The notes under the pieces were generated by a model. The model was not told where the DNA came from. It searched no databases and saw only the letters and a program-made list of their open reading frames with translations. Of a stretch of DNA of 50,439 nt, positions 1 through 50,439 are shown piece by piece (the stretch's first letter is position 1; each line of letters opens with the position of its first letter). This DNA comes from an uncultured Candidatus Saccharibacteria bacterium (GTDB lineage: Bacteria; Patescibacteriota; Doudnabacteria; UBA920). A program made the translations under genes and the position numbers. The DNA is taken from contig CAYJQY010000007.1 in the NCBI GenBank assembly GCA_964372905.1, positions 5,229 through 55,667 on the forward strand. Reading direction: 5' to 3'.

Positions 1-1061
1 TAGCTAAAGTCCTGAATCAAAAATTTAACAAAATTTTCCGCCGAATCCACGGGCAGCCCGGCAAAAATGTAGAACGCGCCTTCGGGGCGGCTGGCCACCA
101 CGCCCGGCATTTGCGACAACACCTCATAGACTACATCGCGGCGGCGGCGATATTCCTCACGCACCGGGTCAGTGTACTTGGACGAATTTTCCAAAAGCGG
201 GATCAATCCGTATTGCTCCAAAGTGCCCACCGAGAGCCGCGCCTGCGCGAATTTTAGCACCGCGCCCATTACGTCCATGTTGTAAGAAACAATACACCCC
301 ACTCGCGCGCCCGGCATGGAAAATCGCTTGGACACGCTGTCAACCAGAATAATCCGGTCGCGGATGTCGCTTCCAGCCATGTTTGGGTCCGTGCCGCTGG
401 CCAGCAGGCAGGATGGCTCGCCCGAAAAACGGATCTCGCGATAGGTCTCATCAGAAATAACAAACAAATTATGCTTCTTGGCTACGGCCAACAGGGTGGC
501 CAGCTCCTCATCGCCCCATAATTTTCCGGTTGGATTATCAGGATTGATGATAACGAGCGCCTTGGTCTTGGGAGTAATTTTGCTTTCAATTTCTGCGGCC
601 GGCGGCAGGGCGAAATTTTTGGCGATGGGCAAAGTTACCGGCACCAAGTTCACGCCGGTCATGACTGAAAAAGATTTATAACTCACATACAGCGGCTCAA
701 ACACCAAAAGCTCGTCCCCCGGGTCGCAGACCGCCATGATGGCGAGCAAAATAGCTTCGGCGCAGCCCACCGTGGGAATAATGTTAGCCGGCTCCAGCTC
801 CACGCCAAATTGTTTATAATATTTAATCCACGCGGCCACGTGGTCAGGATAGCCCGGACTGGGCGCATAATGGAGATTCTTTTCGGGAAAGCTTTTGATG
901 CGATCAAAAAAATCCTGGGGCACTTCCAGGTCCGGGTCGCCGGTATTGAGCTTGTGGACATGCACGCCGCGGGCTTCGGTTTCCTGCATGAGCGGCAGGA
1001 ACTTGCGGATAGGCGACGCGATTACGGTTTGGCCACGGTTGGAGATAGAGAGTTTATTCAT
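1..1061 (-). CDS. Class I/II (fold-type I) PLP-dependent aminotransferase, aspartate/aromatic aminotransferase-like; C-terminus outside window
   Basis: Not in the ORF track because it runs off the left edge. Reverse-strand translation from the ATG (CAT at 1059-1061) is stop-free to position 1: MNKLSISNRGQTVIASPIRKF...IINPDNPTGKLW...VDSVSKRFSMPGARVG. The last segment is the PLP-lysine SxSK..GxRxG context. Confidence 0.85.
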   Translation of the reverse strand, partial: MNKLSISNRGQTVIASPIRKFLPLMQETEARGVHVHKLNTGDPDLEVPQDFFDRIKSFPEKNLHYAPSPGYPDHVAAWIKYYKQFGVELEPANIIPTVGCAEAILLAIMAVCDPGDELLVFEPLYVSYKSFSVMTGVNLVPVTLPIAKNFALPPAAEIESKITPKTKALVIINPDNPTGKLWGDEELATLLAVAKKHNLFVISDETYREIRFSGEPSCLLASGTDPNMAGSDIRDRIILVDSVSKRFSMPGARVGCIVSYNMDVMGAVLKFAQARLSVGTLEQYGLIPLLENSSKYTDPVREEYRRRRDVVYEVLSQMPGVVASRPEGAFYIFAGLPVDSAENFVKFLIQDFS

Positions 1062-1147
1062 ATATGCTTACCACTATATTGTATCATAAAAAATCTGATA
1101 TACTTAAACTATGTACTTAAACTAAAGATACCTGGAAAAAACCCTCA

Positions 1148-3820
1148 ATGAAAAAACTGATACTTTGGTTCGATGAAATTGGCAAAAAAGATGTAGGGAT
1201 TGTCGGCGGCAAGAACGCCAATTTGGGCGAGATGTACCACCATCTTACCGCCGGCGACGGCAAAACTTTTCCTAAAGAAAAAATCAAGGTACCGTATGGA
1301 TTTGCCATAACCGCCGAAGCCTACCGCTTTTTTATTCGCTCCAACAAGCTCGACCACAAAATCAAGCAAGATTTGCGCGGCCTCAACACTAGAAACATCC
1401 GCGACTTGGAGAAGCGCGGGCAGGCCGTGCGCGACCTCATATTGTCGGCAAAATTCCCGACGGAATTGGCCCAGCAAATCATCACCGCCTACCAAAAACT
1501 GGCCAAGCACTATCGCACCACCACGGCTAAACTAGACGTGGCTGTGCGCTCTTCGGCCACGGCTGAAGATTTGCCCAACGCTTCGTTTGCCGGCCAGCAG
1601 GAAACCTATCTCAACATTCGCGGAGAAAACGAAGTCCTGGAGTCAGTAAAAAAAGGCTTTGCCTCGCTGTTTACCAACCGCGCCATTTCCTACCGCCACG
1701 ACACGGGCTTTGACCATTTCAACGTGGCGCTGTCCGTGGCCGTGCAGAAAATGGTGCGCTCCGACCGCGGCTCATCCGGCGTAATGTTTACTTTAGATAC
1801 GGAAAGCGGCTTTCGCGATGCTATTATCATCAATGCCAGTTATGGCTTGGGCGAGTACGTGGTGGCCGGCATCGTTAATCCCGATGAATTCGTTATATTT
1901 AAGCCAAGTTTAGCCAGAGGATTTAACGCTATCATCAGCAAAAAATTAGGCAGCAAGGAAAAAAAGCTAATTTATGGGATCGATGGCAGCAAGCCGACAA
2001 AAGAGGTCTTAGTTTCGCCGGCCGACCGCCAGCGCTTTGTGCTAACCGAAAAGCACATTTTACAGTTGGCTCGCTGGGGCATGATCATTGAAAATCATTA
2101 TAATCGACCCATGGATATTGAATGGGCTTATGACGGAGCAACGCAAGAACTGTATTTGCTCCAGGCCCGTCCCGAAACCGTGGAGGCGCGAAAACAGCAG
2201 GGCGTGGTGCTGGAAGAGTATCGGCTGCAGCTATCAAACAAGAACGGCAGAAGCGGCAAGGGCGGCGGAAGGGAAAAGCCCGAAACAGGTCAAGGCGGCG
2301 CAAAGAGCGCCAAGGCCGCCGAGCGGAGCAAGAATGCCGCGCCAAAAGTTTTAGTGCGCGGCGTGGCTTGCGGCGCCAAAATCGGCCAGGGCAAAGTCCA
2401 TTTTATAAAAGACGCCTCCCAGATTGCCGAATTCAAGAAAGGCGAGGTGCTGGTTACGGAAATTACCGATCCGGACTGGGAGCCCATTATGAAAATCGCA
2501 GCAGCCATTGTTACGGACTTTGGCGGGCGCACTTCCCATGCCGCGATTGTTTCAAGAGAACTAGGCATTCCGGCCGTGGTCGGCTGCGCCGACGCCACAA
2601 AAATCCTCAAAACCGGCAAAGAGGTAACAGTATCCTGCGCCGAAGGCGAGGTGGGCAAAGTTTACGAAGGCCTCCTGCCGTTCAAAATCGAACGGCATGA
2701 CCTGAAAAACTTCAAGCCGCCCAAAACCGAAGTCAAGATGATTGTGGCTGACCCGGAGCTGGTGTTTGGCTTTGCCCAAATCCCCCATCGCGGGGTGGGG
2801 CTGGCGCGCGAGGAGTTCATCATTTCCAATTACGTCAAAATCCATCCGAATGCGCTTATAAATTATAAATCGATAAAAGATAAAGCCCTGAAAAAGCAGA
2901 TTGATGACTTAACGCGCGGCTACTCAAGCAAAACCGGCTTCTACGTGGAAAAACTGGCTTACGGGATTGCCATGATTGCCGCGGCGTATTATCCCTACGA
3001 AGTGGTGTTAAGATTTTCCGACTTCAAGAGCAACGAGTACCGCAATTTAATCGGCGGCGCGCTGTATGAGCCGGTAGAGGAAAACCCCATGCTCGGCTGG
3101 CGCGGCGCCTCGCGCTATTATGACCCCAAATTTGCCCAAGCTTTTGCCCTGGAATGCCAGGCGGTCAAAAGAGTGCGCGAGGACATGGGTCTGTGGAATT
3201 TAAAGGTGATGATCCCATTCTGCCGCACGCCCGAGGAAGGGCGCAAAGTGCTGGAAATTATGAAACGGCACGGGCTGCCGCGGGCGGGACACCAAGCGGG
3301 CCGCCGGACTGGCCGTAACTTCGCAGGCCGGGACAAGGCCGACCGGACCAAAGGCGCCATGCTCAAAGTTAAAGGCCGCTACGATACCGTAGTGCTGTAT
3401 TCGGGACTTGAAGTTTTGGTGATGGCTGAAGTTCCCTCCAACGTTTTGCAGGCCGAGGAGTTTGCTAAAATTTTTGATGCGTTTTCTATTGGCTCAAACG
3501 ACTTAACCCAGCTCACCTTAGGGCTGGATCGGGACTCCGGGCTAATCGCCCACATTGGCAGCGAGCGCAACGCTTCGGTGAAGCGCTTAATCCATGAGCT
3601 GATTTTAGTGGCTCACAAAAACGGGAAAAAGGTGGGGATCTGCGGCCAGGGGCCGTCGGACTTCCCTGACTTTGGGGAATTTTTGGTGCGCGAGGGTATT
3701 GACTCGATTTCCATCAATCCCGATACGGTGCTTAAAGCCACGCTGAAGATAAAGGCAGTGGAGCAACAGCTCGCCAAAGGTCAACGCCAGCAGGACAAAA
3801 AGGGCGTGGCATTGCTATAG
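1148..3820 (+). CDS. ppsA: Phosphoenolpyruvate synthase (pyruvate, water dikinase) with two low-complexity inserts
   Basis: 890-aa ORF. N-terminus is MKKLILWFDEIGKKDVGIVGGKNANLGEM. Swivel phosphohistidine region is TDPDWEPIMK..GGRTSHAAIVSRELGIPAVVG. C-terminal PEP-utilising barrel has FSIGSNDLTQLTLGLDRDSG. Confidence 0.92.
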   Translation: MKKLILWFDEIGKKDVGIVGGKNANLGEMYHHLTAGDGKTFPKEKIKVPYGFAITAEAYRFFIRSNKLDHKIKQDLRGLNTRNIRDLEKRGQAVRDLILSAKFPTELAQQIITAYQKLAKHYRTTTAKLDVAVRSSATAEDLPNASFAGQQETYLNIRGENEVLESVKKGFASLFTNRAISYRHDTGFDHFNVALSVAVQKMVRSDRGSSGVMFTLDTESGFRDAIIINASYGLGEYVVAGIVNPDEFVIFKPSLARGFNAIISKKLGSKEKKLIYGIDGSKPTKEVLVSPADRQRFVLTEKHILQLARWGMIIENHYNRPMDIEWAYDGATQELYLLQARPETVEARKQQGVVLEEYRLQLSNKNGRSGKGGGREKPETGQGGAKSAKAAERSKNAAPKVLVRGVACGAKIGQGKVHFIKDASQIAEFKKGEVLVTEITDPDWEPIMKIAAAIVTDFGGRTSHAAIVSRELGIPAVVGCADATKILKTGKEVTVSCAEGEVGKVYEGLLPFKIERHDLKNFKPPKTEVKMIVADPELVFGFAQIPHRGVGLAREEFIISNYVKIHPNALINYKSIKDKALKKQIDDLTRGYSSKTGFYVEKLAYGIAMIAAAYYPYEVVLRFSDFKSNEYRNLIGGALYEPVEENPMLGWRGASRYYDPKFAQAFALECQAVKRVREDMGLWNLKVMIPFCRTPEEGRKVLEIMKRHGLPRAGHQAGRRTGRNFAGRDKADRTKGAMLKVKGRYDTVVLYSGLEVLVMAEVPSNVLQAEEFAKIFDAFSIGSNDLTQLTLGLDRDSGLIAHIGSERNASVKRLIHELILVAHKNGKKVGICGQGPSDFPDFGEFLVREGIDSISINPDTVLKATLKIKAVEQQLAKGQRQQDKKGVALL

Positions 3821-4051
3821 CGTCAAGGAGAAAATTTTACGATTTTTTGGGGATTACTTTTTGATGCAGCTTGGGCAATGAAATTAGGGTGATTTGCTGC
3901 GCGGCGGGGCGGAAATAAAATCTTTCTAAAGAAAGGATAAAGGAATGGCGAAGTTTGCGTTTGATTGGCCGCAAACTATACCCTATCATGCATTCATCAA
4001 GCTATTAACTAATCTTTATCAGCAAAATAAAGATTGCGTCAAACAAAATTT

Positions 4052-4726
4052 ATGAGAATTTTAGTGGTGGACGATGAAAAAGAAATCAGGGATTTTATCA
4101 AAAGCAGTCTGGTGGCCGAAGGGTTTACCGTAGATGTTACCGGCGAGGGCGAGCGGGCCTCGTTTTTGGCCCGCACCAATGAATACGATTTAATTGTGCT
4201 CGACTATGTCCTGCCTGTTATGAGCGGCCTGGAGGTCTGCCACGACATCCGGAAAGGAGGCAAGACCATGCCCATAATCATGCTGTCGGTGGAATCAGAC
4301 ACCAAGGCGAAAATCAAGCTGCTGTCCAGCGGGGCAGACGATTATGTAACCAAGCCGTTCGCGCTGGAGGAGTTGCTGGCCAGGATCCGCGCGCTGTTGC
4401 GCCGGCCAAAACCCATAACGCCCGATGTGCTAAGAATACAGGATTTGTTTGTGGATATGCCCCGGCACACTGTGCGGCGGGCCGGGCAGACAATTTATCT
4501 GACCCGCAAGGAATTTGAGCTGCTGGAATATCTCATGCGAAACCGCGGCGTAGTCCTAACCCGCGCGATGATTATGGAGCACGTCTGGGACGTGCAGGCC
4601 GATGTGTTTTCCAACACGATAGAAACTCACATCCTAAACTTGCGGCGCAAAATTGATCGGGACGCCAAGAGCAAGCTTATCCACACCGTGCCCGGGAGGG
4701 GCTATAAAATTGACGATACTGATTGA
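4052..4726 (+). CDS. OmpR/PhoB-family response regulator (REC + winged-helix)
   Basis: MRILVVDDEKEIRDF..DLIVLDYVLPVMSG..VTKPF receiver, followed by LTRKEFELLEYLMRN...VPGRGYKI winged helix. The track ORF starts at a TTG (4034), but the ATG at 4052 gives the canonical N-terminus. Confidence 0.9.
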   Translation: MRILVVDDEKEIRDFIKSSLVAEGFTVDVTGEGERASFLARTNEYDLIVLDYVLPVMSGLEVCHDIRKGGKTMPIIMLSVESDTKAKIKLLSSGADDYVTKPFALEELLARIRALLRRPKPITPDVLRIQDLFVDMPRHTVRRAGQTIYLTRKEFELLEYLMRNRGVVLTRAMIMEHVWDVQADVFSNTIETHILNLRRKIDRDAKSKLIHTVPGRGYKIDDTD

Positions 4727-5070
4727 AAGTATTGGGGATTTGGCCCCGAAAATTTTAGAAACATTCTGATTCTTCTTTAAAATTCCTTGATGGCCTCTAC
4801 GCTATACTGGTTGCGTACCCAAGCTGGCTAGTCTCCCGAGTCGGCTACAGAGTATACTTAGGCCAGGAGTCGAGGCAAAAGTACCATATCATTAATATCA
4901 TTACGTCTATGGACCAAATCGTTCAAAACTTATTGTGCCAATCGTCAATACGAAGTTTGCCATCGGTCGATGCGCTTATCAATTTGACGAGCCAATATTA
5001 CCCTTGGAGTGGAGAGGCACAATAATATTGTAGCCAACCAGCTAAATAATATTTATAAGTCAAGCTTGTC

Positions 5071-6516
5071 ATGGCTAATCTTCTCGAGATTTTTAACCGG
5101 GGCGCGGGCTGGCTCTGGTTAAAATGTATCGAACCCAAATCAACAAATGAAGATATAAGACGAAGAGAATTTATTTTAAACATTATTCTCTCATCATCAA
5201 TATTTTTATTGTTGATCCTTGACAGTGTAATACTGTACGACTCTGTGACCATGAGGGAAAACTATCGAGGAATTTCTTTTCCTGCTTTTTCCTCTATCAT
5301 CATGGCGTTTGGCTTATTGCTGGCTCTATCGCGGAAGGGCCAATCCGTACTTGCTTCATACCTTCTCGTTGCAATTTACTTTGTCAGCGTCAGTTACAGC
5401 AGCTACCGGTGGGGTATTGAACTGCCAATTTTGCTGTTAAGCTACAGTTTAGTCATTATTATCGCCAGCATTTTGGTTAGTACCAAATTTGGATTCTTGA
5501 TTACTTTTTTGTGCGCGGCAACTATCGTCACGCTTGGCTTTCTCGAAACCACTCATAATATATCTCCGGATCTAACTTGGAAAACCAGCTCGCTGCGGTT
5601 AGGCAACGCGGTGGAATTTGCATCGATTTTGTTTTTGACCATGGTAATCTCCTGGCTGTCGAATCGGGAAATTGAGAAATCGCTCGGTCGGGCCCGCACT
5701 TCAGAGGAGGCCTTGCGCCAAGAACGCGACTTGCTGGAAATCAAAGTAGAACAGCGCACGATGGAATTAAAACAGCTCCAGGTAGAGCGTATTTCGCAAC
5801 TTTACCGCTTTGCCGAGTTTGGCCGTCTGGCTTCCGGTTTGTTCCATGATCTCATAAATCCGCTGGCGGCATTGTCGCTCCATGTTGACAAGCTTATTCA
5901 ACAACCCAACATACGAGCGAATGAAACCAAACAGTATCTCGAACGCGCTGTCAACTTAACTAAGAGAATGGACAACTTCATGCGCGGTGTGAGTAAACAA
6001 ATTCAAAACCGCGAACTTAACTTGTTGTTCTCGCCATCGGAGGAAATTGAGCAAGTCGTTCAAATTCTCGACTACAAAGCTCGTCGGGCTGGTGTGCGGC
6101 TCGTCTGCCGCATACCCGATCAACCTATCCAAAATTTTGGTAATCCTCTGAAATTCCACCAGCTAATTGCCAACCTGGTATCTAACGCTATTGACGCCTA
6201 TGAGTCAATCAAACCGTCGAGTTTCCAAACAAGAACTGTCACTATATCCTTGGCACAATGCGATAATGAAACTTGTATCGTGGTGACTGATCAGGGTGCA
6301 GGCATGGCGCCAGAGTTAGTAGATAAAATTTTTGAGCCCTTTTTTACCACCAAACATCCGCATAAGGGTACGGGTATCGGATTATCTACCACGAAAGATA
6401 TTGTCGAAAAGCACTTTGGCGGACGGATTTCAGTGGCCAGCGAAGTTGCTAAAGGAACCTCGTTCACGATTAAGTTTCCCAAAAGAGCATCTAGTATCTC
6501 GAAAATTGGCAGTTAA
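5071..6516 (+). CDS. Sensor histidine kinase with multi-pass membrane-embedded N-terminal sensor
   Basis: About six hydrophobic helices in the first ~200 aa, then a coiled-coil linker. H-box FGRLASGLFHDLINPL, N-box LVSNAIDA, G-boxes DQGAGM and GTGIGLS. Visibly AT-richer than neighbouring genes (not computed). Confidence 0.88.
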   Translation: MANLLEIFNRGAGWLWLKCIEPKSTNEDIRRREFILNIILSSSIFLLLILDSVILYDSVTMRENYRGISFPAFSSIIMAFGLLLALSRKGQSVLASYLLVAIYFVSVSYSSYRWGIELPILLLSYSLVIIIASILVSTKFGFLITFLCAATIVTLGFLETTHNISPDLTWKTSSLRLGNAVEFASILFLTMVISWLSNREIEKSLGRARTSEEALRQERDLLEIKVEQRTMELKQLQVERISQLYRFAEFGRLASGLFHDLINPLAALSLHVDKLIQQPNIRANETKQYLERAVNLTKRMDNFMRGVSKQIQNRELNLLFSPSEEIEQVVQILDYKARRAGVRLVCRIPDQPIQNFGNPLKFHQLIANLVSNAIDAYESIKPSSFQTRTVTISLAQCDNETCIVVTDQGAGMAPELVDKIFEPFFTTKHPHKGTGIGLSTTKDIVEKHFGGRISVASEVAKGTSFTIKFPKRASSISKIGS

Positions 6517-6533
6517 ATAATAATCAACAATAT

Positions 6534-8768
6534 ATGGCTAACATTCTCATCCGCGAGGCCGCGGGCTGTTTAAGCGAGGTCCAAAAAAGTGAAAGAGGCA
6601 TTATAAGCTTATCATCACGAAACCAGAACTTTGACTGTTTTCGCACCTATCTCACAACTTTTTCGACTTCCACAATTCTTAATTGCCTCGACGGACTGGA
6701 AGTAAATCTGAATATTAGCACCCTTACGATCAAGATTAAAGAAAAGTCAGCTAAATTTCTCCTCTCCCAAAAAAGCCCTCAATGGTCCTTCAACTATTGG
6801 GCCCGGCAGTCGCCGGAATATAAAACCCTGCCTTACCCCGATGACGCCGACGATACTTTTACCGCGCTAGCCGCACTTACGCAATACAACCCCGATCTCC
6901 TCGATCCCTCTGCAATGGCGAAAATCACCCAGTTGTTAATTAGCATCGAAACCGAGCCTGGCGGGCCTTACCGCACCTGGTTTGTGCCGGCAACTAGCGC
7001 AGAAGTGTGGCGCGACGTGGATCTTGCCCCAAACAGCGCCATTGCCTATTTCCTCCAGCTCCAAAAAGTCCGCCTGCCCAAGCTCCTGGCCTGGCTGGAC
7101 GGCCAAATTCTGGCGGGCAACTTTAGCTCGCGCTACTATCCTTTTGAATATCCCATTTTGTATTTTCTCTCGCGCCTGGACGGACTGGAACATCAACAGC
7201 TCATTGTGGAGCGGCTGAAACATCATTTGCAAGCGGATGAATCGGGAGAATCAATAAACATGCTGGAGGCCGGGCTCACAGCCAGCGCCCTGGCCAATGG
7301 CGGCGCGCCCGCCTCTGAAATCAAACCCGCCGTGGACATGATTGAAAAACAATACGCGCTTAACCACTGGCAACCCTTTGCCTTCTGCCTCGATCCGGCT
7401 ATAAACGGCCAAACCCACTATCACGGCTCGAGCGCGCTCACCGCGGCCATAGTTTTGGAGGCGCTGGCTAAATATCAAAATTTGCTGGAGCGGCAGCGGG
7501 GGCGCAGACAGGACAATCGCGGGCATGAGCATGGCGGACAAGACAGCGGCAACCCTGATGCTTCTCACCAAGGTTCCTTTCGTCCTTCCGAAGACTCACT
7601 TCATAAAACGATCCGCCAAAAAGTTACGGCTCTAGCCGACGCCGCCTGCCAAAAGCTCGACCCGCCCCTGCGCCAGCAAGCCCAAACCGTGCTGGCCCAA
7701 ATGCTCAAGCAAGATAAATCGCACTCTATTATTCTTTTGCCCCAGCTGTTTCGCCAGGCGCTCGGCCGCGGCAATGAATCACGCGCTAACGCGTCCCGCG
7801 GCGCCGCGGGACGAGGCGCCGCGTCCGCCAGCGCCGCATCTGAACAGGCCTTCCCCCTCACCGACGAGCTCATGATCCGTCTCGGCCTGGCCCAGCTATA
7901 CGGCTGGTGCGCCTTCTCAACTTTTGACGATGTAATTGACGCGCAAAAATCTCCGAGCGACCTGCCCGCAGCCATGCTTTTTCTGGAGTGGTTCTTGGAT
8001 GGATATCACACCATTGCCGATAACTATCTGGCCAACAATCTTTCCGCCCATCGCGCCGCAAAACAACTCGTGGCCCGATATGTCCAAGCCACCACTTCTG
8101 CTTACGCCCGGGAAATATCTGACTACAGAATTCCCGTGCGCGACAACATCATTTCCATTCCCGCCCGCTTCCTCTCTATCCCCACCCGCTTCCCCAATTT
8201 TAAAGATGCTACTCACCTGGCCGACCGCAGCCTGGGCCACGCCCTGGCCCCGATCATCATCTTGAGTCTTCTTGGCCACAAAAAAGATTCAGCCCCGGTC
8301 CTGGCCACCGAGAATTTTTTCCGCCATTATCTGGCTGCCCGCCAACTCCACGACGACGCTCACGACTGGCGTGAGGACCTGGCCGGCGGCCGGATTACGC
8401 CGGTTACTGCTTTGCTGATGAACTCCTGGCGCACCAACTTTAATAAGACTTCAATAAAACTTGATATAGACCTTCCTCAACTTCATGAGTTATTTTGGAA
8501 TAATTTGATGGGAATCGTATCCCAAAGCATCCATGCGCGCGCAACCCAAGCCCGCGCCGCGCTTAGCGGCGCTGTTCTCAACGATGCCGCGGGCGCAACG
8601 CTAGACAACCTCGCCCTGCCCCACGGTAATTCCCATCAAACCAATTTTCTCGAACATCCCGAGCTGCTTACCAATTTACTTATCCCGCTCGAACGCGGCG
8701 CCAACCAGGCCCTGACCGAGCGCGACAACATCAAACTATTTATGCAAAACTTCAGCCCCAAAACCTGA
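6534..8768 (+). CDS. Two-domain isoprenoid-enzyme-like fusion: N-terminal terpene-cyclase/prenyltransferase alpha-alpha toroid-like domain + C-terminal squalene/phytoene-synthase-like domain
   Basis: 744-aa ORF starting 17 nt after the kinase stop. N-terminal half has YPDDADDTFTALAAL (DxDDT-type class II cyclase motif, nt 6840-6857) and QW-like segments (FLLSQKSPQWSFNYW, ETEPGGPYRTW). C-terminal half has LYGWCAFSTFDDVIDAQ (nt 7926-7940) and ARQLHDDAHDWREDLAGGRITP (nt 8352-8366), 137 aa apart. These resemble the two Asp-rich motifs of CrtB/SQS-family enzymes (YAWCRHCDDVIDDQ; NIARDIVDDAHAGRCYLP). Confidence 0.55.
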   Translation: MANILIREAAGCLSEVQKSERGIISLSSRNQNFDCFRTYLTTFSTSTILNCLDGLEVNLNISTLTIKIKEKSAKFLLSQKSPQWSFNYWARQSPEYKTLPYPDDADDTFTALAALTQYNPDLLDPSAMAKITQLLISIETEPGGPYRTWFVPATSAEVWRDVDLAPNSAIAYFLQLQKVRLPKLLAWLDGQILAGNFSSRYYPFEYPILYFLSRLDGLEHQQLIVERLKHHLQADESGESINMLEAGLTASALANGGAPASEIKPAVDMIEKQYALNHWQPFAFCLDPAINGQTHYHGSSALTAAIVLEALAKYQNLLERQRGRRQDNRGHEHGGQDSGNPDASHQGSFRPSEDSLHKTIRQKVTALADAACQKLDPPLRQQAQTVLAQMLKQDKSHSIILLPQLFRQALGRGNESRANASRGAAGRGAASASAASEQAFPLTDELMIRLGLAQLYGWCAFSTFDDVIDAQKSPSDLPAAMLFLEWFLDGYHTIADNYLANNLSAHRAAKQLVARYVQATTSAYAREISDYRIPVRDNIISIPARFLSIPTRFPNFKDATHLADRSLGHALAPIIILSLLGHKKDSAPVLATENFFRHYLAARQLHDDAHDWREDLAGGRITPVTALLMNSWRTNFNKTSIKLDIDLPQLHELFWNNLMGIVSQSIHARATQARAALSGAVLNDAAGATLDNLALPHGNSHQTNFLEHPELLTNLLIPLERGANQALTERDNIKLFMQNFSPKT

Positions 8769-8812
8769 ATTACAGACAATCGTGCTAACTATCAGCCACA
8801 AAGGAGGGACTC

Positions 8813-8965
8813 ATGCGCCTATCAAAATACGACCCGCCGCCGAGTCGGCTGGAATTGCTGTTCCTTCACGCCTTTTTCGGTACCCTGCGCAGCGCCGGCT
8901 ATGTCATTGATCGAGCAATTGATTATTTTCGGCACGTTAGGCAACTCTTCAAACGGCTTTCTTAA
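8813..8965 (+). CDS. Hypothetical 50-aa protein (below ORF-track cutoff)
   Basis: ATG is preceded by a strong Shine-Dalgarno AAAGGAGGG (8800-8808). Translation is MRLSKYDPPPSRLELLFLHAFFGTLRSAGYVIDRAIDYFRHVRQLFKRLS. A stem-loop terminator follows 20 nt after the TAA stop. Confidence 0.3.
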   Translation: MRLSKYDPPPSRLELLFLHAFFGTLRSAGYVIDRAIDYFRHVRQLFKRLS

Positions 8966-8984
8966 AGCCAGGCCAATGTGCCTA

Positions 8985-9017
8985 GCCGGTGAACATTCGT
9001 TCACCGGCCTTTCTCTT
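8985..9017 (+). terminator. Rho-independent-type terminator
   Basis: Perfect 10-bp stem GCCGGTGAAC / GTTCACCGGC (8985-8994, 8999-9008) with loop ATTC, followed by CTTTCTCTT. Confidence 0.6.
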
Positions 9018-9102
9018 AAAACCCTGTATTCCCAAACGCATACAATGTATGGTATAGTGAAACTGACATCAACTCTCAATTTTTCCCAACCATCCTTCCT
9101 GC

Positions 9103-9966
9103 ATGCTCCTCGTCTCCCCCAATTTCAGCGACCTGTTCACCCCTAATATTGAAATCAAGAAATTCCCGGACGGGGAAAGCTATGTTCGCATTCCCATGCT
9201 TGAGTCCTGCGCCGGCCAGAACGTTACTATTCTCCATCGCCTCTACCCCGACCAGAACCAATCGCTGTTCGAACTCTTGCTTATTGTCGATGAGCTGACC
9301 TTCAATGACTGCAAAGTCACCGTAGTCAGCCCCTACCTGCCCTATTCGCGCCAGGACAAAAAAGTTCTGGAAGGGGAAATCCCCGGCGGCAAAGTCGTCT
9401 GCAAACTTCTGGCCCAGGCCGGCTGCAAACAACTCATTACGCTTGACTGCCATTTTTTGAAACAAGAAGGCCAGTTTACCCACGCCGACCTGCCTATCAA
9501 AAATATTTCTATGAACAGTCAACTCATCGATTATGCTAAGGAACAACTTTTTGGCGGCGACTCCTGTGAAATTATCGCTCCGGATCAGGGCGCCAGCTAC
9601 ATGGTCAAAAAACAAGGCGGCCAGGCCATGACCAAAACGCGCGAGGGCTACTCCACTGGCGGCGCCATTATTTCCCGCGACGTGGAAAAAATGGAAGGTC
9701 AGGTTGATGTCCACGGCAAAAATGTCCTTTTATTAGATGATATGATCAGCACCGGCTCAACCATGCTCAAGGCCATTGAGCGCATGCGCGAGCATGGCGC
9801 CAAAAAAATCGCCTGCGCCGCCACTCACGGCTTATTCTTGGGCAATTCTTTAGATAAACTTGAAGCCTTGTGCGACGGCGTTTTTGTCACCGACTCCATT
9901 CCCGGGCCAGCCGCCAAAGTCTCTATCAAACCTCTGTTTGACGAGCATATTCAAAAACTTTTGTAA
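9103..9966 (+). CDS. prs: Ribose-phosphate pyrophosphokinase (PRPP synthase)
   Basis: IEIKKFPDGESYVRI, VVSPYLPYSRQDKK, and PRPP-binding loop VLLLDDMISTGSTM. Confidence 0.88.
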   Translation: MLLVSPNFSDLFTPNIEIKKFPDGESYVRIPMLESCAGQNVTILHRLYPDQNQSLFELLLIVDELTFNDCKVTVVSPYLPYSRQDKKVLEGEIPGGKVVCKLLAQAGCKQLITLDCHFLKQEGQFTHADLPIKNISMNSQLIDYAKEQLFGGDSCEIIAPDQGASYMVKKQGGQAMTKTREGYSTGGAIISRDVEKMEGQVDVHGKNVLLLDDMISTGSTMLKAIERMREHGAKKIACAATHGLFLGNSLDKLEALCDGVFVTDSIPGPAAKVSIKPLFDEHIQKLL

Positions 9967-10016
9967 TCGATAATTAACTTGGGCCGGAAAATTTTAGATC
10001 TTGGAAGTATCAGGAG

Positions 10017-10104
10017 GCCGCCGAGCCAGCTCGCCCGGCAAACAGCATTTGCTCCGAGAAACATAAGCGCAACTCTGCTGTTTGCGGGCAACTGGCGAGG
10101 CGGC
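10017..10104. other. Long imperfect GC-rich inverted repeat (rod-like hairpin, ~30-nt arms)
   Basis: GCCGCCGAGCCAGCTCGCCCGGCAAACAGCA (10017-10047) pairs with TGCTGTTTGCGGGCAACTGGCGAGGCGGC (10076-10104). Pairing includes a perfect CAAACAGCA/TGCTGTTTG segment. The element lies 55 nt upstream of the pyrE ATG. Confidence 0.5.
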
Positions 10105-10158
10105 TGACGACGAGGACGCTGACAAGTACCTTAATTTTTCTGGCCTGATCTCAAAAGC

Positions 10159-10794
10159 ATGGACGCTACCAACGAAGTCGAAAAAATCTTGAGGGAATCC
10201 GGCGCGCTCATTACCGACAGCCACATTATCGGCACCTCCGGCCGCCACATGAGCGTGTACATCAACAAAGATACAGTCTACCCGCACACGACCCAGGCCT
10301 CGCGGGTCGGCGAGCTGTTTGCCGAAAAATATAAAGACGCGGGTATTGAAGTCGTGGTCGGCCCGGCGCTCGGCGGCATTATTTTATCGCAGTGGACAGC
10401 GTATCATCTTTCCAAACTTTTAGGCCACGAGGTTTTGGGCTGCTACACGGAAAAAACGCCGGAAAATGACCAAATGTTCAAGCGCGGCTATGACCAACTG
10501 GTCAAAGGCAAGCGGGCTTTGATTGTCGAGGACTTCACCACCACGGGCGGCTCGGTGCGCAAGGTTGTGGACGCGGTCAAGCTGGCTGGCGGCAAAGTTA
10601 TGGCCGTGTGCGTCATGGCCAACCGCGATCCCGAACGCGTGACCTCGGAAGTCATCGGCGCGCCGTTCTCGGCGCTGGCCGTCATCAAAGCTCACAGTTA
10701 TGATCCGGCCGAGTGCCCGCTGTGCAAAGAAGGCATAACCATCAACACCTCGGTCGGCCACGGCAAACAATTTTTGGAGCAGCAGGGCAAGTAG
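10159..10794 (+). CDS. pyrE: Orotate phosphoribosyltransferase-type PRTase
   Basis: GTSGRHMSVYINKD 5-phosphate/hood region, PRPP loop ALIVEDFTTTGGS, and position between prs and pyrF/pyrD. Confidence 0.75.
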   Translation: MDATNEVEKILRESGALITDSHIIGTSGRHMSVYINKDTVYPHTTQASRVGELFAEKYKDAGIEVVVGPALGGIILSQWTAYHLSKLLGHEVLGCYTEKTPENDQMFKRGYDQLVKGKRALIVEDFTTTGGSVRKVVDAVKLAGGKVMAVCVMANRDPERVTSEVIGAPFSALAVIKAHSYDPAECPLCKEGITINTSVGHGKQFLEQQGK

Positions 10795-10830
10795 CAATAA
10801 GCCAAGCAGGGTAATAAATAGTTAACATCT

Positions 10831-10858
10831 TAATATTCAACCGTCTGGTTGAATATTA
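10831..10858. other. Perfect 12-bp inverted repeat (hairpin or operator) after pyrE
   Basis: TAATATTCAACC gtct GGTTGAATATTA. No T-tract follows, so its role as a terminator is uncertain. Confidence 0.4.
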
Positions 10859-10881
10859 GAACCTACATTTAAACAGATAAG

Positions 10882-11448
10882 ATGAAGTACAAAATCGGGG
10901 TTTTTGGGTCAGCGGTGTCAGAATCTGCCCCAGTGCGGCGCAAGGCAGCTATCATAGGCAAAGAATTGGCCCGATACAAATGCATTGTTATCACCGGAGC
11001 TTGTTCCGGCCTGCCCTATGCCGCCGCGTACGAAGCGGCACAAAACGGAAGCGAAGTTTGGGGTTTCTCGCCCGAAGCTAATTTTAAGGGCCAGCAAAAA
11101 TTCACGCCCGATGACGACAATTCCATTTACAAAAAACTCATCTACACCCCGAAAAGCTTACCTATGTTTGGCAATAGCCAGGTGCGCAAAAAATACCGTA
11201 ATGTCATCTCCACCGCCACCTGCGACGCCGGCATCATTGTTGCGGGCCGCTGGGGCACACTGAACGAAGTTACCAACCTCTACGACATGGCCAAAGTCAT
11301 TGGCGTGCTCACTGGCAGCGGCGGCATCAGCGACGAAATGAAACGGCTCGATAAAAAAATCCGTAAACCCAGCCGCGCCAAATTTATTTTCTCAAGCTCG
11401 CCAAAAACTTTGGTGCAGTCCATCATTAAAGAACTCCAGAAACGTTAA
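10882..11448 (+). CDS. LOG/TIGR00725-like Rossmann-fold protein (putative nucleotide N-glycosidase / SLOG-type nucleotide-binding protein)
   Basis: IGVFGSA...LGKELARYKCIVITGACSGLPYAAAYEAAQNG, and AGRWGTLNEV matching the LOG PGGxGTxxE motif. Confidence 0.55.
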   Translation: MKYKIGVFGSAVSESAPVRRKAAIIGKELARYKCIVITGACSGLPYAAAYEAAQNGSEVWGFSPEANFKGQQKFTPDDDNSIYKKLIYTPKSLPMFGNSQVRKKYRNVISTATCDAGIIVAGRWGTLNEVTNLYDMAKVIGVLTGSGGISDEMKRLDKKIRKPSRAKFIFSSSPKTLVQSIIKELQKR

Positions 11449-11465
11449 ATCATTATTTACCACTT

Positions 11466-12287
11466 ATGTCGCCGCCAAAATTGCCGCCAAAATTATCCAT
11501 AGAAAAGTACAACCAGCGAGCGGACGCAATTAATTCTTTAGTCTGCGTAGGATTGGATCCGGAATTTGCCAAATTGCCGGATCGTTTTAAGTCCGCCGGG
11601 TTCCCCCAGTTCGAATTCAACAAATATATTATTGATGCCACTTATGCGCATGCCGCGGCCTTTAAGCCCAACGTGGCCTTTTACGAGGCGCGCGGCGATG
11701 CCGGCCTGCGCGAGCTCAAAATGACCATGGATTATTTGCGCGAGCATCATCCCGATATTTTCACCATTTGCGACGCCAAGCGCGGCGACATTGGCAACAC
11801 CAACGCCCAATCCGTAGCGGCTATTTTTGACTTGTTTGGCTTCGATGCCGCCACTGTCCAGCCATATTTAGGCAAAGAAGCCATTTTACCTTTCCTCAAC
11901 CGGACCGATAAAGTTACTATAGTCTTGGTGCGAACCTCCAATCCCGGAGCGGGCGAAATTCAGGATTTGCTTGTTGACGGTAAACCGCTCTGGCAGATCG
12001 TGGCGGAAAAATGCGAACACGAGTGGAATGAACACGGCAATGTCATGCAGGTCATTGGCGCGACTTATCCCAAAGAAATGGAAGTCATCAGAGGAATCGC
12101 CAAAGAAATGACCTTTCTCGTCCCCGGCGTAAGCGCCCAGGGCGGGAAAGTCGAAGCCACCGTAAAAGCCGGCCTCAACTCCGACAAAAAAGGCATGATC
12201 ATCAACTCCTCCCGCGGCATCATTTTTGCTAATGACCCCGGCGCCGAAGCTAAAAAGCTCAAGGAAGAAATAAATCGCCACCGCTAA
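11466..12287 (+). CDS. pyrF: Orotidine 5'-phosphate decarboxylase (long/type 2 form)
   Basis: LVCVGLDPE, catalytic ICDAKRGDIGNT, C-terminal INSSRGI. Confidence 0.88.
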   Translation: MSPPKLPPKLSIEKYNQRADAINSLVCVGLDPEFAKLPDRFKSAGFPQFEFNKYIIDATYAHAAAFKPNVAFYEARGDAGLRELKMTMDYLREHHPDIFTICDAKRGDIGNTNAQSVAAIFDLFGFDAATVQPYLGKEAILPFLNRTDKVTIVLVRTSNPGAGEIQDLLVDGKPLWQIVAEKCEHEWNEHGNVMQVIGATYPKEMEVIRGIAKEMTFLVPGVSAQGGKVEATVKAGLNSDKKGMIINSSRGIIFANDPGAEAKKLKEEINRHR

Positions 12288-12304
12288 CCCGCAGCCAATT
12301 TAGA

Positions 12305-13396
12305 ATGGTACAAATGTACAAACTCATCCGTCCCCTGCTCTTCGCCCAAGACCCCGAAAACATGCACAACCGAGCGCTGACTTTTGGCGAGTGGGCCGCG
12401 CATTCACCCTTGGCCGGGCTTTTTGAAACCTGCTACAAATTTGACGACCCGCGCCTCCACAATAAAGTATTCGGCCTAAACTTCCGCAATCCCGTCAGCA
12501 ATGCTGCCGGGTTTGATAAAAACGCCCATCTGCCCGACTTCCTGCCTCTGCTCAATTTCGGCTTTGTGGAAATCGGCTCGGTTACCGCCCAGCCACGCGA
12601 CGGCAATCCCAAACCCCGCATGTTCCGCCTGGAACAGGACAAGGCCATGATCAACCGCATGGGCCTCAACAACATCGGCGCTGACCGCATGGCGCAGAAG
12701 CTGGCCGGGCGCAAATTCCGAACCCCGCTAGGCATCAACATTGCCAAAACTCACGACCCGAAAATTTTGGGCAATAAAAGCATTGAAGATTTCTGCTACT
12801 CGTTCAAAAAGCTTTACGAATTCTGCGACTACCTCACGCTCAACATCAGCTGCCCTAATACCGCAGAAGGCAAAACCTTTGAAGAAGTTGGGCCCCTGCG
12901 CGCGCTACTTTCGGCCATAAAACCGATTCGGGCTGGGTTTGCCCAGCAGCATCCCGTGCTGTTAAAACTTTCCGTCAGCAATTCTCACCAAATGGTTGAT
13001 GCGATTCTGCAAGCCGGGGAAGAATTTGGGATTGCTGGATATATTATTGGCAACTCGCCCTCGGACCGCGAAAATATGACTACGCCAAAAGAACAGCTGG
13101 AAAAAATCGGCAAAGGCGGCTTGAGCGGCCAGCCCGTCCGGCCGCGAACCACCGAACTGGTCCGCTACGCTTACAGCGTTTTGCGGCGCCCGTGCATTAT
13201 CGCCTGCGGCGGCATCGATTCCGCCAAAAGCGCTTACGAAAACATTCGCGCCGGCGCCTCGCTGGTCCAGCTCTACGCCGGGCTGATTTACGAAGGGCCG
13301 GGACTGGTCAAAAAAATCAACCGGGGGCTGGTTGAATTGCTCAAGCGCGATGGGTTCAAGAATATCGCTGAAGCTGTTGGTGCAGACGTGCGATGA
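12305..13396 (+). CDS. pyrD: Dihydroorotate dehydrogenase, class 2 (quinone)-like
   Basis: N-terminal extension LIRPLLFAQDPENMHNRAL, NPVSNAAGFDKN, LNISCPNT, GGLSGQPVRP, IACGGI. Confidence 0.88.
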   Translation: MVQMYKLIRPLLFAQDPENMHNRALTFGEWAAHSPLAGLFETCYKFDDPRLHNKVFGLNFRNPVSNAAGFDKNAHLPDFLPLLNFGFVEIGSVTAQPRDGNPKPRMFRLEQDKAMINRMGLNNIGADRMAQKLAGRKFRTPLGINIAKTHDPKILGNKSIEDFCYSFKKLYEFCDYLTLNISCPNTAEGKTFEEVGPLRALLSAIKPIRAGFAQQHPVLLKLSVSNSHQMVDAILQAGEEFGIAGYIIGNSPSDRENMTTPKEQLEKIGKGGLSGQPVRPRTTELVRYAYSVLRRPCIIACGGIDSAKSAYENIRAGASLVQLYAGLIYEGPGLVKKINRGLVELLKRDGFKNIAEAVGADVR

Positions 13397-13400
13397 ATAT

Positions 13401-14882
13401 TCAAGACGGCTTTATTACCACCGCGCTGCGCTCCGGACCCGTGCCAACTAATAAAATCGGCACACCGACTTTCTCCTCAAGCTTGTTCAAAAAATCTTTG
13501 GCGCCTTGCGGCAAATCTTCCCAGGAGCTGTAGCCATAAATGTTTTCGGGCCAGCAGGCCCAAGCTTCCAAAATCGGTTCCACTTCGGACAGCTGCCGCG
13601 CCGAGGGCAGCTGGCCCGCCGCCAATATCTGCCCCCGAAACTTATAACCCATCACCACGGGAATAGACGGCAAACCAGACAGCATATCAAACCGAGTCAA
13701 AGCTATCCATTTAGGACCATTAATGCGCGTGGCATATTGTAGCCAGGGAATATCTATAAAGCCCACGCTGCGGCCGCGGCCCGTGGTGGCGCCGCGCTCA
13801 TCGCCCAAAACTTGGAAATACTGCGAGAGTTCCGCATGGCCCACCTGCCCTTGCTTTATTTTTTCTAAAGCCGCGGCTAAAAATTCCTTTTTGGCTTCCG
13901 CAGACGTAAATAATTCGGGATGCTCCTTGGCAAAATTTTGGGCCGCAGTACGTTCCCACATTTCCGAGGGAAATGGCCCGCTGCCCACGCGCGTGGGCAA
14001 AGTCTTAGCCACCATCAAAGCCGCGCCAATCTGACTTGGCGGAATGCCGCTGCCAAGTGGCGCGCCAGCAGCCACGGAATTGCCCGATGAAACATACGGA
14101 TAAGTTCCCCAGGTCGAATCCAACCCCGCGGCCTGCGCCCCCTCAAACAAAATTTTCTTTTTCTCTACAAGCTGCCGGCTTAAAAAATACGAAGTATCAA
14201 TAACTTTATCTTTGATTTCTTTGGCCAAGCCGAGCAAGCGGTCAGCCACGGCTTCAGGCGCAGGAATTTCCGCGGCAACCAAACCTGTGGTTTTCATGGC
14301 CTCAAAAATCGGCAAAAAACTCTGATAAAGCAGCGTTAAAGCAGCAACAAACTCCGGCCGGTCAATAAATAAATCCCCGACCACGGGGCTGATGCGGAAT
14401 TTCGGCAAAGCCGCCAGCGGTCCAATGGCTTTGTTGGTAGTGCCAATACGGCTGTTGCCGCGCACCGATTCAAACCAAATTTCCAGCAGACCGTGCCACG
14501 GCGTCCACAACGGCGCCATTTGGTCAATGTAAACCGGTGCGAGCTTGGCTCCTAAAATTTGGGTAATCATTTTGAGCTCTTCCAAAAACAATTCAAGATT
14601 AAAAAATTCCCCGCGCCCCAGCACCGACACTTTGCCCTGGGCCAATCCTGTGGGAATTAAATGGGTCACCACTTTGACTCCCTCATCAGTCATTACGGTA
14701 TGCCCGGCATTGGCCCCGCCGGAAAATCGCACCACCACATCAAAAAAACCCATTACCAGGTCTATGATCTTGCCTTTGCCCTCGTCGCCCCAATTGGCGC
14801 CTACGACTACTACGGTCTGCTCCGAACCAAGGGTTGGCTGGAGGCGGCGATAGAGATCGGTGAGGGACTTGGCTAAAGGCAT
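13401..14882 (-). CDS. purA: Adenylosuccinate synthetase (long form)
   Basis: P-loop VVVVGANWGDEGKGKIID, GANAGHTV, GTTNKAIGP, GATTGRGRSVGFID. Converges on pyrD with only 4 nt between the stops. Confidence 0.9.
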   Translation of the reverse strand: MPLAKSLTDLYRRLQPTLGSEQTVVVVGANWGDEGKGKIIDLVMGFFDVVVRFSGGANAGHTVMTDEGVKVVTHLIPTGLAQGKVSVLGRGEFFNLELFLEELKMITQILGAKLAPVYIDQMAPLWTPWHGLLEIWFESVRGNSRIGTTNKAIGPLAALPKFRISPVVGDLFIDRPEFVAALTLLYQSFLPIFEAMKTTGLVAAEIPAPEAVADRLLGLAKEIKDKVIDTSYFLSRQLVEKKKILFEGAQAAGLDSTWGTYPYVSSGNSVAAGAPLGSGIPPSQIGAALMVAKTLPTRVGSGPFPSEMWERTAAQNFAKEHPELFTSAEAKKEFLAAALEKIKQGQVGHAELSQYFQVLGDERGATTGRGRSVGFIDIPWLQYATRINGPKWIALTRFDMLSGLPSIPVVMGYKFRGQILAAGQLPSARQLSEVEPILEAWACWPENIYGYSSWEDLPQGAKDFLNKLEEKVGVPILLVGTGPERSAVVIKPS

Positions 14883-14884
14883 AA

Positions 14885-16276
14885 TTATAGTTCCGCTAAT
14901 TTTTCCGCTATCCCAGTATAGTTTTCCGGAGTGATTTTTTTAAGTTCTTGTTTGACTTTATCAGCAACATCTAAAGAATCGATAAAATTCTGAAAATCTT
15001 TCATGGTCACTTCTTTGCCCCGCGTCAGTTCTTTCAATTGTTCGTAAGGGGCCGCTGCGCCCTCCCGCCGCAAAACTGTTTGGATGGCTTCGGCAATGAC
15101 TTCGGGATGCTGCTGCAACGCCTCTTTGACTGTGACTTCATCCACAGCGATTTTTTCTAAACCTTTTAGAATGGCTTTATAGGCTATAAGACTGTGAGCA
15201 AATGGCGTGCCCAGACTTCTCAACACCGTAGAATCAGAAAGATCGCGCTGCAACCGCGAGATCGGCAGCTTGCGGCTAAAAAATTCGAACAGAGCATTGG
15301 CAGTGCCTAGGTTGCCTTCCGCATTCTCAAAATCAATGGGATTGATTTTATGCGGCATGGTCGAGGAGCCAATCTCTCCGGGCACTGGCTTTTGGATAAA
15401 CCAGCCGTCGCTGATATATCGCCATAAATCCTGAACCATATCAATCAGAATCGTATTAGAGCGGCGCAGAATATCGCAAAGTTCAGCTATTGAGTCATGC
15501 GATTCGGTTTGATCAGTGATAAGATTGGCATTAATCTTGATGGTCCGGCCTTTATTTAAAATTCCGATAAAGCGTAAGGTAAACTCAACCCAATTAACTT
15601 TTGGATAAGCCGCATAAAGCGCGTGGTAATTGCCGGTGGCGCCATTTAATTTGGCCGACAACTGATGATTTATAAGCTGCTGAAGTTGCCGGTCGAGACG
15701 CGAAGCAAAAACTTTAAACTCTTTGCCAAAAGTCGTGGGCGATGCCGGCTGGCCATGCGTGCGCGCCAATATCGCCGTTGATTTATAATTCTTGGCATTT
15801 TTGTTCAGCTTGGCAACAATTTCAGAAAGCGCGGGAATCATTACTTCGTGCAGCGTGTCGTTCAACATCAAAGCATAAGCCGTATCATTCACGTCATAAG
15901 ACGTTAGTCCAAAATGGACCCACTCCAGCACATCTTTGAGCGATGAACCAGCCAGTTTTTCTTTAATAAAATATTCTACGGCCTTAACGTCGTGATTAGT
16001 GGCGGGAATTTTGCCGTGGCCTTTTAAGTCAAAATCGCTAATTAACTGCGCATCTGCCAAAGTAAAATTTTCATAAAGGCCGCGCAGCAGTTTCTTTTCC
16101 GTCGAGCTAAGTTCCCGCAAATCTACCCCGTCTTCTTCAGACAAGGCTATAAGATACTCGGCCTCAACCATGACGCGATAGTGCATAAGGCCCGACTCAC
16201 TAAAAATAGGAGCCAGCGCTTCCGTGTGTCTCCTATATCGCCCGTCTACGGGGCTGATGGTTTCCAGGGGGGTCAT
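14885..16276 (-). CDS. purB: Adenylosuccinate lyase
   Basis: ISPVDGRYR start, fumarase/lyase signature GSSTMPHKINP, 463 aa. Confidence 0.92.
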   Translation of the reverse strand: MTPLETISPVDGRYRRHTEALAPIFSESGLMHYRVMVEAEYLIALSEEDGVDLRELSSTEKKLLRGLYENFTLADAQLISDFDLKGHGKIPATNHDVKAVEYFIKEKLAGSSLKDVLEWVHFGLTSYDVNDTAYALMLNDTLHEVMIPALSEIVAKLNKNAKNYKSTAILARTHGQPASPTTFGKEFKVFASRLDRQLQQLINHQLSAKLNGATGNYHALYAAYPKVNWVEFTLRFIGILNKGRTIKINANLITDQTESHDSIAELCDILRRSNTILIDMVQDLWRYISDGWFIQKPVPGEIGSSTMPHKINPIDFENAEGNLGTANALFEFFSRKLPISRLQRDLSDSTVLRSLGTPFAHSLIAYKAILKGLEKIAVDEVTVKEALQQHPEVIAEAIQTVLRREGAAAPYEQLKELTRGKEVTMKDFQNFIDSLDVADKVKQELKKITPENYTGIAEKLAEL

Positions 16277-16281
16277 AAAAC

Positions 16282-16575
16282 TTATTCTTCATAAAGCCGG
16301 ACAATGTCTTTGCTTATATAGGACTTTAACCGGAGATTGACGGACTTGTGCGTCAATAAGTCAACTTTCAGCCTCAATTTAGCCTCGAGCTTGTCATTCA
16401 TCTCATTAAATTTAAACAGGCCGATGGGGGTTTTTAGAGTTACCAGCAAGTCTAGATCGCTTTTCTTCCCTGCCGCGCCCCTGGCGGCACTGCCAAAAAC
16501 ATCAGCACGGACCACTCCGTACTGTTTAAAAATTGGCAAAATTTGCCTGCGGATTTTAAGCAGTCTACCGCTCAT
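16282..16575 (-). CDS. MNT-type minimal nucleotidyltransferase (antitoxin-like), no HEPN partner adjacent
   Basis: VFGSAARGAAGKKSDLDLLV matches the GSxxRG..DxD pol-beta-superfamily motif. 97 aa. AT-richer than purB, which starts 5 nt downstream. Confidence 0.8.
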   Translation of the reverse strand: MSGRLLKIRRQILPIFKQYGVVRADVFGSAARGAAGKKSDLDLLVTLKTPIGLFKFNEMNDKLEAKLRLKVDLLTHKSVNLRLKSYISKDIVRLYEE

Positions 16576-16621
16576 ACTTAAATGTTACCAAATTGGCCGC
16601 CAAATGTCTAAAATCGGCCTA

Positions 16622-16654
16622 TTGACTCTCTCTCTCTCTCTGATTTGGTATGGT
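16622..16654 (+). promoter_or_regulatory. Candidate sigma70-type promoter whose spacer is a (CT)n tract
   Basis: TTGACT (16622-16627), a 21-nt spacer made mostly of CT repeats, then extended -10 TGgTATGGT (16646-16654). It lies 34 nt upstream of the SD/ATG of the 16688 ORF. Confidence 0.4.
16626..16641. repeat. (CT)8 dinucleotide microsatellite
   Basis: CTCTCTCTCTCTCTCT read directly. Located in the intergenic spacer between the divergent MNT and receiver-like genes. Confidence 0.95.
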
Positions 16655-16687
16655 GAACTCTGCTCGTAGCCTGAAAGGAGGAAGACT

Positions 16688-17002
16688 ATGAAGCCGATGT
16701 TGATGTTAATAGGTGATCTGCCCTTTGGTCAACCAAGCTTCGCAATGGAACTAGGGTGCGATTACACGGGACACGGGGGCTTGGAAGCAGCAAAAAAAGA
16801 GCTTGAACATTTGACCATCTCTGGAATCGTGATCGAGATTGATAGCGCTCCCTCGCTCCTTACCTGGGGGGAGCAACTTTACGCGAGCGGAACAAAGGTC
16901 GTTTTCGTCGGTCGGAACTACAATGGGTCGGTGCCCTTCATTCCGAAAGAAAGGTTCACGATTGCGGGATTGGCGAAACGGATCAAGAGCCTCATTACCT
17001 AG
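16688..17002 (+). CDS. Stand-alone receiver (CheY-like) domain protein, divergent
   Basis: Strong SD AAAGGAGGA lies 6 nt upstream. The sequence aligns by eye to a REC layout: MLMLIGDLP (beta1), GGLEAAKKEL, GIVIEIDSAP (acceptor-Asp position), KVVFVGRN, FIPKERFTIAGLAKRIKSLI. It is the only plus-strand gene inside the minus-strand pur cluster. Confidence 0.45.
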   Translation: MKPMLMLIGDLPFGQPSFAMELGCDYTGHGGLEAAKKELEHLTISGIVIEIDSAPSLLTWGEQLYASGTKVVFVGRNYNGSVPFIPKERFTIAGLAKRIKSLIT

Positions 17003-17017
17003 GGCAGGCTTGCAAAC

Positions 17018-17057
17018 ATGCGCCACGGGGCTCGCTACCTGTGGCGCATGATCATCT
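17018..17057 (+). terminator. Stem-loop terminator candidate between the receiver-like gene and purC
   Basis: ATGCGCCAC (17018-17026) pairs with GTGGCGCAT (17041-17049) across a 14-nt loop, followed by GATCATCTTTTT. Confidence 0.45.
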
Positions 17058-17059
17058 TT

Positions 17060-18034
17060 TTAAAAAATCTCTAAACCATACTTTTTGATATTCTTGTTTA
17101 TGCGTTCTTCAATCGGCGTCTGCAAATCCGTTTCAAACCTTTTGCCCGTAATCTGCTCGTAAATTCTAATGTAGCGGCTGGCCAGCTCCACCACCATATC
17201 CGCTGGAGCTTCGGGCAGAACTTTATCTTTATACGGATCGCAGTGCTCGCGGAACCACAGACGCAGGAATTCTTTATCAAAATTTTCCGGTTCCTGGCCC
17301 GCGGCAATGCGCGCCTCATAACTGTCCGCCTGCCAGTAGCGCGACGAGTCCGGCGTGTGGATTTCATCAATCAAAATAATTTGGCCGGTATCATCAATCC
17401 CGAACTCGTATTTCGTATCCACCAAAATTAAACCGCGCTGCAACGCTATTTCCTGGCCGCGGGCAAACAATTTCATGGCATAAGCTTCAATCTTCTGCCA
17501 AATTTCCGGCTTAACCCAGCCTTGCTCCACAATTTCTTTTGGGGAGATGGGCCGGTCGTGTTCGTCCGATTTGGTTGTTGGCGTCAAAACCAGTTGGGGC
17601 AGTTTCTGATTTTTTTTCATGCCGTCGGGCAGGATGAAATTGCCGAAATCGCGCTGGCCTTTTTGATACAGCGTCCACAGCGCCGTGTCCGTGACGCCGG
17701 TAATAAATCCGCGCACCACCACTTCAATGGGCACCACGGCGCACTTTTTGCCCACCACGACATTGGGATCGGGATTGTCCAGAATATGATTGGGGATGAT
17801 GTCCGCCGTGGCATCAAACCAAAATTTACTGACTTGCGTCAGCACTTGCCCCTTGAACGGAATTTTGGCCAGCTGGCGGTCAAAGGCCGTATAGCGGTCC
17901 GTGGAAATTAAAATGATGCGGCCGGGCTGCGTGTAAACATCGCGCACCTTGCCTTTGCGAAACTCGCCTAAATCAGTAAAGTTTGTTCCCTCCAACACAC
18001 GATGAATATTTTGTTCGATTGTTGCCTTGTCCAT
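17060..18034 (-). CDS. purC: SAICAR synthase (long form)
   Basis: MDKATIEQNIHRVLEG..GKVRDVY, ISTDRYTAFD, LILVDTKYEFG, LIDEIHTPDSSRYW. The track start (18097) overlaps purM. The ATG at 18032-18034, preceded by AGAGGA, is preferred. Confidence 0.88.
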   Translation of the reverse strand: MDKATIEQNIHRVLEGTNFTDLGEFRKGKVRDVYTQPGRIILISTDRYTAFDRQLAKIPFKGQVLTQVSKFWFDATADIIPNHILDNPDPNVVVGKKCAVVPIEVVVRGFITGVTDTALWTLYQKGQRDFGNFILPDGMKKNQKLPQLVLTPTTKSDEHDRPISPKEIVEQGWVKPEIWQKIEAYAMKLFARGQEIALQRGLILVDTKYEFGIDDTGQIILIDEIHTPDSSRYWQADSYEARIAAGQEPENFDKEFLRLWFREHCDPYKDKVLPEAPADMVVELASRYIRIYEQITGKRFETDLQTPIEERINKNIKKYGLEIF

Positions 18035-18056
18035 ATAATCCTCTTCTGCCCCGCTT

Positions 18057-19181
18057 TTATTGCCCGGGCGGGGGCAAAATAATGTTTTCCGGTTCAAAAA
18101 TTACCTGGCGCTTGCCCTCTTCTACTACGCCGAGGTCTTGCAGTTCGTATCCGGCCGCTGTGCCAATCTTCAAAATTTTCTCAACGGCACCGCCTGGCGC
18201 AAAAATATAATAGCCCGCGCCCCAGTTAAATGTTTTGAGGCAGTCCAGCAAGGACACGCCAATGACCTCGCGGAAATACCGGAACAGCGACGGAACTTCC
18301 ATCCAAGAATTAATTCGATAAGTAAGCGGTCGCTTATCAAAAGCGATTTTCCCCACGCCGTCCCCCGTGCCCGGCAACAGCGCGTGGATTTCTATTTTGT
18401 TCTCCAACAAAACCTCAATCAGTTTAACATAAGAACGAGTGGGGATTAAAGCCTCTTCTCCCAAAGTTTTGCCGTTTGGCAGTTTTGTTAAAAAACTATC
18501 TTTCATTTCCAGCGCCTTTTTTATGACTAAAGAAATTCCGTTGGCGTGCAGGCCGCTGGATGAAACGCCGATTATATGGTCCCCGGCTCGTAAATTTTGT
18601 CCGGTAATTAAATTATTTTTCGGGGCGATAATTCCGGTGACACTGCCGCTTAAGGTGGCAATTTCTCTGACCGGGGATTTGGGATTAACAATGTATTTAA
18701 CCGAGGCAGATTCACCCGCCGGCATAGCCATGCCGACTTCTTGGCAAATTTTTAAAAAGCCGGCGGCTAAATCTTTGGCTCTTATTTGGTCGCCATACCA
18801 TTTACTATTAGAAGCTTCCAACTGGTCGGTAAAAACCACCGGCATGGCGCCTTGGGCAATAACATCGTTCACTACAATTAAAACCGTGTCAATGGCAATT
18901 GAATCGTAATAAGATTTTCCGGTATTTTGATACATCCATTCCGCAATCCAGTTCTTGTTGCCTAAGTCTTCCTGGGTTTTGCACCAAATGTGGGGGAATG
19001 CGCCTCTGTATTCAAATACCGCTCCGTGGGCGTGAGTAGCTTCAGTATTGATAAAAACACCCCTTTTATTAGGGAACGAAAGGGTTTTTTTGCCGGCCTC
19101 AACCATGGCCATTTTAAACGGCTCCATTATTGTGTAATCAACTCCGGATTTTGCGTATTCGCTTCTAGGCTTTAACGGCAT
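18057..19181 (-). CDS. purM: AIR synthase (FGAM cyclo-ligase), divergent PurM-family
   Basis: YAKSGVDY start, DSIAIDTVLIVVNDVIAQGAMPV, MPAGESA, GDHIIGVSSSGLHANGISLV. It is the only PurM-like gene in the cluster. Confidence 0.75.
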   Translation of the reverse strand: MPLKPRSEYAKSGVDYTIMEPFKMAMVEAGKKTLSFPNKRGVFINTEATHAHGAVFEYRGAFPHIWCKTQEDLGNKNWIAEWMYQNTGKSYYDSIAIDTVLIVVNDVIAQGAMPVVFTDQLEASNSKWYGDQIRAKDLAAGFLKICQEVGMAMPAGESASVKYIVNPKSPVREIATLSGSVTGIIAPKNNLITGQNLRAGDHIIGVSSSGLHANGISLVIKKALEMKDSFLTKLPNGKTLGEEALIPTRSYVKLIEVLLENKIEIHALLPGTGDGVGKIAFDKRPLTYRINSWMEVPSLFRYFREVIGVSLLDCLKTFNWGAGYYIFAPGGAVEKILKIGTAAGYELQDLGVVEEGKRQVIFEPENIILPPPGQ

Positions 19182-19184
19182 AAT

Positions 19185-19703
19185 CTATTTTTCCAGATAT
19201 TTTTTAAATCCTTCCGCCTCCAGCTTTTCCGCTTTCGCCGCCACACCCTGAGCCAATATCTTTTTATATTCAGCCAGCTTTTCCCGGAGTTCTTGATCGT
19301 GCACTGCGAGAATCTCCACGGCCAGCAGTCCGGCATTTTTGGCGCCGTTAATTCCTACCGTTGCCACCGGAATGCCAGGCGGCATCTGCACCGTGGCCAG
19401 CAAAGCGTCCAGGCCTTTGAGCGCGCCCGAACCGACCGGCACGCCGATTACCGGCAAGGTTGTGCCCGTGGCCATGACGCCGGCCAAATGCGCCGCCCCG
19501 CCGGCGCCGGCGATAATAACTTTCAAGCCGCGGCCTGCCGCGGTTTTCACATATTCCGCCGCCCGGTCCGGCGAACGATGCGCCGAAACCACCGTAATTT
19601 CAAACGGCACGCCAAACTCCTCACAGACTTTGGCCGCTTCCTGCATCACGGACAAATCCGAATCCGAACCCATAATAATTCCCACAATCGGCTGGTCGCT
19701 CAT
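19185..19703 (-). CDS. purE: PurE, class I-like (N5-CAIR mutase signature)
   Basis: VGIIMGSDSDLSVM, VVSAHRSPD, IAGAGGAAHLAGVMA (class I-type GGAAHL loop). Confidence 0.88.
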   Translation of the reverse strand: MSDQPIVGIIMGSDSDLSVMQEAAKVCEEFGVPFEITVVSAHRSPDRAAEYVKTAAGRGLKVIIAGAGGAAHLAGVMATGTTLPVIGVPVGSGALKGLDALLATVQMPPGIPVATVGINGAKNAGLLAVEILAVHDQELREKLAEYKKILAQGVAAKAEKLEAEGFKKYLEK

Positions 19704-19704
19704 G

Positions 19705-20379
19705 TTAAAATAGTTTTAATAATAATTCCGCGCTGACTTCGTCCAAATTGGCCACAACTTTATCGGCCAATGAAAAATCCTGATCCTGGGTGTACCGATT
19801 CGGCACGGCCACGGCTTTCATTCCCGCTTCCTTTGCTCCTTTGATATCCTTTTCCGCATCACCCAGCATAATACTCTGAGCCGGCCCATATTTCAAGAGA
19901 TCGGCCAAAAGCTTGAGCCGGGACGATTTATTTTTCCTCGACCCATAGCGGGCTTCATCTAGCGGCGTGTCCTTGGAAACCGTAGCCGCAAAAAATTCGG
20001 CCAGCTTGAAGTGGCGCATCATCAATTCCAAATTCCGCTGATCGCCCGAAGACTCCGCGCCCATGGTAAAACCGGCGGCGGCAAGGCGCTCCAGTAATTC
20101 CCGCGAACCAGGCATAAGCCGGGCCAGATCAGCCACACTGGCCTGGAAAATGCGCTGTTTTTCTTCCAGCATCTCCTCGGCCTGGGGCAACAAATCGTTG
20201 CGCCCGATTTGCTCCAAATATTCCGGTAGCTTGCGGCCATGCCGCGACCAATGGGCCGTGAAATCTTCAACAGTGAAAGGAATTCTGTGTTCAGCCAAAA
20301 CCTTGGCATAAGCCTGGGCGTGGGCGATTTCCGTATCCACCAGCGTGCCATTCCAATCAAAAGCCACGAGTTTAATCAT
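19705..20379 (-). CDS. HAD-superfamily hydrolase (subfamily IA-like)
   Basis: Motif I VAFDWNGTLVDT, motif IV MLGDAEKDIKGAKEAG. Confidence 0.75.
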   Translation of the reverse strand: MIKLVAFDWNGTLVDTEIAHAQAYAKVLAEHRIPFTVEDFTAHWSRHGRKLPEYLEQIGRNDLLPQAEEMLEEKQRIFQASVADLARLMPGSRELLERLAAAGFTMGAESSGDQRNLELMMRHFKLAEFFAATVSKDTPLDEARYGSRKNKSSRLKLLADLLKYGPAQSIMLGDAEKDIKGAKEAGMKAVAVPNRYTQDQDFSLADKVVANLDEVSAELLLKLF

Positions 20380-21011
20380 TTTTTTTGCAATTCTTTATCT
20401 ATCTCGACTCCCCATGCTTGCAACTGTTCAACCAGCGCCGCCACATCATTCTTCTCGGTATCAAAATAATAAGTTTTCATGCCCAAGCTTTTTGGTACTT
20501 CAAGCAGGAGCTGCTTGTTGTCGATGAAAATGCATTCGGCAGCAGGAATCCTGGCAATTTCCAGGGCTTTGTGGAACGGGATAGGACTCCTTTTGTCGGC
20601 TCCGATGTCGGCCGAAAGAATAATGGCAGAAAAAATGGAAGATAACTGCCAATGTTTTTCTAATAGAGAAAAACGGCGCTTGCTGTTATCGGTAATTATC
20701 CCTAAAAAATATTTATTCTTTAAACTTTCCGCGAGCCGCAGGATCGCTTCATTCTTTGGCGTATCCAAAAATGCTTGTTCCAATTGAGCCAGACTGATTG
20801 AAACGCCAACGCAAGCGGTAAATTCGTCCCAGATGTCGGCTTGGTCAAGCTTTCCCGTATACAAATCTGTACGATAAGGATTTATACATTCCATAAACCG
20901 CTGTTGTGATAACGCAGGTATTATACGGTGAAGACTTTGGGCTATAGCCAATCTTCCAGAATTCACCGGCGTAAGCACCCCATCGAAATCAAAAAATATT
21001 GCTTTTATCAT
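20376..21011 (-). CDS. HAD-superfamily hydrolase (subfamily IA-like)
   Basis: Motif I IFFDFDGVLTP, ITDNSK, IFIDNK. Has 4-nt overlaps with both neighbouring genes. Confidence 0.75.
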   Translation of the reverse strand: MIKAIFFDFDGVLTPVNSGRLAIAQSLHRIIPALSQQRFMECINPYRTDLYTGKLDQADIWDEFTACVGVSISLAQLEQAFLDTPKNEAILRLAESLKNKYFLGIITDNSKRRFSLLEKHWQLSSIFSAIILSADIGADKRSPIPFHKALEIARIPAAECIFIDNKQLLLEVPKSLGMKTYYFDTEKNDVAALVEQLQAWGVEIDKELQKK

Positions 21012-22297
21012 GCTGGTATTTGGGTTGCTAATGCCTTCGCGCCAATATCGGTGCGATACCTCATGTGCTGAAACTTTATTCGCTCAACCGCCGCGTAAGC
21101 GCGGTCCAGAGCCAGCTGCAGGGACTCGCCGACCGCAGTCACGCCCAACACCCGGCCCCCGGCCGTGGAATATTGTCCGTTTTTAAAAACCGTACCCGCA
21201 TGGAACACCACCACGCCTGGCATCTTTTCCGCTTCGGCAATTCCACTAATCGGAAAATCTTTGTCATAAGCTCCGGGGTACCCGCCGGAAGCCAGCACCA
21301 CACAAGAAGCAAAGCCCGAATGCCATTCAATCGTCAGCTCATTGAGTTTGCCGTCAATGCAGGCGTCAATAATATCGAGTAAATCAGTTTTGAGCAGGCG
21401 CACGTAACTTTGCGTTTCCGGATCGCCGAACCGTGCATTGCACTCCAGCACTTTTGGCCCTTCGGCAGTGATCATCAATCCTGGAAAGAGACAACCGACA
21501 AAAGGAGCCCCCTGGGCCGCCAAAGCACTCACCAAAGGTTTCACGATGTCAAAATCTATCGTGTTTAAGAGCTTTTCGTCCACCCATGGTACCGGAACAA
21601 CGCTGCCCATACCGCCCGTGTTCGGCCCGTTGTCGCCGTCAAAGGCGTGTTTGTGATCCTGGGCTGGCGGCAACAGCAACGAGCTAGCGCCGTCAGAAAA
21701 AGCGTGAATGGAAATTTCCTGGCCTTGCAAAAATTCCTCAATGATGACTTTGTCGCCTGCGTCGCCAAAAATGCGCTTGATCATTATTTGCTCCAGCGCT
21801 TGCTCGGCTTCCTCGCCGCTGTGGCAAATGAACACGCCTTTGCCCAAGGCAAGCCCGTCGGCTTTAATGACAATCGGCCGTGGTCGGGTCTTCACGTATT
21901 CGCGGGCCGCAGTGTAATCGGAAAAAGTTTCGGACCGCGCCGTGGGAATATGATTTTCGACCAACAACTGTTTGGTGAAGCTTTTTGACGCTTCAATTTG
22001 CGCCGCGGCCTTGCTGGGTCCCCAAATGCGCAGCCCCGCGGCCCGGAAAGCGTCGACAACGCCGAGAGAAAGCGGTTCATCGGGCCCAACTACAATGAGG
22101 TCAATGGAATGACGCTCGGCGAAATGAATTAACGCCTTAAAATCAGTTGGAGTGATGGCCGCGTTTTTCGCTAATTTTTCCGTGCCGCCGTTGCCCGGCA
22201 CCGCAAAAATCTTTTTCACGCGCGGCGACTGCGCCAGTTTCCACGTCAGCGCATGCTCCCGTCCTCCGCTGCCAATGACCAAAACTTTTTGTGACAT
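21008..22297 (-). CDS. purD: Phosphoribosylamine-glycine ligase (GAR synthetase)
   Basis: KVLVIGSGGREHAL, ATP-grasp core IVIKADGLALGKGV, LECNARFGDPETQ. Confidence 0.92.
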   Translation of the reverse strand: MSQKVLVIGSGGREHALTWKLAQSPRVKKIFAVPGNGGTEKLAKNAAITPTDFKALIHFAERHSIDLIVVGPDEPLSLGVVDAFRAAGLRIWGPSKAAAQIEASKSFTKQLLVENHIPTARSETFSDYTAAREYVKTRPRPIVIKADGLALGKGVFICHSGEEAEQALEQIMIKRIFGDAGDKVIIEEFLQGQEISIHAFSDGASSLLLPPAQDHKHAFDGDNGPNTGGMGSVVPVPWVDEKLLNTIDFDIVKPLVSALAAQGAPFVGCLFPGLMITAEGPKVLECNARFGDPETQSYVRLLKTDLLDIIDACIDGKLNELTIEWHSGFASCVVLASGGYPGAYDKDFPISGIAEAEKMPGVVVFHAGTVFKNGQYSTAGGRVLGVTAVGESLQLALDRAYAAVERIKFQHMRYRTDIGAKALATQIPA

Positions 22298-22315
22298 AAA
22301 ATCTATTTTTCCAAT

Positions 22316-23035
22316 TTATCCTTGCGGATACAAACGTTTGGCTTCGGCTTTTACTCGTTCTAAAATTATTTCTTCACCGGGTTTAACCAAACGCTCTGGC
22401 CGGAGCCATTCCTTAACTGAATTATTAGCAAAATCCTGCAATGTCTGGATTTGAACTTCGTGCTCAACGGGCAGGACGCGCGCGGCCAAACTTTCCACGC
22501 TGTCTTCAGGCAAAATTTCTACTTGTTGACGCCGCAAGATTGCACCTTGGTCGAAATTCACGGCCACCCGCTGGGCCATGGCTTCGGTCCAGAAATCCCG
22601 GCCGGTCTTTTGTACGAACAGCAAGCGCGCGCAATGAACGCGGCGGCCAAACATGCCTGCCCCGCCGAAGTCAGGATGGCCCGGGTCTAACGGCCCGGGG
22701 TGCTGGTTTACCATCATCTTGCCATAAGCTTCAACCACATTGGCAGGCGTAAGACACATCCACCCATACTGGCCAATCAAATCCACGCCGCGGTCGCGGC
22801 AGGCGGATAAAATAGCCTCGCCAAACGCTTCTGTCGAGGAAAACTTAAGCGGATCTATAACCAGTATATCACGCTCGGCCAGGCCTAAACCGCGGGCCTT
22901 TTCAATACCGCCACCGTCTTTTGAGCTGGCAATTACGCAAGCTGGCTCCACGTCCTCAAGCCGCCCGCTACGACAGGCGGAAATGATGGCCGCGGCCGTA
23001 GTTCCCCCTCCGGAAATGAGCAAAGCAATTTTCAT
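22316..23035 (-). CDS. purN: Phosphoribosylglycinamide formyltransferase with C-terminal extension
   Basis: MKIALLISGGGTTAAAII, MVNQHPGPL (catalytic His region). About 40 aa longer than typical PurN. 4-nt overlap with purF. Confidence 0.8.
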   Translation of the reverse strand: MKIALLISGGGTTAAAIISACRSGRLEDVEPACVIASSKDGGGIEKARGLGLAERDILVIDPLKFSSTEAFGEAILSACRDRGVDLIGQYGWMCLTPANVVEAYGKMMVNQHPGPLDPGHPDFGGAGMFGRRVHCARLLFVQKTGRDFWTEAMAQRVAVNFDQGAILRRQQVEILPEDSVESLAARVLPVEHEVQIQTLQDFANNSVKEWLRPERLVKPGEEIILERVKAEAKRLYPQG

Positions 23036-24432
23036 CTAGTTTGCGCCGCGGCCACATCCTTAACCCGCTCGCGAATATCAATCGGATATATGCCGGTAAA
23101 ACACGAGGTGCTAAAAACTGATTCGGGCAAGCCGGTTGAGGCAACCAGACCCTCGTAAGACAAATAATACAGCGAGGTGGCCCCAAGATACTTCTCAATC
23201 TCCGGTACCGATTTATTAAAAGCGATCAGTTCCGTCTGTTTGGGTGTATCGATGCCATAAAAATCAGGATACCGCACCGGCGGCGAACTGACCCGGAAAT
23301 GCACTTCTTTAGCCCCGGCCTCAAAAAGCGCTTTCACCAAACCCCGCGACGTCGTACCCCGCACAATCGAATCATCAATTAAAATCACCCGCTTGCCGGC
23401 CAAAACTTCCGGCAGGGGCGTGAGCTTCATCTTCACTCCTGAATCGCGCAAATGCTGTTCGGGCTGAATGAAAGTCCGATGAATGTAGCGATTCTTGACT
23501 AGCGCCATCTCAAAAGGAATGCCGGATGCCTGCGCGTAAGCTACCGCCACGGGAATTGCGGTTTCGGGAACTGGCACTACAATATCGGCCTCCACCGGCT
23601 GCTCCTGCGCCAGACGCCGGCCAAAATTTTGTCTTACCTTATTAACCGATTTGCCCAAAATGTTGCTGTCGGGGCGGGCGAAATACACGAACTCAAAAAT
23701 GTCGAACTTGGGATTGGCCGGCGCCACTTGCTGGGAACGCAAACCATGTTCATCTATAACCACCATCTCGCCCGGATTGACCTCGCGGATGAATTCCGCG
23801 CCCATTGTGTTGAAAGCGCAAGTTTCCGAAGAAACCAGATAGCCGTTGTTAAGCTTGGCTAAAGACAGGGGCCGGATCCCGCACTGGTCGCGCACCGCCA
23901 CTAAAGAGCTGCGGTCCATAACCAGGACAGAAAATGCTCCGGTGAACAAAGGAAACGCCTGACACACTGCCTCCTCCAAAGAATGGCTCTCTAAATAATA
24001 GTACTGAATGGCTTTGGCCATGAGCGTGGAATCCGAACAGCCAGTGGTGTCAACACGCTTTTCCTCCAAGAATTTTTCCAGGGCTTCGGTGCTGGGCAAG
24101 TTACCATTATGAGCTAAGGCGAACAAATTATCGCCCATAATAATCGGCTGGGCATGATCAACAGTCGAAGTTTTAGAAGTCGAATAACGATTATGTCCAA
24201 TGGCCATATGGCCGGAAAGCGACTCAATCACCTCTTCGTTGAACACGTGGCTGACCAAACCCATGTCGCTGTGATGAGCAATGCGCTGGCCGTCGCTGGC
24301 CGCGATGCCGGAACTTTCCTGGCCGCGATGCTGAAGGGCGAACAAACCAAAAAACGTGAGCCGGCTTACATCCAAATCCTTTCCGTAAGCGCCAAATATC
24401 CCGCATTTTTCACTAAGATTTCTCATGAACAA
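23032..24432 (-). CDS. purF: Amidophosphoribosyltransferase
   Basis: Ntn Cys in SEKCGIFGAYG, GHNRYST, PRTase loop VILIDDSIVRGTT. Confidence 0.92.
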   Translation of the reverse strand: MFMRNLSEKCGIFGAYGKDLDVSRLTFFGLFALQHRGQESSGIAASDGQRIAHHSDMGLVSHVFNEEVIESLSGHMAIGHNRYSTSKTSTVDHAQPIIMGDNLFALAHNGNLPSTEALEKFLEEKRVDTTGCSDSTLMAKAIQYYYLESHSLEEAVCQAFPLFTGAFSVLVMDRSSLVAVRDQCGIRPLSLAKLNNGYLVSSETCAFNTMGAEFIREVNPGEMVVIDEHGLRSQQVAPANPKFDIFEFVYFARPDSNILGKSVNKVRQNFGRRLAQEQPVEADIVVPVPETAIPVAVAYAQASGIPFEMALVKNRYIHRTFIQPEQHLRDSGVKMKLTPLPEVLAGKRVILIDDSIVRGTTSRGLVKALFEAGAKEVHFRVSSPPVRYPDFYGIDTPKQTELIAFNKSVPEIEKYLGATSLYYLSYEGLVASTGLPESVFSTSCFTGIYPIDIRERVKDVAAAQTR

Positions 24433-24517
24433 AGAACTTTTTTTGACAAAAGAATTATTTTATGGAAAATTGAACTTCTATTTTAAACTTCTTGAGCAGC
24501 ATAAAGAAAAACAAGGG

Positions 24518-26302
24518 CTAGTGCCAAAAGGCTCGCCGGTGCGTTAACACCATAGCCATTCCCGCCGCGTCAGCCGCCGCAATGGAGGCTTTGTCATTGA
24601 TTGAATCGCCCTGCTGGACAATGGCGGCAATGCCCGCCGCGGCCGCGAGTTTTACTGAATCATCAAACGGAAAAAAGCTGTCGCTGGCCAAAATCGCGCC
24701 TTTGGCCTTTTCCCCGGCCTGCTCTAAAGCGATTTTCACCGAGCGCACGCGCGAGGTTTGCCCCGTGCCAATGCCCCACGTCATGGGCAAATCTTTATCT
24801 ACTATTATTATAGCATTGGAGCTGGTTCTTGTAATGAATTTCCAGGCCAATTGCATTTGCTTGAGTTGATGCGGCGTCGGCTTAACCTGGGTGACAACTT
24901 CCCACTTGTCAAACCCATTTTCAATATCATCGTCCGCTTCCTGCAGGACGAAGCCGCCATCAATCCATTTTAAATTAACGCGCCCCTCTGTGACCCCAGT
25001 TTTTTCGCTCTTATCAGGGGGGGAATTAACTTGAGATTGAATGGATTGAATCGATTGAATGGGGCCGAAACTGTACAAACCCATGGTCTTGCGCACGGCG
25101 GTGAGGGCGGCCGCGGCTGCAGCAGAAATTTCCGGCGCGGCGACTATGTCTATATTGCCGCGCCGTTCATCTTTAAATTGGGAAATGATTTTCGCCGCGG
25201 CCGCATCCATGTCCTTATTTAATACTATGCCGCCGCCGAACGCCGATTCAGGGTCCGCTTCAATGGCGCGGGCCAGGGCTTCGGCGGCCGTGGAGCCGAG
25301 CGCAATGCCGCAGGGATTATTATGTTTGATAACAACGGCGGCCGGTTCGCTGAACAGGCGCACCACTTCCAGGCCGGCATTGATATAGGTGAGGTTCATA
25401 AGCGAGAGTTCCCGGCCGGCGACTTTTCGGAGATGTTGCAGCGGCGTGTCCCGGCCCGGCGTAAAATACACCGCGCCTTTCTGATGCGGGTTTTCCCCGT
25501 AGCGCAAATCATAGGCCTTGCGGCCGGGCAAAGTGATTTCAGCGGGGAATAATTTTTCTCCGCCTCCTCTACCGGCTCCATTGCCCGCTCCGTCCTCTTT
25601 ATCCGGCCCAATCGCCCCAAGATGACGGAAATAATCCGCGACCTGCGCATCGTAAAAAGATAAATGCGCGAAAGCCTTGGCGGCCAGACGGCGCCGCTCA
25701 TCCAAACTCACGCCATGGCTCATACTGCCCGCCTGCAACATCTTCCCGACTGCTTGGTAATCGGCCGGATCAACAATTACCAAAACATTTTTAAAGTTTT
25801 TCGCCGCGGCGCGCACCATGGTCGGCCCGCCCACATCAATATTTTCAATAGCCTGGGCTTCGCTGGCGCTAGTCTGTCTTTCGGCGGCGGCGGAACGACT
25901 CCCGGCCGCGTTCGCCGGTGCTTCTATGCCGCCAAAGGCCGGCCCTCCCGCACCGGCCCGCGCCGCAGTCTGCTCAAACGGATACAAATTGCACACCACT
26001 ATATCAATCGGCTTGATGTTCAATTCCTGCGCCTGCCGCACATGCTCGCTATTTTCGCGGTCAAACAAAATCCCCGACTCAATCTGAAAACTAATGGTCT
26101 TCATGCGGCCGCCAAAACTTTCCGGGTTGCCGGTTATGTCCTGAATCGGCACCACGGCCACGCTGGCCTCGGCCAGCGTCTTGGCCGTGCCGCCAGTGGA
26201 AATTATTTCATAACCAAGTCCGACCAAGGTTTTGGCCAACTCAACAATGCCGGTTTTGTCGGAGACGCTTAATAGCGCGTATTTTTTTTCAATACTATTC
26301 AC
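24518..26302 (-). CDS. purH: Bifunctional AICAR transformylase / IMP cyclohydrolase with three inserts
   Basis: ALLSVSDKTGIVELA, ISTGGTAK, VVCNLYPFE, IENIDVGGPTMVRAAAKN, YGENPHQ, VIKHNNPCG, GIGTGQTSRV, QQGDSINDK. Confidence 0.92.
   Translation of the reverse strand: MNSIEKKYALLSVSDKTGIVELAKTLVGLGYEIISTGGTAKTLAEASVAVVPIQDITGNPESFGGRMKTISFQIESGILFDRENSEHVRQAQELNIKPIDIVVCNLYPFEQTAARAGAGGPAFGGIEAPANAAGSRSAAAERQTSASEAQAIENIDVGGPTMVRAAAKNFKNVLVIVDPADYQAVGKMLQAGSMSHGVSLDERRRLAAKAFAHLSFYDAQVADYFRHLGAIGPDKEDGAGNGAGRGGGEKLFPAEITLPGRKAYDLRYGENPHQKGAVYFTPGRDTPLQHLRKVAGRELSLMNLTYINAGLEVVRLFSEPAAVVIKHNNPCGIALGSTAAEALARAIEADPESAFGGGIVLNKDMDAAAAKIISQFKDERRGNIDIVAAPEISAAAAAALTAVRKTMGLYSFGPIQSIQSIQSQVNSPPDKSEKTGVTEGRVNLKWIDGGFVLQEADDDIENGFDKWEVVTQVKPTPHQLKQMQLAWKFITRTSSNAIIIVDKDLPMTWGIGTGQTSRVRSVKIALEQAGEKAKGAILASDSFFPFDDSVKLAAAAGIAAIVQQGDSINDKASIAAADAAGMAMVLTHRRAFWH
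25035..25061. repeat. 3 x 9-bp tandem repeat inside purH (encodes IQSIQSIQS on the minus strand)
   Basis: GATTGAATG GATTGAATC GATTGAATG read directly. Confidence 0.9.
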
Positions 26303-26319
26303 TGTCTGGTAATTTTTCT

Positions 26320-26970
26320 TTATTTAATACTGGCATCTTTAGTATATAAATCGAAAAAAACAATGGCATCGGTTGCTGGATCGTAAAAAGCATTAGAAGT
26401 ATCGACATCAATATAGCCGTGTGCCGTAAGAATTGAATTGACTGACTCATACCTAGCAATCAATTCTTTAATTTTATTCTTTCCTAATATTTCTGGATTG
26501 CCCAAGTACTTGTCTAACAGCTCTAAGTCCCGCCATTCGGAAACAAAAAAATTATTGCCCCACTTGTCGGAATAGCCCAAGTGGAATCTGATTACCTCCA
26601 CCCCGGGTACTTTTTGCAATAACGAAACCGCTTCTTTGAAACTCGCAATTTCTTTCGTGCCGCCGTGATCCTGCGCCATATCATTATCATATATTTTTAA
26701 GAAAAACTTTTGACCGTCGACTGCAACGCTGTAGACATAACTCTGGCCAATATCATCCAGGGGAACGAACTCGCCTAATTGGATTGAAAATTCTTCATCT
26801 GTAAAGGAGTCGCCTGTGGTATCCAATTGGGGAATGACAGACATAATCTTTTTAATAAGCTTAGGATGTCTGGTTAATAAAGGTTTGAGCAACTCATCGT
26901 CATAATAAAGCTCCCTGCTTTTGCTGATGGAAAAACTGTGTCTCGCTTCTAAATTTTGCGGGTTATCCAT
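26320..26970 (-). CDS. Hypothetical protein with minimal protein-kinase-like fold features
   Basis: 216 aa. QKFFLKIY (beta3 Lys context), EIASFKEAVSLL (alphaC Glu), FFVSEW (hinge), HGYIDVDTSNAFYD (D-x4-N catalytic loop), IVFFDL (DFG-like Asp). Markedly AT-rich compared with purH and purQ on either side. Confidence 0.4.
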   Translation of the reverse strand: MDNPQNLEARHSFSISKSRELYYDDELLKPLLTRHPKLIKKIMSVIPQLDTTGDSFTDEEFSIQLGEFVPLDDIGQSYVYSVAVDGQKFFLKIYDNDMAQDHGGTKEIASFKEAVSLLQKVPGVEVIRFHLGYSDKWGNNFFVSEWRDLELLDKYLGNPEILGKNKIKELIARYESVNSILTAHGYIDVDTSNAFYDPATDAIVFFDLYTKDASIK

Positions 26971-26971
26971 A

Positions 26972-27742
26972 TTATCTAAAATAGTTCACCGCGTTCTTAA
27001 AAACCTGCAACCCCGGCCCGAATTTGGGCAGCGGCTTGCCGCTCCGGCGCAAACGCTCCTTCAATAAAGTCCAATGCGGCAACTGGGTAAAGAACATGGC
27101 GCGCTCGGGATGCGGCATAATCCCAAAAACCCGGCCGCCATGAGCGGTAAGCGCGGCGATATCGCGCGTTGAGCCGTTGGGATTAGCCGGCAACTGCTGG
27201 AGTTTACAAATTTCGCCAACCGCGTATGTGGCGACAACTTGTTTTTCGCGCTCAAGCTGATCAAACACGGGTTTATCAGCCACATATCGCCCTTCGGCAT
27301 GAGCAATGGGAACAGATAAAATTTTCATGCCAACGAGCCATGGAGAATCGCCCTGAATTTTAAGATCGACCCAGCGGTCGGTGTAGCGCGCCGAGCTGTT
27401 GAAAGTCAGGGCGCCAGGCAGCAAGCCTGCGTTAACCACGACCTGAAAACCGTTACAAATGCCGATCACCAACTTATCCGCCGAAACAAAATCCCGAAGC
27501 TGTTCAGCCAAATGATTTTTTAATTTGTTGGCGTAAGCCCTGCCCGAACCAGTATCATCGCCAAAGGCAAACCCTCCGGGAATGGCCATAATCTGGTAAT
27601 TTTTCAGTTTTTTGCTGCCTGCAACCAAATCATTAATGTGTACGATGTCTGTTCGTGCGCCGGCCAAAGCAAAAGCGTACGCGGTCTCATCCTCGCAGTT
27701 AAGTCCGTATCCGGCTAATACAATAACGTTGGGTTTGGCCAT
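26972..27742 (-). CDS. purQ: FGAM synthase glutamine amidotransferase subunit
   Basis: VIVLAGYGLNCEDE, nucleophile GICNGFQ, GIMPHPER. Confidence 0.9.
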   Translation of the reverse strand: MAKPNVIVLAGYGLNCEDETAYAFALAGARTDIVHINDLVAGSKKLKNYQIMAIPGGFAFGDDTGSGRAYANKLKNHLAEQLRDFVSADKLVIGICNGFQVVVNAGLLPGALTFNSSARYTDRWVDLKIQGDSPWLVGMKILSVPIAHAEGRYVADKPVFDQLEREKQVVATYAVGEICKLQQLPANPNGSTRDIAALTAHGGRVFGIMPHPERAMFFTQLPHWTLLKERLRRSGKPLPKFGPGLQVFKNAVNYFR

Positions 27743-27744
27743 AA

Positions 27745-30700
27745 TTAATACTTACTTAATATAGCGTGGTAAGCAGTAAGCGCTTCATTAATTTTTGAAA
27801 TGATGATGCCAGCGCGGCCTTTGATTTCCATCTTTCCACTATTCGTAGCTTTGCCCAACAGCGCAAAAGAAGTTCCCAGCATAGCCGCTTCAAATTCTTT
27901 TTGCTTGTTTGGATCGATGCCGACTAGCACGCGGCCTTGGCTTTCGGAAAATAAAGCATTGGCGTCGGGCAAAATTGCGCCGGGAATTTTTGCCAGATCC
28001 ACTGCCACGCCCAAATTGCCGGCCATAGCAGTTTTGGCTAAAGCAACGGCAAGCCCGCCGCGGCCAACACTAATGGCTGATGCAACCAAATCCTGTTTTA
28101 TGGCAGCAGCCAACGCGTGATACAACCGATTATTTTTCACCGCGTCCACGCGCGGTACCTCACTTTTAATTTTTGAACTGCCCTGTTCAACGCGATGCTC
28201 ACTATATTCATGAAGATACTCAACAAATTCCGAACCGCCCAGCTCATCATAAGTTTCGCCGAGCACATAAATTAAATCGCCAGGCGACTTCAAATCAATC
28301 GAAACTGCTGTGGTTACATCTTTAATAACGCCAATGGCGGAAATCAGCAGCGTAGGCAAAATTGAAATGTCAACGCGCTTACCTTGGGCATCAAACCCGT
28401 GAAAATCATTGAACATGCTGTCCTTGCCGGAAATGAACGGAGTGCCGTAGGCCACGGTGTAATCAAAACAGGCACGCGCCGCGGCTTTCAGTTGCGCCAG
28501 CCGTTTCGGATCCTGCGAACTGCACCAGCAAAAATTATCCAGCAGGGCTAAGTGGTCGGGGTCGGCGCCCGTAGCCACAGCCTGCCGTACCGCCGAATCA
28601 ACGCAACAGGCGGCCATATCATACGGACTCAATTCAGAATATGATGGATACAGCGCCTGGGTCAGTACCACGCCGCGGCTTGAATCCAAAACCGGCCGGA
28701 TCACCGCCGCATCGCCATTCACGCGCCCCTTGCCTTGCAGCGGCTTAATAATAGAGGTGCCTTGGACTTCGTGATCGTATTGCTGCGAAATAAAGGAAAA
28801 ACTGGCCAAATTCGGCCGGCCCAGCATATCTTTCAAGGCCGTCTTGAGATTTAATTTATCGGGAAGATCTGATTTAAGAGAATGAGTTGATAGCGCCAGC
28901 AGGGCCGTATTTTGTTGATGAATCGGCCGGCCATCATGCAAAAATTTCATATCCAAATCCATCACATTTTTTTCTTTATACTTCACCATGCACGTTCCGG
29001 AATCGGTGAACTCGCCAACAACCATGGCTTCTACGCCGCGCCTCTGCATCAACTTTTGAAATTGTTGCCACTTATTTTTTGGCACGGCCAGAGTCATACG
29101 CTCCTGCGATTCAGAAATCCAAATCTGCCACGGCGCCATGCCGGGATACTTCAACGGCACTTTATCCAAATAAACCAGACAGCCGCCGGACTCGCGCGCC
29201 ATTTCCGCCACAGAACAAGACAAACCGCCTGCGCCGTTATCCGTAATGCTGTTGTAAAGATTTAAATCGCGCGCCTCGCGCACCAATGCATCGCTCATTT
29301 TCTTTTGGGTGATGGGGTCGCCAATCTGGACCGCAGTTGCCGGGCTGTCGGAGCTCAATCCTTCGGAAGAAAAAGTTGCCCCGTGAATGCCGTCCAGGCC
29401 CACGCGCCCGCCCGCCATAACCACATAGTCCCCCGCCCGCGCCCGCTTCACGTGACTCAATCGGCCGCCAACCTTGCGCGGAATCAATCCTACGGTTCCG
29501 GCAAACACTAACGGCTTGCCGCGAAAACGCTTGTCAAAGTAAATAAATCCCGTTGGCGTCGGAATACCGGCCTGGTTGCCGCCGGCATTAATTCCGGCGA
29601 CCACGCCTTCCATAATTCTGCGCGCCGAGAGCATTTTCTGCTTGCGCTCGGAATCCCTATACAGCTCGCTTTCATCGCGCGGGTCAGCTACGCAAAAACC
29701 ATAAACATTGGCAATAGGTTTGGCGCCCAGGCCAAAGCCCAAAGTGTCGCGGTTCACGCCGCCAATGCCGGTAATGGCGCCGCCGAATGGGTCTAAAGCC
29801 GACGGCGTGTTGTGAGTTTCAACTTTATGCGTGATCAGATATTTATCGTCAAAAACTATGGCGCCGGAATTATCGGTAAAGACCGAAACGCAAAAATCTT
29901 TTTTCCCTTTGCTCTTTCTAATCTGCTCGGTGGCGCCCTTAATATACCTCTTGTATAATCCTTCCTTGACTTCATCAATCGGGTCGGCAAAAATTGTGTG
30001 CTTGCAGTGTTCGCTCCAGGTCTGGGCCAATGCTTCCAGTTCAATATCCGTAGGATTACGGCCAAGCTTGGCAAAATGATTGCGAATTTGCTTCATATAT
30101 GCCAAATTCAGCGCCAGCGGCCCGCGGCGAAATCCTTTGGGATCCATAATCCCCTCTTTGCCAATGCGCGCCAGTTCATCATCCTTAACCTGCAAATCTA
30201 CAGGAATAGCCCGTGCCGTTTCGTGCAAATTAACTTTCGGCACATACGGCGCCGAACCGATTTTTTTCTGACACCGATCAAACGTCTGCACAGTGGCGCG
30301 CTGAATCAGCGGGTTATACAAGCTCCCGGCAATTTTTTTGATATCGCGCGGCGCCAGCTTGCCGGAAATAAAAAAGACCTGGGAAGAGTAAATGCCTTCA
30401 CCGGCCTTAAATTTTTTCTTAAGTAAATCTTCTATGGTCTCGCGCGCAGTAGTTCCTACATTATCGGTAACCCCGGGCAAAAATCCAATCTCAATAGCCC
30501 AGCCAAACTTTTTGGATCCAGCCGAAATGAAGCCGCTCGCGTTTCCAGTTCTGCCATGCGTGCCACCGGCTACGACCTTTCCATCAATGATCGCCCGCTG
30601 GGTCACCGGATTTGTCAATGCCTCGGCCACGCGTGCCAATTGCTTATCATTCAGCCCGGCATCAATCACATAAGAATCAACAACACCCACCGAGGTCAGT

Positions 30701-30792
30701 GGGTGCGAAAGTCCTAAACTCTGAAAGTAGGCGGTCTTCACCTGGGCGCGAGTGTCGGAAATAATGGGCTGGATATCAATCCGGTGAGCCAT
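27745..30792 (-). CDS. purL: FGAM synthase subunit PurL with an N-terminal ~230-aa extension containing PurS-like repeat(s)
   Basis: 1015 aa. Core motifs: WSEHCKHTIF, VETHNHPSA-like VETHNTPSALDPFGGAITG, SESQERM, ISGKDSM. The N-terminus (VVDSYVIDAGLNDKQLARVAEALTNPVTQ; SSQVFFISGKLAPRDIKKIAGSLYNPLIQ) looks like two PurS-type modules. No separate purS gene is present. Confidence 0.85.
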   Translation of the reverse strand: MAHRIDIQPIISDTRAQVKTAYFQSLGLSHPLTSVGVVDSYVIDAGLNDKQLARVAEALTNPVTQRAIIDGKVVAGGTHGRTGNASGFISAGSKKFGWAIEIGFLPGVTDNVGTTARETIEDLLKKKFKAGEGIYSSQVFFISGKLAPRDIKKIAGSLYNPLIQRATVQTFDRCQKKIGSAPYVPKVNLHETARAIPVDLQVKDDELARIGKEGIMDPKGFRRGPLALNLAYMKQIRNHFAKLGRNPTDIELEALAQTWSEHCKHTIFADPIDEVKEGLYKRYIKGATEQIRKSKGKKDFCVSVFTDNSGAIVFDDKYLITHKVETHNTPSALDPFGGAITGIGGVNRDTLGFGLGAKPIANVYGFCVADPRDESELYRDSERKQKMLSARRIMEGVVAGINAGGNQAGIPTPTGFIYFDKRFRGKPLVFAGTVGLIPRKVGGRLSHVKRARAGDYVVMAGGRVGLDGIHGATFSSEGLSSDSPATAVQIGDPITQKKMSDALVREARDLNLYNSITDNGAGGLSCSVAEMARESGGCLVYLDKVPLKYPGMAPWQIWISESQERMTLAVPKNKWQQFQKLMQRRGVEAMVVGEFTDSGTCMVKYKEKNVMDLDMKFLHDGRPIHQQNTALLALSTHSLKSDLPDKLNLKTALKDMLGRPNLASFSFISQQYDHEVQGTSIIKPLQGKGRVNGDAAVIRPVLDSSRGVVLTQALYPSYSELSPYDMAACCVDSAVRQAVATGADPDHLALLDNFCWCSSQDPKRLAQLKAAARACFDYTVAYGTPFISGKDSMFNDFHGFDAQGKRVDISILPTLLISAIGVIKDVTTAVSIDLKSPGDLIYVLGETYDELGGSEFVEYLHEYSEHRVEQGSSKIKSEVPRVDAVKNNRLYHALAAAIKQDLVASAISVGRGGLAVALAKTAMAGNLGVAVDLAKIPGAILPDANALFSESQGRVLVGIDPNKQKEFEAAMLGTSFALLGKATNSGKMEIKGRAGIIISKINEALTAYHAILSKY

Positions 30793-30867
30793 GGAAGATT
30801 ATATGGAAAGGTTTTGATGATAAATTGAGGCCCTCCCGCGCTCGTACGGCTGGGGCACCACATGAAC

Positions 30868-30896
30868 ATTATAATAGAAATTGTCAAGATTGGCAA
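30868..30896 (-). promoter_or_regulatory. Candidate promoter of the purL-led operon
   Basis: On the minus strand: TTGCCA, 17 nt, TATAAT (plus-strand TGGCAA at 30891-30896 and ATTATA at 30868-30873). This leaves a GC-rich leader of about 68 nt before the purL ATG. Confidence 0.5.
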
Positions 30897-30897
30897 A

Positions 30898-32085
30898 TTA
30901 CAAAACCATGGCCCAAACCAGCCAAAACGTTAGAGCTAAATCGTTCTTAAAGTAAGGGTTGTCGATCTGGCCTTGAACCAAAAGCGCAATCAAAAACAGG
31001 GCCAGCCCAAAAGCAGCCAGATTGGCGCGGTTACGGAGACCGTGCCAAATGCCATAGGCGCATAGCGCCACAAAACTGATCAAACCCAACAGCCCGGTAT
31101 CGATCCAAGCATCTAAAAAGATGTTATGCGGGAACGGATAGTGGCCGAGCGAAGAATCCACGGCATAATCATTCCAACTGTGATCGGCACCGAGGAGGCC
31201 TTTGCCCACAATCGGATTATCCTGAACCATATGCCAGCCGGTTTGCCACAGCGAAACCCGCGCCGAAGAGGAACGTTCGCCGTAAAACGGCAGGATAACG
31301 CGCCAGCGCAAATTCGGCACCGCGGCCGCGATAATGATGCCAACCAGACCAAGCGCCAAAGCCGTTTGCGTCAGTTTTTTATTGGCCCCAACCACAACAA
31401 AAACAACCGCAGCCGCAGCTAATCCCAGCCAGGCCCCCCGCGAAAGCGATAGCACCAACCCCGCCGCGCCCAGCAGCCAAGCCAGCGCCGCGGCCATATT
31501 AACCGGCAAACGAAAATTCCTGATGCGCTCAAACAAGTCGGGAAGCAAAAAGGCCAACAGTGGAGTAATGAACAGCGCATAAGCATTAGGATGGACAAAA
31601 AAACTGATAGCCCGCTTGGGCTCAACGCTATTGCCCCACCATGCCGGAGGCAAGCCGTGCAGCGTGAAATATTGATAGATAGCGTACAGGCCCGAGATGG
31701 CCAAAACGACATAAAAACTTTTGAGCAAAAAAGCGCTTGCCTGTGGCCGCACTTTCCTCACATAACGGGCGATATAAAACATGCCGACGGGCTGGACGAA
31801 CCAGACCAAGTACTGCCCGAGTTTCTGCTGGCTAAAACCGCCGACAAATAAAGCAAGGGTACCGGCAAGCAAAAACAAGCCGATGATAATTTTCAATGCC
31901 GGAGGCATATCAAGTTTCGAACGGACATATTTCGCCACCCGCTTGGTGGCAATCAGCCAAATAATAAAAACTGCCCAGAGCAAAAATATCCAGACCAGGA
32001 GCGCGTTAGCCGGCAAGCCGGCCAGCGAAAACCTGGCCACATAAGCCGGGGCCAGGAAAAAAGTTAGTACGATAAGATATTCCAT
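30898..32085 (-). CDS. O-antigen ligase/polymerase (Wzy_C) family membrane protein
   Basis: At least 10 hydrophobic helices. The characteristic loop segment LSLSRGAWLGLAAAAVV is followed by a periplasmic-type loop. Confidence 0.7.
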   Translation of the reverse strand: MEYLIVLTFFLAPAYVARFSLAGLPANALLVWIFLLWAVFIIWLIATKRVAKYVRSKLDMPPALKIIIGLFLLAGTLALFVGGFSQQKLGQYLVWFVQPVGMFYIARYVRKVRPQASAFLLKSFYVVLAISGLYAIYQYFTLHGLPPAWWGNSVEPKRAISFFVHPNAYALFITPLLAFLLPDLFERIRNFRLPVNMAAALAWLLGAAGLVLSLSRGAWLGLAAAAVVFVVVGANKKLTQTALALGLVGIIIAAAVPNLRWRVILPFYGERSSSARVSLWQTGWHMVQDNPIVGKGLLGADHSWNDYAVDSSLGHYPFPHNIFLDAWIDTGLLGLISFVALCAYGIWHGLRNRANLAAFGLALFLIALLVQGQIDNPYFKNDLALTFWLVWAMVL

Positions 32086-32178
32086 AGTTCAAGGTAAAAA
32101 ATTTTCTGCTTCAACCAAGTTATTGACATAGTATTCGCCCGCAGCCCTAAAATAAAGATTTGCCCATAAACTTTTCAT

Positions 32179-32883
32179 CTACTTAAATTTATTTCGCGCG
32201 GTCTTTCCTTTTACAAGCTGCCACTCCGTAAGTTTACCCGCCGCAATCTCAATGGGGTCGGCGCGGCGGAAAAGTCTGCGTTGCACCTTCGGCACAATGG
32301 GGTAGTGTTGTATTTTATCAAGATGATCGGGAATTTCCCATAAATCTTTGTCGCTGGTACGCCAATTCAGATGCTCGAATGGCCGCAAGCTCATAGGACG
32401 GGAAAAATCGTACATGGTTTTCTTGCCGTCATCCATAAAATATTCATGAAAAAAAGATAAAGCCAATTCGCGCAAGGTCCTATAAACCGGCTCGCGGTAG
32501 CGCAACACGGCATGATTGGTCTTGCTGATCGCGCCCCAATATCCTTGGCCCTGGCGGGAGTGTTCCCGGCCCGTGCGCCGGTCGCGACCCTGGGCCTGGT
32601 CCTGCCGCCCGCGGCTCCGGAACAGCGCCACCACATGGTCAAAATCGCGGTCAGCCGCGCGCAAGTCCAGGAGCAAAGGCGCGTGCCCGTGGAATTCCAA
32701 GGCGCAGGCCGCCAGCATCGCCCCTTCCATGCAGTGGGCTTTGCCGGTTTCCAGCACGCGCCGCGGCGACATGCAGGTATCCCCGCGCTCCTCAAAATTG
32801 ATTTTCAAAGTCTCCAAAAAATCCTGGATTTTTGCCGGCGTGTTGAGGCGGCGAAATACCCGTGATTCTCGACTGTTAAACAT
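32179..32883 (-). CDS. Transglutaminase-like (papain-like Cys-His-Asp) superfamily protein with low-complexity insert
   Basis: GKAHCMEGAMLAACAL (nucleophile Cys context), then FDHVVALF (His). A 26-aa RSRGRQDQAQGRDRRTGREHSRQGQG insert follows directly after the His segment. Confidence 0.5.
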   Translation of the reverse strand: MFNSRESRVFRRLNTPAKIQDFLETLKINFEERGDTCMSPRRVLETGKAHCMEGAMLAACALEFHGHAPLLLDLRAADRDFDHVVALFRSRGRQDQAQGRDRRTGREHSRQGQGYWGAISKTNHAVLRYREPVYRTLRELALSFFHEYFMDDGKKTMYDFSRPMSLRPFEHLNWRTSDKDLWEIPDHLDKIQHYPIVPKVQRRLFRRADPIEIAAGKLTEWQLVKGKTARNKFK

Positions 32884-32892
32884 TATAATTTT

Positions 32893-33819
32893 TTACTTTA
32901 ATTTTTTTGATTTTGATTCCACCCCGTGCCCGCCAAATTGTTTGCGCAGCAGGGCCAGAATTTTGTTACGGAACAGTCGTTGGTTTTTTGGATCTTCGGA
33001 TTCGCGCCGAACTTGCAGCGACGCCTCAATCACCCGCGCATCCACGCCGAGTTCGCGCGCCGCGTTCACGGTCCACTCGGCTTCGCCCGTAGCCCGGACC
33101 AGCCCAACCGTGCTTGCAATATCTTCCTTGGCAAAAATATCGGCCATCAAATCAATCAGCCAGGAATGAATTACCGAACCTTTTTGGTAAATTTTGGTCA
33201 CCTGCGCTAAATCCAATTTAAAATTACCGGCCTGCAAAACCGAATAGCCCTCGGCAATGGCTTCCATCATGCCGTACTCAATACCGTTGTGCACCATCTT
33301 CACAAAATGACCGGCGCCGGTTTTGCCCACCAACCCGTAATTATCCCCGCAAGACAGCGCTTTAAACACCGGCTCTACGATTGGCCACTGTTCCTTGGGC
33401 CCGCCGACCATTAACGCGAATCCGTTTTTTTCGCCCCACACGCCGCCCGAAGTTCCGCAATCATAAAAGATGATGCCCTGTTTGGCCAAAACTTCCGCCC
33501 GGCGCATGCTTTCCTTGTAAAACGAATTGCCGCCTTCAATAACGATATCCCCGGCGCGCAAATACTGAACCAAGCCTGCCGGCCCAAACAGAAAATCCTC
33601 AACCAGGGCATTCGGCAACATGAGCCAAAACACCCGCGGTGTTTTGCTCATCGCTTCCGACAACTCTTTGACCGCGGCAAAAGCCCTGCCGCCAAATTGT
33701 TCAAAGGCCTTGCGCGGCTCCTCGGACCGATTCCACGCAAAAATATTAAAACCATTTTTCTGCAACCGCCGGGCAATCTGCCCACCCATCCTGCCCAAAC
33801 CGAGAACCGCAATGTTCAT
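32893..33819 (-). CDS. gnd: 6-phosphogluconate dehydrogenase, short (decarboxylating, YqeC/GntZ-like) form
   Basis: MNIAVLGLGRMGGQIARRL Rossmann start, GAGHFVKMVHNGIEYG signature. Confidence 0.85.
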   Translation of the reverse strand: MNIAVLGLGRMGGQIARRLQKNGFNIFAWNRSEEPRKAFEQFGGRAFAAVKELSEAMSKTPRVFWLMLPNALVEDFLFGPAGLVQYLRAGDIVIEGGNSFYKESMRRAEVLAKQGIIFYDCGTSGGVWGEKNGFALMVGGPKEQWPIVEPVFKALSCGDNYGLVGKTGAGHFVKMVHNGIEYGMMEAIAEGYSVLQAGNFKLDLAQVTKIYQKGSVIHSWLIDLMADIFAKEDIASTVGLVRATGEAEWTVNAARELGVDARVIEASLQVRRESEDPKNQRLFRNKILALLRKQFGGHGVESKSKKLK

Positions 33820-33863
33820 ATTTACTATCCTTAATGGGCTTAATTACTTAAAAATCCTAAATT

Positions 33864-35363
33864 CTACCGCGTCCACCATCTGCGGCCGTCGCGCTTAATT
33901 AAATCTTGCGCTGCCTTAGGCCCAGTGCTGCCCGCCGGGTAATAAACCAGCGGCGCATTTTTATCGCGCCAATTTTTAGTGATGCTGTCCACAAAGCGCC
34001 AAGCCGCTTCAATTTCGTCGCTCCGGATAAACAGGCGCTGGTCCCCTTCCATAAAATCCAGCAGCAGCCGTTCGTAAGCACCGGGGATTTCTCCCTGGAA
34101 AGCCGCGGCATAACCAAACTCCATGTTACCATCGTGCAAATCAATCCCAAAACCGGGAACTTTGTTATTCATCTGCAAACGCACCCGTTCATCCGGCTGG
34201 ATGCGGAAAGTCAAAACATTAGGATACCGGCGCTGATCCTTAAATAAATTATGCCTCTGTTGCTTGAAGTGAACCGAGACCTCCGTAACCTTGCGCGGGA
34301 GGCGCTTGCCCGTTCGCACATAAAACGGCACGCCGCGCCAGTGCGCCAGCTGCAAAAAAGTCTTAAAAACTATAAAAGTTTCCGTGTTGCTGGCATGGCC
34401 GATCTCCTCGGTGTAACCAGGCATGTCTTCGCCCGCTTTATACTGTGCCCTAACCAAATTTTGGCCAATCGTATGCGCACTGAACCGCTTCAACGACCTC
34501 AAAACTTTGACCTTGGCATTGCGGATAGATTCTGCACTCAAATCTTTCGGTGCATCCATAGCGATAAGCGCAAGCATCTGCAAAATGTGATTCTGTACGA
34601 CGTCGCGGGCGGCTCCGGCCTGATCAAAATACGTTGCCCGATTTTCAATTCCAACCGACTCCAGCACGCTGATTTCGACATGGTCAATATAGCGCGCGTT
34701 CCAAATGGGCTCGAGAAAATCGTTGGCAAAACGCATGACAATCATATTCTGGACGGTCTCCTTGCCCAGGTAATGATCAATACGATAAATCTGGTCTTCC
34801 GAGAAAAACTTGAGCAGTAATTTATTAAGCGCATGGGCCGATTTCAAGTCATGGCCGAAAGGCTTTTCTATCATGACCCGAATGGTCCGCTTGTGGTCGC
34901 TGCAGCCGACGAGCAAGTTTTCCTGCTTCAGCAGTTTGGTAATCTGGCTAAAATAACTCGGCGGGGTAGCAAAGTAATATAAGCGATTGTAGCAGAGATG
35001 CTTGCCGCGGCCCTGCTGCCGGTCGGCCAGCGTCCTATTCAACGCGTAAAAGCTTTTGGCATCTTCAAAATCTCCGCGGAAATACTCGACATGGCGGGAA
35101 AAATGTTTGATCGGGCGACGCAGCGAATCAGCCTCGGGAGTACGGTCTAAAAAATATTTAAGATACTTCTCGACGGTGAAATCCCGGCGGCCCACGCAGA
35201 CCAGCCGGAAAGTTTGCGGCAAAAGGCCCGCGACATCCATGTGCACCAGGGTCGGCAGCAAGTAGCGCGTACTCAAATCGCCCGTGGCGCCAAAAATAGT
35301 GAGAATGGTCGGCGGCAGACTTTTAACTAATTCATGAATATGGTGCTGGGTTGAATCACGCAT
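33864..35363 (-). CDS. zwf: Glucose-6-phosphate 1-dehydrogenase
   Basis: IFGATGDLSTRYLLP, active-site RIDHYLGKE, EKPFG. Confidence 0.92.
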   Translation of the reverse strand: MRDSTQHHIHELVKSLPPTILTIFGATGDLSTRYLLPTLVHMDVAGLLPQTFRLVCVGRRDFTVEKYLKYFLDRTPEADSLRRPIKHFSRHVEYFRGDFEDAKSFYALNRTLADRQQGRGKHLCYNRLYYFATPPSYFSQITKLLKQENLLVGCSDHKRTIRVMIEKPFGHDLKSAHALNKLLLKFFSEDQIYRIDHYLGKETVQNMIVMRFANDFLEPIWNARYIDHVEISVLESVGIENRATYFDQAGAARDVVQNHILQMLALIAMDAPKDLSAESIRNAKVKVLRSLKRFSAHTIGQNLVRAQYKAGEDMPGYTEEIGHASNTETFIVFKTFLQLAHWRGVPFYVRTGKRLPRKVTEVSVHFKQQRHNLFKDQRRYPNVLTFRIQPDERVRLQMNNKVPGFGIDLHDGNMEFGYAAAFQGEIPGAYERLLLDFMEGDQRLFIRSDEIEAAWRFVDSITKNWRDKNAPLVYYPAGSTGPKAAQDLIKRDGRRWWTR

Positions 35364-35409
35364 GGCTTAAAGCTTGTTTACAGGGAACACAGGGCTTATT
35401 GGTATTCTC

Positions 35410-35527
35410 GTCCGCCGAAGCCGGGGTTGCCTAAGAAAACTATTGGAGCATACGTTTTCAAGCTTTAGCGAAGCTAAAGCGTGGAAAACCAGCGACCTAG
35501 TTTTCGCGGCAACCGGCTTCGGCGGAC
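35410..35527. other. 118-nt element bounded by ~20-bp inverted repeats with an internal perfect hairpin
   Basis: GTCCGCCGAAGCCGGGGTTGCC (35410-35431) pairs with GGCAACCGGCTTCGGCGGAC (35508-35527). Internal hairpin is GCTTTAGC gaa GCTAAAGC (35462-35480). It lies between the AI-2E transporter stop and the zwf start. Confidence 0.55.
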
Positions 35528-35573
35528 TGTGCATAATCAATCACCTATAATTTCCTCGCCAATCTATACCGTA

Positions 35574-36605
35574 CTAACTCTGCAGATAATCCTTAAAATC
35601 AGTCCGATACATATCGATCAAAGCCACAAAAATCGCCATAAGAATAGGTCCAAGCAGGAAGCCCAAAAAGCCGAAAACTGAAAGGCCACCGACAATTGAC
35701 AGCAGGACCAACAGCGGATGAAGACGCAAGCGCGTACCAATAAGTTTGGGGCTCAAGACATTGTCGATTAACCCCACGGCCAGCGCTCCCCAAATAGCCA
35801 GCCCGATACCAGCAGTGAGATGCCCGGTGAAAAGCAAATATAATACCGCGGGGATCAGCAACAAAGAGGTGCCCACGGTGGGAACTAAGGCCGCCAGTAC
35901 GGTGGCCATAGCCCAAAGCAATGGCTGGGGCACGCCGAAAATTAAAAATCCAATTAGCGCCACCCCGCCTTGAGCCAGCGCGGTTAAGAATGAACCTTTA
36001 ACCACGCCATTAATGGCCAGCACAATCTTGTGAAACAAAATATTCTCTTGATTGTTAGCAATCGGCGACAGGTCCATCAAAATTTTTATGATGTGCTTGC
36101 CGTCGCGCAACAGATAAAATAAAGAGAAAAATAACAAGAATAACTGGATAAAAAACGTAGCCAGGTTCGAGACGATGTTGGAAAAAGTCTGAAACGCGTT
36201 GCCGGTGAAACGCGCCACGATGTTGCTCAAATCCTGGCTGGCAGCAGTTGCGGCGCTTTGAAGTTGGGGCGGCAAATAACTGATTAATTCATTTTGGTTG
36301 CTAAACAGGCCTTGTCCCGCAACCCTGTCATAAGCAGCGAGCAGCTCATTGAGGATGAGCTGGCCAAACAGCAGCAGCGGCAAAAGCAGGATCGCGAGAA
36401 TGACCAGGAGTGTCAGGGCCGCCGCCCAACTTTCCGATTTAACCCTGTTGCCTATCCGCTGATAAATAGGATAGAACAGTATAGCCAAAATAATGGCCAG
36501 GGCCAGGATGTTCAAAAAGGGCCGCAACACCGCTACGACTATGACAAAAACGACGGCGAGGATAACGAGGAAGCTGATAATTTGCAGACGTTTGTAGGTT
36601 ATCAT
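35574..36605 (-). CDS. AI-2E family transporter (PerM/UPF0118)
   Basis: 343 aa with about 8 TM helices. Typical family layout, ending in GFLGFLLGPILMAIF. Confidence 0.75.
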   Translation of the reverse strand: MITYKRLQIISFLVILAVVFVIVVAVLRPFLNILALAIILAILFYPIYQRIGNRVKSESWAAALTLLVILAILLLPLLLFGQLILNELLAAYDRVAGQGLFSNQNELISYLPPQLQSAATAASQDLSNIVARFTGNAFQTFSNIVSNLATFFIQLFLLFFSLFYLLRDGKHIIKILMDLSPIANNQENILFHKIVLAINGVVKGSFLTALAQGGVALIGFLIFGVPQPLLWAMATVLAALVPTVGTSLLLIPAVLYLLFTGHLTAGIGLAIWGALAVGLIDNVLSPKLIGTRLRLHPLLVLLSIVGGLSVFGFLGFLLGPILMAIFVALIDMYRTDFKDYLQS

Positions 36606-36683
36606 ATATTATATAAAGATAGTCTCTTTATTAGTATAGCAAAAAACCACAATTCTGTACGTGGGAGTGCGCGGGGCGGATTA

Positions 36684-36711
36684 TTGACAAAAAGTTAAAG
36701 ATGTTTATAAT
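36684..36711 (+). promoter_or_regulatory. Consensus sigma70-type promoter
   Basis: TTGACA (36684-36689), 16 nt, TATAAT (36706-36711). Both hexamers are perfect. Confidence 0.6.
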
Positions 36712-36729
36712 TAAACTATAAAGGACTTT

Positions 36730-36792
36730 ATGGCCAATATCAGTATAGTCAATATTATTAAAAATATTATCCTCGCCCGCTTCGGGACATAG
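36730..36792 (+). CDS. 20-codon micro-ORF (leader peptide, small hydrophobic peptide, or non-coding)
   Basis: AAGGA lies 5 nt upstream of the ATG. Translation is MANISIVNIIKNIILARFGT (6 Ile, 3 Asn). It sits between the consensus promoter and a terminator. Confidence 0.2.
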   Translation: MANISIVNIIKNIILARFGT

Positions 36793-36829
36793 GCTGGATA
36801 TAGTTTTGGCTCTTTTACATCCATAGCCA

Positions 36830-36851
36830 CCGTCCCCAAGGACGGATTTTT
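36830..36851 (+). terminator. Rho-independent terminator
   Basis: CCGTCC ccaa GGACGG followed by ATTTTTATTTT. Confidence 0.6.
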
Positions 36852-36977
36852 ATTTTAATAGGGAGCTTTCTCCGCGGAGAATCGCTCGCTATGGGATGAG
36901 GCTGTAGCTAGAGCTTCAGCCAATACTCGCATAACGACCAACCTGTGCGGAGAATTTTCGCTGTTAGGAGAGCTACT

Positions 36978-37136
36978 ATGAATGGAACGAAGGAGGAGAA
37001 GGATGACGACGGAGGGGTCCGACAGGACCCCAGGAACATTCCGGACTGGCCGAAACGGCCGCCCGGCGTGGCCGTGACCCCGCCCGTAAGCGGGGACCCC
37101 GTGGGCGGGGACACAGATGACCCCGCTTATGATTGA
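36978..37136 (+). CDS. Questionable 52-aa acidic/proline-rich ORF inside a GC-rich structured island
   Basis: SD-like AGGAGA lies 6 nt upstream of the ATG. Translation is MNGTKEEKDDDGGVRQDPRNIPDWPKRPPGVAVTPPVSGDPVGGDTDDPAYD. The same DNA is full of GC hairpins and is open on the other strand too, so coding status is unresolved. Confidence 0.2.
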   Translation: MNGTKEEKDDDGGVRQDPRNIPDWPKRPPGVAVTPPVSGDPVGGDTDDPAYD

Positions 37137-37145
37137 GACAAGGAC

Positions 37146-37190
37146 CGGCCAAAGAGAAGACGATGGAAGTTACATCTTCTTCTCTTTGGC
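37146..37190. other. Perfect 14-bp stem hairpin
   Basis: GGCCAAAGAGAAGA (37146-37159) pairs with TCTTCTCTTTGGCC (37177-37190). The 17-nt loop contains a further GATG/CATC pairing. Confidence 0.7.
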
Positions 37191-37213
37191 CGCCCACTTT
37201 ACGCTCCAGCTTA

Positions 37214-37242
37214 TTGACACCGCCAAAAATTTATTTTAAACT
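37214..37242 (+). promoter_or_regulatory. Candidate typA promoter
   Basis: TTGACA (37214-37219), 17 nt, TAAACT (37237-37242). Confidence 0.45.
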
Positions 37243-37361
37243 GCTTACAAGAAGCCTGACCCGCAGGCATTTTTTATTGCAGCCGGCGCGCAAAAGGAGT
37301 ACACAGAAAGCTCTTCTAAAAAATTTTTGCGCTTTATTATTTTGAGCTTTAACTTTTATTC

Positions 37362-39293
37362 ATGAAACGCGAAAACATCCGCAATGTGGCCATCATCGCC
37401 CATGTTGACCACGGCAAGACCACGCTGGTGGACGCCATGCTCAAACAAACGCAGTCAGTTAAAAATGACAGCGCCGATTTGATTATGGACTCCATGGATT
37501 TGGAGCGCGAGCGCGGCATCACCATTACCGCCAAAAACGCTTCCATTGAATACAACGGCATGCGCATTAACATAGTGGACACGCCGGGCCACGCGGATTT
37601 CGGCGGCGAAGTTGAGCGCACCCTGCGCATGGCCGATGGCGTGCTCCTGCTGGTTGATGCCAAAGAAGGGCCCATGCCGCAAACCAAGTTCGTCCTGCGC
37701 AAAGCCTTGGAGCTCGGCCATCAGGCCATTGTGGTCATCAATAAAGTTGATAAACCCGACGCGCAAATCGACGAAGTCGTCAACCGCACCTTTGACCTGT
37801 TCGTCCAGCTCAAAGCCAGCGACGCCCAGCTGGACTTTCCCATTATTTACGCCAGCGGCATTTATGGCGTGGCTAACACAGACTTGCCTGCTTTGCAAAA
37901 AGCCCTCAACTCCGGCGACGCTCTGCCCAATGAGCAACACAACATCGTGCCAATCTTTGAAGCCATCATCAAGCACATTCCCGCCCCCGAAATTCAGCCC
38001 AATGACCCCTTTGCCATGCTCGTCCTGGCGCTGCGCTACGATAATTACAAAGGCAAAATCGGCATCGGCAAAATCCAGTCTGGCACAGTGAAAAAAGCCC
38101 AGACCATTGCCAAAATCAAGCGCGACGGCAGTGTCAGCCAGGGTAAAGTTACCAGTCTGCAAATGTACCGCGGGCTAATCCCGGCGGAAGTCGAAGAAGC
38201 CGCGGCCGGCGACATTGTCGCAGTCGGTGGGTTCGACGATATCCAGATCGGCGAAACTTTATCCGACGCTGCCAATCCTAAACAGATCCCTCCCGTAGAA
38301 ATCGAACAACCGACGATTAAGATGACATTCGGCGTGAATACTTCGCCCTTTGCCGGACGCGAAGGCAAGCTCGTAACCTCGCGCAATCTGCGCGGCCGCT
38401 TACACAAGGAACTGGAAACCAATGTGGCTTTGAAAGTCGAACCGGCCGAAACTGGGGACGCCTTTCTGGTATCCGGCCGCGGCGAACTGCATCTGGGCGT
38501 GCTCATCGAAACCATGCGGCGCGAAGGCTTTGAACTGCAAGTTTCCCAGCCGCAAGTTATCTATAAATATGAAGAAAACGGCCAAAAGTTGGAGCCGTAC
38601 GAAATTTTAACCATCGACGTACCCAGCGAATACCAGGGCGCGGTCATTGAAGAAGTCGGGCGCCGCGGCGGCGAGTTACAGCATATGGACATCGGTGGCG
38701 GTCAGCCCGGCGGCAGCGCGGACAGCGGCGGCGCGACTGCCGGCGCCGGCGGGCAAAGCCGGTCCGCAGGGCTCACCGGCGAACTCCACGCCGAGTACCT
38801 AATCCCTACCCGCGGCCTCATCGGCCTGAAAAATTTACTCCTCACCCGCACGCGCGGCATGGCTATTGTCAATAATTTATTCGATTCTTACCGGCTAACC
38901 CACGAGATTGATTTACGAGGCAACGAACATGGCTCGCTCATTGCCTCTGAAGCTGGCGTGTCCAACGCCTACGGCCTCAACAACGCCCAGGAGCGCGGCA
39001 TCTTATTTATTGGCCCTGCGGTAGAAGTCTACGAGGGTATGGTCGTGGGCAAAAATTCCGTTGACACTGACTTGGAAATCAATGTTACTAAAACCAAAAA
39101 ACTGTCCAACATGCGGGCGTCAGGTTCGGACGAAGGCATTATTTTGACGCCGCCCCGCGAGGTTACGTTGGACTTCTCCCTGGAATACATCGGTCCGGAT
39201 GAGCTGGTCGAGGTTACGCCAAAAAGTATCCGGGTCCGCAAGCGCGTCCTCTCGTCTGTTGAGCGTAAACGCAGCAGGCGCCAGGGACAATAA
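37362..39293 (+). CDS. typA: Translational GTPase TypA/BipA with a Gly/Ser/Ala-rich insert
   Basis: [19 protein letters not shown] (G1), [14 protein letters not shown] (G3), NKVD (G4), with EF-G-like domains following. Confidence 0.93.
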
Positions 39294-39321
39294 GAGCAAG
39301 AACAATAGGCAACAAAAAAAT

Positions 39322-39336
39322 CCCCCGAGCCGGGGG
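39322..39336. terminator. Bidirectional rho-independent terminator
   Basis: CCCCCG agc CGGGGG, flanked by A7 upstream and T-run downstream (AAAAAAATCCCCCGAGCCGGGGGGTTTTTT). It serves typA (+) and the small minus-strand ORF. Confidence 0.8.
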
Positions 39337-39357
39337 GTTTTTTATAACTTAAATCTG

Positions 39358-39534
39358 TTATTTGCCGATACTGGCGGCTGCAGCGCCGTCATGTACCTCT
39401 ACATTCTGGCCGCCTCTATCGCTTGAATCGCCGCTGGCCAACAATGAAATGGCCGGCAAAGTAATGGCCGCAGCAATGGCCACTGCCGTTGCGACCTTAG
39501 TGACTTTATTGTAAGTATGATGAGAATTGGGCAT
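39358..39534 (-). CDS. Hypothetical 58-aa protein with signal-peptide/TM-like segment
   Basis: MPNSHHTYNKVTKVATAVAIAAAITLPAISLLASGDSSDRGGQNVEVHDGAAAASIGK. It has its own promoter-like element upstream and a terminator downstream, but no clear SD. Confidence 0.35.
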   Translation of the reverse strand: MPNSHHTYNKVTKVATAVAIAAAITLPAISLLASGDSSDRGGQNVEVHDGAAAASIGK

Positions 39535-39621
39535 GGGCTGGATTGGCAAAAAAAGCTTACTCGAAGCTTCGAAACTTTTTCGATAAAAAACTAACGAATC
39601 GCTCGTTAATATCTATATATA

Positions 39622-39650
39622 ATTATAGCACAATTTTGAAATTTGCGCAA
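39622..39650 (-). promoter_or_regulatory. Candidate extended -10 promoter for the 58-aa ORF
   Basis: On the minus strand: TTGCGC, 17 nt (ending in TGC), TATAAT. Plus-strand GCGCAA is at 39645-39650 and ATTATA at 39622-39627. Confidence 0.45.
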
Positions 39651-39683
39651 TGGGATGACAAAAAATACCTTAAATAAGGCAAA

Positions 39684-40652
39684 TTAGACTAAGGCCTGGC
39701 TCAAGATAAGATCAAGCAAAACTCGAGGCGGCGTGCTGGACGATTTCAATTCAAAATCAAGATGCTCGAACTTTTTCAGCGTATCAAGCGCCAGCTCCGG
39801 CTTAAATCTTTGGGCAATTTTTTTTACGATAAACAGCCGGCCCTGCTTCCACGAAGTTAAAGCCAGAATTTTAGAGTCAGGCAGGCGCTGAGCTGTGAAT
39901 TGCTGAACCATGACAATGCTGCGGAATTGGTCTGCCAGTAAGGCATTGAGCTGAATGACTTTGGCCTTTTCGTCGCTACCGTCAGCCACCGCAAAAAATC
40001 TCTGTAGGTAATCCAGCACGCCGGATAAATTTTTGTCGGCAATGGCGTTGATGACTTTCCAAACTTCAATGTCCTGATTGGGACTGACCAATGCTTCCAC
40101 GGCGGCCGTTGTTATGGGCTTGCCGGCGGAGTACTCTAACAATTTATCGATTTCATTGGCCGCCTGCCAAAGATTGTGGGATACGGCGTCGGCGCGCGCG
40201 GGAAAGGCGTTTGTGGTTGGCTCACCGGCCAGGCGCTCGGCCAAGGCCCGCGCCGCGGCGGCTTCAATCTTGCCGCCGCGCTCTTTGACCCGCCCGGTTA
40301 TCCATTTGACCAAAACGGCGCCCTCGGGAACGGCAAATTCTTTCACAGTAATGCGCTTATCCTTTAATAACGCTTGCGTTGCTAGAGTGCGCTTGTCCAG
40401 TTTTGGTTCGATGAAAATGATGTGGTTGGCGCTGGCCGCCAGTTCATCTACATGAGCGGCGGCTTCCAGCGGCCCCAAGGCTTGAGACAGCAACCAAATT
40501 TTTGCCGATTCAAACAAGCTGGCCTCGGTCAGCCGCTGAATAGTTACTTCGCTGCCTGCTGCGCGCTCAACTGGGAGGCCCAGCCGCGCAGCCAGTTCAT
40601 CAACAAATTCCTGTTTGGAAAAATCATCAGAACCCAACAGAATATATACCAT
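39684..40652 (-). CDS. holA: DNA polymerase III delta subunit
   Basis: MVYILLGSDDFSKQEFVDEL start typical of HolA, about 320 aa, helical C-terminal domains. The upstream extension of the track ORF (to 40691) runs into an inverted repeat and is not favoured. Confidence 0.65.
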   Translation of the reverse strand: MVYILLGSDDFSKQEFVDELAARLGLPVERAAGSEVTIQRLTEASLFESAKIWLLSQALGPLEAAAHVDELAASANHIIFIEPKLDKRTLATQALLKDKRITVKEFAVPEGAVLVKWITGRVKERGGKIEAAAARALAERLAGEPTTNAFPARADAVSHNLWQAANEIDKLLEYSAGKPITTAAVEALVSPNQDIEVWKVINAIADKNLSGVLDYLQRFFAVADGSDEKAKVIQLNALLADQFRSIVMVQQFTAQRLPDSKILALTSWKQGRLFIVKKIAQRFKPELALDTLKKFEHLDFELKSSSTPPRVLLDLILSQALV

Positions 40653-40661
40653 ATGGTTATA

Positions 40662-40795
40662 GCACCGGCGAACGTGCCAGTTCCGACACACTCGCTCGTC
40701 CAGCGACTCGCTCGCTCTGTCCTCGGCCGCCTCCGCCTGCGGCGGACCATGCAGACGGCCTGCGGATGGTCTCCACTGGCAACGTTCGCCGGTGC
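40662..40795. other. 134-nt GC-rich element closed by a 20-bp inverted repeat
   Basis: GCACCGGCGAACGTGCCAGT (40662-40681) pairs with ACTGGCAACGTTCGCCGGTGC (40775-40795): 20 bp with one bulge. Internal hairpins are CCGCC tgc GGCGG and GACCATGCAG..CTGCGGATGGTC. The element ends 10 nt from the holA ATG. Confidence 0.6.
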
Positions 40796-40818
40796 ATCAT
40801 CATAAAAAATAAATAAAA

Positions 40819-41019
40819 TTACTCGCCACCGAACAAATCCCGACGTTTCTTGTGAACTTTGGCCAGCATCATTTTCTGCAAATCGCTCTGCCGCACCATC
40901 CATTCCTGCCCGATCTTAAACGCCGGCAACAAATTGTGCTTGCACCAAACATAAATGGTCTTTTTCGATACGCCAAAAAACTTGGCAATTTCCGGGACGG
41001 TGAGGATGCGGTCGGTCAT
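40819..41019 (-). CDS. Helix-turn-helix DNA-binding protein, excisionase/MerR-like family
   Basis: LTVPEIAKFFGVSKKTIYVWCKHNLLPAFKIGQEWMV matches the excisionase-family HTH pattern. 66 aa. Confidence 0.7.
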   Translation of the reverse strand: MTDRILTVPEIAKFFGVSKKTIYVWCKHNLLPAFKIGQEWMVRQSDLQKMMLAKVHKKRRDLFGGE

Positions 41020-41075
41020 GCTGGTATTGTAGCACTGCGGCTTAACAGAGCAAGCGCAATCCCGAATTTCTTGAT

Positions 41076-42863
41076 ATGATAATGGCAGACTTTCGCATGG
41101 AAACCGAAGAAAATCACCTGTCCTATTCTCCCCGGCAATTAGTCCGGGACATTTACCGGTTCATCCGCCCCTACCGGTGGCGGTTTTGGCTGGGCTCGTT
41201 TTTGCGCTTCAGCAGCGATATTTCCTACTTGTACACTGCTTACGCGCTGGCCTCAATAGTGACTTTTTTCAGCAAGTACTCGGCCGGCCAATCGCTGGCG
41301 CCGTTTTGGCACATCATGATCATATGGATCGGGGTAGTGCTCTACTGGAACATAGCGCACCACTGGGCCAAATTCCTCTGCTACCAGATTGCGGAAAAAA
41401 TTTCGCTGGACGCGCAACTGGCCACCACTAAACATCTCTTTGCCCTGGACCTGGCCTGGCACGAGCAGGAAAACGCCGGCAACAAATTGAAACGCATCCT
41501 AAACGGCGGCAGAGGGCTGGAAAACAGCGTGCGCATGTGGGTGACCAATCTTATTGAGATTTCAGTCAACTTCATTGGCACGATCATAATTATTTCCCGG
41601 TTTGACCGCTTTATTGGCGGGCTAATGGTGGGGTTTTTAGTCATTTATTTTATTCTGGGATTCTTTTTGCTCCGCCGAGCCAAAGCGGCCGCCGCGCAGG
41701 TCAATGACGTTGAAGAAGATTTGCACGGCTTGTCTTTTGAGGGACTAAATAACATCCGCAGCGTCAAAAGCATGCGCCTGGCCCCAGCGCTGATGCCGCT
41801 CTTGAAACGGACGGCCGCCGATTTGTTCCAAAAAATCCGCAAACGAATTTTCCGCTTTCAAAGCCAGGGCCTGGTGCTCAACTTCTGGGCCCAGGGCTTC
41901 CGGCTTAGCATGTTTATCTACATTGGCTACGGCATTATTCAGGGCCATTATGAAATCGGGTTCTTAATCCTGTTTAACGGTTACTTTGTAAGGATTTGGG
42001 AATCGGTCAGCGAATTGTCCGATGTCACCCAAAACTTCATTGTGGCCAAGCTGGGCGTGGGACGGATGATGGCCATTTTAAATGAACCCATACGGATTGA
42101 TGATGAAGCCGGCAAGGCGGGGTTTCTGGCGGATTGGAAGCAGATCAGCCTGCGCGGCGTGTCCTTCTCTTACGGCGAAACGCAGGCCCTGGATAATATT
42201 TCCTTTGACATCCGGCGCGGCGAAAAAATCGGCATAGTGGGACTTTCCGGAGCGGGCAAATCCACTCTTTTCAAATTGCTGCTCAAAGAAAATGAAAGCT
42301 ATTCCGGCGAGATTTTATTTGACGGAGTGCCTCTTAGAAACATAAAGAAATCATCTTACTTGGAACGGGCCGCCGTAGTGCTGCAGGAAACCGAGGTCTT
42401 TAATTTCACTTTGCGCGATAACATTACCATTGCCAACCAAAACCAGACCGGCAACCAACAACTGCTGGAGCTTGCTTCAACCGTGGCCCATGTGTCGGAT
42501 TTTTTGCACAAACTGCCTCACGGCCTGGACACGCGCATCGGCGAAAAAGGCATTCGGCTGTCTGGCGGGGAAAAACAGCGCGTGGGCATTGCGCGCGCCA
42601 TCTTCAAACAGCCGCAGCTTTTACTGTTAGATGAAGCCACATCCCACCTTGACTTGGAATCCGAAGAAAAAATCCGTGACTCGCTCCACCAGTTTTTCCA
42701 AAGCGTTACCGCGCTAGTTATTGCCCATCGGCTCACCACCATTAAAGAAATGGACCGGATTTTGGTGATTGAAGACGGCAGCATTATTGAATCGGGCAGT
42801 TTCGATGAACTTCACAACAAACGCGGCCGGTTTTTTGAATTATGGGAGAAGCAAAAACTTTAA
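41076..42863 (+). CDS. ABC exporter, fused permease/ATPase (MsbA-like type I exporter)
   Basis: Six-TM N-terminal half. Walker A GLSGAGKST, signature LSGGEKQR, Walker B LLLLDEATSHLD. Confidence 0.9.
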   Translation: MIMADFRMETEENHLSYSPRQLVRDIYRFIRPYRWRFWLGSFLRFSSDISYLYTAYALASIVTFFSKYSAGQSLAPFWHIMIIWIGVVLYWNIAHHWAKFLCYQIAEKISLDAQLATTKHLFALDLAWHEQENAGNKLKRILNGGRGLENSVRMWVTNLIEISVNFIGTIIIISRFDRFIGGLMVGFLVIYFILGFFLLRRAKAAAAQVNDVEEDLHGLSFEGLNNIRSVKSMRLAPALMPLLKRTAADLFQKIRKRIFRFQSQGLVLNFWAQGFRLSMFIYIGYGIIQGHYEIGFLILFNGYFVRIWESVSELSDVTQNFIVAKLGVGRMMAILNEPIRIDDEAGKAGFLADWKQISLRGVSFSYGETQALDNISFDIRRGEKIGIVGLSGAGKSTLFKLLLKENESYSGEILFDGVPLRNIKKSSYLERAAVVLQETEVFNFTLRDNITIANQNQTGNQQLLELASTVAHVSDFLHKLPHGLDTRIGEKGIRLSGGEKQRVGIARAIFKQPQLLLLDEATSHLDLESEEKIRDSLHQFFQSVTALVIAHRLTTIKEMDRILVIEDGSIIESGSFDELHNKRGRFFELWEKQKL

Positions 42864-42870
42864 GCAAGAA

Positions 42871-42903
42871 CCGCCCCGATGTACATCGGGGCGGTTTATC
42901 TTT
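42871..42903 (+). terminator. Rho-independent terminator
   Basis: Palindrome CCGCCCCGAT gtac ATCGGGGCGG followed by TTTATCTTTT. Confidence 0.8.
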
Positions 42904-42949
42904 TCTTTAAAAAGAACTATACTATCATCTCTCCTAAATTTCTTCTAAA

Positions 42950-44257
42950 ATGGGTCAAATTATCTGGGAAATAATCATCATTCTGCTCCTAACCGTGCTC
43001 AACGGGTTTTTTGCCTGCAGCGAAATCGCTTTGATTTCAATCAGAAAAACCCGCATTACCAGCCTGGTCAAACAGGGCAACCGCCGGGCCGCGGTAATCA
43101 AACAACTCCAGCGCAACCCGGAAAGTCTGTTCGCGACCATACAAATCGGCATCTCGCTTATCACCATTCTCGCATCGGCTTTCGCGGGAAGCAGAATTGC
43201 CGGACATCTTAGCGAAGTTTTAAGCCGAACCGGCTTTTCTTTCATAGCTAACCACTCCTACTTAATCAGCTTTATTCTCATAGTAGCGCTCATATCTTAC
43301 CTTAATCTGATTATTGGAGAACTCGTGCCTAAATCTTTGGGGCTTCGCTACGCGGAAACCTTTGCCCTCATTGCCGCCTATCCCATCTGGTGGCTGTCCA
43401 AAATCAGCTCCGGGCTGATTAAATTTCTCACTCTTTCTTCCAATTTGATTCTCAAGCCCTTCAAAGATTCCACCAGCTTCACCGAATCCCGGCTCTCGGA
43501 AGAAGAAATCAGGACGCTCATTGCCGAAGGCCACGCCGCCGGCACCATTGCCGCCCACGAACGGAGCATGATAGAAAACATCTTTGAATTTTCCGATCTG
43601 GATGTGGGAAAAATCATGGTGCCGCGCGGGGAAATTGTGGGCTGCTACATTAACCAGCCCGCAGAGCAAATTGTGCAAACCGCGATTAATTCCGGCTACT
43701 CCCGCATTCCCATATACCAAGGCACGCCCAACACCGTCATCGGCATCTTATACACCAAAAGGCTCCTGCCTAAAATCGGCAAAGACATTGGAAAGATAAA
43801 CCTGCAGGACTTTCTGGTGGCGCCCTACTTCGTTCCCAACACCATGAAAATCAGCGAAGTCCTGCAAAGGCTGCAAAGAAAAAAAGTCCACATGGCTTTG
43901 GTCACGGATGAATACGGGGAAATAGAAGGGCTGGTTACTTTGGAAGACATTTTAGAAGAAATCGTGGGCGATATTGCCGATGAAACGGACGAAGCCAGCC
44001 AGGCCGTAATAAAACAGCCGGACGGCGAATTTTTGGTGGCCGGCGGCATCTCCATAGTGGATTTTAACCGGCAATTTGAAGCTGATTTGCCGGAAGACCA
44101 GGACTTTGCCACTCTATCCGGATTCATTCTGGACAAACTCGGCCGTTTCCCCAAAGAAGGCGATGCGGTGGAGAGCGGCGGCCTGGAATTTTTGGTCAAA
44201 GAAAAAACCCCGCGCACCGTGAAAACGCTGGCGGTGAAGAGGAAGGGCGGGCAGTAA
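42950..44257 (+). CDS. Hemolysin-family / CNNM-type protein (DUF21 + CBS pair + CorC_HlyC)
   Basis: N-terminal 4-TM DUF21 (LNGFFACSEIALIS), IMVPRGEIV CBS start, HMALVTDEYGEIEGLVTLEDILEEIVGDI, C-terminal FLVAGGISIVDFN. Confidence 0.85.
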   Translation: MGQIIWEIIIILLLTVLNGFFACSEIALISIRKTRITSLVKQGNRRAAVIKQLQRNPESLFATIQIGISLITILASAFAGSRIAGHLSEVLSRTGFSFIANHSYLISFILIVALISYLNLIIGELVPKSLGLRYAETFALIAAYPIWWLSKISSGLIKFLTLSSNLILKPFKDSTSFTESRLSEEEIRTLIAEGHAAGTIAAHERSMIENIFEFSDLDVGKIMVPRGEIVGCYINQPAEQIVQTAINSGYSRIPIYQGTPNTVIGILYTKRLLPKIGKDIGKINLQDFLVAPYFVPNTMKISEVLQRLQRKKVHMALVTDEYGEIEGLVTLEDILEEIVGDIADETDEASQAVIKQPDGEFLVAGGISIVDFNRQFEADLPEDQDFATLSGFILDKLGRFPKEGDAVESGGLEFLVKEKTPRTVKTLAVKRKGGQ

Positions 44258-44381
44258 CCCGGCGGTTTACAAAAGGATCCGTATTTGGCATGAATTCAGC
44301 GAATAGCCGAAAGCGTTTTTTTGCTAAAATAGACAAAAAATGCTATTCGCCTAATGAGCGGCTTTTTGTTATCATTTAAGC

Positions 44382-45659
44382 ATGAAAAAGAAGATATTCT
44401 TGTGGGCTTTATATGATTTTGCCAATTCCATAACCATAGGAGTGTTTGCTTTATATTTTTCGCAATGGCTGGTTATAGATAATCGCGTTGCCGATATTTG
44501 GTTCAATCTCATTTTTGTCGGCGCTACCATATTGCTGCTTTTGACCGCTCCGGTAACCGGTTTGATTGCCGATAAAAAAGGCGTCAAAAGGCCGTTTCTA
44601 ATTGTAACTACCCTGTTGCAATTTGTTTTCCTTTTTGTCGCGGCTATTTTAGCCGTGGCTTTCCCCGCGCACAGATTTATAATTTTGCTCGCGGCATTGG
44701 CCTACTTGCTGGGCAACTATTTTTACCAGTTTACTTTCACTTTTTATAACGCGATGCTTCCCGATATTGCGCCCCTAAAATTGCAGGGTCTGGTTTCGGG
44801 TATTGGCCAATTTGCTAATTTCACCGGTTATATCTTTGGGCTGGCCGTAACTCTGCCCTTGGTTACCGGCACTATATACTTGTTTGGAAATCATGGCCGC
44901 GCCCAAGTATTCCTGCCGTCGGTTATTTTATTCTTCGTATTCGTTATGCCCGCGCTGTTGTTTTTAAAAGAAAGCGCGCAAGCTCAAAGAGTCGTCATTA
45001 ACATAAAACGAGAATATAAAAATTATATTCATGCATTTTTGGAACTAATAAAGCTTCCAGGCGTGGGGAGATATTTACTGGCTTTTTTCTTTTTTAATGA
45101 CGCAATGTTGACGGTGGTCAACAATTTCCCTATTTTCTTGGAGCAGGTCTTTAAAGTCTCGGATAAGATCAAATCTTTCATTGCGGTTGCCATATTTGCC
45201 ACCGCCGCAGTGGGAGGGCTCGCCGGCGGGTGGGTGGGCGATAAGCTTGGGTTAAAAAAATCGCTTTTGCTGATACTTGGGGCGTGGATCGTGGTTTTTC
45301 CGATTTTGGGTTTGCTAAAAAACTTTGCCGTCTTTGTGGGATTTTGCATAATTATAGGAATTTTATACGGCGCGACCTGGGCGATTACCAGAGCCATTAT
45401 GGTCCATTTATCTCCTGCTGATCAGATGAATCACGCGTTTAGTTATTACAATTTATTTGAAAGATTTTCTACTTTTGTCGGGCCGATAACCTGGGGACTC
45501 ATCACCACGCTGCTGGTCAATTCCGGCGCGGTGCGCTATCGCATTGCCATGGGTTCCATGGCTGTATTTATCCTGGTGGGGCTGGTTATCGTCAAAAAAA
45601 TTCCGCTTAATAACAGAATCGGCGGCAGAATCGCCATTGACTTCCCCGCCAAAACTTAG
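44382..45659 (+). CDS. MFS transporter (UMF1/Atg22-like family)
   Basis: WALYDFANS N-terminal signature and about 12 TM helices. Confidence 0.7.
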   Translation: MKKKIFLWALYDFANSITIGVFALYFSQWLVIDNRVADIWFNLIFVGATILLLLTAPVTGLIADKKGVKRPFLIVTTLLQFVFLFVAAILAVAFPAHRFIILLAALAYLLGNYFYQFTFTFYNAMLPDIAPLKLQGLVSGIGQFANFTGYIFGLAVTLPLVTGTIYLFGNHGRAQVFLPSVILFFVFVMPALLFLKESAQAQRVVINIKREYKNYIHAFLELIKLPGVGRYLLAFFFFNDAMLTVVNNFPIFLEQVFKVSDKIKSFIAVAIFATAAVGGLAGGWVGDKLGLKKSLLLILGAWIVVFPILGLLKNFAVFVGFCIIIGILYGATWAITRAIMVHLSPADQMNHAFSYYNLFERFSTFVGPITWGLITTLLVNSGAVRYRIAMGSMAVFILVGLVIVKKIPLNNRIGGRIAIDFPAKT

Positions 45660-45715
45660 TATAATTCCCTTGGATTAGTAAATTTCACCTGGCACAGCAG
45701 GCATCAGCGGACGGC

Positions 45716-45744
45716 TCTTCACAAATCTGTGCAAGAGTTTTTTA
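45716..45744 (+). terminator. Rho-independent terminator after the MFS gene
   Basis: CTCTTCACA aatc TGTGCAAGAG (one bulge) followed by TTTTTT. Confidence 0.6.
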
Positions 45745-45759
45745 ATATCCGAAATCCAT

Positions 45760-45834
45760 GGTGCCCGTAGTTCAATGGCAGAACGCCGCTCTGTGGCAGC
45801 GGTCACGAGGGTCCGATTCCCTTCGGGCACCCCA
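45760..45834 (+). tRNA. tRNA-His (anticodon GTG) with encoded G-1 and CCA
   Basis: Hand-folded cloverleaf. G-1 at 45760. Acceptor GTGCCCG/CGGGCAC. D arm GTTC-AATGGCA-GAAC. Anticodon arm CCGCT-CTGTGGC-AGCGG. T arm GAGGG-TCCGATT-CCCTT. Discriminator C73 pairs with G-1, followed by 3' CCA. Confidence 0.85.
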
Positions 45835-45936
45835 AGAAAAATCACTAGCAAACGCGGCGCTGACACAAGGATAGAAAGGATAGAAAAGGAGTATAATTTA
45901 ATCGAGGATAAAACAGCATTAAAAGAAACAAAACAT

Positions 45937-46305
45937 ATGACAAACGATAAAAAAATTGAGTGGCTGCTGCGCGTAGGGGTGGCAGGAGAGTTTATCGGGC
46001 ATGGTCTGTTAGCCATAGGAGGGAAAAAGGACTGGGTAGGCTGGATAAGCCAAATGACCCAAGTGGGTAATGATACCGCCGCTACCCTATTGCTTTTAAT
46101 AGGCGTAGCTGATGTGATAATCGCAATTATTGTGTTGGTCAAACCCATTCGTCCAGTACTGCTTTGGGCAGCGTTGTGGGGCTTTTGGACTGCATTGGTT
46201 AGACCACTAGTGGGCCAGTCAGTGTTAGACTTCATTGAACGCTCGGCGAACTGGGCAGCTCCATTGGCATTATATTATTTCTATCAAACAAAAAGGGATA
46301 AATAA
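45937..46305 (+). CDS. Small integral membrane protein (about 4 TM), unknown function
   Basis: MTNDKKIEWLLRVGVAGEFIGHGLLAIGG... with hydrophobic helices. The track ORF (from 45775) starts inside the tRNA, so the ATG at 45937 is preferred. Confidence 0.5.
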   Translation: MTNDKKIEWLLRVGVAGEFIGHGLLAIGGKKDWVGWISQMTQVGNDTAATLLLLIGVADVIIAIIVLVKPIRPVLLWAALWGFWTALVRPLVGQSVLDFIERSANWAAPLALYYFYQTKRDK

Positions 46306-46458
46306 TCAAAGCTAGTCCACCCGGTGCGGCTTTCTGGTTCGAATTCCGCCTGTTACCCTGTAATTCCCTAAGTTTCTTTCTGTCATAACATAAGTATAAC
46401 ATACCCTTAGTTTGATTCCGTATTTGCTGCTATAATTATTCTGAAAGGAAATAAACTT

Positions 46459-46842
46459 ATGCTAAGCAACGCACCCATCTCCCCGACCCTGCCGGCCACC
46501 GACCTGGAGCGGGCGAAAAAGTTTTACCGCGAAAAAATAGGACTCAAGGAGTCCAAGACCCAGGAGCCCGGCGGCGTAACCTTTGACTGCGGCAAAGGCA
46601 CCCAGCTTTACATTTACCAGCGGGGGCCGGTGAAAGTTGAGCACACCCTGGCCGACTTCATGGTCGACGACCTGGAAGCGGAAATGACCGAGCTACGCGG
46701 CCGCGGCGTAGTGTTTGAACAGTACGATTTTCCCGAGCTGAAAACGGTCAACGGCATTGCCGACATGGGCGACGGTTTCAAGGCTTGCTGGTTCAAAGAC
46801 TCGGAAGGCAATATCTTGGGCATCGGGCAGATGGGTAAATAA
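46459..46842 (+). CDS. VOC (glyoxalase/bleomycin-resistance/dioxygenase) family protein
   Basis: 127 aa. PTLPATDLERAKKFYREKIGL start of a beta-alpha-beta-beta-beta module, and C-terminal WFKDSEGNILGI. Confidence 0.7.
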   Translation: MLSNAPISPTLPATDLERAKKFYREKIGLKESKTQEPGGVTFDCGKGTQLYIYQRGPVKVEHTLADFMVDDLEAEMTELRGRGVVFEQYDFPELKTVNGIADMGDGFKACWFKDSEGNILGIGQMGK

Positions 46843-46867
46843 ATATCGGGCCGATATTTAATCAAAT

Positions 46868-48667
46868 ATGGATGATGTCAGCCGCGCCAAACTTGAGGCG
46901 CTTGATAACGCGCGTGTCTTGGAAATAGTGGAGCGCTATGCCGGCCTCTGCCAACCCGACAGGGTCCGCGTAATAACCGACGCGCCCGAAGACTTGGAAT
47001 ATGTCCGCAAAAAATCGCTGGAACAAAAAGAAGAACTAACCCTGGCCACCGAAGGCCACACTGTCCATTTTGACGGACCGTTCGACCAGGGCCGCGATAA
47101 AGAAAAAACTAAAGTTTTGATAAAGCCCGCTCAAACTTTAAGCCCGCACATTAATACCGGCAAGCGCGAGGCCGGCCTGGCCGAAATTACCGAACTGCTC
47201 AAAGGGAGTATGCGCGGCCGCGAGATGTTTGTGTCTTTTGCCGTGCTCGGACCGCTTGATTCGGGTTTTTCCATTTATGTCTTTCAAATTACCGATTCGG
47301 CTTACGTGGTTCACGGCAGCTCGCTCCTTTATCGAGCCGGTTATGAGGCCTGGAAAAAGCTGGGGCAGAACGAAAACTTTTTCCACTTCATCCACGCAAG
47401 CGGCCGCCTGGAAAACGGCGTCAGCGCCGACACGGACAAAAAACGCATTTACATAGATGTGGCCGGCGGCCGTGTGTTTGCGGTAAACACGCAATATGCC
47501 GGCAATAGCGTGGGCCTGAAAAAACTGGCCTTCCGCCTGACCATAGACCAAGCCGTGCGCGAGGGCTGGCTTTCCGAGCACATGTTCATTATGGGCATCC
47601 ACCCCGAAGGAAAAAACCGCGTTACCTATTTTACCGGCGCCTTCCCCAGTTCTTCGGGCAAAACTTCCACGGCCATGGTGCCCGGACAGACCATTGTCGG
47701 AGACGATCTGGCGTTCATCAAGCCGGGCGCGAATGGCCGCGCTTTTGCCGCCAATGTGGAACAGGGCATCTTCGGAATTATTGAAGATGTCAATGCCATT
47801 GATGATCCGGTAATCTACCGCATGCTGACTACGCCGCGCGAAGTCATCTTTTCCAATATTCTAGTTCACGACAACAAACCCTACTGGCTCGGCATGGGCC
47901 AGGACTTACCTAAAGAGGGCGTGAATTTTTCCGGCATGTGGTTTGAAGGCAAAACTGACGATGAAGGCAAACCCATTCCGGCGGCGCACAAGAATGCGCG
48001 CTACATTGTGCGCCTAAAAGATTTAGAAAATTGCGACGAAAACCTGAACAACCCCGCCGGCGTGCCCATCTCCGGCATCATTTTCGGCGGTCGCGACCCC
48101 GACATCATGCCGCCGGTAGTGGAGGCCTTTGACTGGAATCACGGCGTATTCATGGGCGCTTCCATTGAGGGCGAAACCACGGCTGCCACTTTGGGCGCCA
48201 TCGGTCAAAAAAAGCACGATCCCATGGCCATTGTGGATTTTTTGAGCGTGCCGCTCGGGCAATATCTTGACAATTATTTTAAGTTCGGCGCGGCCTTAAA
48301 ACAGCCGCCCAAAATCTTCGCCGTCAATTATTTTTTGAAAGAAAACGGCGAGTATCTCAACCACAAAACCGACAAAAAAGTCTGGCTACTCTGGATGGAA
48401 GGCCGCGTGCACGGCGAATATGAAGCCATTAAAAGCCCCATTGGCTTTTTGCCGCGGTTTGAGCACATCGCCGCCCTATTTAAGCAGGTCTTTGGCCGCG
48501 AGTATCCGCGCGGACTTTACCAAAAAGAATTCACGCTACGCGCGGATAAGCTCCTGGCCCGGCTGGGCCGCACTAAAGCATATTACCAGGCTGAAAAAAA
48601 TATTCCCGAAGAATTGTTTCAGCAGATCGAGCGGCAACGCCAGCGCTTAACTGCAGACAAACCTTAA
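46868..48667 (+). CDS. pckG: Phosphoenolpyruvate carboxykinase (GTP)
   Basis: Kinase-1a-type P-loop FPSSSGKTSTAM (compare FPSACGKTN in GTP-PEPCKs), GDDLAFIK, NARYIV, IFGGRDPD, WMEGRV. 599 aa. Confidence 0.85.
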   Translation: MDDVSRAKLEALDNARVLEIVERYAGLCQPDRVRVITDAPEDLEYVRKKSLEQKEELTLATEGHTVHFDGPFDQGRDKEKTKVLIKPAQTLSPHINTGKREAGLAEITELLKGSMRGREMFVSFAVLGPLDSGFSIYVFQITDSAYVVHGSSLLYRAGYEAWKKLGQNENFFHFIHASGRLENGVSADTDKKRIYIDVAGGRVFAVNTQYAGNSVGLKKLAFRLTIDQAVREGWLSEHMFIMGIHPEGKNRVTYFTGAFPSSSGKTSTAMVPGQTIVGDDLAFIKPGANGRAFAANVEQGIFGIIEDVNAIDDPVIYRMLTTPREVIFSNILVHDNKPYWLGMGQDLPKEGVNFSGMWFEGKTDDEGKPIPAAHKNARYIVRLKDLENCDENLNNPAGVPISGIIFGGRDPDIMPPVVEAFDWNHGVFMGASIEGETTAATLGAIGQKKHDPMAIVDFLSVPLGQYLDNYFKFGAALKQPPKIFAVNYFLKENGEYLNHKTDKKVWLLWMEGRVHGEYEAIKSPIGFLPRFEHIAALFKQVFGREYPRGLYQKEFTLRADKLLARLGRTKAYYQAEKNIPEELFQQIERQRQRLTADKP

Positions 48668-48671
48668 ATAT

Positions 48672-49460
48672 ATGGCCAAGCGCATCTTTGTGGCCATAAA
48701 AATTTCTGAAGGGCTGGAGCAGATCATCAAAAAGTGGCAGGACTCCCAACAAAATTTTCAGGGCCGGTGGATCGCGCCGAAGAATTTGCACATTACGCTG
48801 GTGCCACCCTGGCATACTACTGAAATTGATTCGACCATTGAACAGTTGCGCGCGGTAGTTGACGCAAAGTCAAGCACGGCAAACGGCGCGGCGGTTGGCC
48901 CGATGCCAGGCGCGGTAGACGGCGCGGCATCCGATACGGCATTAAGCCCGGCGCCGTTTGAAATAAAGTTCAATGCAATCCGGGGCGGGCCCGATGCCCG
49001 CGCCCCGCGCCTCCTCTGGCTGGAAGGCCCTACCCCGCCCGCGCTCCTGGAACTGAAACACCGCATTGAACAAACTCTCAAGCGGCATGTTACAAACGGC
49101 GGCCGGCCGGAATTCCACATGCGCATGAACCAAAAAAATCAAATTGAAAAAACGCCGGGTTCAAAAATTATTAGCGGGCGACTCTCGCCCCAAAACCGCG
49201 GCGCGAACAATCAATTTCATCTCCACATAACTTTGGCTCGCTTTAAGCGCGGCGCGGCATTCTCCAACCGCGACCGCCCCAATGACATCCCATCCTCTAA
49301 CCACGATCGCCCCAACGGTATTCCCACAGCGATGCAGGAAACTGTGGACTGGCGCGAAAGCGTGAATTCATTCGCGCTCATGGAATCGCACTTGCTTGCC
49401 GACGGCGCGGACTACGAAATTTTGGAAACTTTTCCGCTAATCTCGTCCGCCAAACCTTAA
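48672..49460 (+). CDS. thpR: 2H-phosphoesterase (RNA 2',3'-cyclic phosphodiesterase ThpR/LigT-like) with three inserts
   Basis: Two HxT motifs in the right order: NLHITLVPPW and FHLHITLARF. The N-terminal RIFVAIKI strand is present. About 80 aa longer than typical family members. Confidence 0.65.
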   Translation: MAKRIFVAIKISEGLEQIIKKWQDSQQNFQGRWIAPKNLHITLVPPWHTTEIDSTIEQLRAVVDAKSSTANGAAVGPMPGAVDGAASDTALSPAPFEIKFNAIRGGPDARAPRLLWLEGPTPPALLELKHRIEQTLKRHVTNGGRPEFHMRMNQKNQIEKTPGSKIISGRLSPQNRGANNQFHLHITLARFKRGAAFSNRDRPNDIPSSNHDRPNGIPTAMQETVDWRESVNSFALMESHLLADGADYEILETFPLISSAKP

Positions 49461-49516
49461 ACACAAATTCTAACTGCTTCGCCGGCAACTGCTTCACGGT
49501 CTATTTAACAGGTATT

Positions 49517-49652
49517 TGCTCACTGATAGTTAAAACTCCAGGAGGGGTGGCCCGACTCGGGGGCCCGCCATTGGGCGCGCAAGGCAATGCCGAGCACCCA
49601 ATGGGGGTGAGTCGGGACAGGACCCCGACCGGAGCGCATACCGTAGTGAGCA
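49517..49652. ncRNA. 136-nt GC-rich multi-helix rod-like structured element of unknown class
   Basis: Nested perfect helices: TGCTCACT/AGTGAGCA (49517-49524 / 49645-49652), CCCGACTC/GAGTCGGG (49551-49558 / 49609-49616), CCATTGGG/CCCAATGG (49568-49575 / 49597-49604). Also CTCC/GGAG and GGGGT/ACCCC. Intergenic, 59 nt upstream of the HAD-IB ATG. Confidence 0.45.
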
Positions 49653-49710
49653 GTTACATTATTGGCAGTTGTGGATTGCCCCGCAATGCCGCATCATCTA
49701 TACTAAAAAC

Positions 49711-50439
49711 ATGAAGCGTTCAACCAAAAAGCCGGTAAAACTGGCCATTTTTGACATTGACGGCACCATTTTCCGATCCAGCCTGCTCATTGAGCTAATT
49801 GATCAGCTGGTGGCCCAAGGCACATTTCCGGCACGGGCTAAAAAAGAAATTGAAGCCGATTACCTGGCCTGGCTGGACCGGCACGGCAGTTACGAAACTT
49901 ATCTTTGGCAGGTCATTACGATTTTCGCTAAATACATTCCGGGTCGCCGCACGCGCGATTTTAATCGCGCCGTCACCCGAGTAATCGCCGAGCAGAAAGA
50001 CCGCGTCTACCGCTACGCCCGCGATCTGGTGCGCGACCTCAAGCGCCGCGGCTATTTTTTGGTAACGATTTCCGGATCGCCCGATCCGGTGGTGGCGCCG
50101 TTTGCCAAATCTCTGGGCTTCAATGTCTCGGTTGGCCGCATCCTGGAAACCAAACGCGGCAAATTTACCGGCAGGACACTCAATCATAAACTCGTTGATC
50201 TGCGCAAAGACCTCATGGCCAAACAAATCGTGGCCGGCCAAAACCTGCGCGCGGACTGGAAAAATTCCATGGCCGTAGGCGACACGGAAACCGATATTCC
50301 CCTGCTGAAACTGGTGGGCAAGCCCATTGCTTTCAATCCCAATTATTCTTTGGCCAAAGTGGCCGCGCGGCGCGGCTGGACCATAATCGTGGAACGCAAG
50401 GATGTAATTTTTGAGCTGAAAAATTTCAAGTTTAAGAAT
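49711..50439 (+). CDS. HAD-IB family hydrolase (SerB/phosphoserine-phosphatase-like); 3' end outside window
   Basis: Not in the ORF track because it is edge-truncated. My translation from the ATG at 49711 is stop-free to the window end: MKRSTKKPVKLAIFDIDGTIFRSS...LVTISGSPD...GKFTG...AVGDTETDIPLL (HAD motifs I-IV, subfamily IB cap). Confidence 0.75.
   Translation, partial: MKRSTKKPVKLAIFDIDGTIFRSSLLIELIDQLVAQGTFPARAKKEIEADYLAWLDRHGSYETYLWQVITIFAKYIPGRRTRDFNRAVTRVIAEQKDRVYRYARDLVRDLKRRGYFLVTISGSPDPVVAPFAKSLGFNVSVGRILETKRGKFTGRTLNHKLVDLRKDLMAKQIVAGQNLRADWKNSMAVGDTETDIPLLKLVGKPIAFNPNYSLAKVAARRGWTIIVERKDVIFELKNFKFKN

Follow-up and report, generated by a model that had tools for sequence, protein, structure and literature searches.

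A fused class II terpene cyclase and prenyltransferase-like protein of Patescibacteria as a candidate maturase of a ComQXPA-like peptide cassette

Described peptide-prenylating systems and the present locus

Enzymes of the ComQ family adopt the IPPS fold and act on a short peptide encoded next to them, prenylating its C-proximal Trp, and the cluster that encodes PalQ includes a histidine kinase. ChrPC and NctPC represent fused prenyltransferase-cyclase peptide maturases (PMC13290415, citing Hubrich et al., Chem 2024). According to the account in PMC13290415, ChrPC holds a trans-IDS-like P domain and an MstE-like monodomain class II cyclase in one polypeptide, and a Trp of the peptide is prenylated with C10-C20 donors, after which the prenyl group is cyclised. 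MstE is a beta-only cyclase that is able to act on a prenyl chain already joined to an aromatic acceptor.

In this study, we analyse a 744-residue protein encoded by an intact open reading frame at positions 6534-8768 (plus strand) of the window, by which we mean the whole stretch of DNA that was analysed (50,439 nucleotides). The protein is a genuine two-domain terpene enzyme, in which a class II terpene cyclase domain of the beta type is followed by a trans-IPPS-like prenyltransferase domain. Domain architecture and proposed chemistry match those described for ChrPC in PMC13290415. A preliminary description of the locus knew of no single-polypeptide arrangement of this kind, a view that is outdated in spirit given the fused maturases presented in PMC13290415. 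The family of the window protein carries its cyclase at the N terminus and, in contrast to ChrPC as presented there, is paired with a candidate precursor from a new family of 32 to 40 residues with its own leader, is hard-wired to a two-component system, and is spread across the CPR/Patescibacteria.

The locus is also reminiscent of the ComQXPA systems of Bacillus and its relatives (StheQ/StheX, PalQ/PalX/PalP), in that an IPPS-fold prenyltransferase is found beside a short precursor with a C-proximal Trp, and a polytopic membrane histidine kinase and a response regulator share one locus with enzyme and peptide. The gene order is, however, regulator-peptide-kinase-enzyme rather than comQ-X-P-A. 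Furthermore, the regulator is of the OmpR type (Trans_reg_C), whereas ComA is a NarL/LuxR-type regulator, and the enzyme carries a full second DDxxD motif in place of the pseudo-SARM (NDxxx), as well as an extra class II cyclase domain. By analogy with these systems, we propose that the fusion protein may be the maturase of a ComQXPA-like pheromone cassette, which would prenylate the Trp of the peptide and then cyclise the attached chain. We put the probability of this reading at roughly 55%.

The two domains of the fusion protein

The AlphaFold model of the full protein (pLDDT 89, pTM 0.83) comprises an N-terminal domain of residues 1-330 (6534-7523, plus strand) and a C-terminal domain of residues 352-744 (7587-8765, plus strand), the latter reaching a pLDDT of 86.8 when modelled on its own. 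The characteristic motifs lie within YPDDADDTFTALAAL (residues 101-115), LYGWCAFSTFDDVIDAQ (residues 455-471), and QLHDDAHDWREDLAGGRITP (residues 604-623), at the positions given in the preliminary description, with the reported 137 residues between DDVID (465-469) and DDAHD (607-611). Their conservation in an alignment of 48 homologues at 30 to 40% identity, to which all conservation figures for the family refer, rules out chance matches at the level of sequence. The window protein departs from its family at three near-invariant positions (N524Y, W526R, and R485E). Used as a single query, it returned nothing useful from Pfam, NCBIfam, or a phmmer search of the PDB, and a profile of alignment A1 run against a set of 5.8 billion proteins, with a word prefilter that limits its reach, brought back the same approximately 50 proteins.

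The profile of the N-terminal domain, searched against the PDB with hmmsearch, matched the cyclase domain of the bacterial drimenol synthase AsDMS, its closest solved relative (9mhs; E value, 5.8e-13; residues 38-309), such that PDDLDDT fell on PDDLDTT. Foldseek placed 9m7e first (E value, 1.2e-9), followed by the squalene-hopene cyclase 8pak and the drimenol synthase SsDMS (7xr7). Within the DxDD general-acid motif (D103-D104-A-D106-D107-T108; 6840-6857, plus strand), P102, D103, D104, D107, and T108 are invariant and D106 is at least 90% conserved; D106 is aligned to D333 of AsDMS, the residue changed in the D333N structures. Hence, the proposal of a class II terpene cyclase toroid with a DxDD motif for the N-terminal half has held up, and judged by its sequence the domain is a single-domain class II cyclase whose DxDD looks functional. 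Its size, correctly noted to be roughly half that of a beta-gamma cyclase, is explained by its beta-only nature, which it shares with MstE and the cyclase domain of AsDMS; all three have a single alpha/alpha-barrel bearing the catalytic DxD(D/T) acid. The QW-like repeats that had been reported are present as two such motifs in the family consensus; in the window protein itself they are degenerate, with one weak Q..G.F match. The likeness to AsDMS has its limits, as identity to the N-terminal domain is approximately 19%, the partner domain of AsDMS is a HAD phosphatase instead of an IPPS-like domain, and AsDMS uses free FPP, whereas the presumed substrate of the fusion protein is a prenylated peptide.

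For the C-terminal domain, all of the best 50 Foldseek matches to the model had the trans-IPPS fold; most were GGPP or polyprenyl synthases, and none was a squalene/phytoene synthase or a class I cyclase. The tryptophan prenyltransferase Ord1 occupied ranks 3, 4, 5, and 7. This all-alpha-helical indole prenyltransferase (PDB 9v4g-j) showed the highest identity in the list of neighbours (14 to 16%) and has a FARM DDxxD and a Gln next to the second motif; it differs in being a stand-alone enzyme that farnesylates free tryptophan. The first Asp-rich motif of the domain, a FARM-type DDxxD (D465-D466-V-I-D469; 7926-7940, plus strand), sits where a long helix (residues 444-468) of the AlphaFold model reaches its C-terminal end, with G457, W458, D465, and D469 invariant and D466 at least 90% conserved. 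In the second motif (Q604-L-H-D607-D608-A-H-D611-W612-R-E-D615; 8343-8378, plus strand), Q604, D607, D611, W612, and D615 are invariant, and conservation reaches at least 90% at D608 and H610. Trp-prenylating IPPS-like enzymes have been reported to carry a Gln one turn ahead of their second motif, and the spacing of Q604-x-x-D607 is that of Q212/N215 in StheQ, a Gln that canonical IPPS share (Q245). An hhalign comparison with neighbouring polyprenyl synthases superimposed QLxDD on the SARM QIxDD, a weak match (Prob 30%) confined to the surroundings of the second motif.

At the sequence level the relationship is more distant. The window protein had no Pfam match that would place it in PF00348 or with ComQ, polyprenyl_synt being found in a single one of the 48 members (E value, 0.08), and a profile of the C-terminal domain searched against PDB sequences returned only noise (p14 and Mdm2/4). 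The domain conserves 14 aromatic and 4 Lys/Arg positions, compared with 3 aromatic and 7 Lys/Arg positions in the genuine synthases encoded nearby; in the latter (n = 18), K57, R60, R106, K206, and K272 are invariant and K262 is at least 85% conserved. In this comparison of conserved positions, the basic residues that bind IPP and diphosphate in such synthases (the GGKRxR loop, the RRG after the FARM, and the KT) had no equivalent motifs among the positions conserved in the fusion proteins. This pattern of conserved residues suggests that the domain is probably not a chain-elongating trans-isoprenyl diphosphate synthase, even though its second motif is a complete DDxxD as in such enzymes.

The preliminary description had instead assigned this half to the squalene/phytoene synthases. 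That assignment fails on three counts: PF00494 matched none of the 48 members (E value of ≤0.1), hhalign against the PDB-verified CrtM sequence gave a Prob of 0.4% and left the proposed motifs unaligned, and no such synthase was among the best 50 Foldseek matches. The resemblance to CrtB motifs that had been noted is due to the shared isoprenoid synthase superfamily. We also considered a class I terpene cyclase with D607/D611/D615 as an NSE/DTE-like triad and rejected it, as no class I cyclase was among the best 50 structural neighbours and Terpene_syn_C_2 matches were weak and limited to 4 of the 48 members.

The conserved cassette and its candidate precursor peptide gene

The cassette consists of a response regulator, a small precursor peptide, a polytopic histidine kinase, and the fusion enzyme, to which some genomes add a polyprenyl diphosphate synthase. 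In the window, the regulator (4034-4726, plus strand) has the receiver and winged-helix Trans_reg_C domains of the OmpR type (Response_reg, 1.4e-28; Trans_reg_C, 1.1e-26), and an orthologue is present 5' of the kinase in 58 loci. The sensor histidine kinase (5071-6516, plus strand) starts with approximately 200 residues that form 5 to 6 transmembrane helices with short loops (hydropathy segments 32-62, 67-88, 92-111, and 113-161), followed by DHp and HATPase_c domains (HATPase_c, 6e-26; HisKA, weak). As previously described, its sensor is embedded in the membrane, the helices being packed, and its stop codon lies 17 nt before the start of the fusion gene. This tight linkage is widely kept, since a kinase orthologue (E values of 1e-70 to 1e-140) directly precedes the fusion gene in 76 of 77 loci, and regulator-kinase-fusion synteny is likewise kept in 76 of 77. 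A terminator-like hairpin at 8985-9008 (plus strand), 3' of the fusion gene, has a 10-bp stem, in which 7 of the pairs are GC, followed by a T-rich tail, and may mark the end of the operon, as judged from a consensus match.

Between regulator and kinase, 73 of 75 related loci carry a gene for a peptide of 32 to 40 residues, in which a conserved leader is combined with a single Trp located 1 to 6 residues from the C terminus. The peptide HMM found 73 matches among 23,295 small ORFs, all immediately 5' of the cognate kinase and on the same strand. A single Trp is present in 68 of 71 peptides, the spacing is fixed at 16 to 17 residues, and the genes are preceded by a Shine-Dalgarno motif at -11 to -17. 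In the window, at coordinates outside those of the preliminary description, the candidate precursor is a divergent family member of 38 residues, MDQIVQNLLCQSSIRSLPSVDALINLTSQYYPWSGEAQ (4909-5025, plus strand), that scores 4.6 bits and thus stays below HMM significance. It nevertheless shows R15, one W only, and the spacing most frequent in the family (16 residues). It is one of two among 23,223 background ORFs that fit the family signature, a signature set after this peptide had been seen, and its position-anchored BLOSUM score ranks first of 5,684 non-family small ORFs (z = 6.0 versus shuffles).

The peptide gene is preceded by TATACT-N9-GAGTCGAG (4853-4874, plus strand), which from its sequence may be a promoter or 5'-UTR element. 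The corresponding family motif, TATAAT-N8-9-AAGGTCGA(A/G), occurs with at most one mismatch in 24 of 71 loci, compared with 4.5 expected. The composite pattern, which was defined post hoc, has 18 matches in 2.9 Mb, 10 of them directly 5' of peptide genes, including that of the window.

A bona fide polyprenyl synthase, separate from the fusion protein, adjoins in 19 of 83 loci and is located immediately 3' in 14 of these, where the two genes usually overlap by 4 nt. In most loci no prenyl donor synthase is encoded nearby, and in the window there is indeed, as had been noted, no isoprenoid precursor gene or FPP/GGPP-type prenyl synthase gene. No exporter, leader peptidase, or other further conserved cassette gene was found in more than 7 of the 83 loci. 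The domain fusion itself proved to be the rule when searched for elsewhere; it is present in no fewer than 1,235 protein clusters and 321 species genomes, and all entries bearing it are labelled Patescibacteria/CPR or generically. That organisms which discard most biosynthesis have kept the cassette on this scale implies strong selection. Our search found no literature linking the fusion architecture or ComQXPA to the CPR; Hubrich et al. (2024), which lay outside that search, may mention CPR homologues.

Proposed maturation route and competing explanations

In the proposed route, the C-terminal domain would bind an allylic prenyl diphosphate (C15-C20) via Mg2+ at the DDxxD, ionise the diphosphate, and attach the prenyl group to the indole ring of the peptide's C-proximal Trp, as ComQ, PalQ, StheQ, and Ord1 do with their acceptors. 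Subsequently, D106 of the DxDD in the N-terminal domain might protonate this chain at its distal double bond, whereupon the chain would fold into a mono- or polycyclic terpenoid. Such a reaction would be similar to those of MstE on non-diphosphate meroterpenoids and of the ChrPC C domain on prenylated peptides. Presumably after processing and export, the lipidated peptide would be released, partition into the membrane, and be detected by the membrane-embedded sensor of the kinase, which would in turn phosphorylate the OmpR-type regulator, in a manner reminiscent of ComX, ComP, and ComA.

The CPR bacteria, ultra-small organisms with tiny genomes that live attached to other microbes, account for a large share of bacterial diversity. 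To our knowledge, little has been described of the means by which they perceive their partners or one another. It is conceivable, and we suggest it tentatively, that a Trp peptide with a cyclised terpenoid, made by the fusion protein and read by the kinase, serves cell-cell or symbiont-host signalling throughout the CPR. If so, the CPR radiation would be credited with its first quorum-sensing-type circuit, and the signal would form a new terpenoid-peptide class, with a concrete and testable pair of signal molecule and receptor. Peptide prenylation and cyclisation chemistry would thereby reach a new precursor family and a new phylum, and terpenoid-lipidated peptides would become accessible by a route that is compact and genetically encoded.

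Several observations weigh against the maturase reading. The second Asp motif is complete, whereas ComQ and StheQ have a degenerate pseudo-SARM; a sequence-level link to ComQ or PF00348 was not detected, the cassette has no conserved exporter or leader peptidase, and neither the window nor the majority of loci encode a prenyl donor synthase close by. The two-component synteny could reflect regulation of the enzyme rather than sensing of its product. In addition, the window peptide is below HMM significance and the window protein is altered at the three near-invariant positions mentioned above.

Some of these features would suit a bifunctional terpene synthase that works on free isoprenoids, in which a prenyl diphosphate that has been made or ionised by the IPPS-like domain is cyclised by the class II domain, as modelled on drimenol synthase or on the prenyltransferase-cyclase fusions. 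The product would be a cyclic terpenoid, serving as a membrane lipid or a small-molecule signal, the two-component system would regulate the gene or sense the state of the membrane, and the small ORF would be unrelated. Both Asp-rich motifs are complete as in true trans-IPPS, the structural neighbours of the C-terminal domain are mostly GGPP and polyprenyl synthases, AsDMS acts on free FPP, and an adjoining polyprenyl synthase fits substrate supply equally well. Still, we regard such a synthase as unlikely. It leaves unexplained the C-proximal-Trp peptide gene inside the cassette in 73 of 75 loci; the synthase Lys/Arg set is unconserved in the C-terminal domain, which is aromatic rich instead, and PF00348 is undetectable in 47 of 48 members. 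Moreover, where a genuine synthase is encoded next door, a second elongating domain would be redundant.

The fusion protein might also be non-catalytic or differently catalytic, with the toroid as a TED/complement-type binding module and the helical domain as a scaffold for the kinase, for instance in a co-sensor or immunity protein. TED_complement is the commonest weak Pfam match (22 of 48 members), and complement TED domains are among the lower-ranked structural matches. The invariant residues, however, are the catalytic acid and the metal-binding aspartates of terpenoid enzymes, and the best match, backed by an alignment that includes the catalytic Asp, is to the domain of an active cyclase. 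We regard a role of this kind as very improbable.

The original proposal of a squalene/phytoene-synthase-like and squalene-hopene-cyclase-like fusion, making a hopanoid-like cyclic triterpenoid beside a co-transcribed lipid-sensing kinase, is largely refuted, for while it could draw on the DxDD, the membrane-embedded sensor, and a superficial likeness to the Asp-rich regions of CrtB/CrtM, it conflicts with the PF00494, CrtM, and Foldseek results given above and with a single beta domain instead of the beta-gamma architecture of triterpene cyclases, and it ignores the conserved Trp peptide gene between regulator and kinase. An analogy to the Bacillus YtpB/SqhC sesquarterpene pathway was rejected as well, given the absence of class I cyclases from the best 50 neighbours and the presence of the Trp peptide. 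Most likely, then, the fusion protein is not a lipid synthase, and hopanoid or squalene-type lipid synthesis, an attractive path for annotation, is the wrong one for these proteins. Members of the family are now annotated as "hypothetical" or "prenyltransferase/squalene oxidase repeat-containing."

The window protein carries three inserts that are missing from all 47 aligned homologues. Insert 1 lies in the interdomain linker (residues 334-351; 7533-7586, plus strand; pLDDT of <50) and insert 2 a low-pLDDT loop (residues 417-440; 7782-7853, plus strand). They correspond to the two low-complexity stretches reported earlier, which have GC contents of 0.62 and 0.75, whereas insert 3 (residues 680-702; 8571-8639, plus strand; pLDDT of <50 at 685-694) had been overlooked. 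We do not consider the inserts or the palindrome within insert 2 to be functional elements, as they occur in one protein only and in low-pLDDT loops. The palindrome (7794-7811), perfect over 18 nt as had been stated, is a by-product of the imperfect tandem GC-rich unit of approximately 15 nt, which has a self-complementary core, GGCGCC.

Domains of the fusion protein

The open reading frame at 6534-8768 (+) is intact and encodes a fusion protein of 744 aa, in which the three motifs quoted in the preliminary description all occur where it placed them. Likewise as claimed, 17 nt separate the fusion gene from the kinase gene, there are two low-complexity stretches rich in GC, and the 18-nt palindrome is perfect. 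The QW repeats that it also listed are essentially absent in their canonical form. A homology search returned about 50 full-length relatives of ~650 aa with 30 to 40% identity. In an alignment of 48 family members (A1), P102, D103, D104, D107 and T108 of the N-terminal half are invariant, as are G143, G144, P145, Y146 and W149, while D106 is at least 90% conserved. Farther on, G457, W458, D465, D469, E527, S566, G568 and H569 are invariant (D466, at least 90%), as are Q604, D607, D611, W612 and D615 of the second Asp motif (D608, at least 90%). Given this invariance or near-invariance across the relatives, the motifs are not a product of chance.

Searches of Pfam, NCBIfam, and PDB with the single fusion protein sequence were empty. 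The A1 profile matched, over residues 38 to 309, the bacterial drimenol synthase AsDMS in its class II cyclase domain (PDB 9mhs/9m7d; E 5.8e-13), aligning the PDDLDDT of the family onto PDDLDTT of AsDMS, with D106 coinciding with the residue altered in the AsDMS D333N structures. Foldseek gave a concordant result, with 9m7e (E 1.2e-9) ahead of squalene-hopene cyclase and SsDMS. Profile and structure matches thus support the proposed class II terpene cyclase with a DxDD motif, and residues 1 to 330 are a beta-only domain of the same type as the known beta-only class II cyclases MstE and AsDMS. This architecture explains why, as had been observed, the toroid is only about half as large as a beta-gamma cyclase.

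The C-terminal half has no sequence-level relative in the PDB. When it was modeled separately (pLDDT 86.8), all of the best 50 structural matches had the trans-isoprenyl diphosphate synthase fold; these were GGPP, octaprenyl, and polyprenyl synthases, with the indole prenyltransferase Ord1 at ranks 3, 4, 5, and 7. Neither a squalene/phytoene synthase nor a class I terpene cyclase is among these 50. Since, moreover, PF00494 was detected in 0 of 48 family members and a profile comparison with CrtM (sequence checked against PDB 4e9u) gave a Prob of 0.4%, the earlier assignment of this domain to the squalene/phytoene synthases is not supported; the likeness reflects a shared superfamily, that of the isoprenoid synthases. 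Its conserved positions comprise 14 aromatic and 4 Lys/Arg residues, compared with 3 and 7 in the neighboring genuine synthases, where the conserved Lys/Arg include K57, R60, R106, K206, and K272. This pattern, together with the separate real synthase at about one-quarter of the loci, supports a domain that would be non-elongating. Several representatives of 280 to 400 aa (P0057, P0059, P0074, P0087, P0089, and others) consist of the C-terminal domain only and could represent genuine stand-alone prenyltransferases or fragments at contig ends. The precomputed annotation of five homologues (P0005, P0006, P0040, P0045, and P0051) lists PF28380, apparently a newer model, which perhaps already covers one of the two domains; our Pfam scan of all 48 members did not return it.

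Conserved cassette and putative precursor peptide family

A scan of species-representative genomes identified 321 with a relative of the fusion, their titles naming Saccharimonadia, Microgenomates groups, Doudnabacteria, Paceibacterota, CPR2, and other CPR/Patescibacteria. Some are MAGs bearing generic or implausible labels, such as 'uncultured Gammaproteobacteria', 'Vitreimonas', 'Bacillota', 'Methylomirabilota', and 'Dormiibacterota' (L013, L015, L018, L026, L028, L030, L031, and others); judged from the cassette and its neighbors, these labels probably reflect mis-binning or default taxonomy. At E<=1e-3 the family comprises 1,825 representative clusters, of which 1,235 pass E<=1e-30, and the best 150 representatives almost always have the fused form of ~650 aa. 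The window belongs to this radiation as well: its TypA has its named relatives, at 71-74% identity, in Doudnabacteria and Patescibacteria.

The survey of gene neighborhoods covered the window and 83 further loci. Of the 77 loci whose sequence is long enough, 76 have an orthologous kinase gene (E 1e-70 to 1e-140; 5071-6516, +, in the window) directly upstream of the fusion gene and on its strand, often overlapping it, and in 58 loci an OmpR-type regulator gene (4034-4726, +, in the window) precedes the kinase. A genuine polyprenyl synthase adjoins in 19 of the 83 loci, 14 times immediately downstream and typically with a 4-nt overlap. No other recurrent gene family was found near the fusion gene in this set.

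Ord1 led us to the ComQ-family enzymes, which have the IPPS fold, retain the FARM DDxxD, and prenylate a Trp near the C terminus of an adjacent short peptide. The gap of 100 to 400 nt between regulator and kinase was therefore inspected, and nearly every locus contains an ORF of 32 to 40 aa there. An HMM built from 27 copies was run on 1.46 Mb with 23,295 small ORFs. Each of its 73 matches lies right before the cognate kinase and on its strand, inverted-kinase loci included; with the refined HMM, 73 of 75 eligible loci have the peptide. A leader common to the peptides reads M-K-E-L-L-K-K-I-L-T-D-K-x-A-R (L9 and R15, 92% each). Sixty-eight of 71 unique peptides contain only one Trp, which is followed by 1 to 6 residues; it lies at a fixed spacing of 16 to 17 residues from position 16 in 61 of 71 and is preceded by Pro in 50 of 72. 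A Shine-Dalgarno motif is located 11 to 17 nt before the start, with exact AAAGGAG in 29 of 71 loci (maximum for any 7-mer in shuffles, 14). In a variant layout (L003:4650-7451, L029, L059, and L075), kinase and peptide are encoded on the strand opposite the fusion gene, the peptide still immediately before the kinase; two of these loci, L003 and L075, have a polyprenyl synthase divergently beside the fusion gene. At L021 (8073-8332) alone, regulator, kinase, and fusion gene are present and the gap has no detectable peptide ORF, possibly through a frameshift, an assembly error, or real loss.

The candidate precursor peptide of the window (4909-5025, +; MDQIVQNLLCQSSIRSLPSVDALINLTSQYYPWSGEAQ) lies at the expected position and ends 45 nt ahead of the kinase start. 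Its HMM score of 4.6 bits is not significant and ranks third among 774 window ORFs. It has R15, a single Trp, and the modal 16-residue spacing, and it is one of 2 among 23,223 background ORFs that fit the leader-plus-tail signature, which was defined post hoc; the other is a weak true member. In a comparison free of tuned patterns, N-anchored BLOSUM62 scoring against 66 family peptides gave it a mean of +22.4, compared with -22.4 +/- 7.5 for its shuffles (z 6.0; 0 of 5000 reached the real score), the highest value among 5,684 similarly sized non-family ORFs. Upstream of it stands TATACT-N9-GAGTCGAG (4853-4874, +), which resembles the TATAAT-N8-9-AAGGTCGA(A/G) of the family. We consider it a genuine, divergent family member. 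About one-third of the loci (e.g., L066:8496-8517 and L054:8405-8427), often those without a strong Shine-Dalgarno motif, carry the family element, (GAG)TATAAT-N8-9-AAGGTCGA(A/G), 26 to 58 nt ahead of the peptide start. It could serve as a dedicated promoter with transcript start, as a regulator box, or as part of the 5' UTR. A direct repeat is suggested in L009 and L016 by a further GGGTCT copy ~9 to 10 nt upstream.

Proposed peptide lipidation and alternatives

Further precedents come from known systems. In StheX, the prenylated Trp is the second residue from the end; ComQ-family enzymes and Ord1 have in common a Gln that lies shortly before the second motif and helps place the indole; and the PalQ cluster carries a histidine kinase. 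In ChrPC, a P domain of this kind is fused to an MstE-like cyclase domain, which cyclises the prenyl chain once it has been transferred to Trp (PMC13290415). Given that the cassette, for which folds, motifs, fusion, peptide gene, and synteny are established, holds every ingredient of these precedents, we propose a three-step mechanism. The acceptor, donor length, cyclisation, export and processing, and sensing are what we infer: the C-terminal domain would transfer a prenyl group to W33 of the peptide, the N-terminal domain would cyclise the prenyl chain in a protonation-initiated reaction with D106 as the putative general acid, and the 5-6-TM sensor of the kinase would detect the lipidated peptide and signal to the OmpR-type regulator.

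The main rival is a bifunctional synthase acting on free isoprenoids. The second motif of the fusion protein, a full DDxxD, and the precedent of AsDMS speak for it. The conserved Trp peptide would be left unexplained. The squalene synthase plus squalene-hopene cyclase model of the preliminary description has a low likelihood, and a non-catalytic fusion protein is likewise improbable.

Peptide lipidation would not place the cassette in a new category, since ComQXPA-type circuits have been described, as have peptide maturases that fuse a prenyltransferase to a cyclase. What appears to be new is the joining of both ideas in one fixed four-gene cassette, the precursor peptide family, and the phylum-wide retention of the cassette in CPR bacteria. 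The cyclase-first domain order may also be new. In the literature covered, nothing linked the architecture or circuit to CPR; Hubrich et al. 2024 might already mention such a link.

Inserts and other genes of the window

The window enzyme is divergent from its family (N524Y, W526R, and R485E) and is set apart from all relatives by inserts at aa 334-351, 417-440, and 680-702, the only parts of its AlphaFold model (pLDDT 89, pTM 0.83) with low confidence. The palindrome falls within the second insert and originates from an imperfect tandem unit of ~15 nt with a GGCGCC core. Housekeeping proteins encoded at 1148-3820, 37362-39293, 13401-14882, and 24518-26302 also exceed family lengths: PurA and PurH run ~50 residues beyond their Pfam models, TypA has 643 aa versus ~613 to 619 aa in relatives, and the PEP-utilising enzyme contains Gly/Lys/Arg-rich stretches (e.g., ...NKNGRSGKGGGREKPETGQGGAKSAKAAERSKNAAPK...). 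As these proteins are likewise lengthened, low-complexity inserts seem to be a genome-wide habit rather than a feature of the fusion gene. We regard the three inserts of the fusion protein and the palindrome as incidental.

A near-complete de novo purine run (PurA, PurB, PurC, PurM-like, PurE, PurD, PurN, PurF, PurH, PurQ, and PurL) occupies 13401-30792 (-) and 9103-13396 (+), beside PRPP synthetase, OMP decarboxylase, and dihydroorotate dehydrogenase. Farther along the window, G6PD, 6PGD, and GTP-PEPCK are encoded. To our knowledge, a biosynthetic complement this rich is unusual for a CPR genome.

Follow-up and report, generated by a model that had tools for sequence, protein, structure and literature searches.

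In-frame, disordered loop insertions in conserved enzymes of one CPR bacterium

Why do several conserved enzymes encoded in one stretch of the genome of an uncultured CPR (Patescibacteria) bacterium carry short, compositionally biased segments within their reading frames, and do these segments have a common origin? The preliminary description of the window (the whole 50,439-nucleotide stretch analysed here) held that a lineage-specific process seeds GC-rich, frame-preserving DNA into surface loops, and offered slippage or expansion, a mobile mini-insertion, or selection for disordered Arg/Gly-rich peptides as candidate causes. We find that a dozen short disordered loops within conserved enzymes of this bacterium are genuine and lineage-specific. 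They are probably independent in-frame loop expansions that arose within one CPR lineage, home-grown rather than mobile GC-rich copies.

A disordered loop in a predicted CPR-C4 protease

The gene that carries the focal insert (TG_1) was first called transglutaminase-like. Its product belongs to the CPR-C4 family, as judged from its modelled fold and its Cys-His-Leu triad, and is a predicted protease. The AF2 model (pLDDT 89, pTM 0.86) finds the CPR-C4 structures 7ob6 and 7pjo as its best Foldseek matches (E 1e-23, 45% identity, TM 0.79-0.88), and phmmer aligns the protein to 7ob6 with an E-value of 1.4e-54. The CPR-C4 triad consists of C61, H93 and the carbonyl of L115 (PMC9108980), to which C51, H83 and L127 of the window protein align; these three residues are invariant in the homolog alignment.

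Although the two proteins share a fold and a conserved triad, the window protein differs from CPR-C4 (PDB 7OB6/7PJO; PMC9108980) by a 22-residue disordered loop that falls between CPR-C4 residues 112 and 113. Residues 91-112 (GRQDQAQGRDRRTGREHSRQGQ) lack a counterpart in a 16-sequence alignment and in the crystal sequence 7ob6, and therefore this true in-frame insertion is 22 aa long (32545-32610), not 26 aa (32542-32619) as previously delineated. It is absent from all 15 aligned homologs, the syntenic relative L170 among them, and from the crystallised 7ob6; in a panel of 120 CPR-C4 homologs, 117 lack such a loop. The insert forms the tip of a beta-hairpin and lies between the predicted catalytic residues His83 and Leu127. 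AF2 models it as coil (pLDDT 57-61), flanked by strands 83-89 and 116-120. We detected neither an internal repeat nor a hairpin in it, and it does not resemble its flanks.

Inserts in other conserved enzymes

Alignments with orthologs or PDB chains reveal window-specific in-frame inserts of 12-44 aa (36-132 nt) in the CPR-C4 protease, TypA, PpsA (two), PurH (three), ThpR (three) and PurL (Table 1). These genes had all been listed before, but the boundaries, the counts and the extent of the GC-rich class needed revision.

Table 1. Coordinates and properties of the inserts, their focal host gene and an intergenic element in the window
Feature	Coordinates	Strand	Size or residues	GC	Basis or remark
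CPR-C4-family cysteine protease, host of focal insert	32179..32883	-	234 aa		AF2, Foldseek, phmmer
Focal insert TG_1, GRQDQAQGRDRRTGREHSRQGQ	32545..32610	-	22 aa	0.79	16-sequence alignment and 7ob6
TypA insert	38691..38780	+	net +25 aa	0.81	replaces a 4-6 residue turn
PpsA insert 1	2204..2335	+	aa 353-396, net ~+34 aa	0.61	phmmer against 2ols
PpsA insert 2	3287..3400	+	aa 714-751, ~+37 aa	0.62	alignment against 2ols
PurH insert 1	25856..25963	-	28 aa private, ~aa 118-145	0.74	ortholog alignment
PurH insert 2	25553..25618	-	aa 229-250		ortholog and PDB alignment
PurH insert 3, QSIQSQVNSPPDKSEKTGV	24992..25048	-	aa 419-437		ortholog alignment; 9-nt x3 tandem repeat
ThpR insert 1	48864..48947	+	~25 aa		alignment with 11 orthologs; internal 36-nt direct repeat
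ThpR insert 2	49086..49214	+	~35-40 aa	0.50	ortholog alignment
ThpR insert 3	49260..49334	+			ortholog alignment; tandem duplication of 10-11 aa unit (NRDRPNDIPS / NHDRPNGIPT)
PurL N-terminal insert (KVV, THGRTGNASGFI)	30517..30585	-	+3 and +12 aa		ortholog comparison
Candidate insert isop_2, orphan 744-aa ORF	7764..7847	+			15-nt x3.2 tandem repeat encoding RGAAG/RGAAS/ASAAS
Second candidate low-complexity segment, orphan 744-aa ORF	7491..7595	+			composition only
GC-rich intergenic element	40661-40797		~135 nt		20/21-nt terminal inverted repeats; missing in nearest relative

The TypA insert is absent from E. coli BipA (5a9v), from seven CPR orthologs and from the 83%-identical syntenic ortholog (P0122/L164). 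In PpsA, the phmmer alignment to 2ols is interrupted at query residues 352/397 (chain 345/355), in the linker joining the ATP-binding and mobile His domains, and the alignment breaks again at 713/752 (chain 670/672). Both PurH segments noted earlier are insertions, but the total is three, not two; the internal segments of at least five residues with pLDDT below 50 in the AF2 model (120-142, 230-247, 426-430 and 432-437) coincide with these three. PurH insert 1, which contains the 13-mer GCACCGGCGAACG at 25909-25921, is lacking in 13 orthologs, the 76%-identical P0242 among them, and in PDB 4ehi, and the site of insert 2 is hypervariable throughout CPR. ThpR was compared with orthologs of 172-205 aa, and its second insert is, by its GC content, not GC-rich. 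The PurL insert (+15 aa in all) is absent from an ~85%-identical syntenic ortholog on L170 and from 12 more distant orthologs. Further window-specific inserts that are not GC-rich occur in PurA and PurL. For the orphan ORF (6534-8768), searches of Pfam, NCBIfam and PDB gave no relative, and its two segments remain candidates. Profile matches to PurH, ThpR and PpsA are split into two or three stretches.

Every insert is free of stop codons and has a length divisible by three. The concern that the inserts might be absent from read-level data is answered by three independent Logan assemblies, which retain them without indels (99.76-99.95% identity, 0 gaps over 28810-33307), and strain variants of PurH, PpsA and ThpR keep the insert lengths unchanged. 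Artefacts of assembly or gene calling are, given these three observations, a negligible explanation. No length variation is seen between close strains, in a small sample of strain variants and the three assemblies that is more than 99.7% identical.

Mini-inteins are at least ~130 aa long, and self-splicing introns exceed 200 nt and are structured. Inteins and self-splicing introns are ruled out by the size of the inserts, by a lack of structure excess and by the absence of Rfam matches; a search of the window and its spacers with Rfam found tRNA-His alone.

GTDB representatives and JGI metagenomes supplied orthologs of at best 61% identity, and relatives at 75-85% amino acid identity were found via protein database and contig look-ups. 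The inserts are absent from the nearest orthologs of TypA (83%), PurH (76%), CPR-C4 (75%) and PurL (~85%) and from all more distant ones, and none of the closest relatives has gained inserts in turn. A count of private internal inserts (at least 8 aa) gives 5 of 120 homologs for TypA, 18 of 120 for PurH and 3 of 120 for CPR-C4. In each of these panels the private inserts of the window's genome rank second in size, which makes it a genuine outlier. The proposal that the inserts are lineage-specific and frame-preserving is thus borne out, as is their placement in loops, since the CPR-C4 and PurH inserts match low-confidence AF2 coil between confident secondary-structure elements. The inserts are real features that the population has fixed and the nearest relatives lack, and they fall in predicted coil.

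The idea that GC-rich DNA was seeded into these genes fares less well. Five inserts are strongly GC-rich (0.67-0.81), but the class is heterogeneous, with values of 0.50-0.62 in the others. When conditioned on amino acid, GC3 of the pooled inserts is 0.64, against 0.63 expected from native codon usage (z 0.39); restricting the set to the five inserts richest in GC gives 0.73, with 0.68 expected (z 1.2). The inserts are enriched in G (2.2x), R (1.9x) and, at ~1.6x each, S, Q, N and A, a span of 1.55-2.2x overall, whereas the hydrophobic residues L, F, Y, V and I fall to 0.3-0.4x. Because synonymous GC3 matches native usage, the GC-richness reflects disordered peptides rich in Gly, Arg, Ala and Ser. 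Intragenic "GC-rich islands" therefore need not mean foreign or mobile DNA, and amino-acid-conditioned GC3 discriminates between these cases.

Origin of the inserts

Self-repeats are significant in 4 of 13 inserts (PurH insert 3, p=0.003; ThpR insert 1, p=0.003; ThpR insert 3, p=0.007, shift 33; isop_2, p=0.037), which indicates slippage or duplication. TRF reports arrays in PurH insert 3 (25035-25062, period 9, 3.1 copies) and isop_2 (7790-7837), the latter also showing recurrence of 6-mers (p=0.003), and pooled local recurrence of codons and 6-mers exceeds that in codon shuffles (p=0.01 and 0.005). In several inserts, units of 9-36 nt were multiplied through slippage or tandem duplication. 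As a general cause, slippage or expansion is demonstrable in these four but not in the focal, TypA and both PpsA inserts or PurH inserts 1 and 2, where no internal repeat was detected; a search for an origin by flank duplication detected no similarity of inserts to their flanks. Since these inserts show neither feature, a slippage origin is extrapolated for most of the set.

The loop-expansion reading, which we consider the most probable, runs as follows. Turns and inter-domain linkers of conserved proteins acquired disordered peptide rich in Gly, Arg, Ser, Ala, Gln and Asn. The remaining inserts, including that of the CPR-C4 protease, probably arose by the same route or through other small local insertions, and point mutation has since wiped out the repeat signal. 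The inserts may persist because, at a surface turn, a hydrophilic sequence free of stops is close to neutral. This lineage might also be unusually prone to gaining and keeping small pieces of DNA, and its spacers are much longer too (756 versus 104 nt, 170 versus ~2 nt and 210 versus 14 nt when compared with relative L164). Further points speak against this reading. Active slippage tracts often vary, yet three or four strain-level assemblies show no length polymorphism; the similarity of the GC-rich inserts is somewhat above null expectations, and an intergenic 13-mer recurs in PurH insert 1; and a burst limited to one lineage calls for a cause.

An unlikely alternative is that small GC-rich palindromic or inverted-repeat mini-elements, resembling MITEs or Rickettsia palindromic elements, invaded both spacers and coding loops and left the inserts behind as decayed or partial copies. 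The inserts do keep the reading frame of unrelated genes and occupy sites that the structures tolerate, and clear examples exist elsewhere in CPR. Five other CPR genomes (L085, L022, L057, L168 and L169) have palindromic in-frame inserts in similar genes that are GC-richer than their genomes, and one such element of ~60 nt is common to L022, L057 and L085, in different genes. These hairpin-type inserts have z-scores of -1.6 to -5.0 (L168 and L169 serving as positive controls), whereas none of the 13 window inserts shows an excess of hairpin potential over shuffles (MFE z -0.8 to +2.0). The window also lacks the L022/L085-type element and the signature peptides that characterise other hairpin repeats of CPR. 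Hairpin density per kb was uninformative for telling genomes apart.

Sequence relationships among the inserts provide a second line of evidence on this alternative. The focal insert and PpsA insert 2 had been reported to begin with the same motif, CCGCGGGCGG, and to share another downstream. The former occurs twice, compared with 0.51 expected, and is equalled in 9 of 100 shuffles. The pattern given for the latter matches PpsA only, and so the shared part reduces to the 8-mer GGCCGGGA. Both instances of sharing are at chance level. For this pair, which was picked post hoc, ordinary scoring yields p=0.085 for similarity, and p falls to 0.005 only if gaps are made very cheap. All-versus-all local alignment of 13 inserts with ordinary scoring gives 7 of 78 pairs at p<0.05, none of them strong. 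Somewhat more similarity among the GC-rich inserts appears against codon-shuffle nulls (7 of 182 tests at p<0.01) and against GC- and length-matched DNA of other CPR genomes (8 of 42 directed pairs at or below 1%), and the TypA insert resembles the reverse complement of PurH insert 1 (p ~1-3e-4 with cheap gaps). This mild excess, which would favor a common element, appears with gap-friendly scoring and is lost in a calibrated nhmmer search and in motif discovery: no insert has a non-self nhmmer match at E<0.1, no k-mer is common to three or more inserts, and no common motif of length 10-14 was found. We attribute the excess to a shared vocabulary of GGC, GCC and CGG and to the oligonucleotide signature of the genome. 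The mobile mini-insertion suggested at the outset is therefore not upheld, as the inserts have no nhmmer family, no motif common to at least three of them, no hairpins and no flank match.

GC-rich intergenic hairpins were also suggested to be the noncoding counterpart of the inserts. Structured GC-rich intergenic elements do exist, and the inverted-repeat element at 40661-40797, with the terminal repeat GCACCGGCGAACGT(T)GCCAGT, favors the palindromic-element explanation. Its terminal 13-mer (GCACCGGCGAACG) has one further exact occurrence, inside PurH insert 1, and at up to two mismatches there are 6 matches versus 1.87 expected, a number equalled in 1 of 100 shuffles. However, nhmmer assigns PurH insert 1 and the element an E-value of only 1.4 within 50 kb of genome, and no pair scores better. 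Comparisons of inserts with GC-rich intergenic patches reach p<0.01 in 2 of 182 tests, which is the chance expectation, and no relation was found among the three structured patches themselves. Beyond the one 13-mer, no relation of the elements to one another or to the inserts emerges in the window, and the native codon usage of the inserts also argues against element copies. A related scenario, that a wave of small GC-rich insertions struck spacers and, in frame, the surface loops of core enzymes, with 40661-40797 surviving intact and the coding inserts reduced to eroded or partial copies, is likewise doubtful.

Selection could have retained or recruited disordered Arg/Gly-rich loops, with RNA or partner binding, solubility and host-cell interaction as possible roles. 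The inserts are fixed and of the same length in independent samples, two that are rich in Arg have a net positive charge and the segment RRTGR in common, and the CPR-C4 insert lies in sequence between the predicted catalytic His and Leu. We nevertheless regard selection as improbable: the host proteins are functionally unrelated, the inserts have no common peptide motif, and their compositions differ between genes (R/Q/D in CPR-C4, G/A/S in TypA and PurH, and N/K/Q in ThpR insert 2). In addition, other lineages have hot spots of indels at the same sites, filled with unrelated sequences.

Error-prone double-strand-break repair might instead have captured filler or templated DNA, or high-GC fragments of foreign (for example, host) origin, with only stop-free in-frame events surviving. 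A local source is undetectable for most inserts, stops are rare in GC-rich DNA, the focal insert is open in all six frames, and GC3 is slightly raised in the focal (z 2.1) and TypA (z 1.6) inserts. With pooled GC3 at native values and no donor inside the 50-kb window, this origin seems very improbable.

Relation to known systems

CPR bacteria have small, streamlined genomes in which a deletion bias is expected, and a dozen recent disordered loops in core enzymes contradict that expectation. The inserts provide a natural experiment on the tolerance of conserved folds (TypA, PurH, PurL, PpsA, ThpR and CPR-C4) to loop insertion. Such loops inflate protein length and fragment profile matches, and in CPR MAGs they may lead annotation, phylogenetic markers and structure prediction astray.

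Rickettsia palindromic elements are selfish DNA found in frame within unrelated protein-coding genes (Ogata et al. 2000, summarised in PMC10969869). They form recognisable repeat families of ~100-150 bp that are palindromic and encode conserved peptides (PMC10969869). The window inserts are similarly in frame, in many unrelated housekeeping genes and at fold-compatible positions, but they have no family, dyad symmetry or conserved peptide.

The palindromic inserts of other CPR genomes, to which small mobile sequences within bacterial genes (PMC2229807, PMC3184786) can be added, are a further parallel. The CPR examples have genes (PurH, TypA and 6PGD) and loop sites in common with the window inserts, come from the same phylum-level group and share the elevated GC content; unlike the window inserts, however, they form strong hairpins and recur across genomes and genes. 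Our literature search on in-frame, palindromic or low-complexity inserts in CPR found nothing specific. These genuine elements may be of wider interest than the window inserts themselves. If a wave of elements did strike this lineage, then CPR bacteria, together with these palindromic elements, would be the second and much broader case of selfish DNA in coding genes after Rickettsia.

Slippage-derived low-complexity regions (PMC11285758, bioRxiv 10.1101/2022.09.23.509281) resemble the window inserts in being biased, hydrophilic, lineage-specific and located at turns or linkers, and in their native codon usage. Some window inserts also have degenerate tandem repeats, and GC-rich codons dominate. 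The inserts differ in affecting many core enzymes of a reduced CPR genome, mostly without repeat structure, and in having no strain-level length polymorphism. In keeping with slippage, a TypA insert in another lineage is present as a single copy in P0138 and as two tandem copies in P0166.

Inserts in CPR-C4 and other proteins

The gene previously described as transglutaminase-like does carry an insert, but both fold and sequence match assign it to the CPR-C4 cysteine protease family. The protein, modelled with AlphaFold from 63 homologs (pLDDT 89, pTM 0.86), matches the CPR-C4 structures 7ob6 and 7pjo in PDB (E 1e-23, 45% identity, TM 0.79-0.88) and then vasohibins. Cys51, His83 and Leu127 are invariant and correspond to the C61/H93/L115 triad published for CPR-C4 (PMC9108980); the Cys-His-Leu triad is intact in the window protein. 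Relative to 15 homologs and the crystal sequence, the insert of this gene, TG_1, is a clean 22-aa insertion between 7ob6 residues 112 and 113. The model shows it as coil, with pLDDT 57-61, where strands 83-89 and 116-120 meet at their hairpin tip.

Ortholog or PDB alignments confirm the proposal that in-frame inserts occur in unrelated genes, namely those for CPR-C4, TypA, PpsA, PurH, ThpR and PurL. The expected placement in loops is also seen in the AF2 models, both for TG_1 and for PurH, whose internal segments of at least 5 residues with pLDDT<50 are its three inserts. The orphan ORF called an isoprenoid fusion matches nothing by sequence in Pfam, NCBIfam or PDB, and its two segments are candidate inserts. 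The label GC-rich fits part of a heterogeneous class, whose GC content reaches 0.81 in some members but falls to 0.50 in others, and private inserts in PurA and PurL are not GC-rich. Because the PurA insert is of this kind, not every private insert of this genome belongs to the Gly/Arg-rich type.

Inserts and related features (window positions unless a contig of another CPR genome is named)
Feature	Position	Description
CPR-C4 gene	32179-32883 (minus)	Cysteine protease family
TG_1	32545-32610	Residues 91-112, GRQDQAQGRDRRTGREHSRQGQ
TypA insert		+25 aa; site is a 4-6 residue turn in BipA of E. coli and in every CPR ortholog compared
PpsA inserts		Two, ~34 and ~37 aa; alignment to 2ols
PurH inserts		Three; ortholog and PDB alignment; pLDDT<50 at residues 120-142, 230-247, 426-430, 432-437
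ThpR inserts		Three; 11 orthologs of 172-205 aa
PurL insert		+15 aa close to N-terminus; orthologs including that of L170
PurL, second insert		aa ~859-875; private, not GC-rich
PurA insert	gene 13401-14882	Helix-like, ~40 aa, aa 314-355; GC 0.46, private
Orphan ORF	6534-8768	744 aa; segment isop_2 at 7764-7847
Patch	36995-37135	GC-rich, structured; DNA fold z -3.3
Patch	40655-40800	GC-rich, structured; z -5.5; contains element 40661-40797
Patch	49525-49665	GC-rich, structured; z -3.8; long imperfect hairpin 49535-49640
Palindromic inserts, L085	e.g. 17463-17499, 7843-7912, 13675-13711	Many, in purine genes
~60-nt element (…CCCTCCCCTCATRAGGGGAGGG…)	L022 6052-6118; L057 6725-6770	In 6PGD; in a different gene in L085
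PurH hairpin inserts, L168	593-2404	Three
PurH hairpin insert, L169	2001-3632	One

Distribution among relatives

Patescibacteria/CPR MAGs, among them Doudnabacteria, Yanofskybacteria and Parcubacteria, supply nearly all homologs of CPR-C4, TypA and PurH. No close relative was found among GTDB representatives and JGI contigs, where the best orthologs are at most 61% identical. Protein searches and contig look-ups yielded closer relatives, which are L164 (syntenic, TypA 83% identical, GC 0.52 versus 50.7% for the window), L170 (PurL ~85% identical, with the gene order CPR-C4-Wzy-PurL of the window) and L171 (PurH 76% identical).

Assembly artefacts, and with them the concern that the inserts are missing from the underlying data, are ruled out because every insert is a stop-free multiple of three in length, because three assemblies, built independently from separate sequencing runs, match the window at 99.76-99.95% identity with zero gaps over the CPR-C4 and PurL inserts, and because strain variants of PurH, PpsA and ThpR are unchanged in length.

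In panels of the 120 nearest homologs per family, 5 TypA, 18 PurH and 3 CPR-C4 proteins have private internal inserts of 8 aa or more, and the window protein ranks second by private-insert amount in each panel. The joint probability of these ranks would be on the order of 1e-4 under the assumption that events are independent across genomes. The nearest relatives have none of these inserts and no reciprocal gains, and polarity is clear, since none of the outgroups carries them either. We therefore regard the excess in this lineage as real. Spacers are likewise much longer in the window than in L164 (756 nt at 36606-37361 versus 104 nt, 170 versus ~2 nt, and 210 versus 14 nt), which suggests a general bias of the lineage to gain or retain small insertions.

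Composition and origin of the inserts

The original observation is largely right, and the cause proposed for it mostly is not: the inserts are native, disordered expansions of loops that cluster in a single CPR lineage, a fresh example of an already known type of protein evolution. Over all 13 inserts, pooled GC at codon positions 1, 2 and 3 is 0.68/0.59/0.64, rising to 0.76/0.76/0.73 in the five richest, against a background of 0.56/0.39/0.59. When expected GC3 is calculated from the amino acids encoded and the synonymous codon usage of the genome itself, observed values are ordinary, both overall (0.64 versus 0.63, z 0.39) and in the five richest (0.73 versus 0.68, z 1.2). The excess GC lies at positions 1 and 2, because Gly (2.2x), Arg (1.9x) and Ser, Gln, Asn and Ala (~1.6x) are enriched and Leu, Phe, Tyr, Val and Ile are depleted (0.3-0.4x). 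This composition is a disordered-loop signature and, with the native GC3, argues against the seeding of foreign or special GC-rich DNA into genes.

Four inserts give direct evidence of slippage or tandem duplication, namely purH_3 (9 nt x3), isop_2 (15 nt x3.2), thpR_1 (36-nt shift) and thpR_3 (33-nt shift), and the pooled inserts are enriched in local recurrence of codons (p 0.01) and 6-mers (p 0.005). In another CPR lineage, a 23-aa TypA insert (KYASGALPGGELHEPAQPGSLRS) is single in protein P0138 and doubled in tandem (50 aa) in P0166, which is clearly an instance of an insert growing through tandem duplication. For TG_1 and several other inserts, however, no source sequence was detected, and we therefore infer their origin. 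Throughout CPR, these sites are hot spots for indels, and the sequences that they carry are unrelated. Sequences surviving in frame at a turn would be hydrophilic, GC-rich and stop-free, like TG_1, which is open in all six frames, and the lineage may be biased to gain or keep small insertions in coding loops and spacers alike.

The mobile mini-insertion idea describes something real in the phylum, because lineage-specific in-frame inserts of other CPR genomes, met while polarising indels, are often obvious palindromic repeat elements. Strongly palindromic examples reside in PurH, 6PGD, purine operon genes and TypA, and we found no description of in-frame palindromic elements in CPR housekeeping genes in the literature searched. 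These elements pass the tests that the window inserts fail. As a positive control, the PurH hairpin inserts of L168 and L169 have MFE z-scores of -1.6 to -5.0, whereas no window insert folds better than its own shuffles (z -0.8 to +2.0). The elements of these other genomes, and their signature peptides, are absent from the window. Among the window inserts, all-pairs local alignment with ordinary scoring gave no strong match, no k-mer is common to three or more, motif discovery found nothing at l=10-14 (borderline at l=16), nhmmer gave no non-self match at E<0.1, and no similarity to flanking DNA was found. The nucleotide motifs thought to be shared fared no better: CCGCGGGCGG occurs twice versus 0.51 expected, which 9 of 100 shuffles equal, and the second is only an 8-mer.

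Very cheap gaps reveal a modest excess of mutual similarity (p<0.01 in 7 of 182 tests against a codon-shuffle null; 8 of 42 directed pairs within the top 1% when the null is DNA of other CPR genomes matched for GC and length), including typA_1 versus the reverse complement of purH_1 (p ~1-3e-4). This excess disappears under moderate or strict scoring and in the calibrated nhmmer search, and we attribute it to triplets used in common (GGC/GCC/CGG/CCG runs) together with the oligonucleotide signature of the genome. Involvement of eroded mini-elements is unlikely.

Structured intergenic patches

Three GC-rich structured patches do exist between genes, but as a non-coding counterpart of the inserts they find little correspondence, since alignment relates them neither to one another nor to the inserts, one 13-mer excepted. 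This 13-mer, GCACCGGCGAACG, is terminal in element 40661-40797 and has one further exact occurrence, in purH_1 (25909-25921), which is a lead and not a demonstration. The element (~135 nt, GC-rich), whose RNA fold z is -5.5, carries terminal inverted repeats of 20/21 nt (GCACCGGCGAACGT(T)GCCAGT) and fits between holA and an HTH_17-like ORF (40823-41020, minus), genes that are 1-2 nt apart in L164, the nearest relative, where the element is absent. It looks MITE-like. The mechanically called holA ORF (39684-40691) starts at GTG 40691 inside the element, and ortholog alignment places the true start at ATG 40652.

Hairpin 49535-49640, upstream of an ORF starting at 49712, has an RNA fold z of -3.8, equalled by 0 of 200 shuffles, and a permissive Rfam search (E<=1) gave no match to it. 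Spacer 36606-37361 contains a 52-aa Pro/Gly/Asp-rich ORF (36979-37137) that covers an 84%-GC structured patch. This ORF, preceded by AGGAG 7 nt upstream and followed by a terminator hairpin with a 19-bp stem (37146-37192), may be a young small gene.
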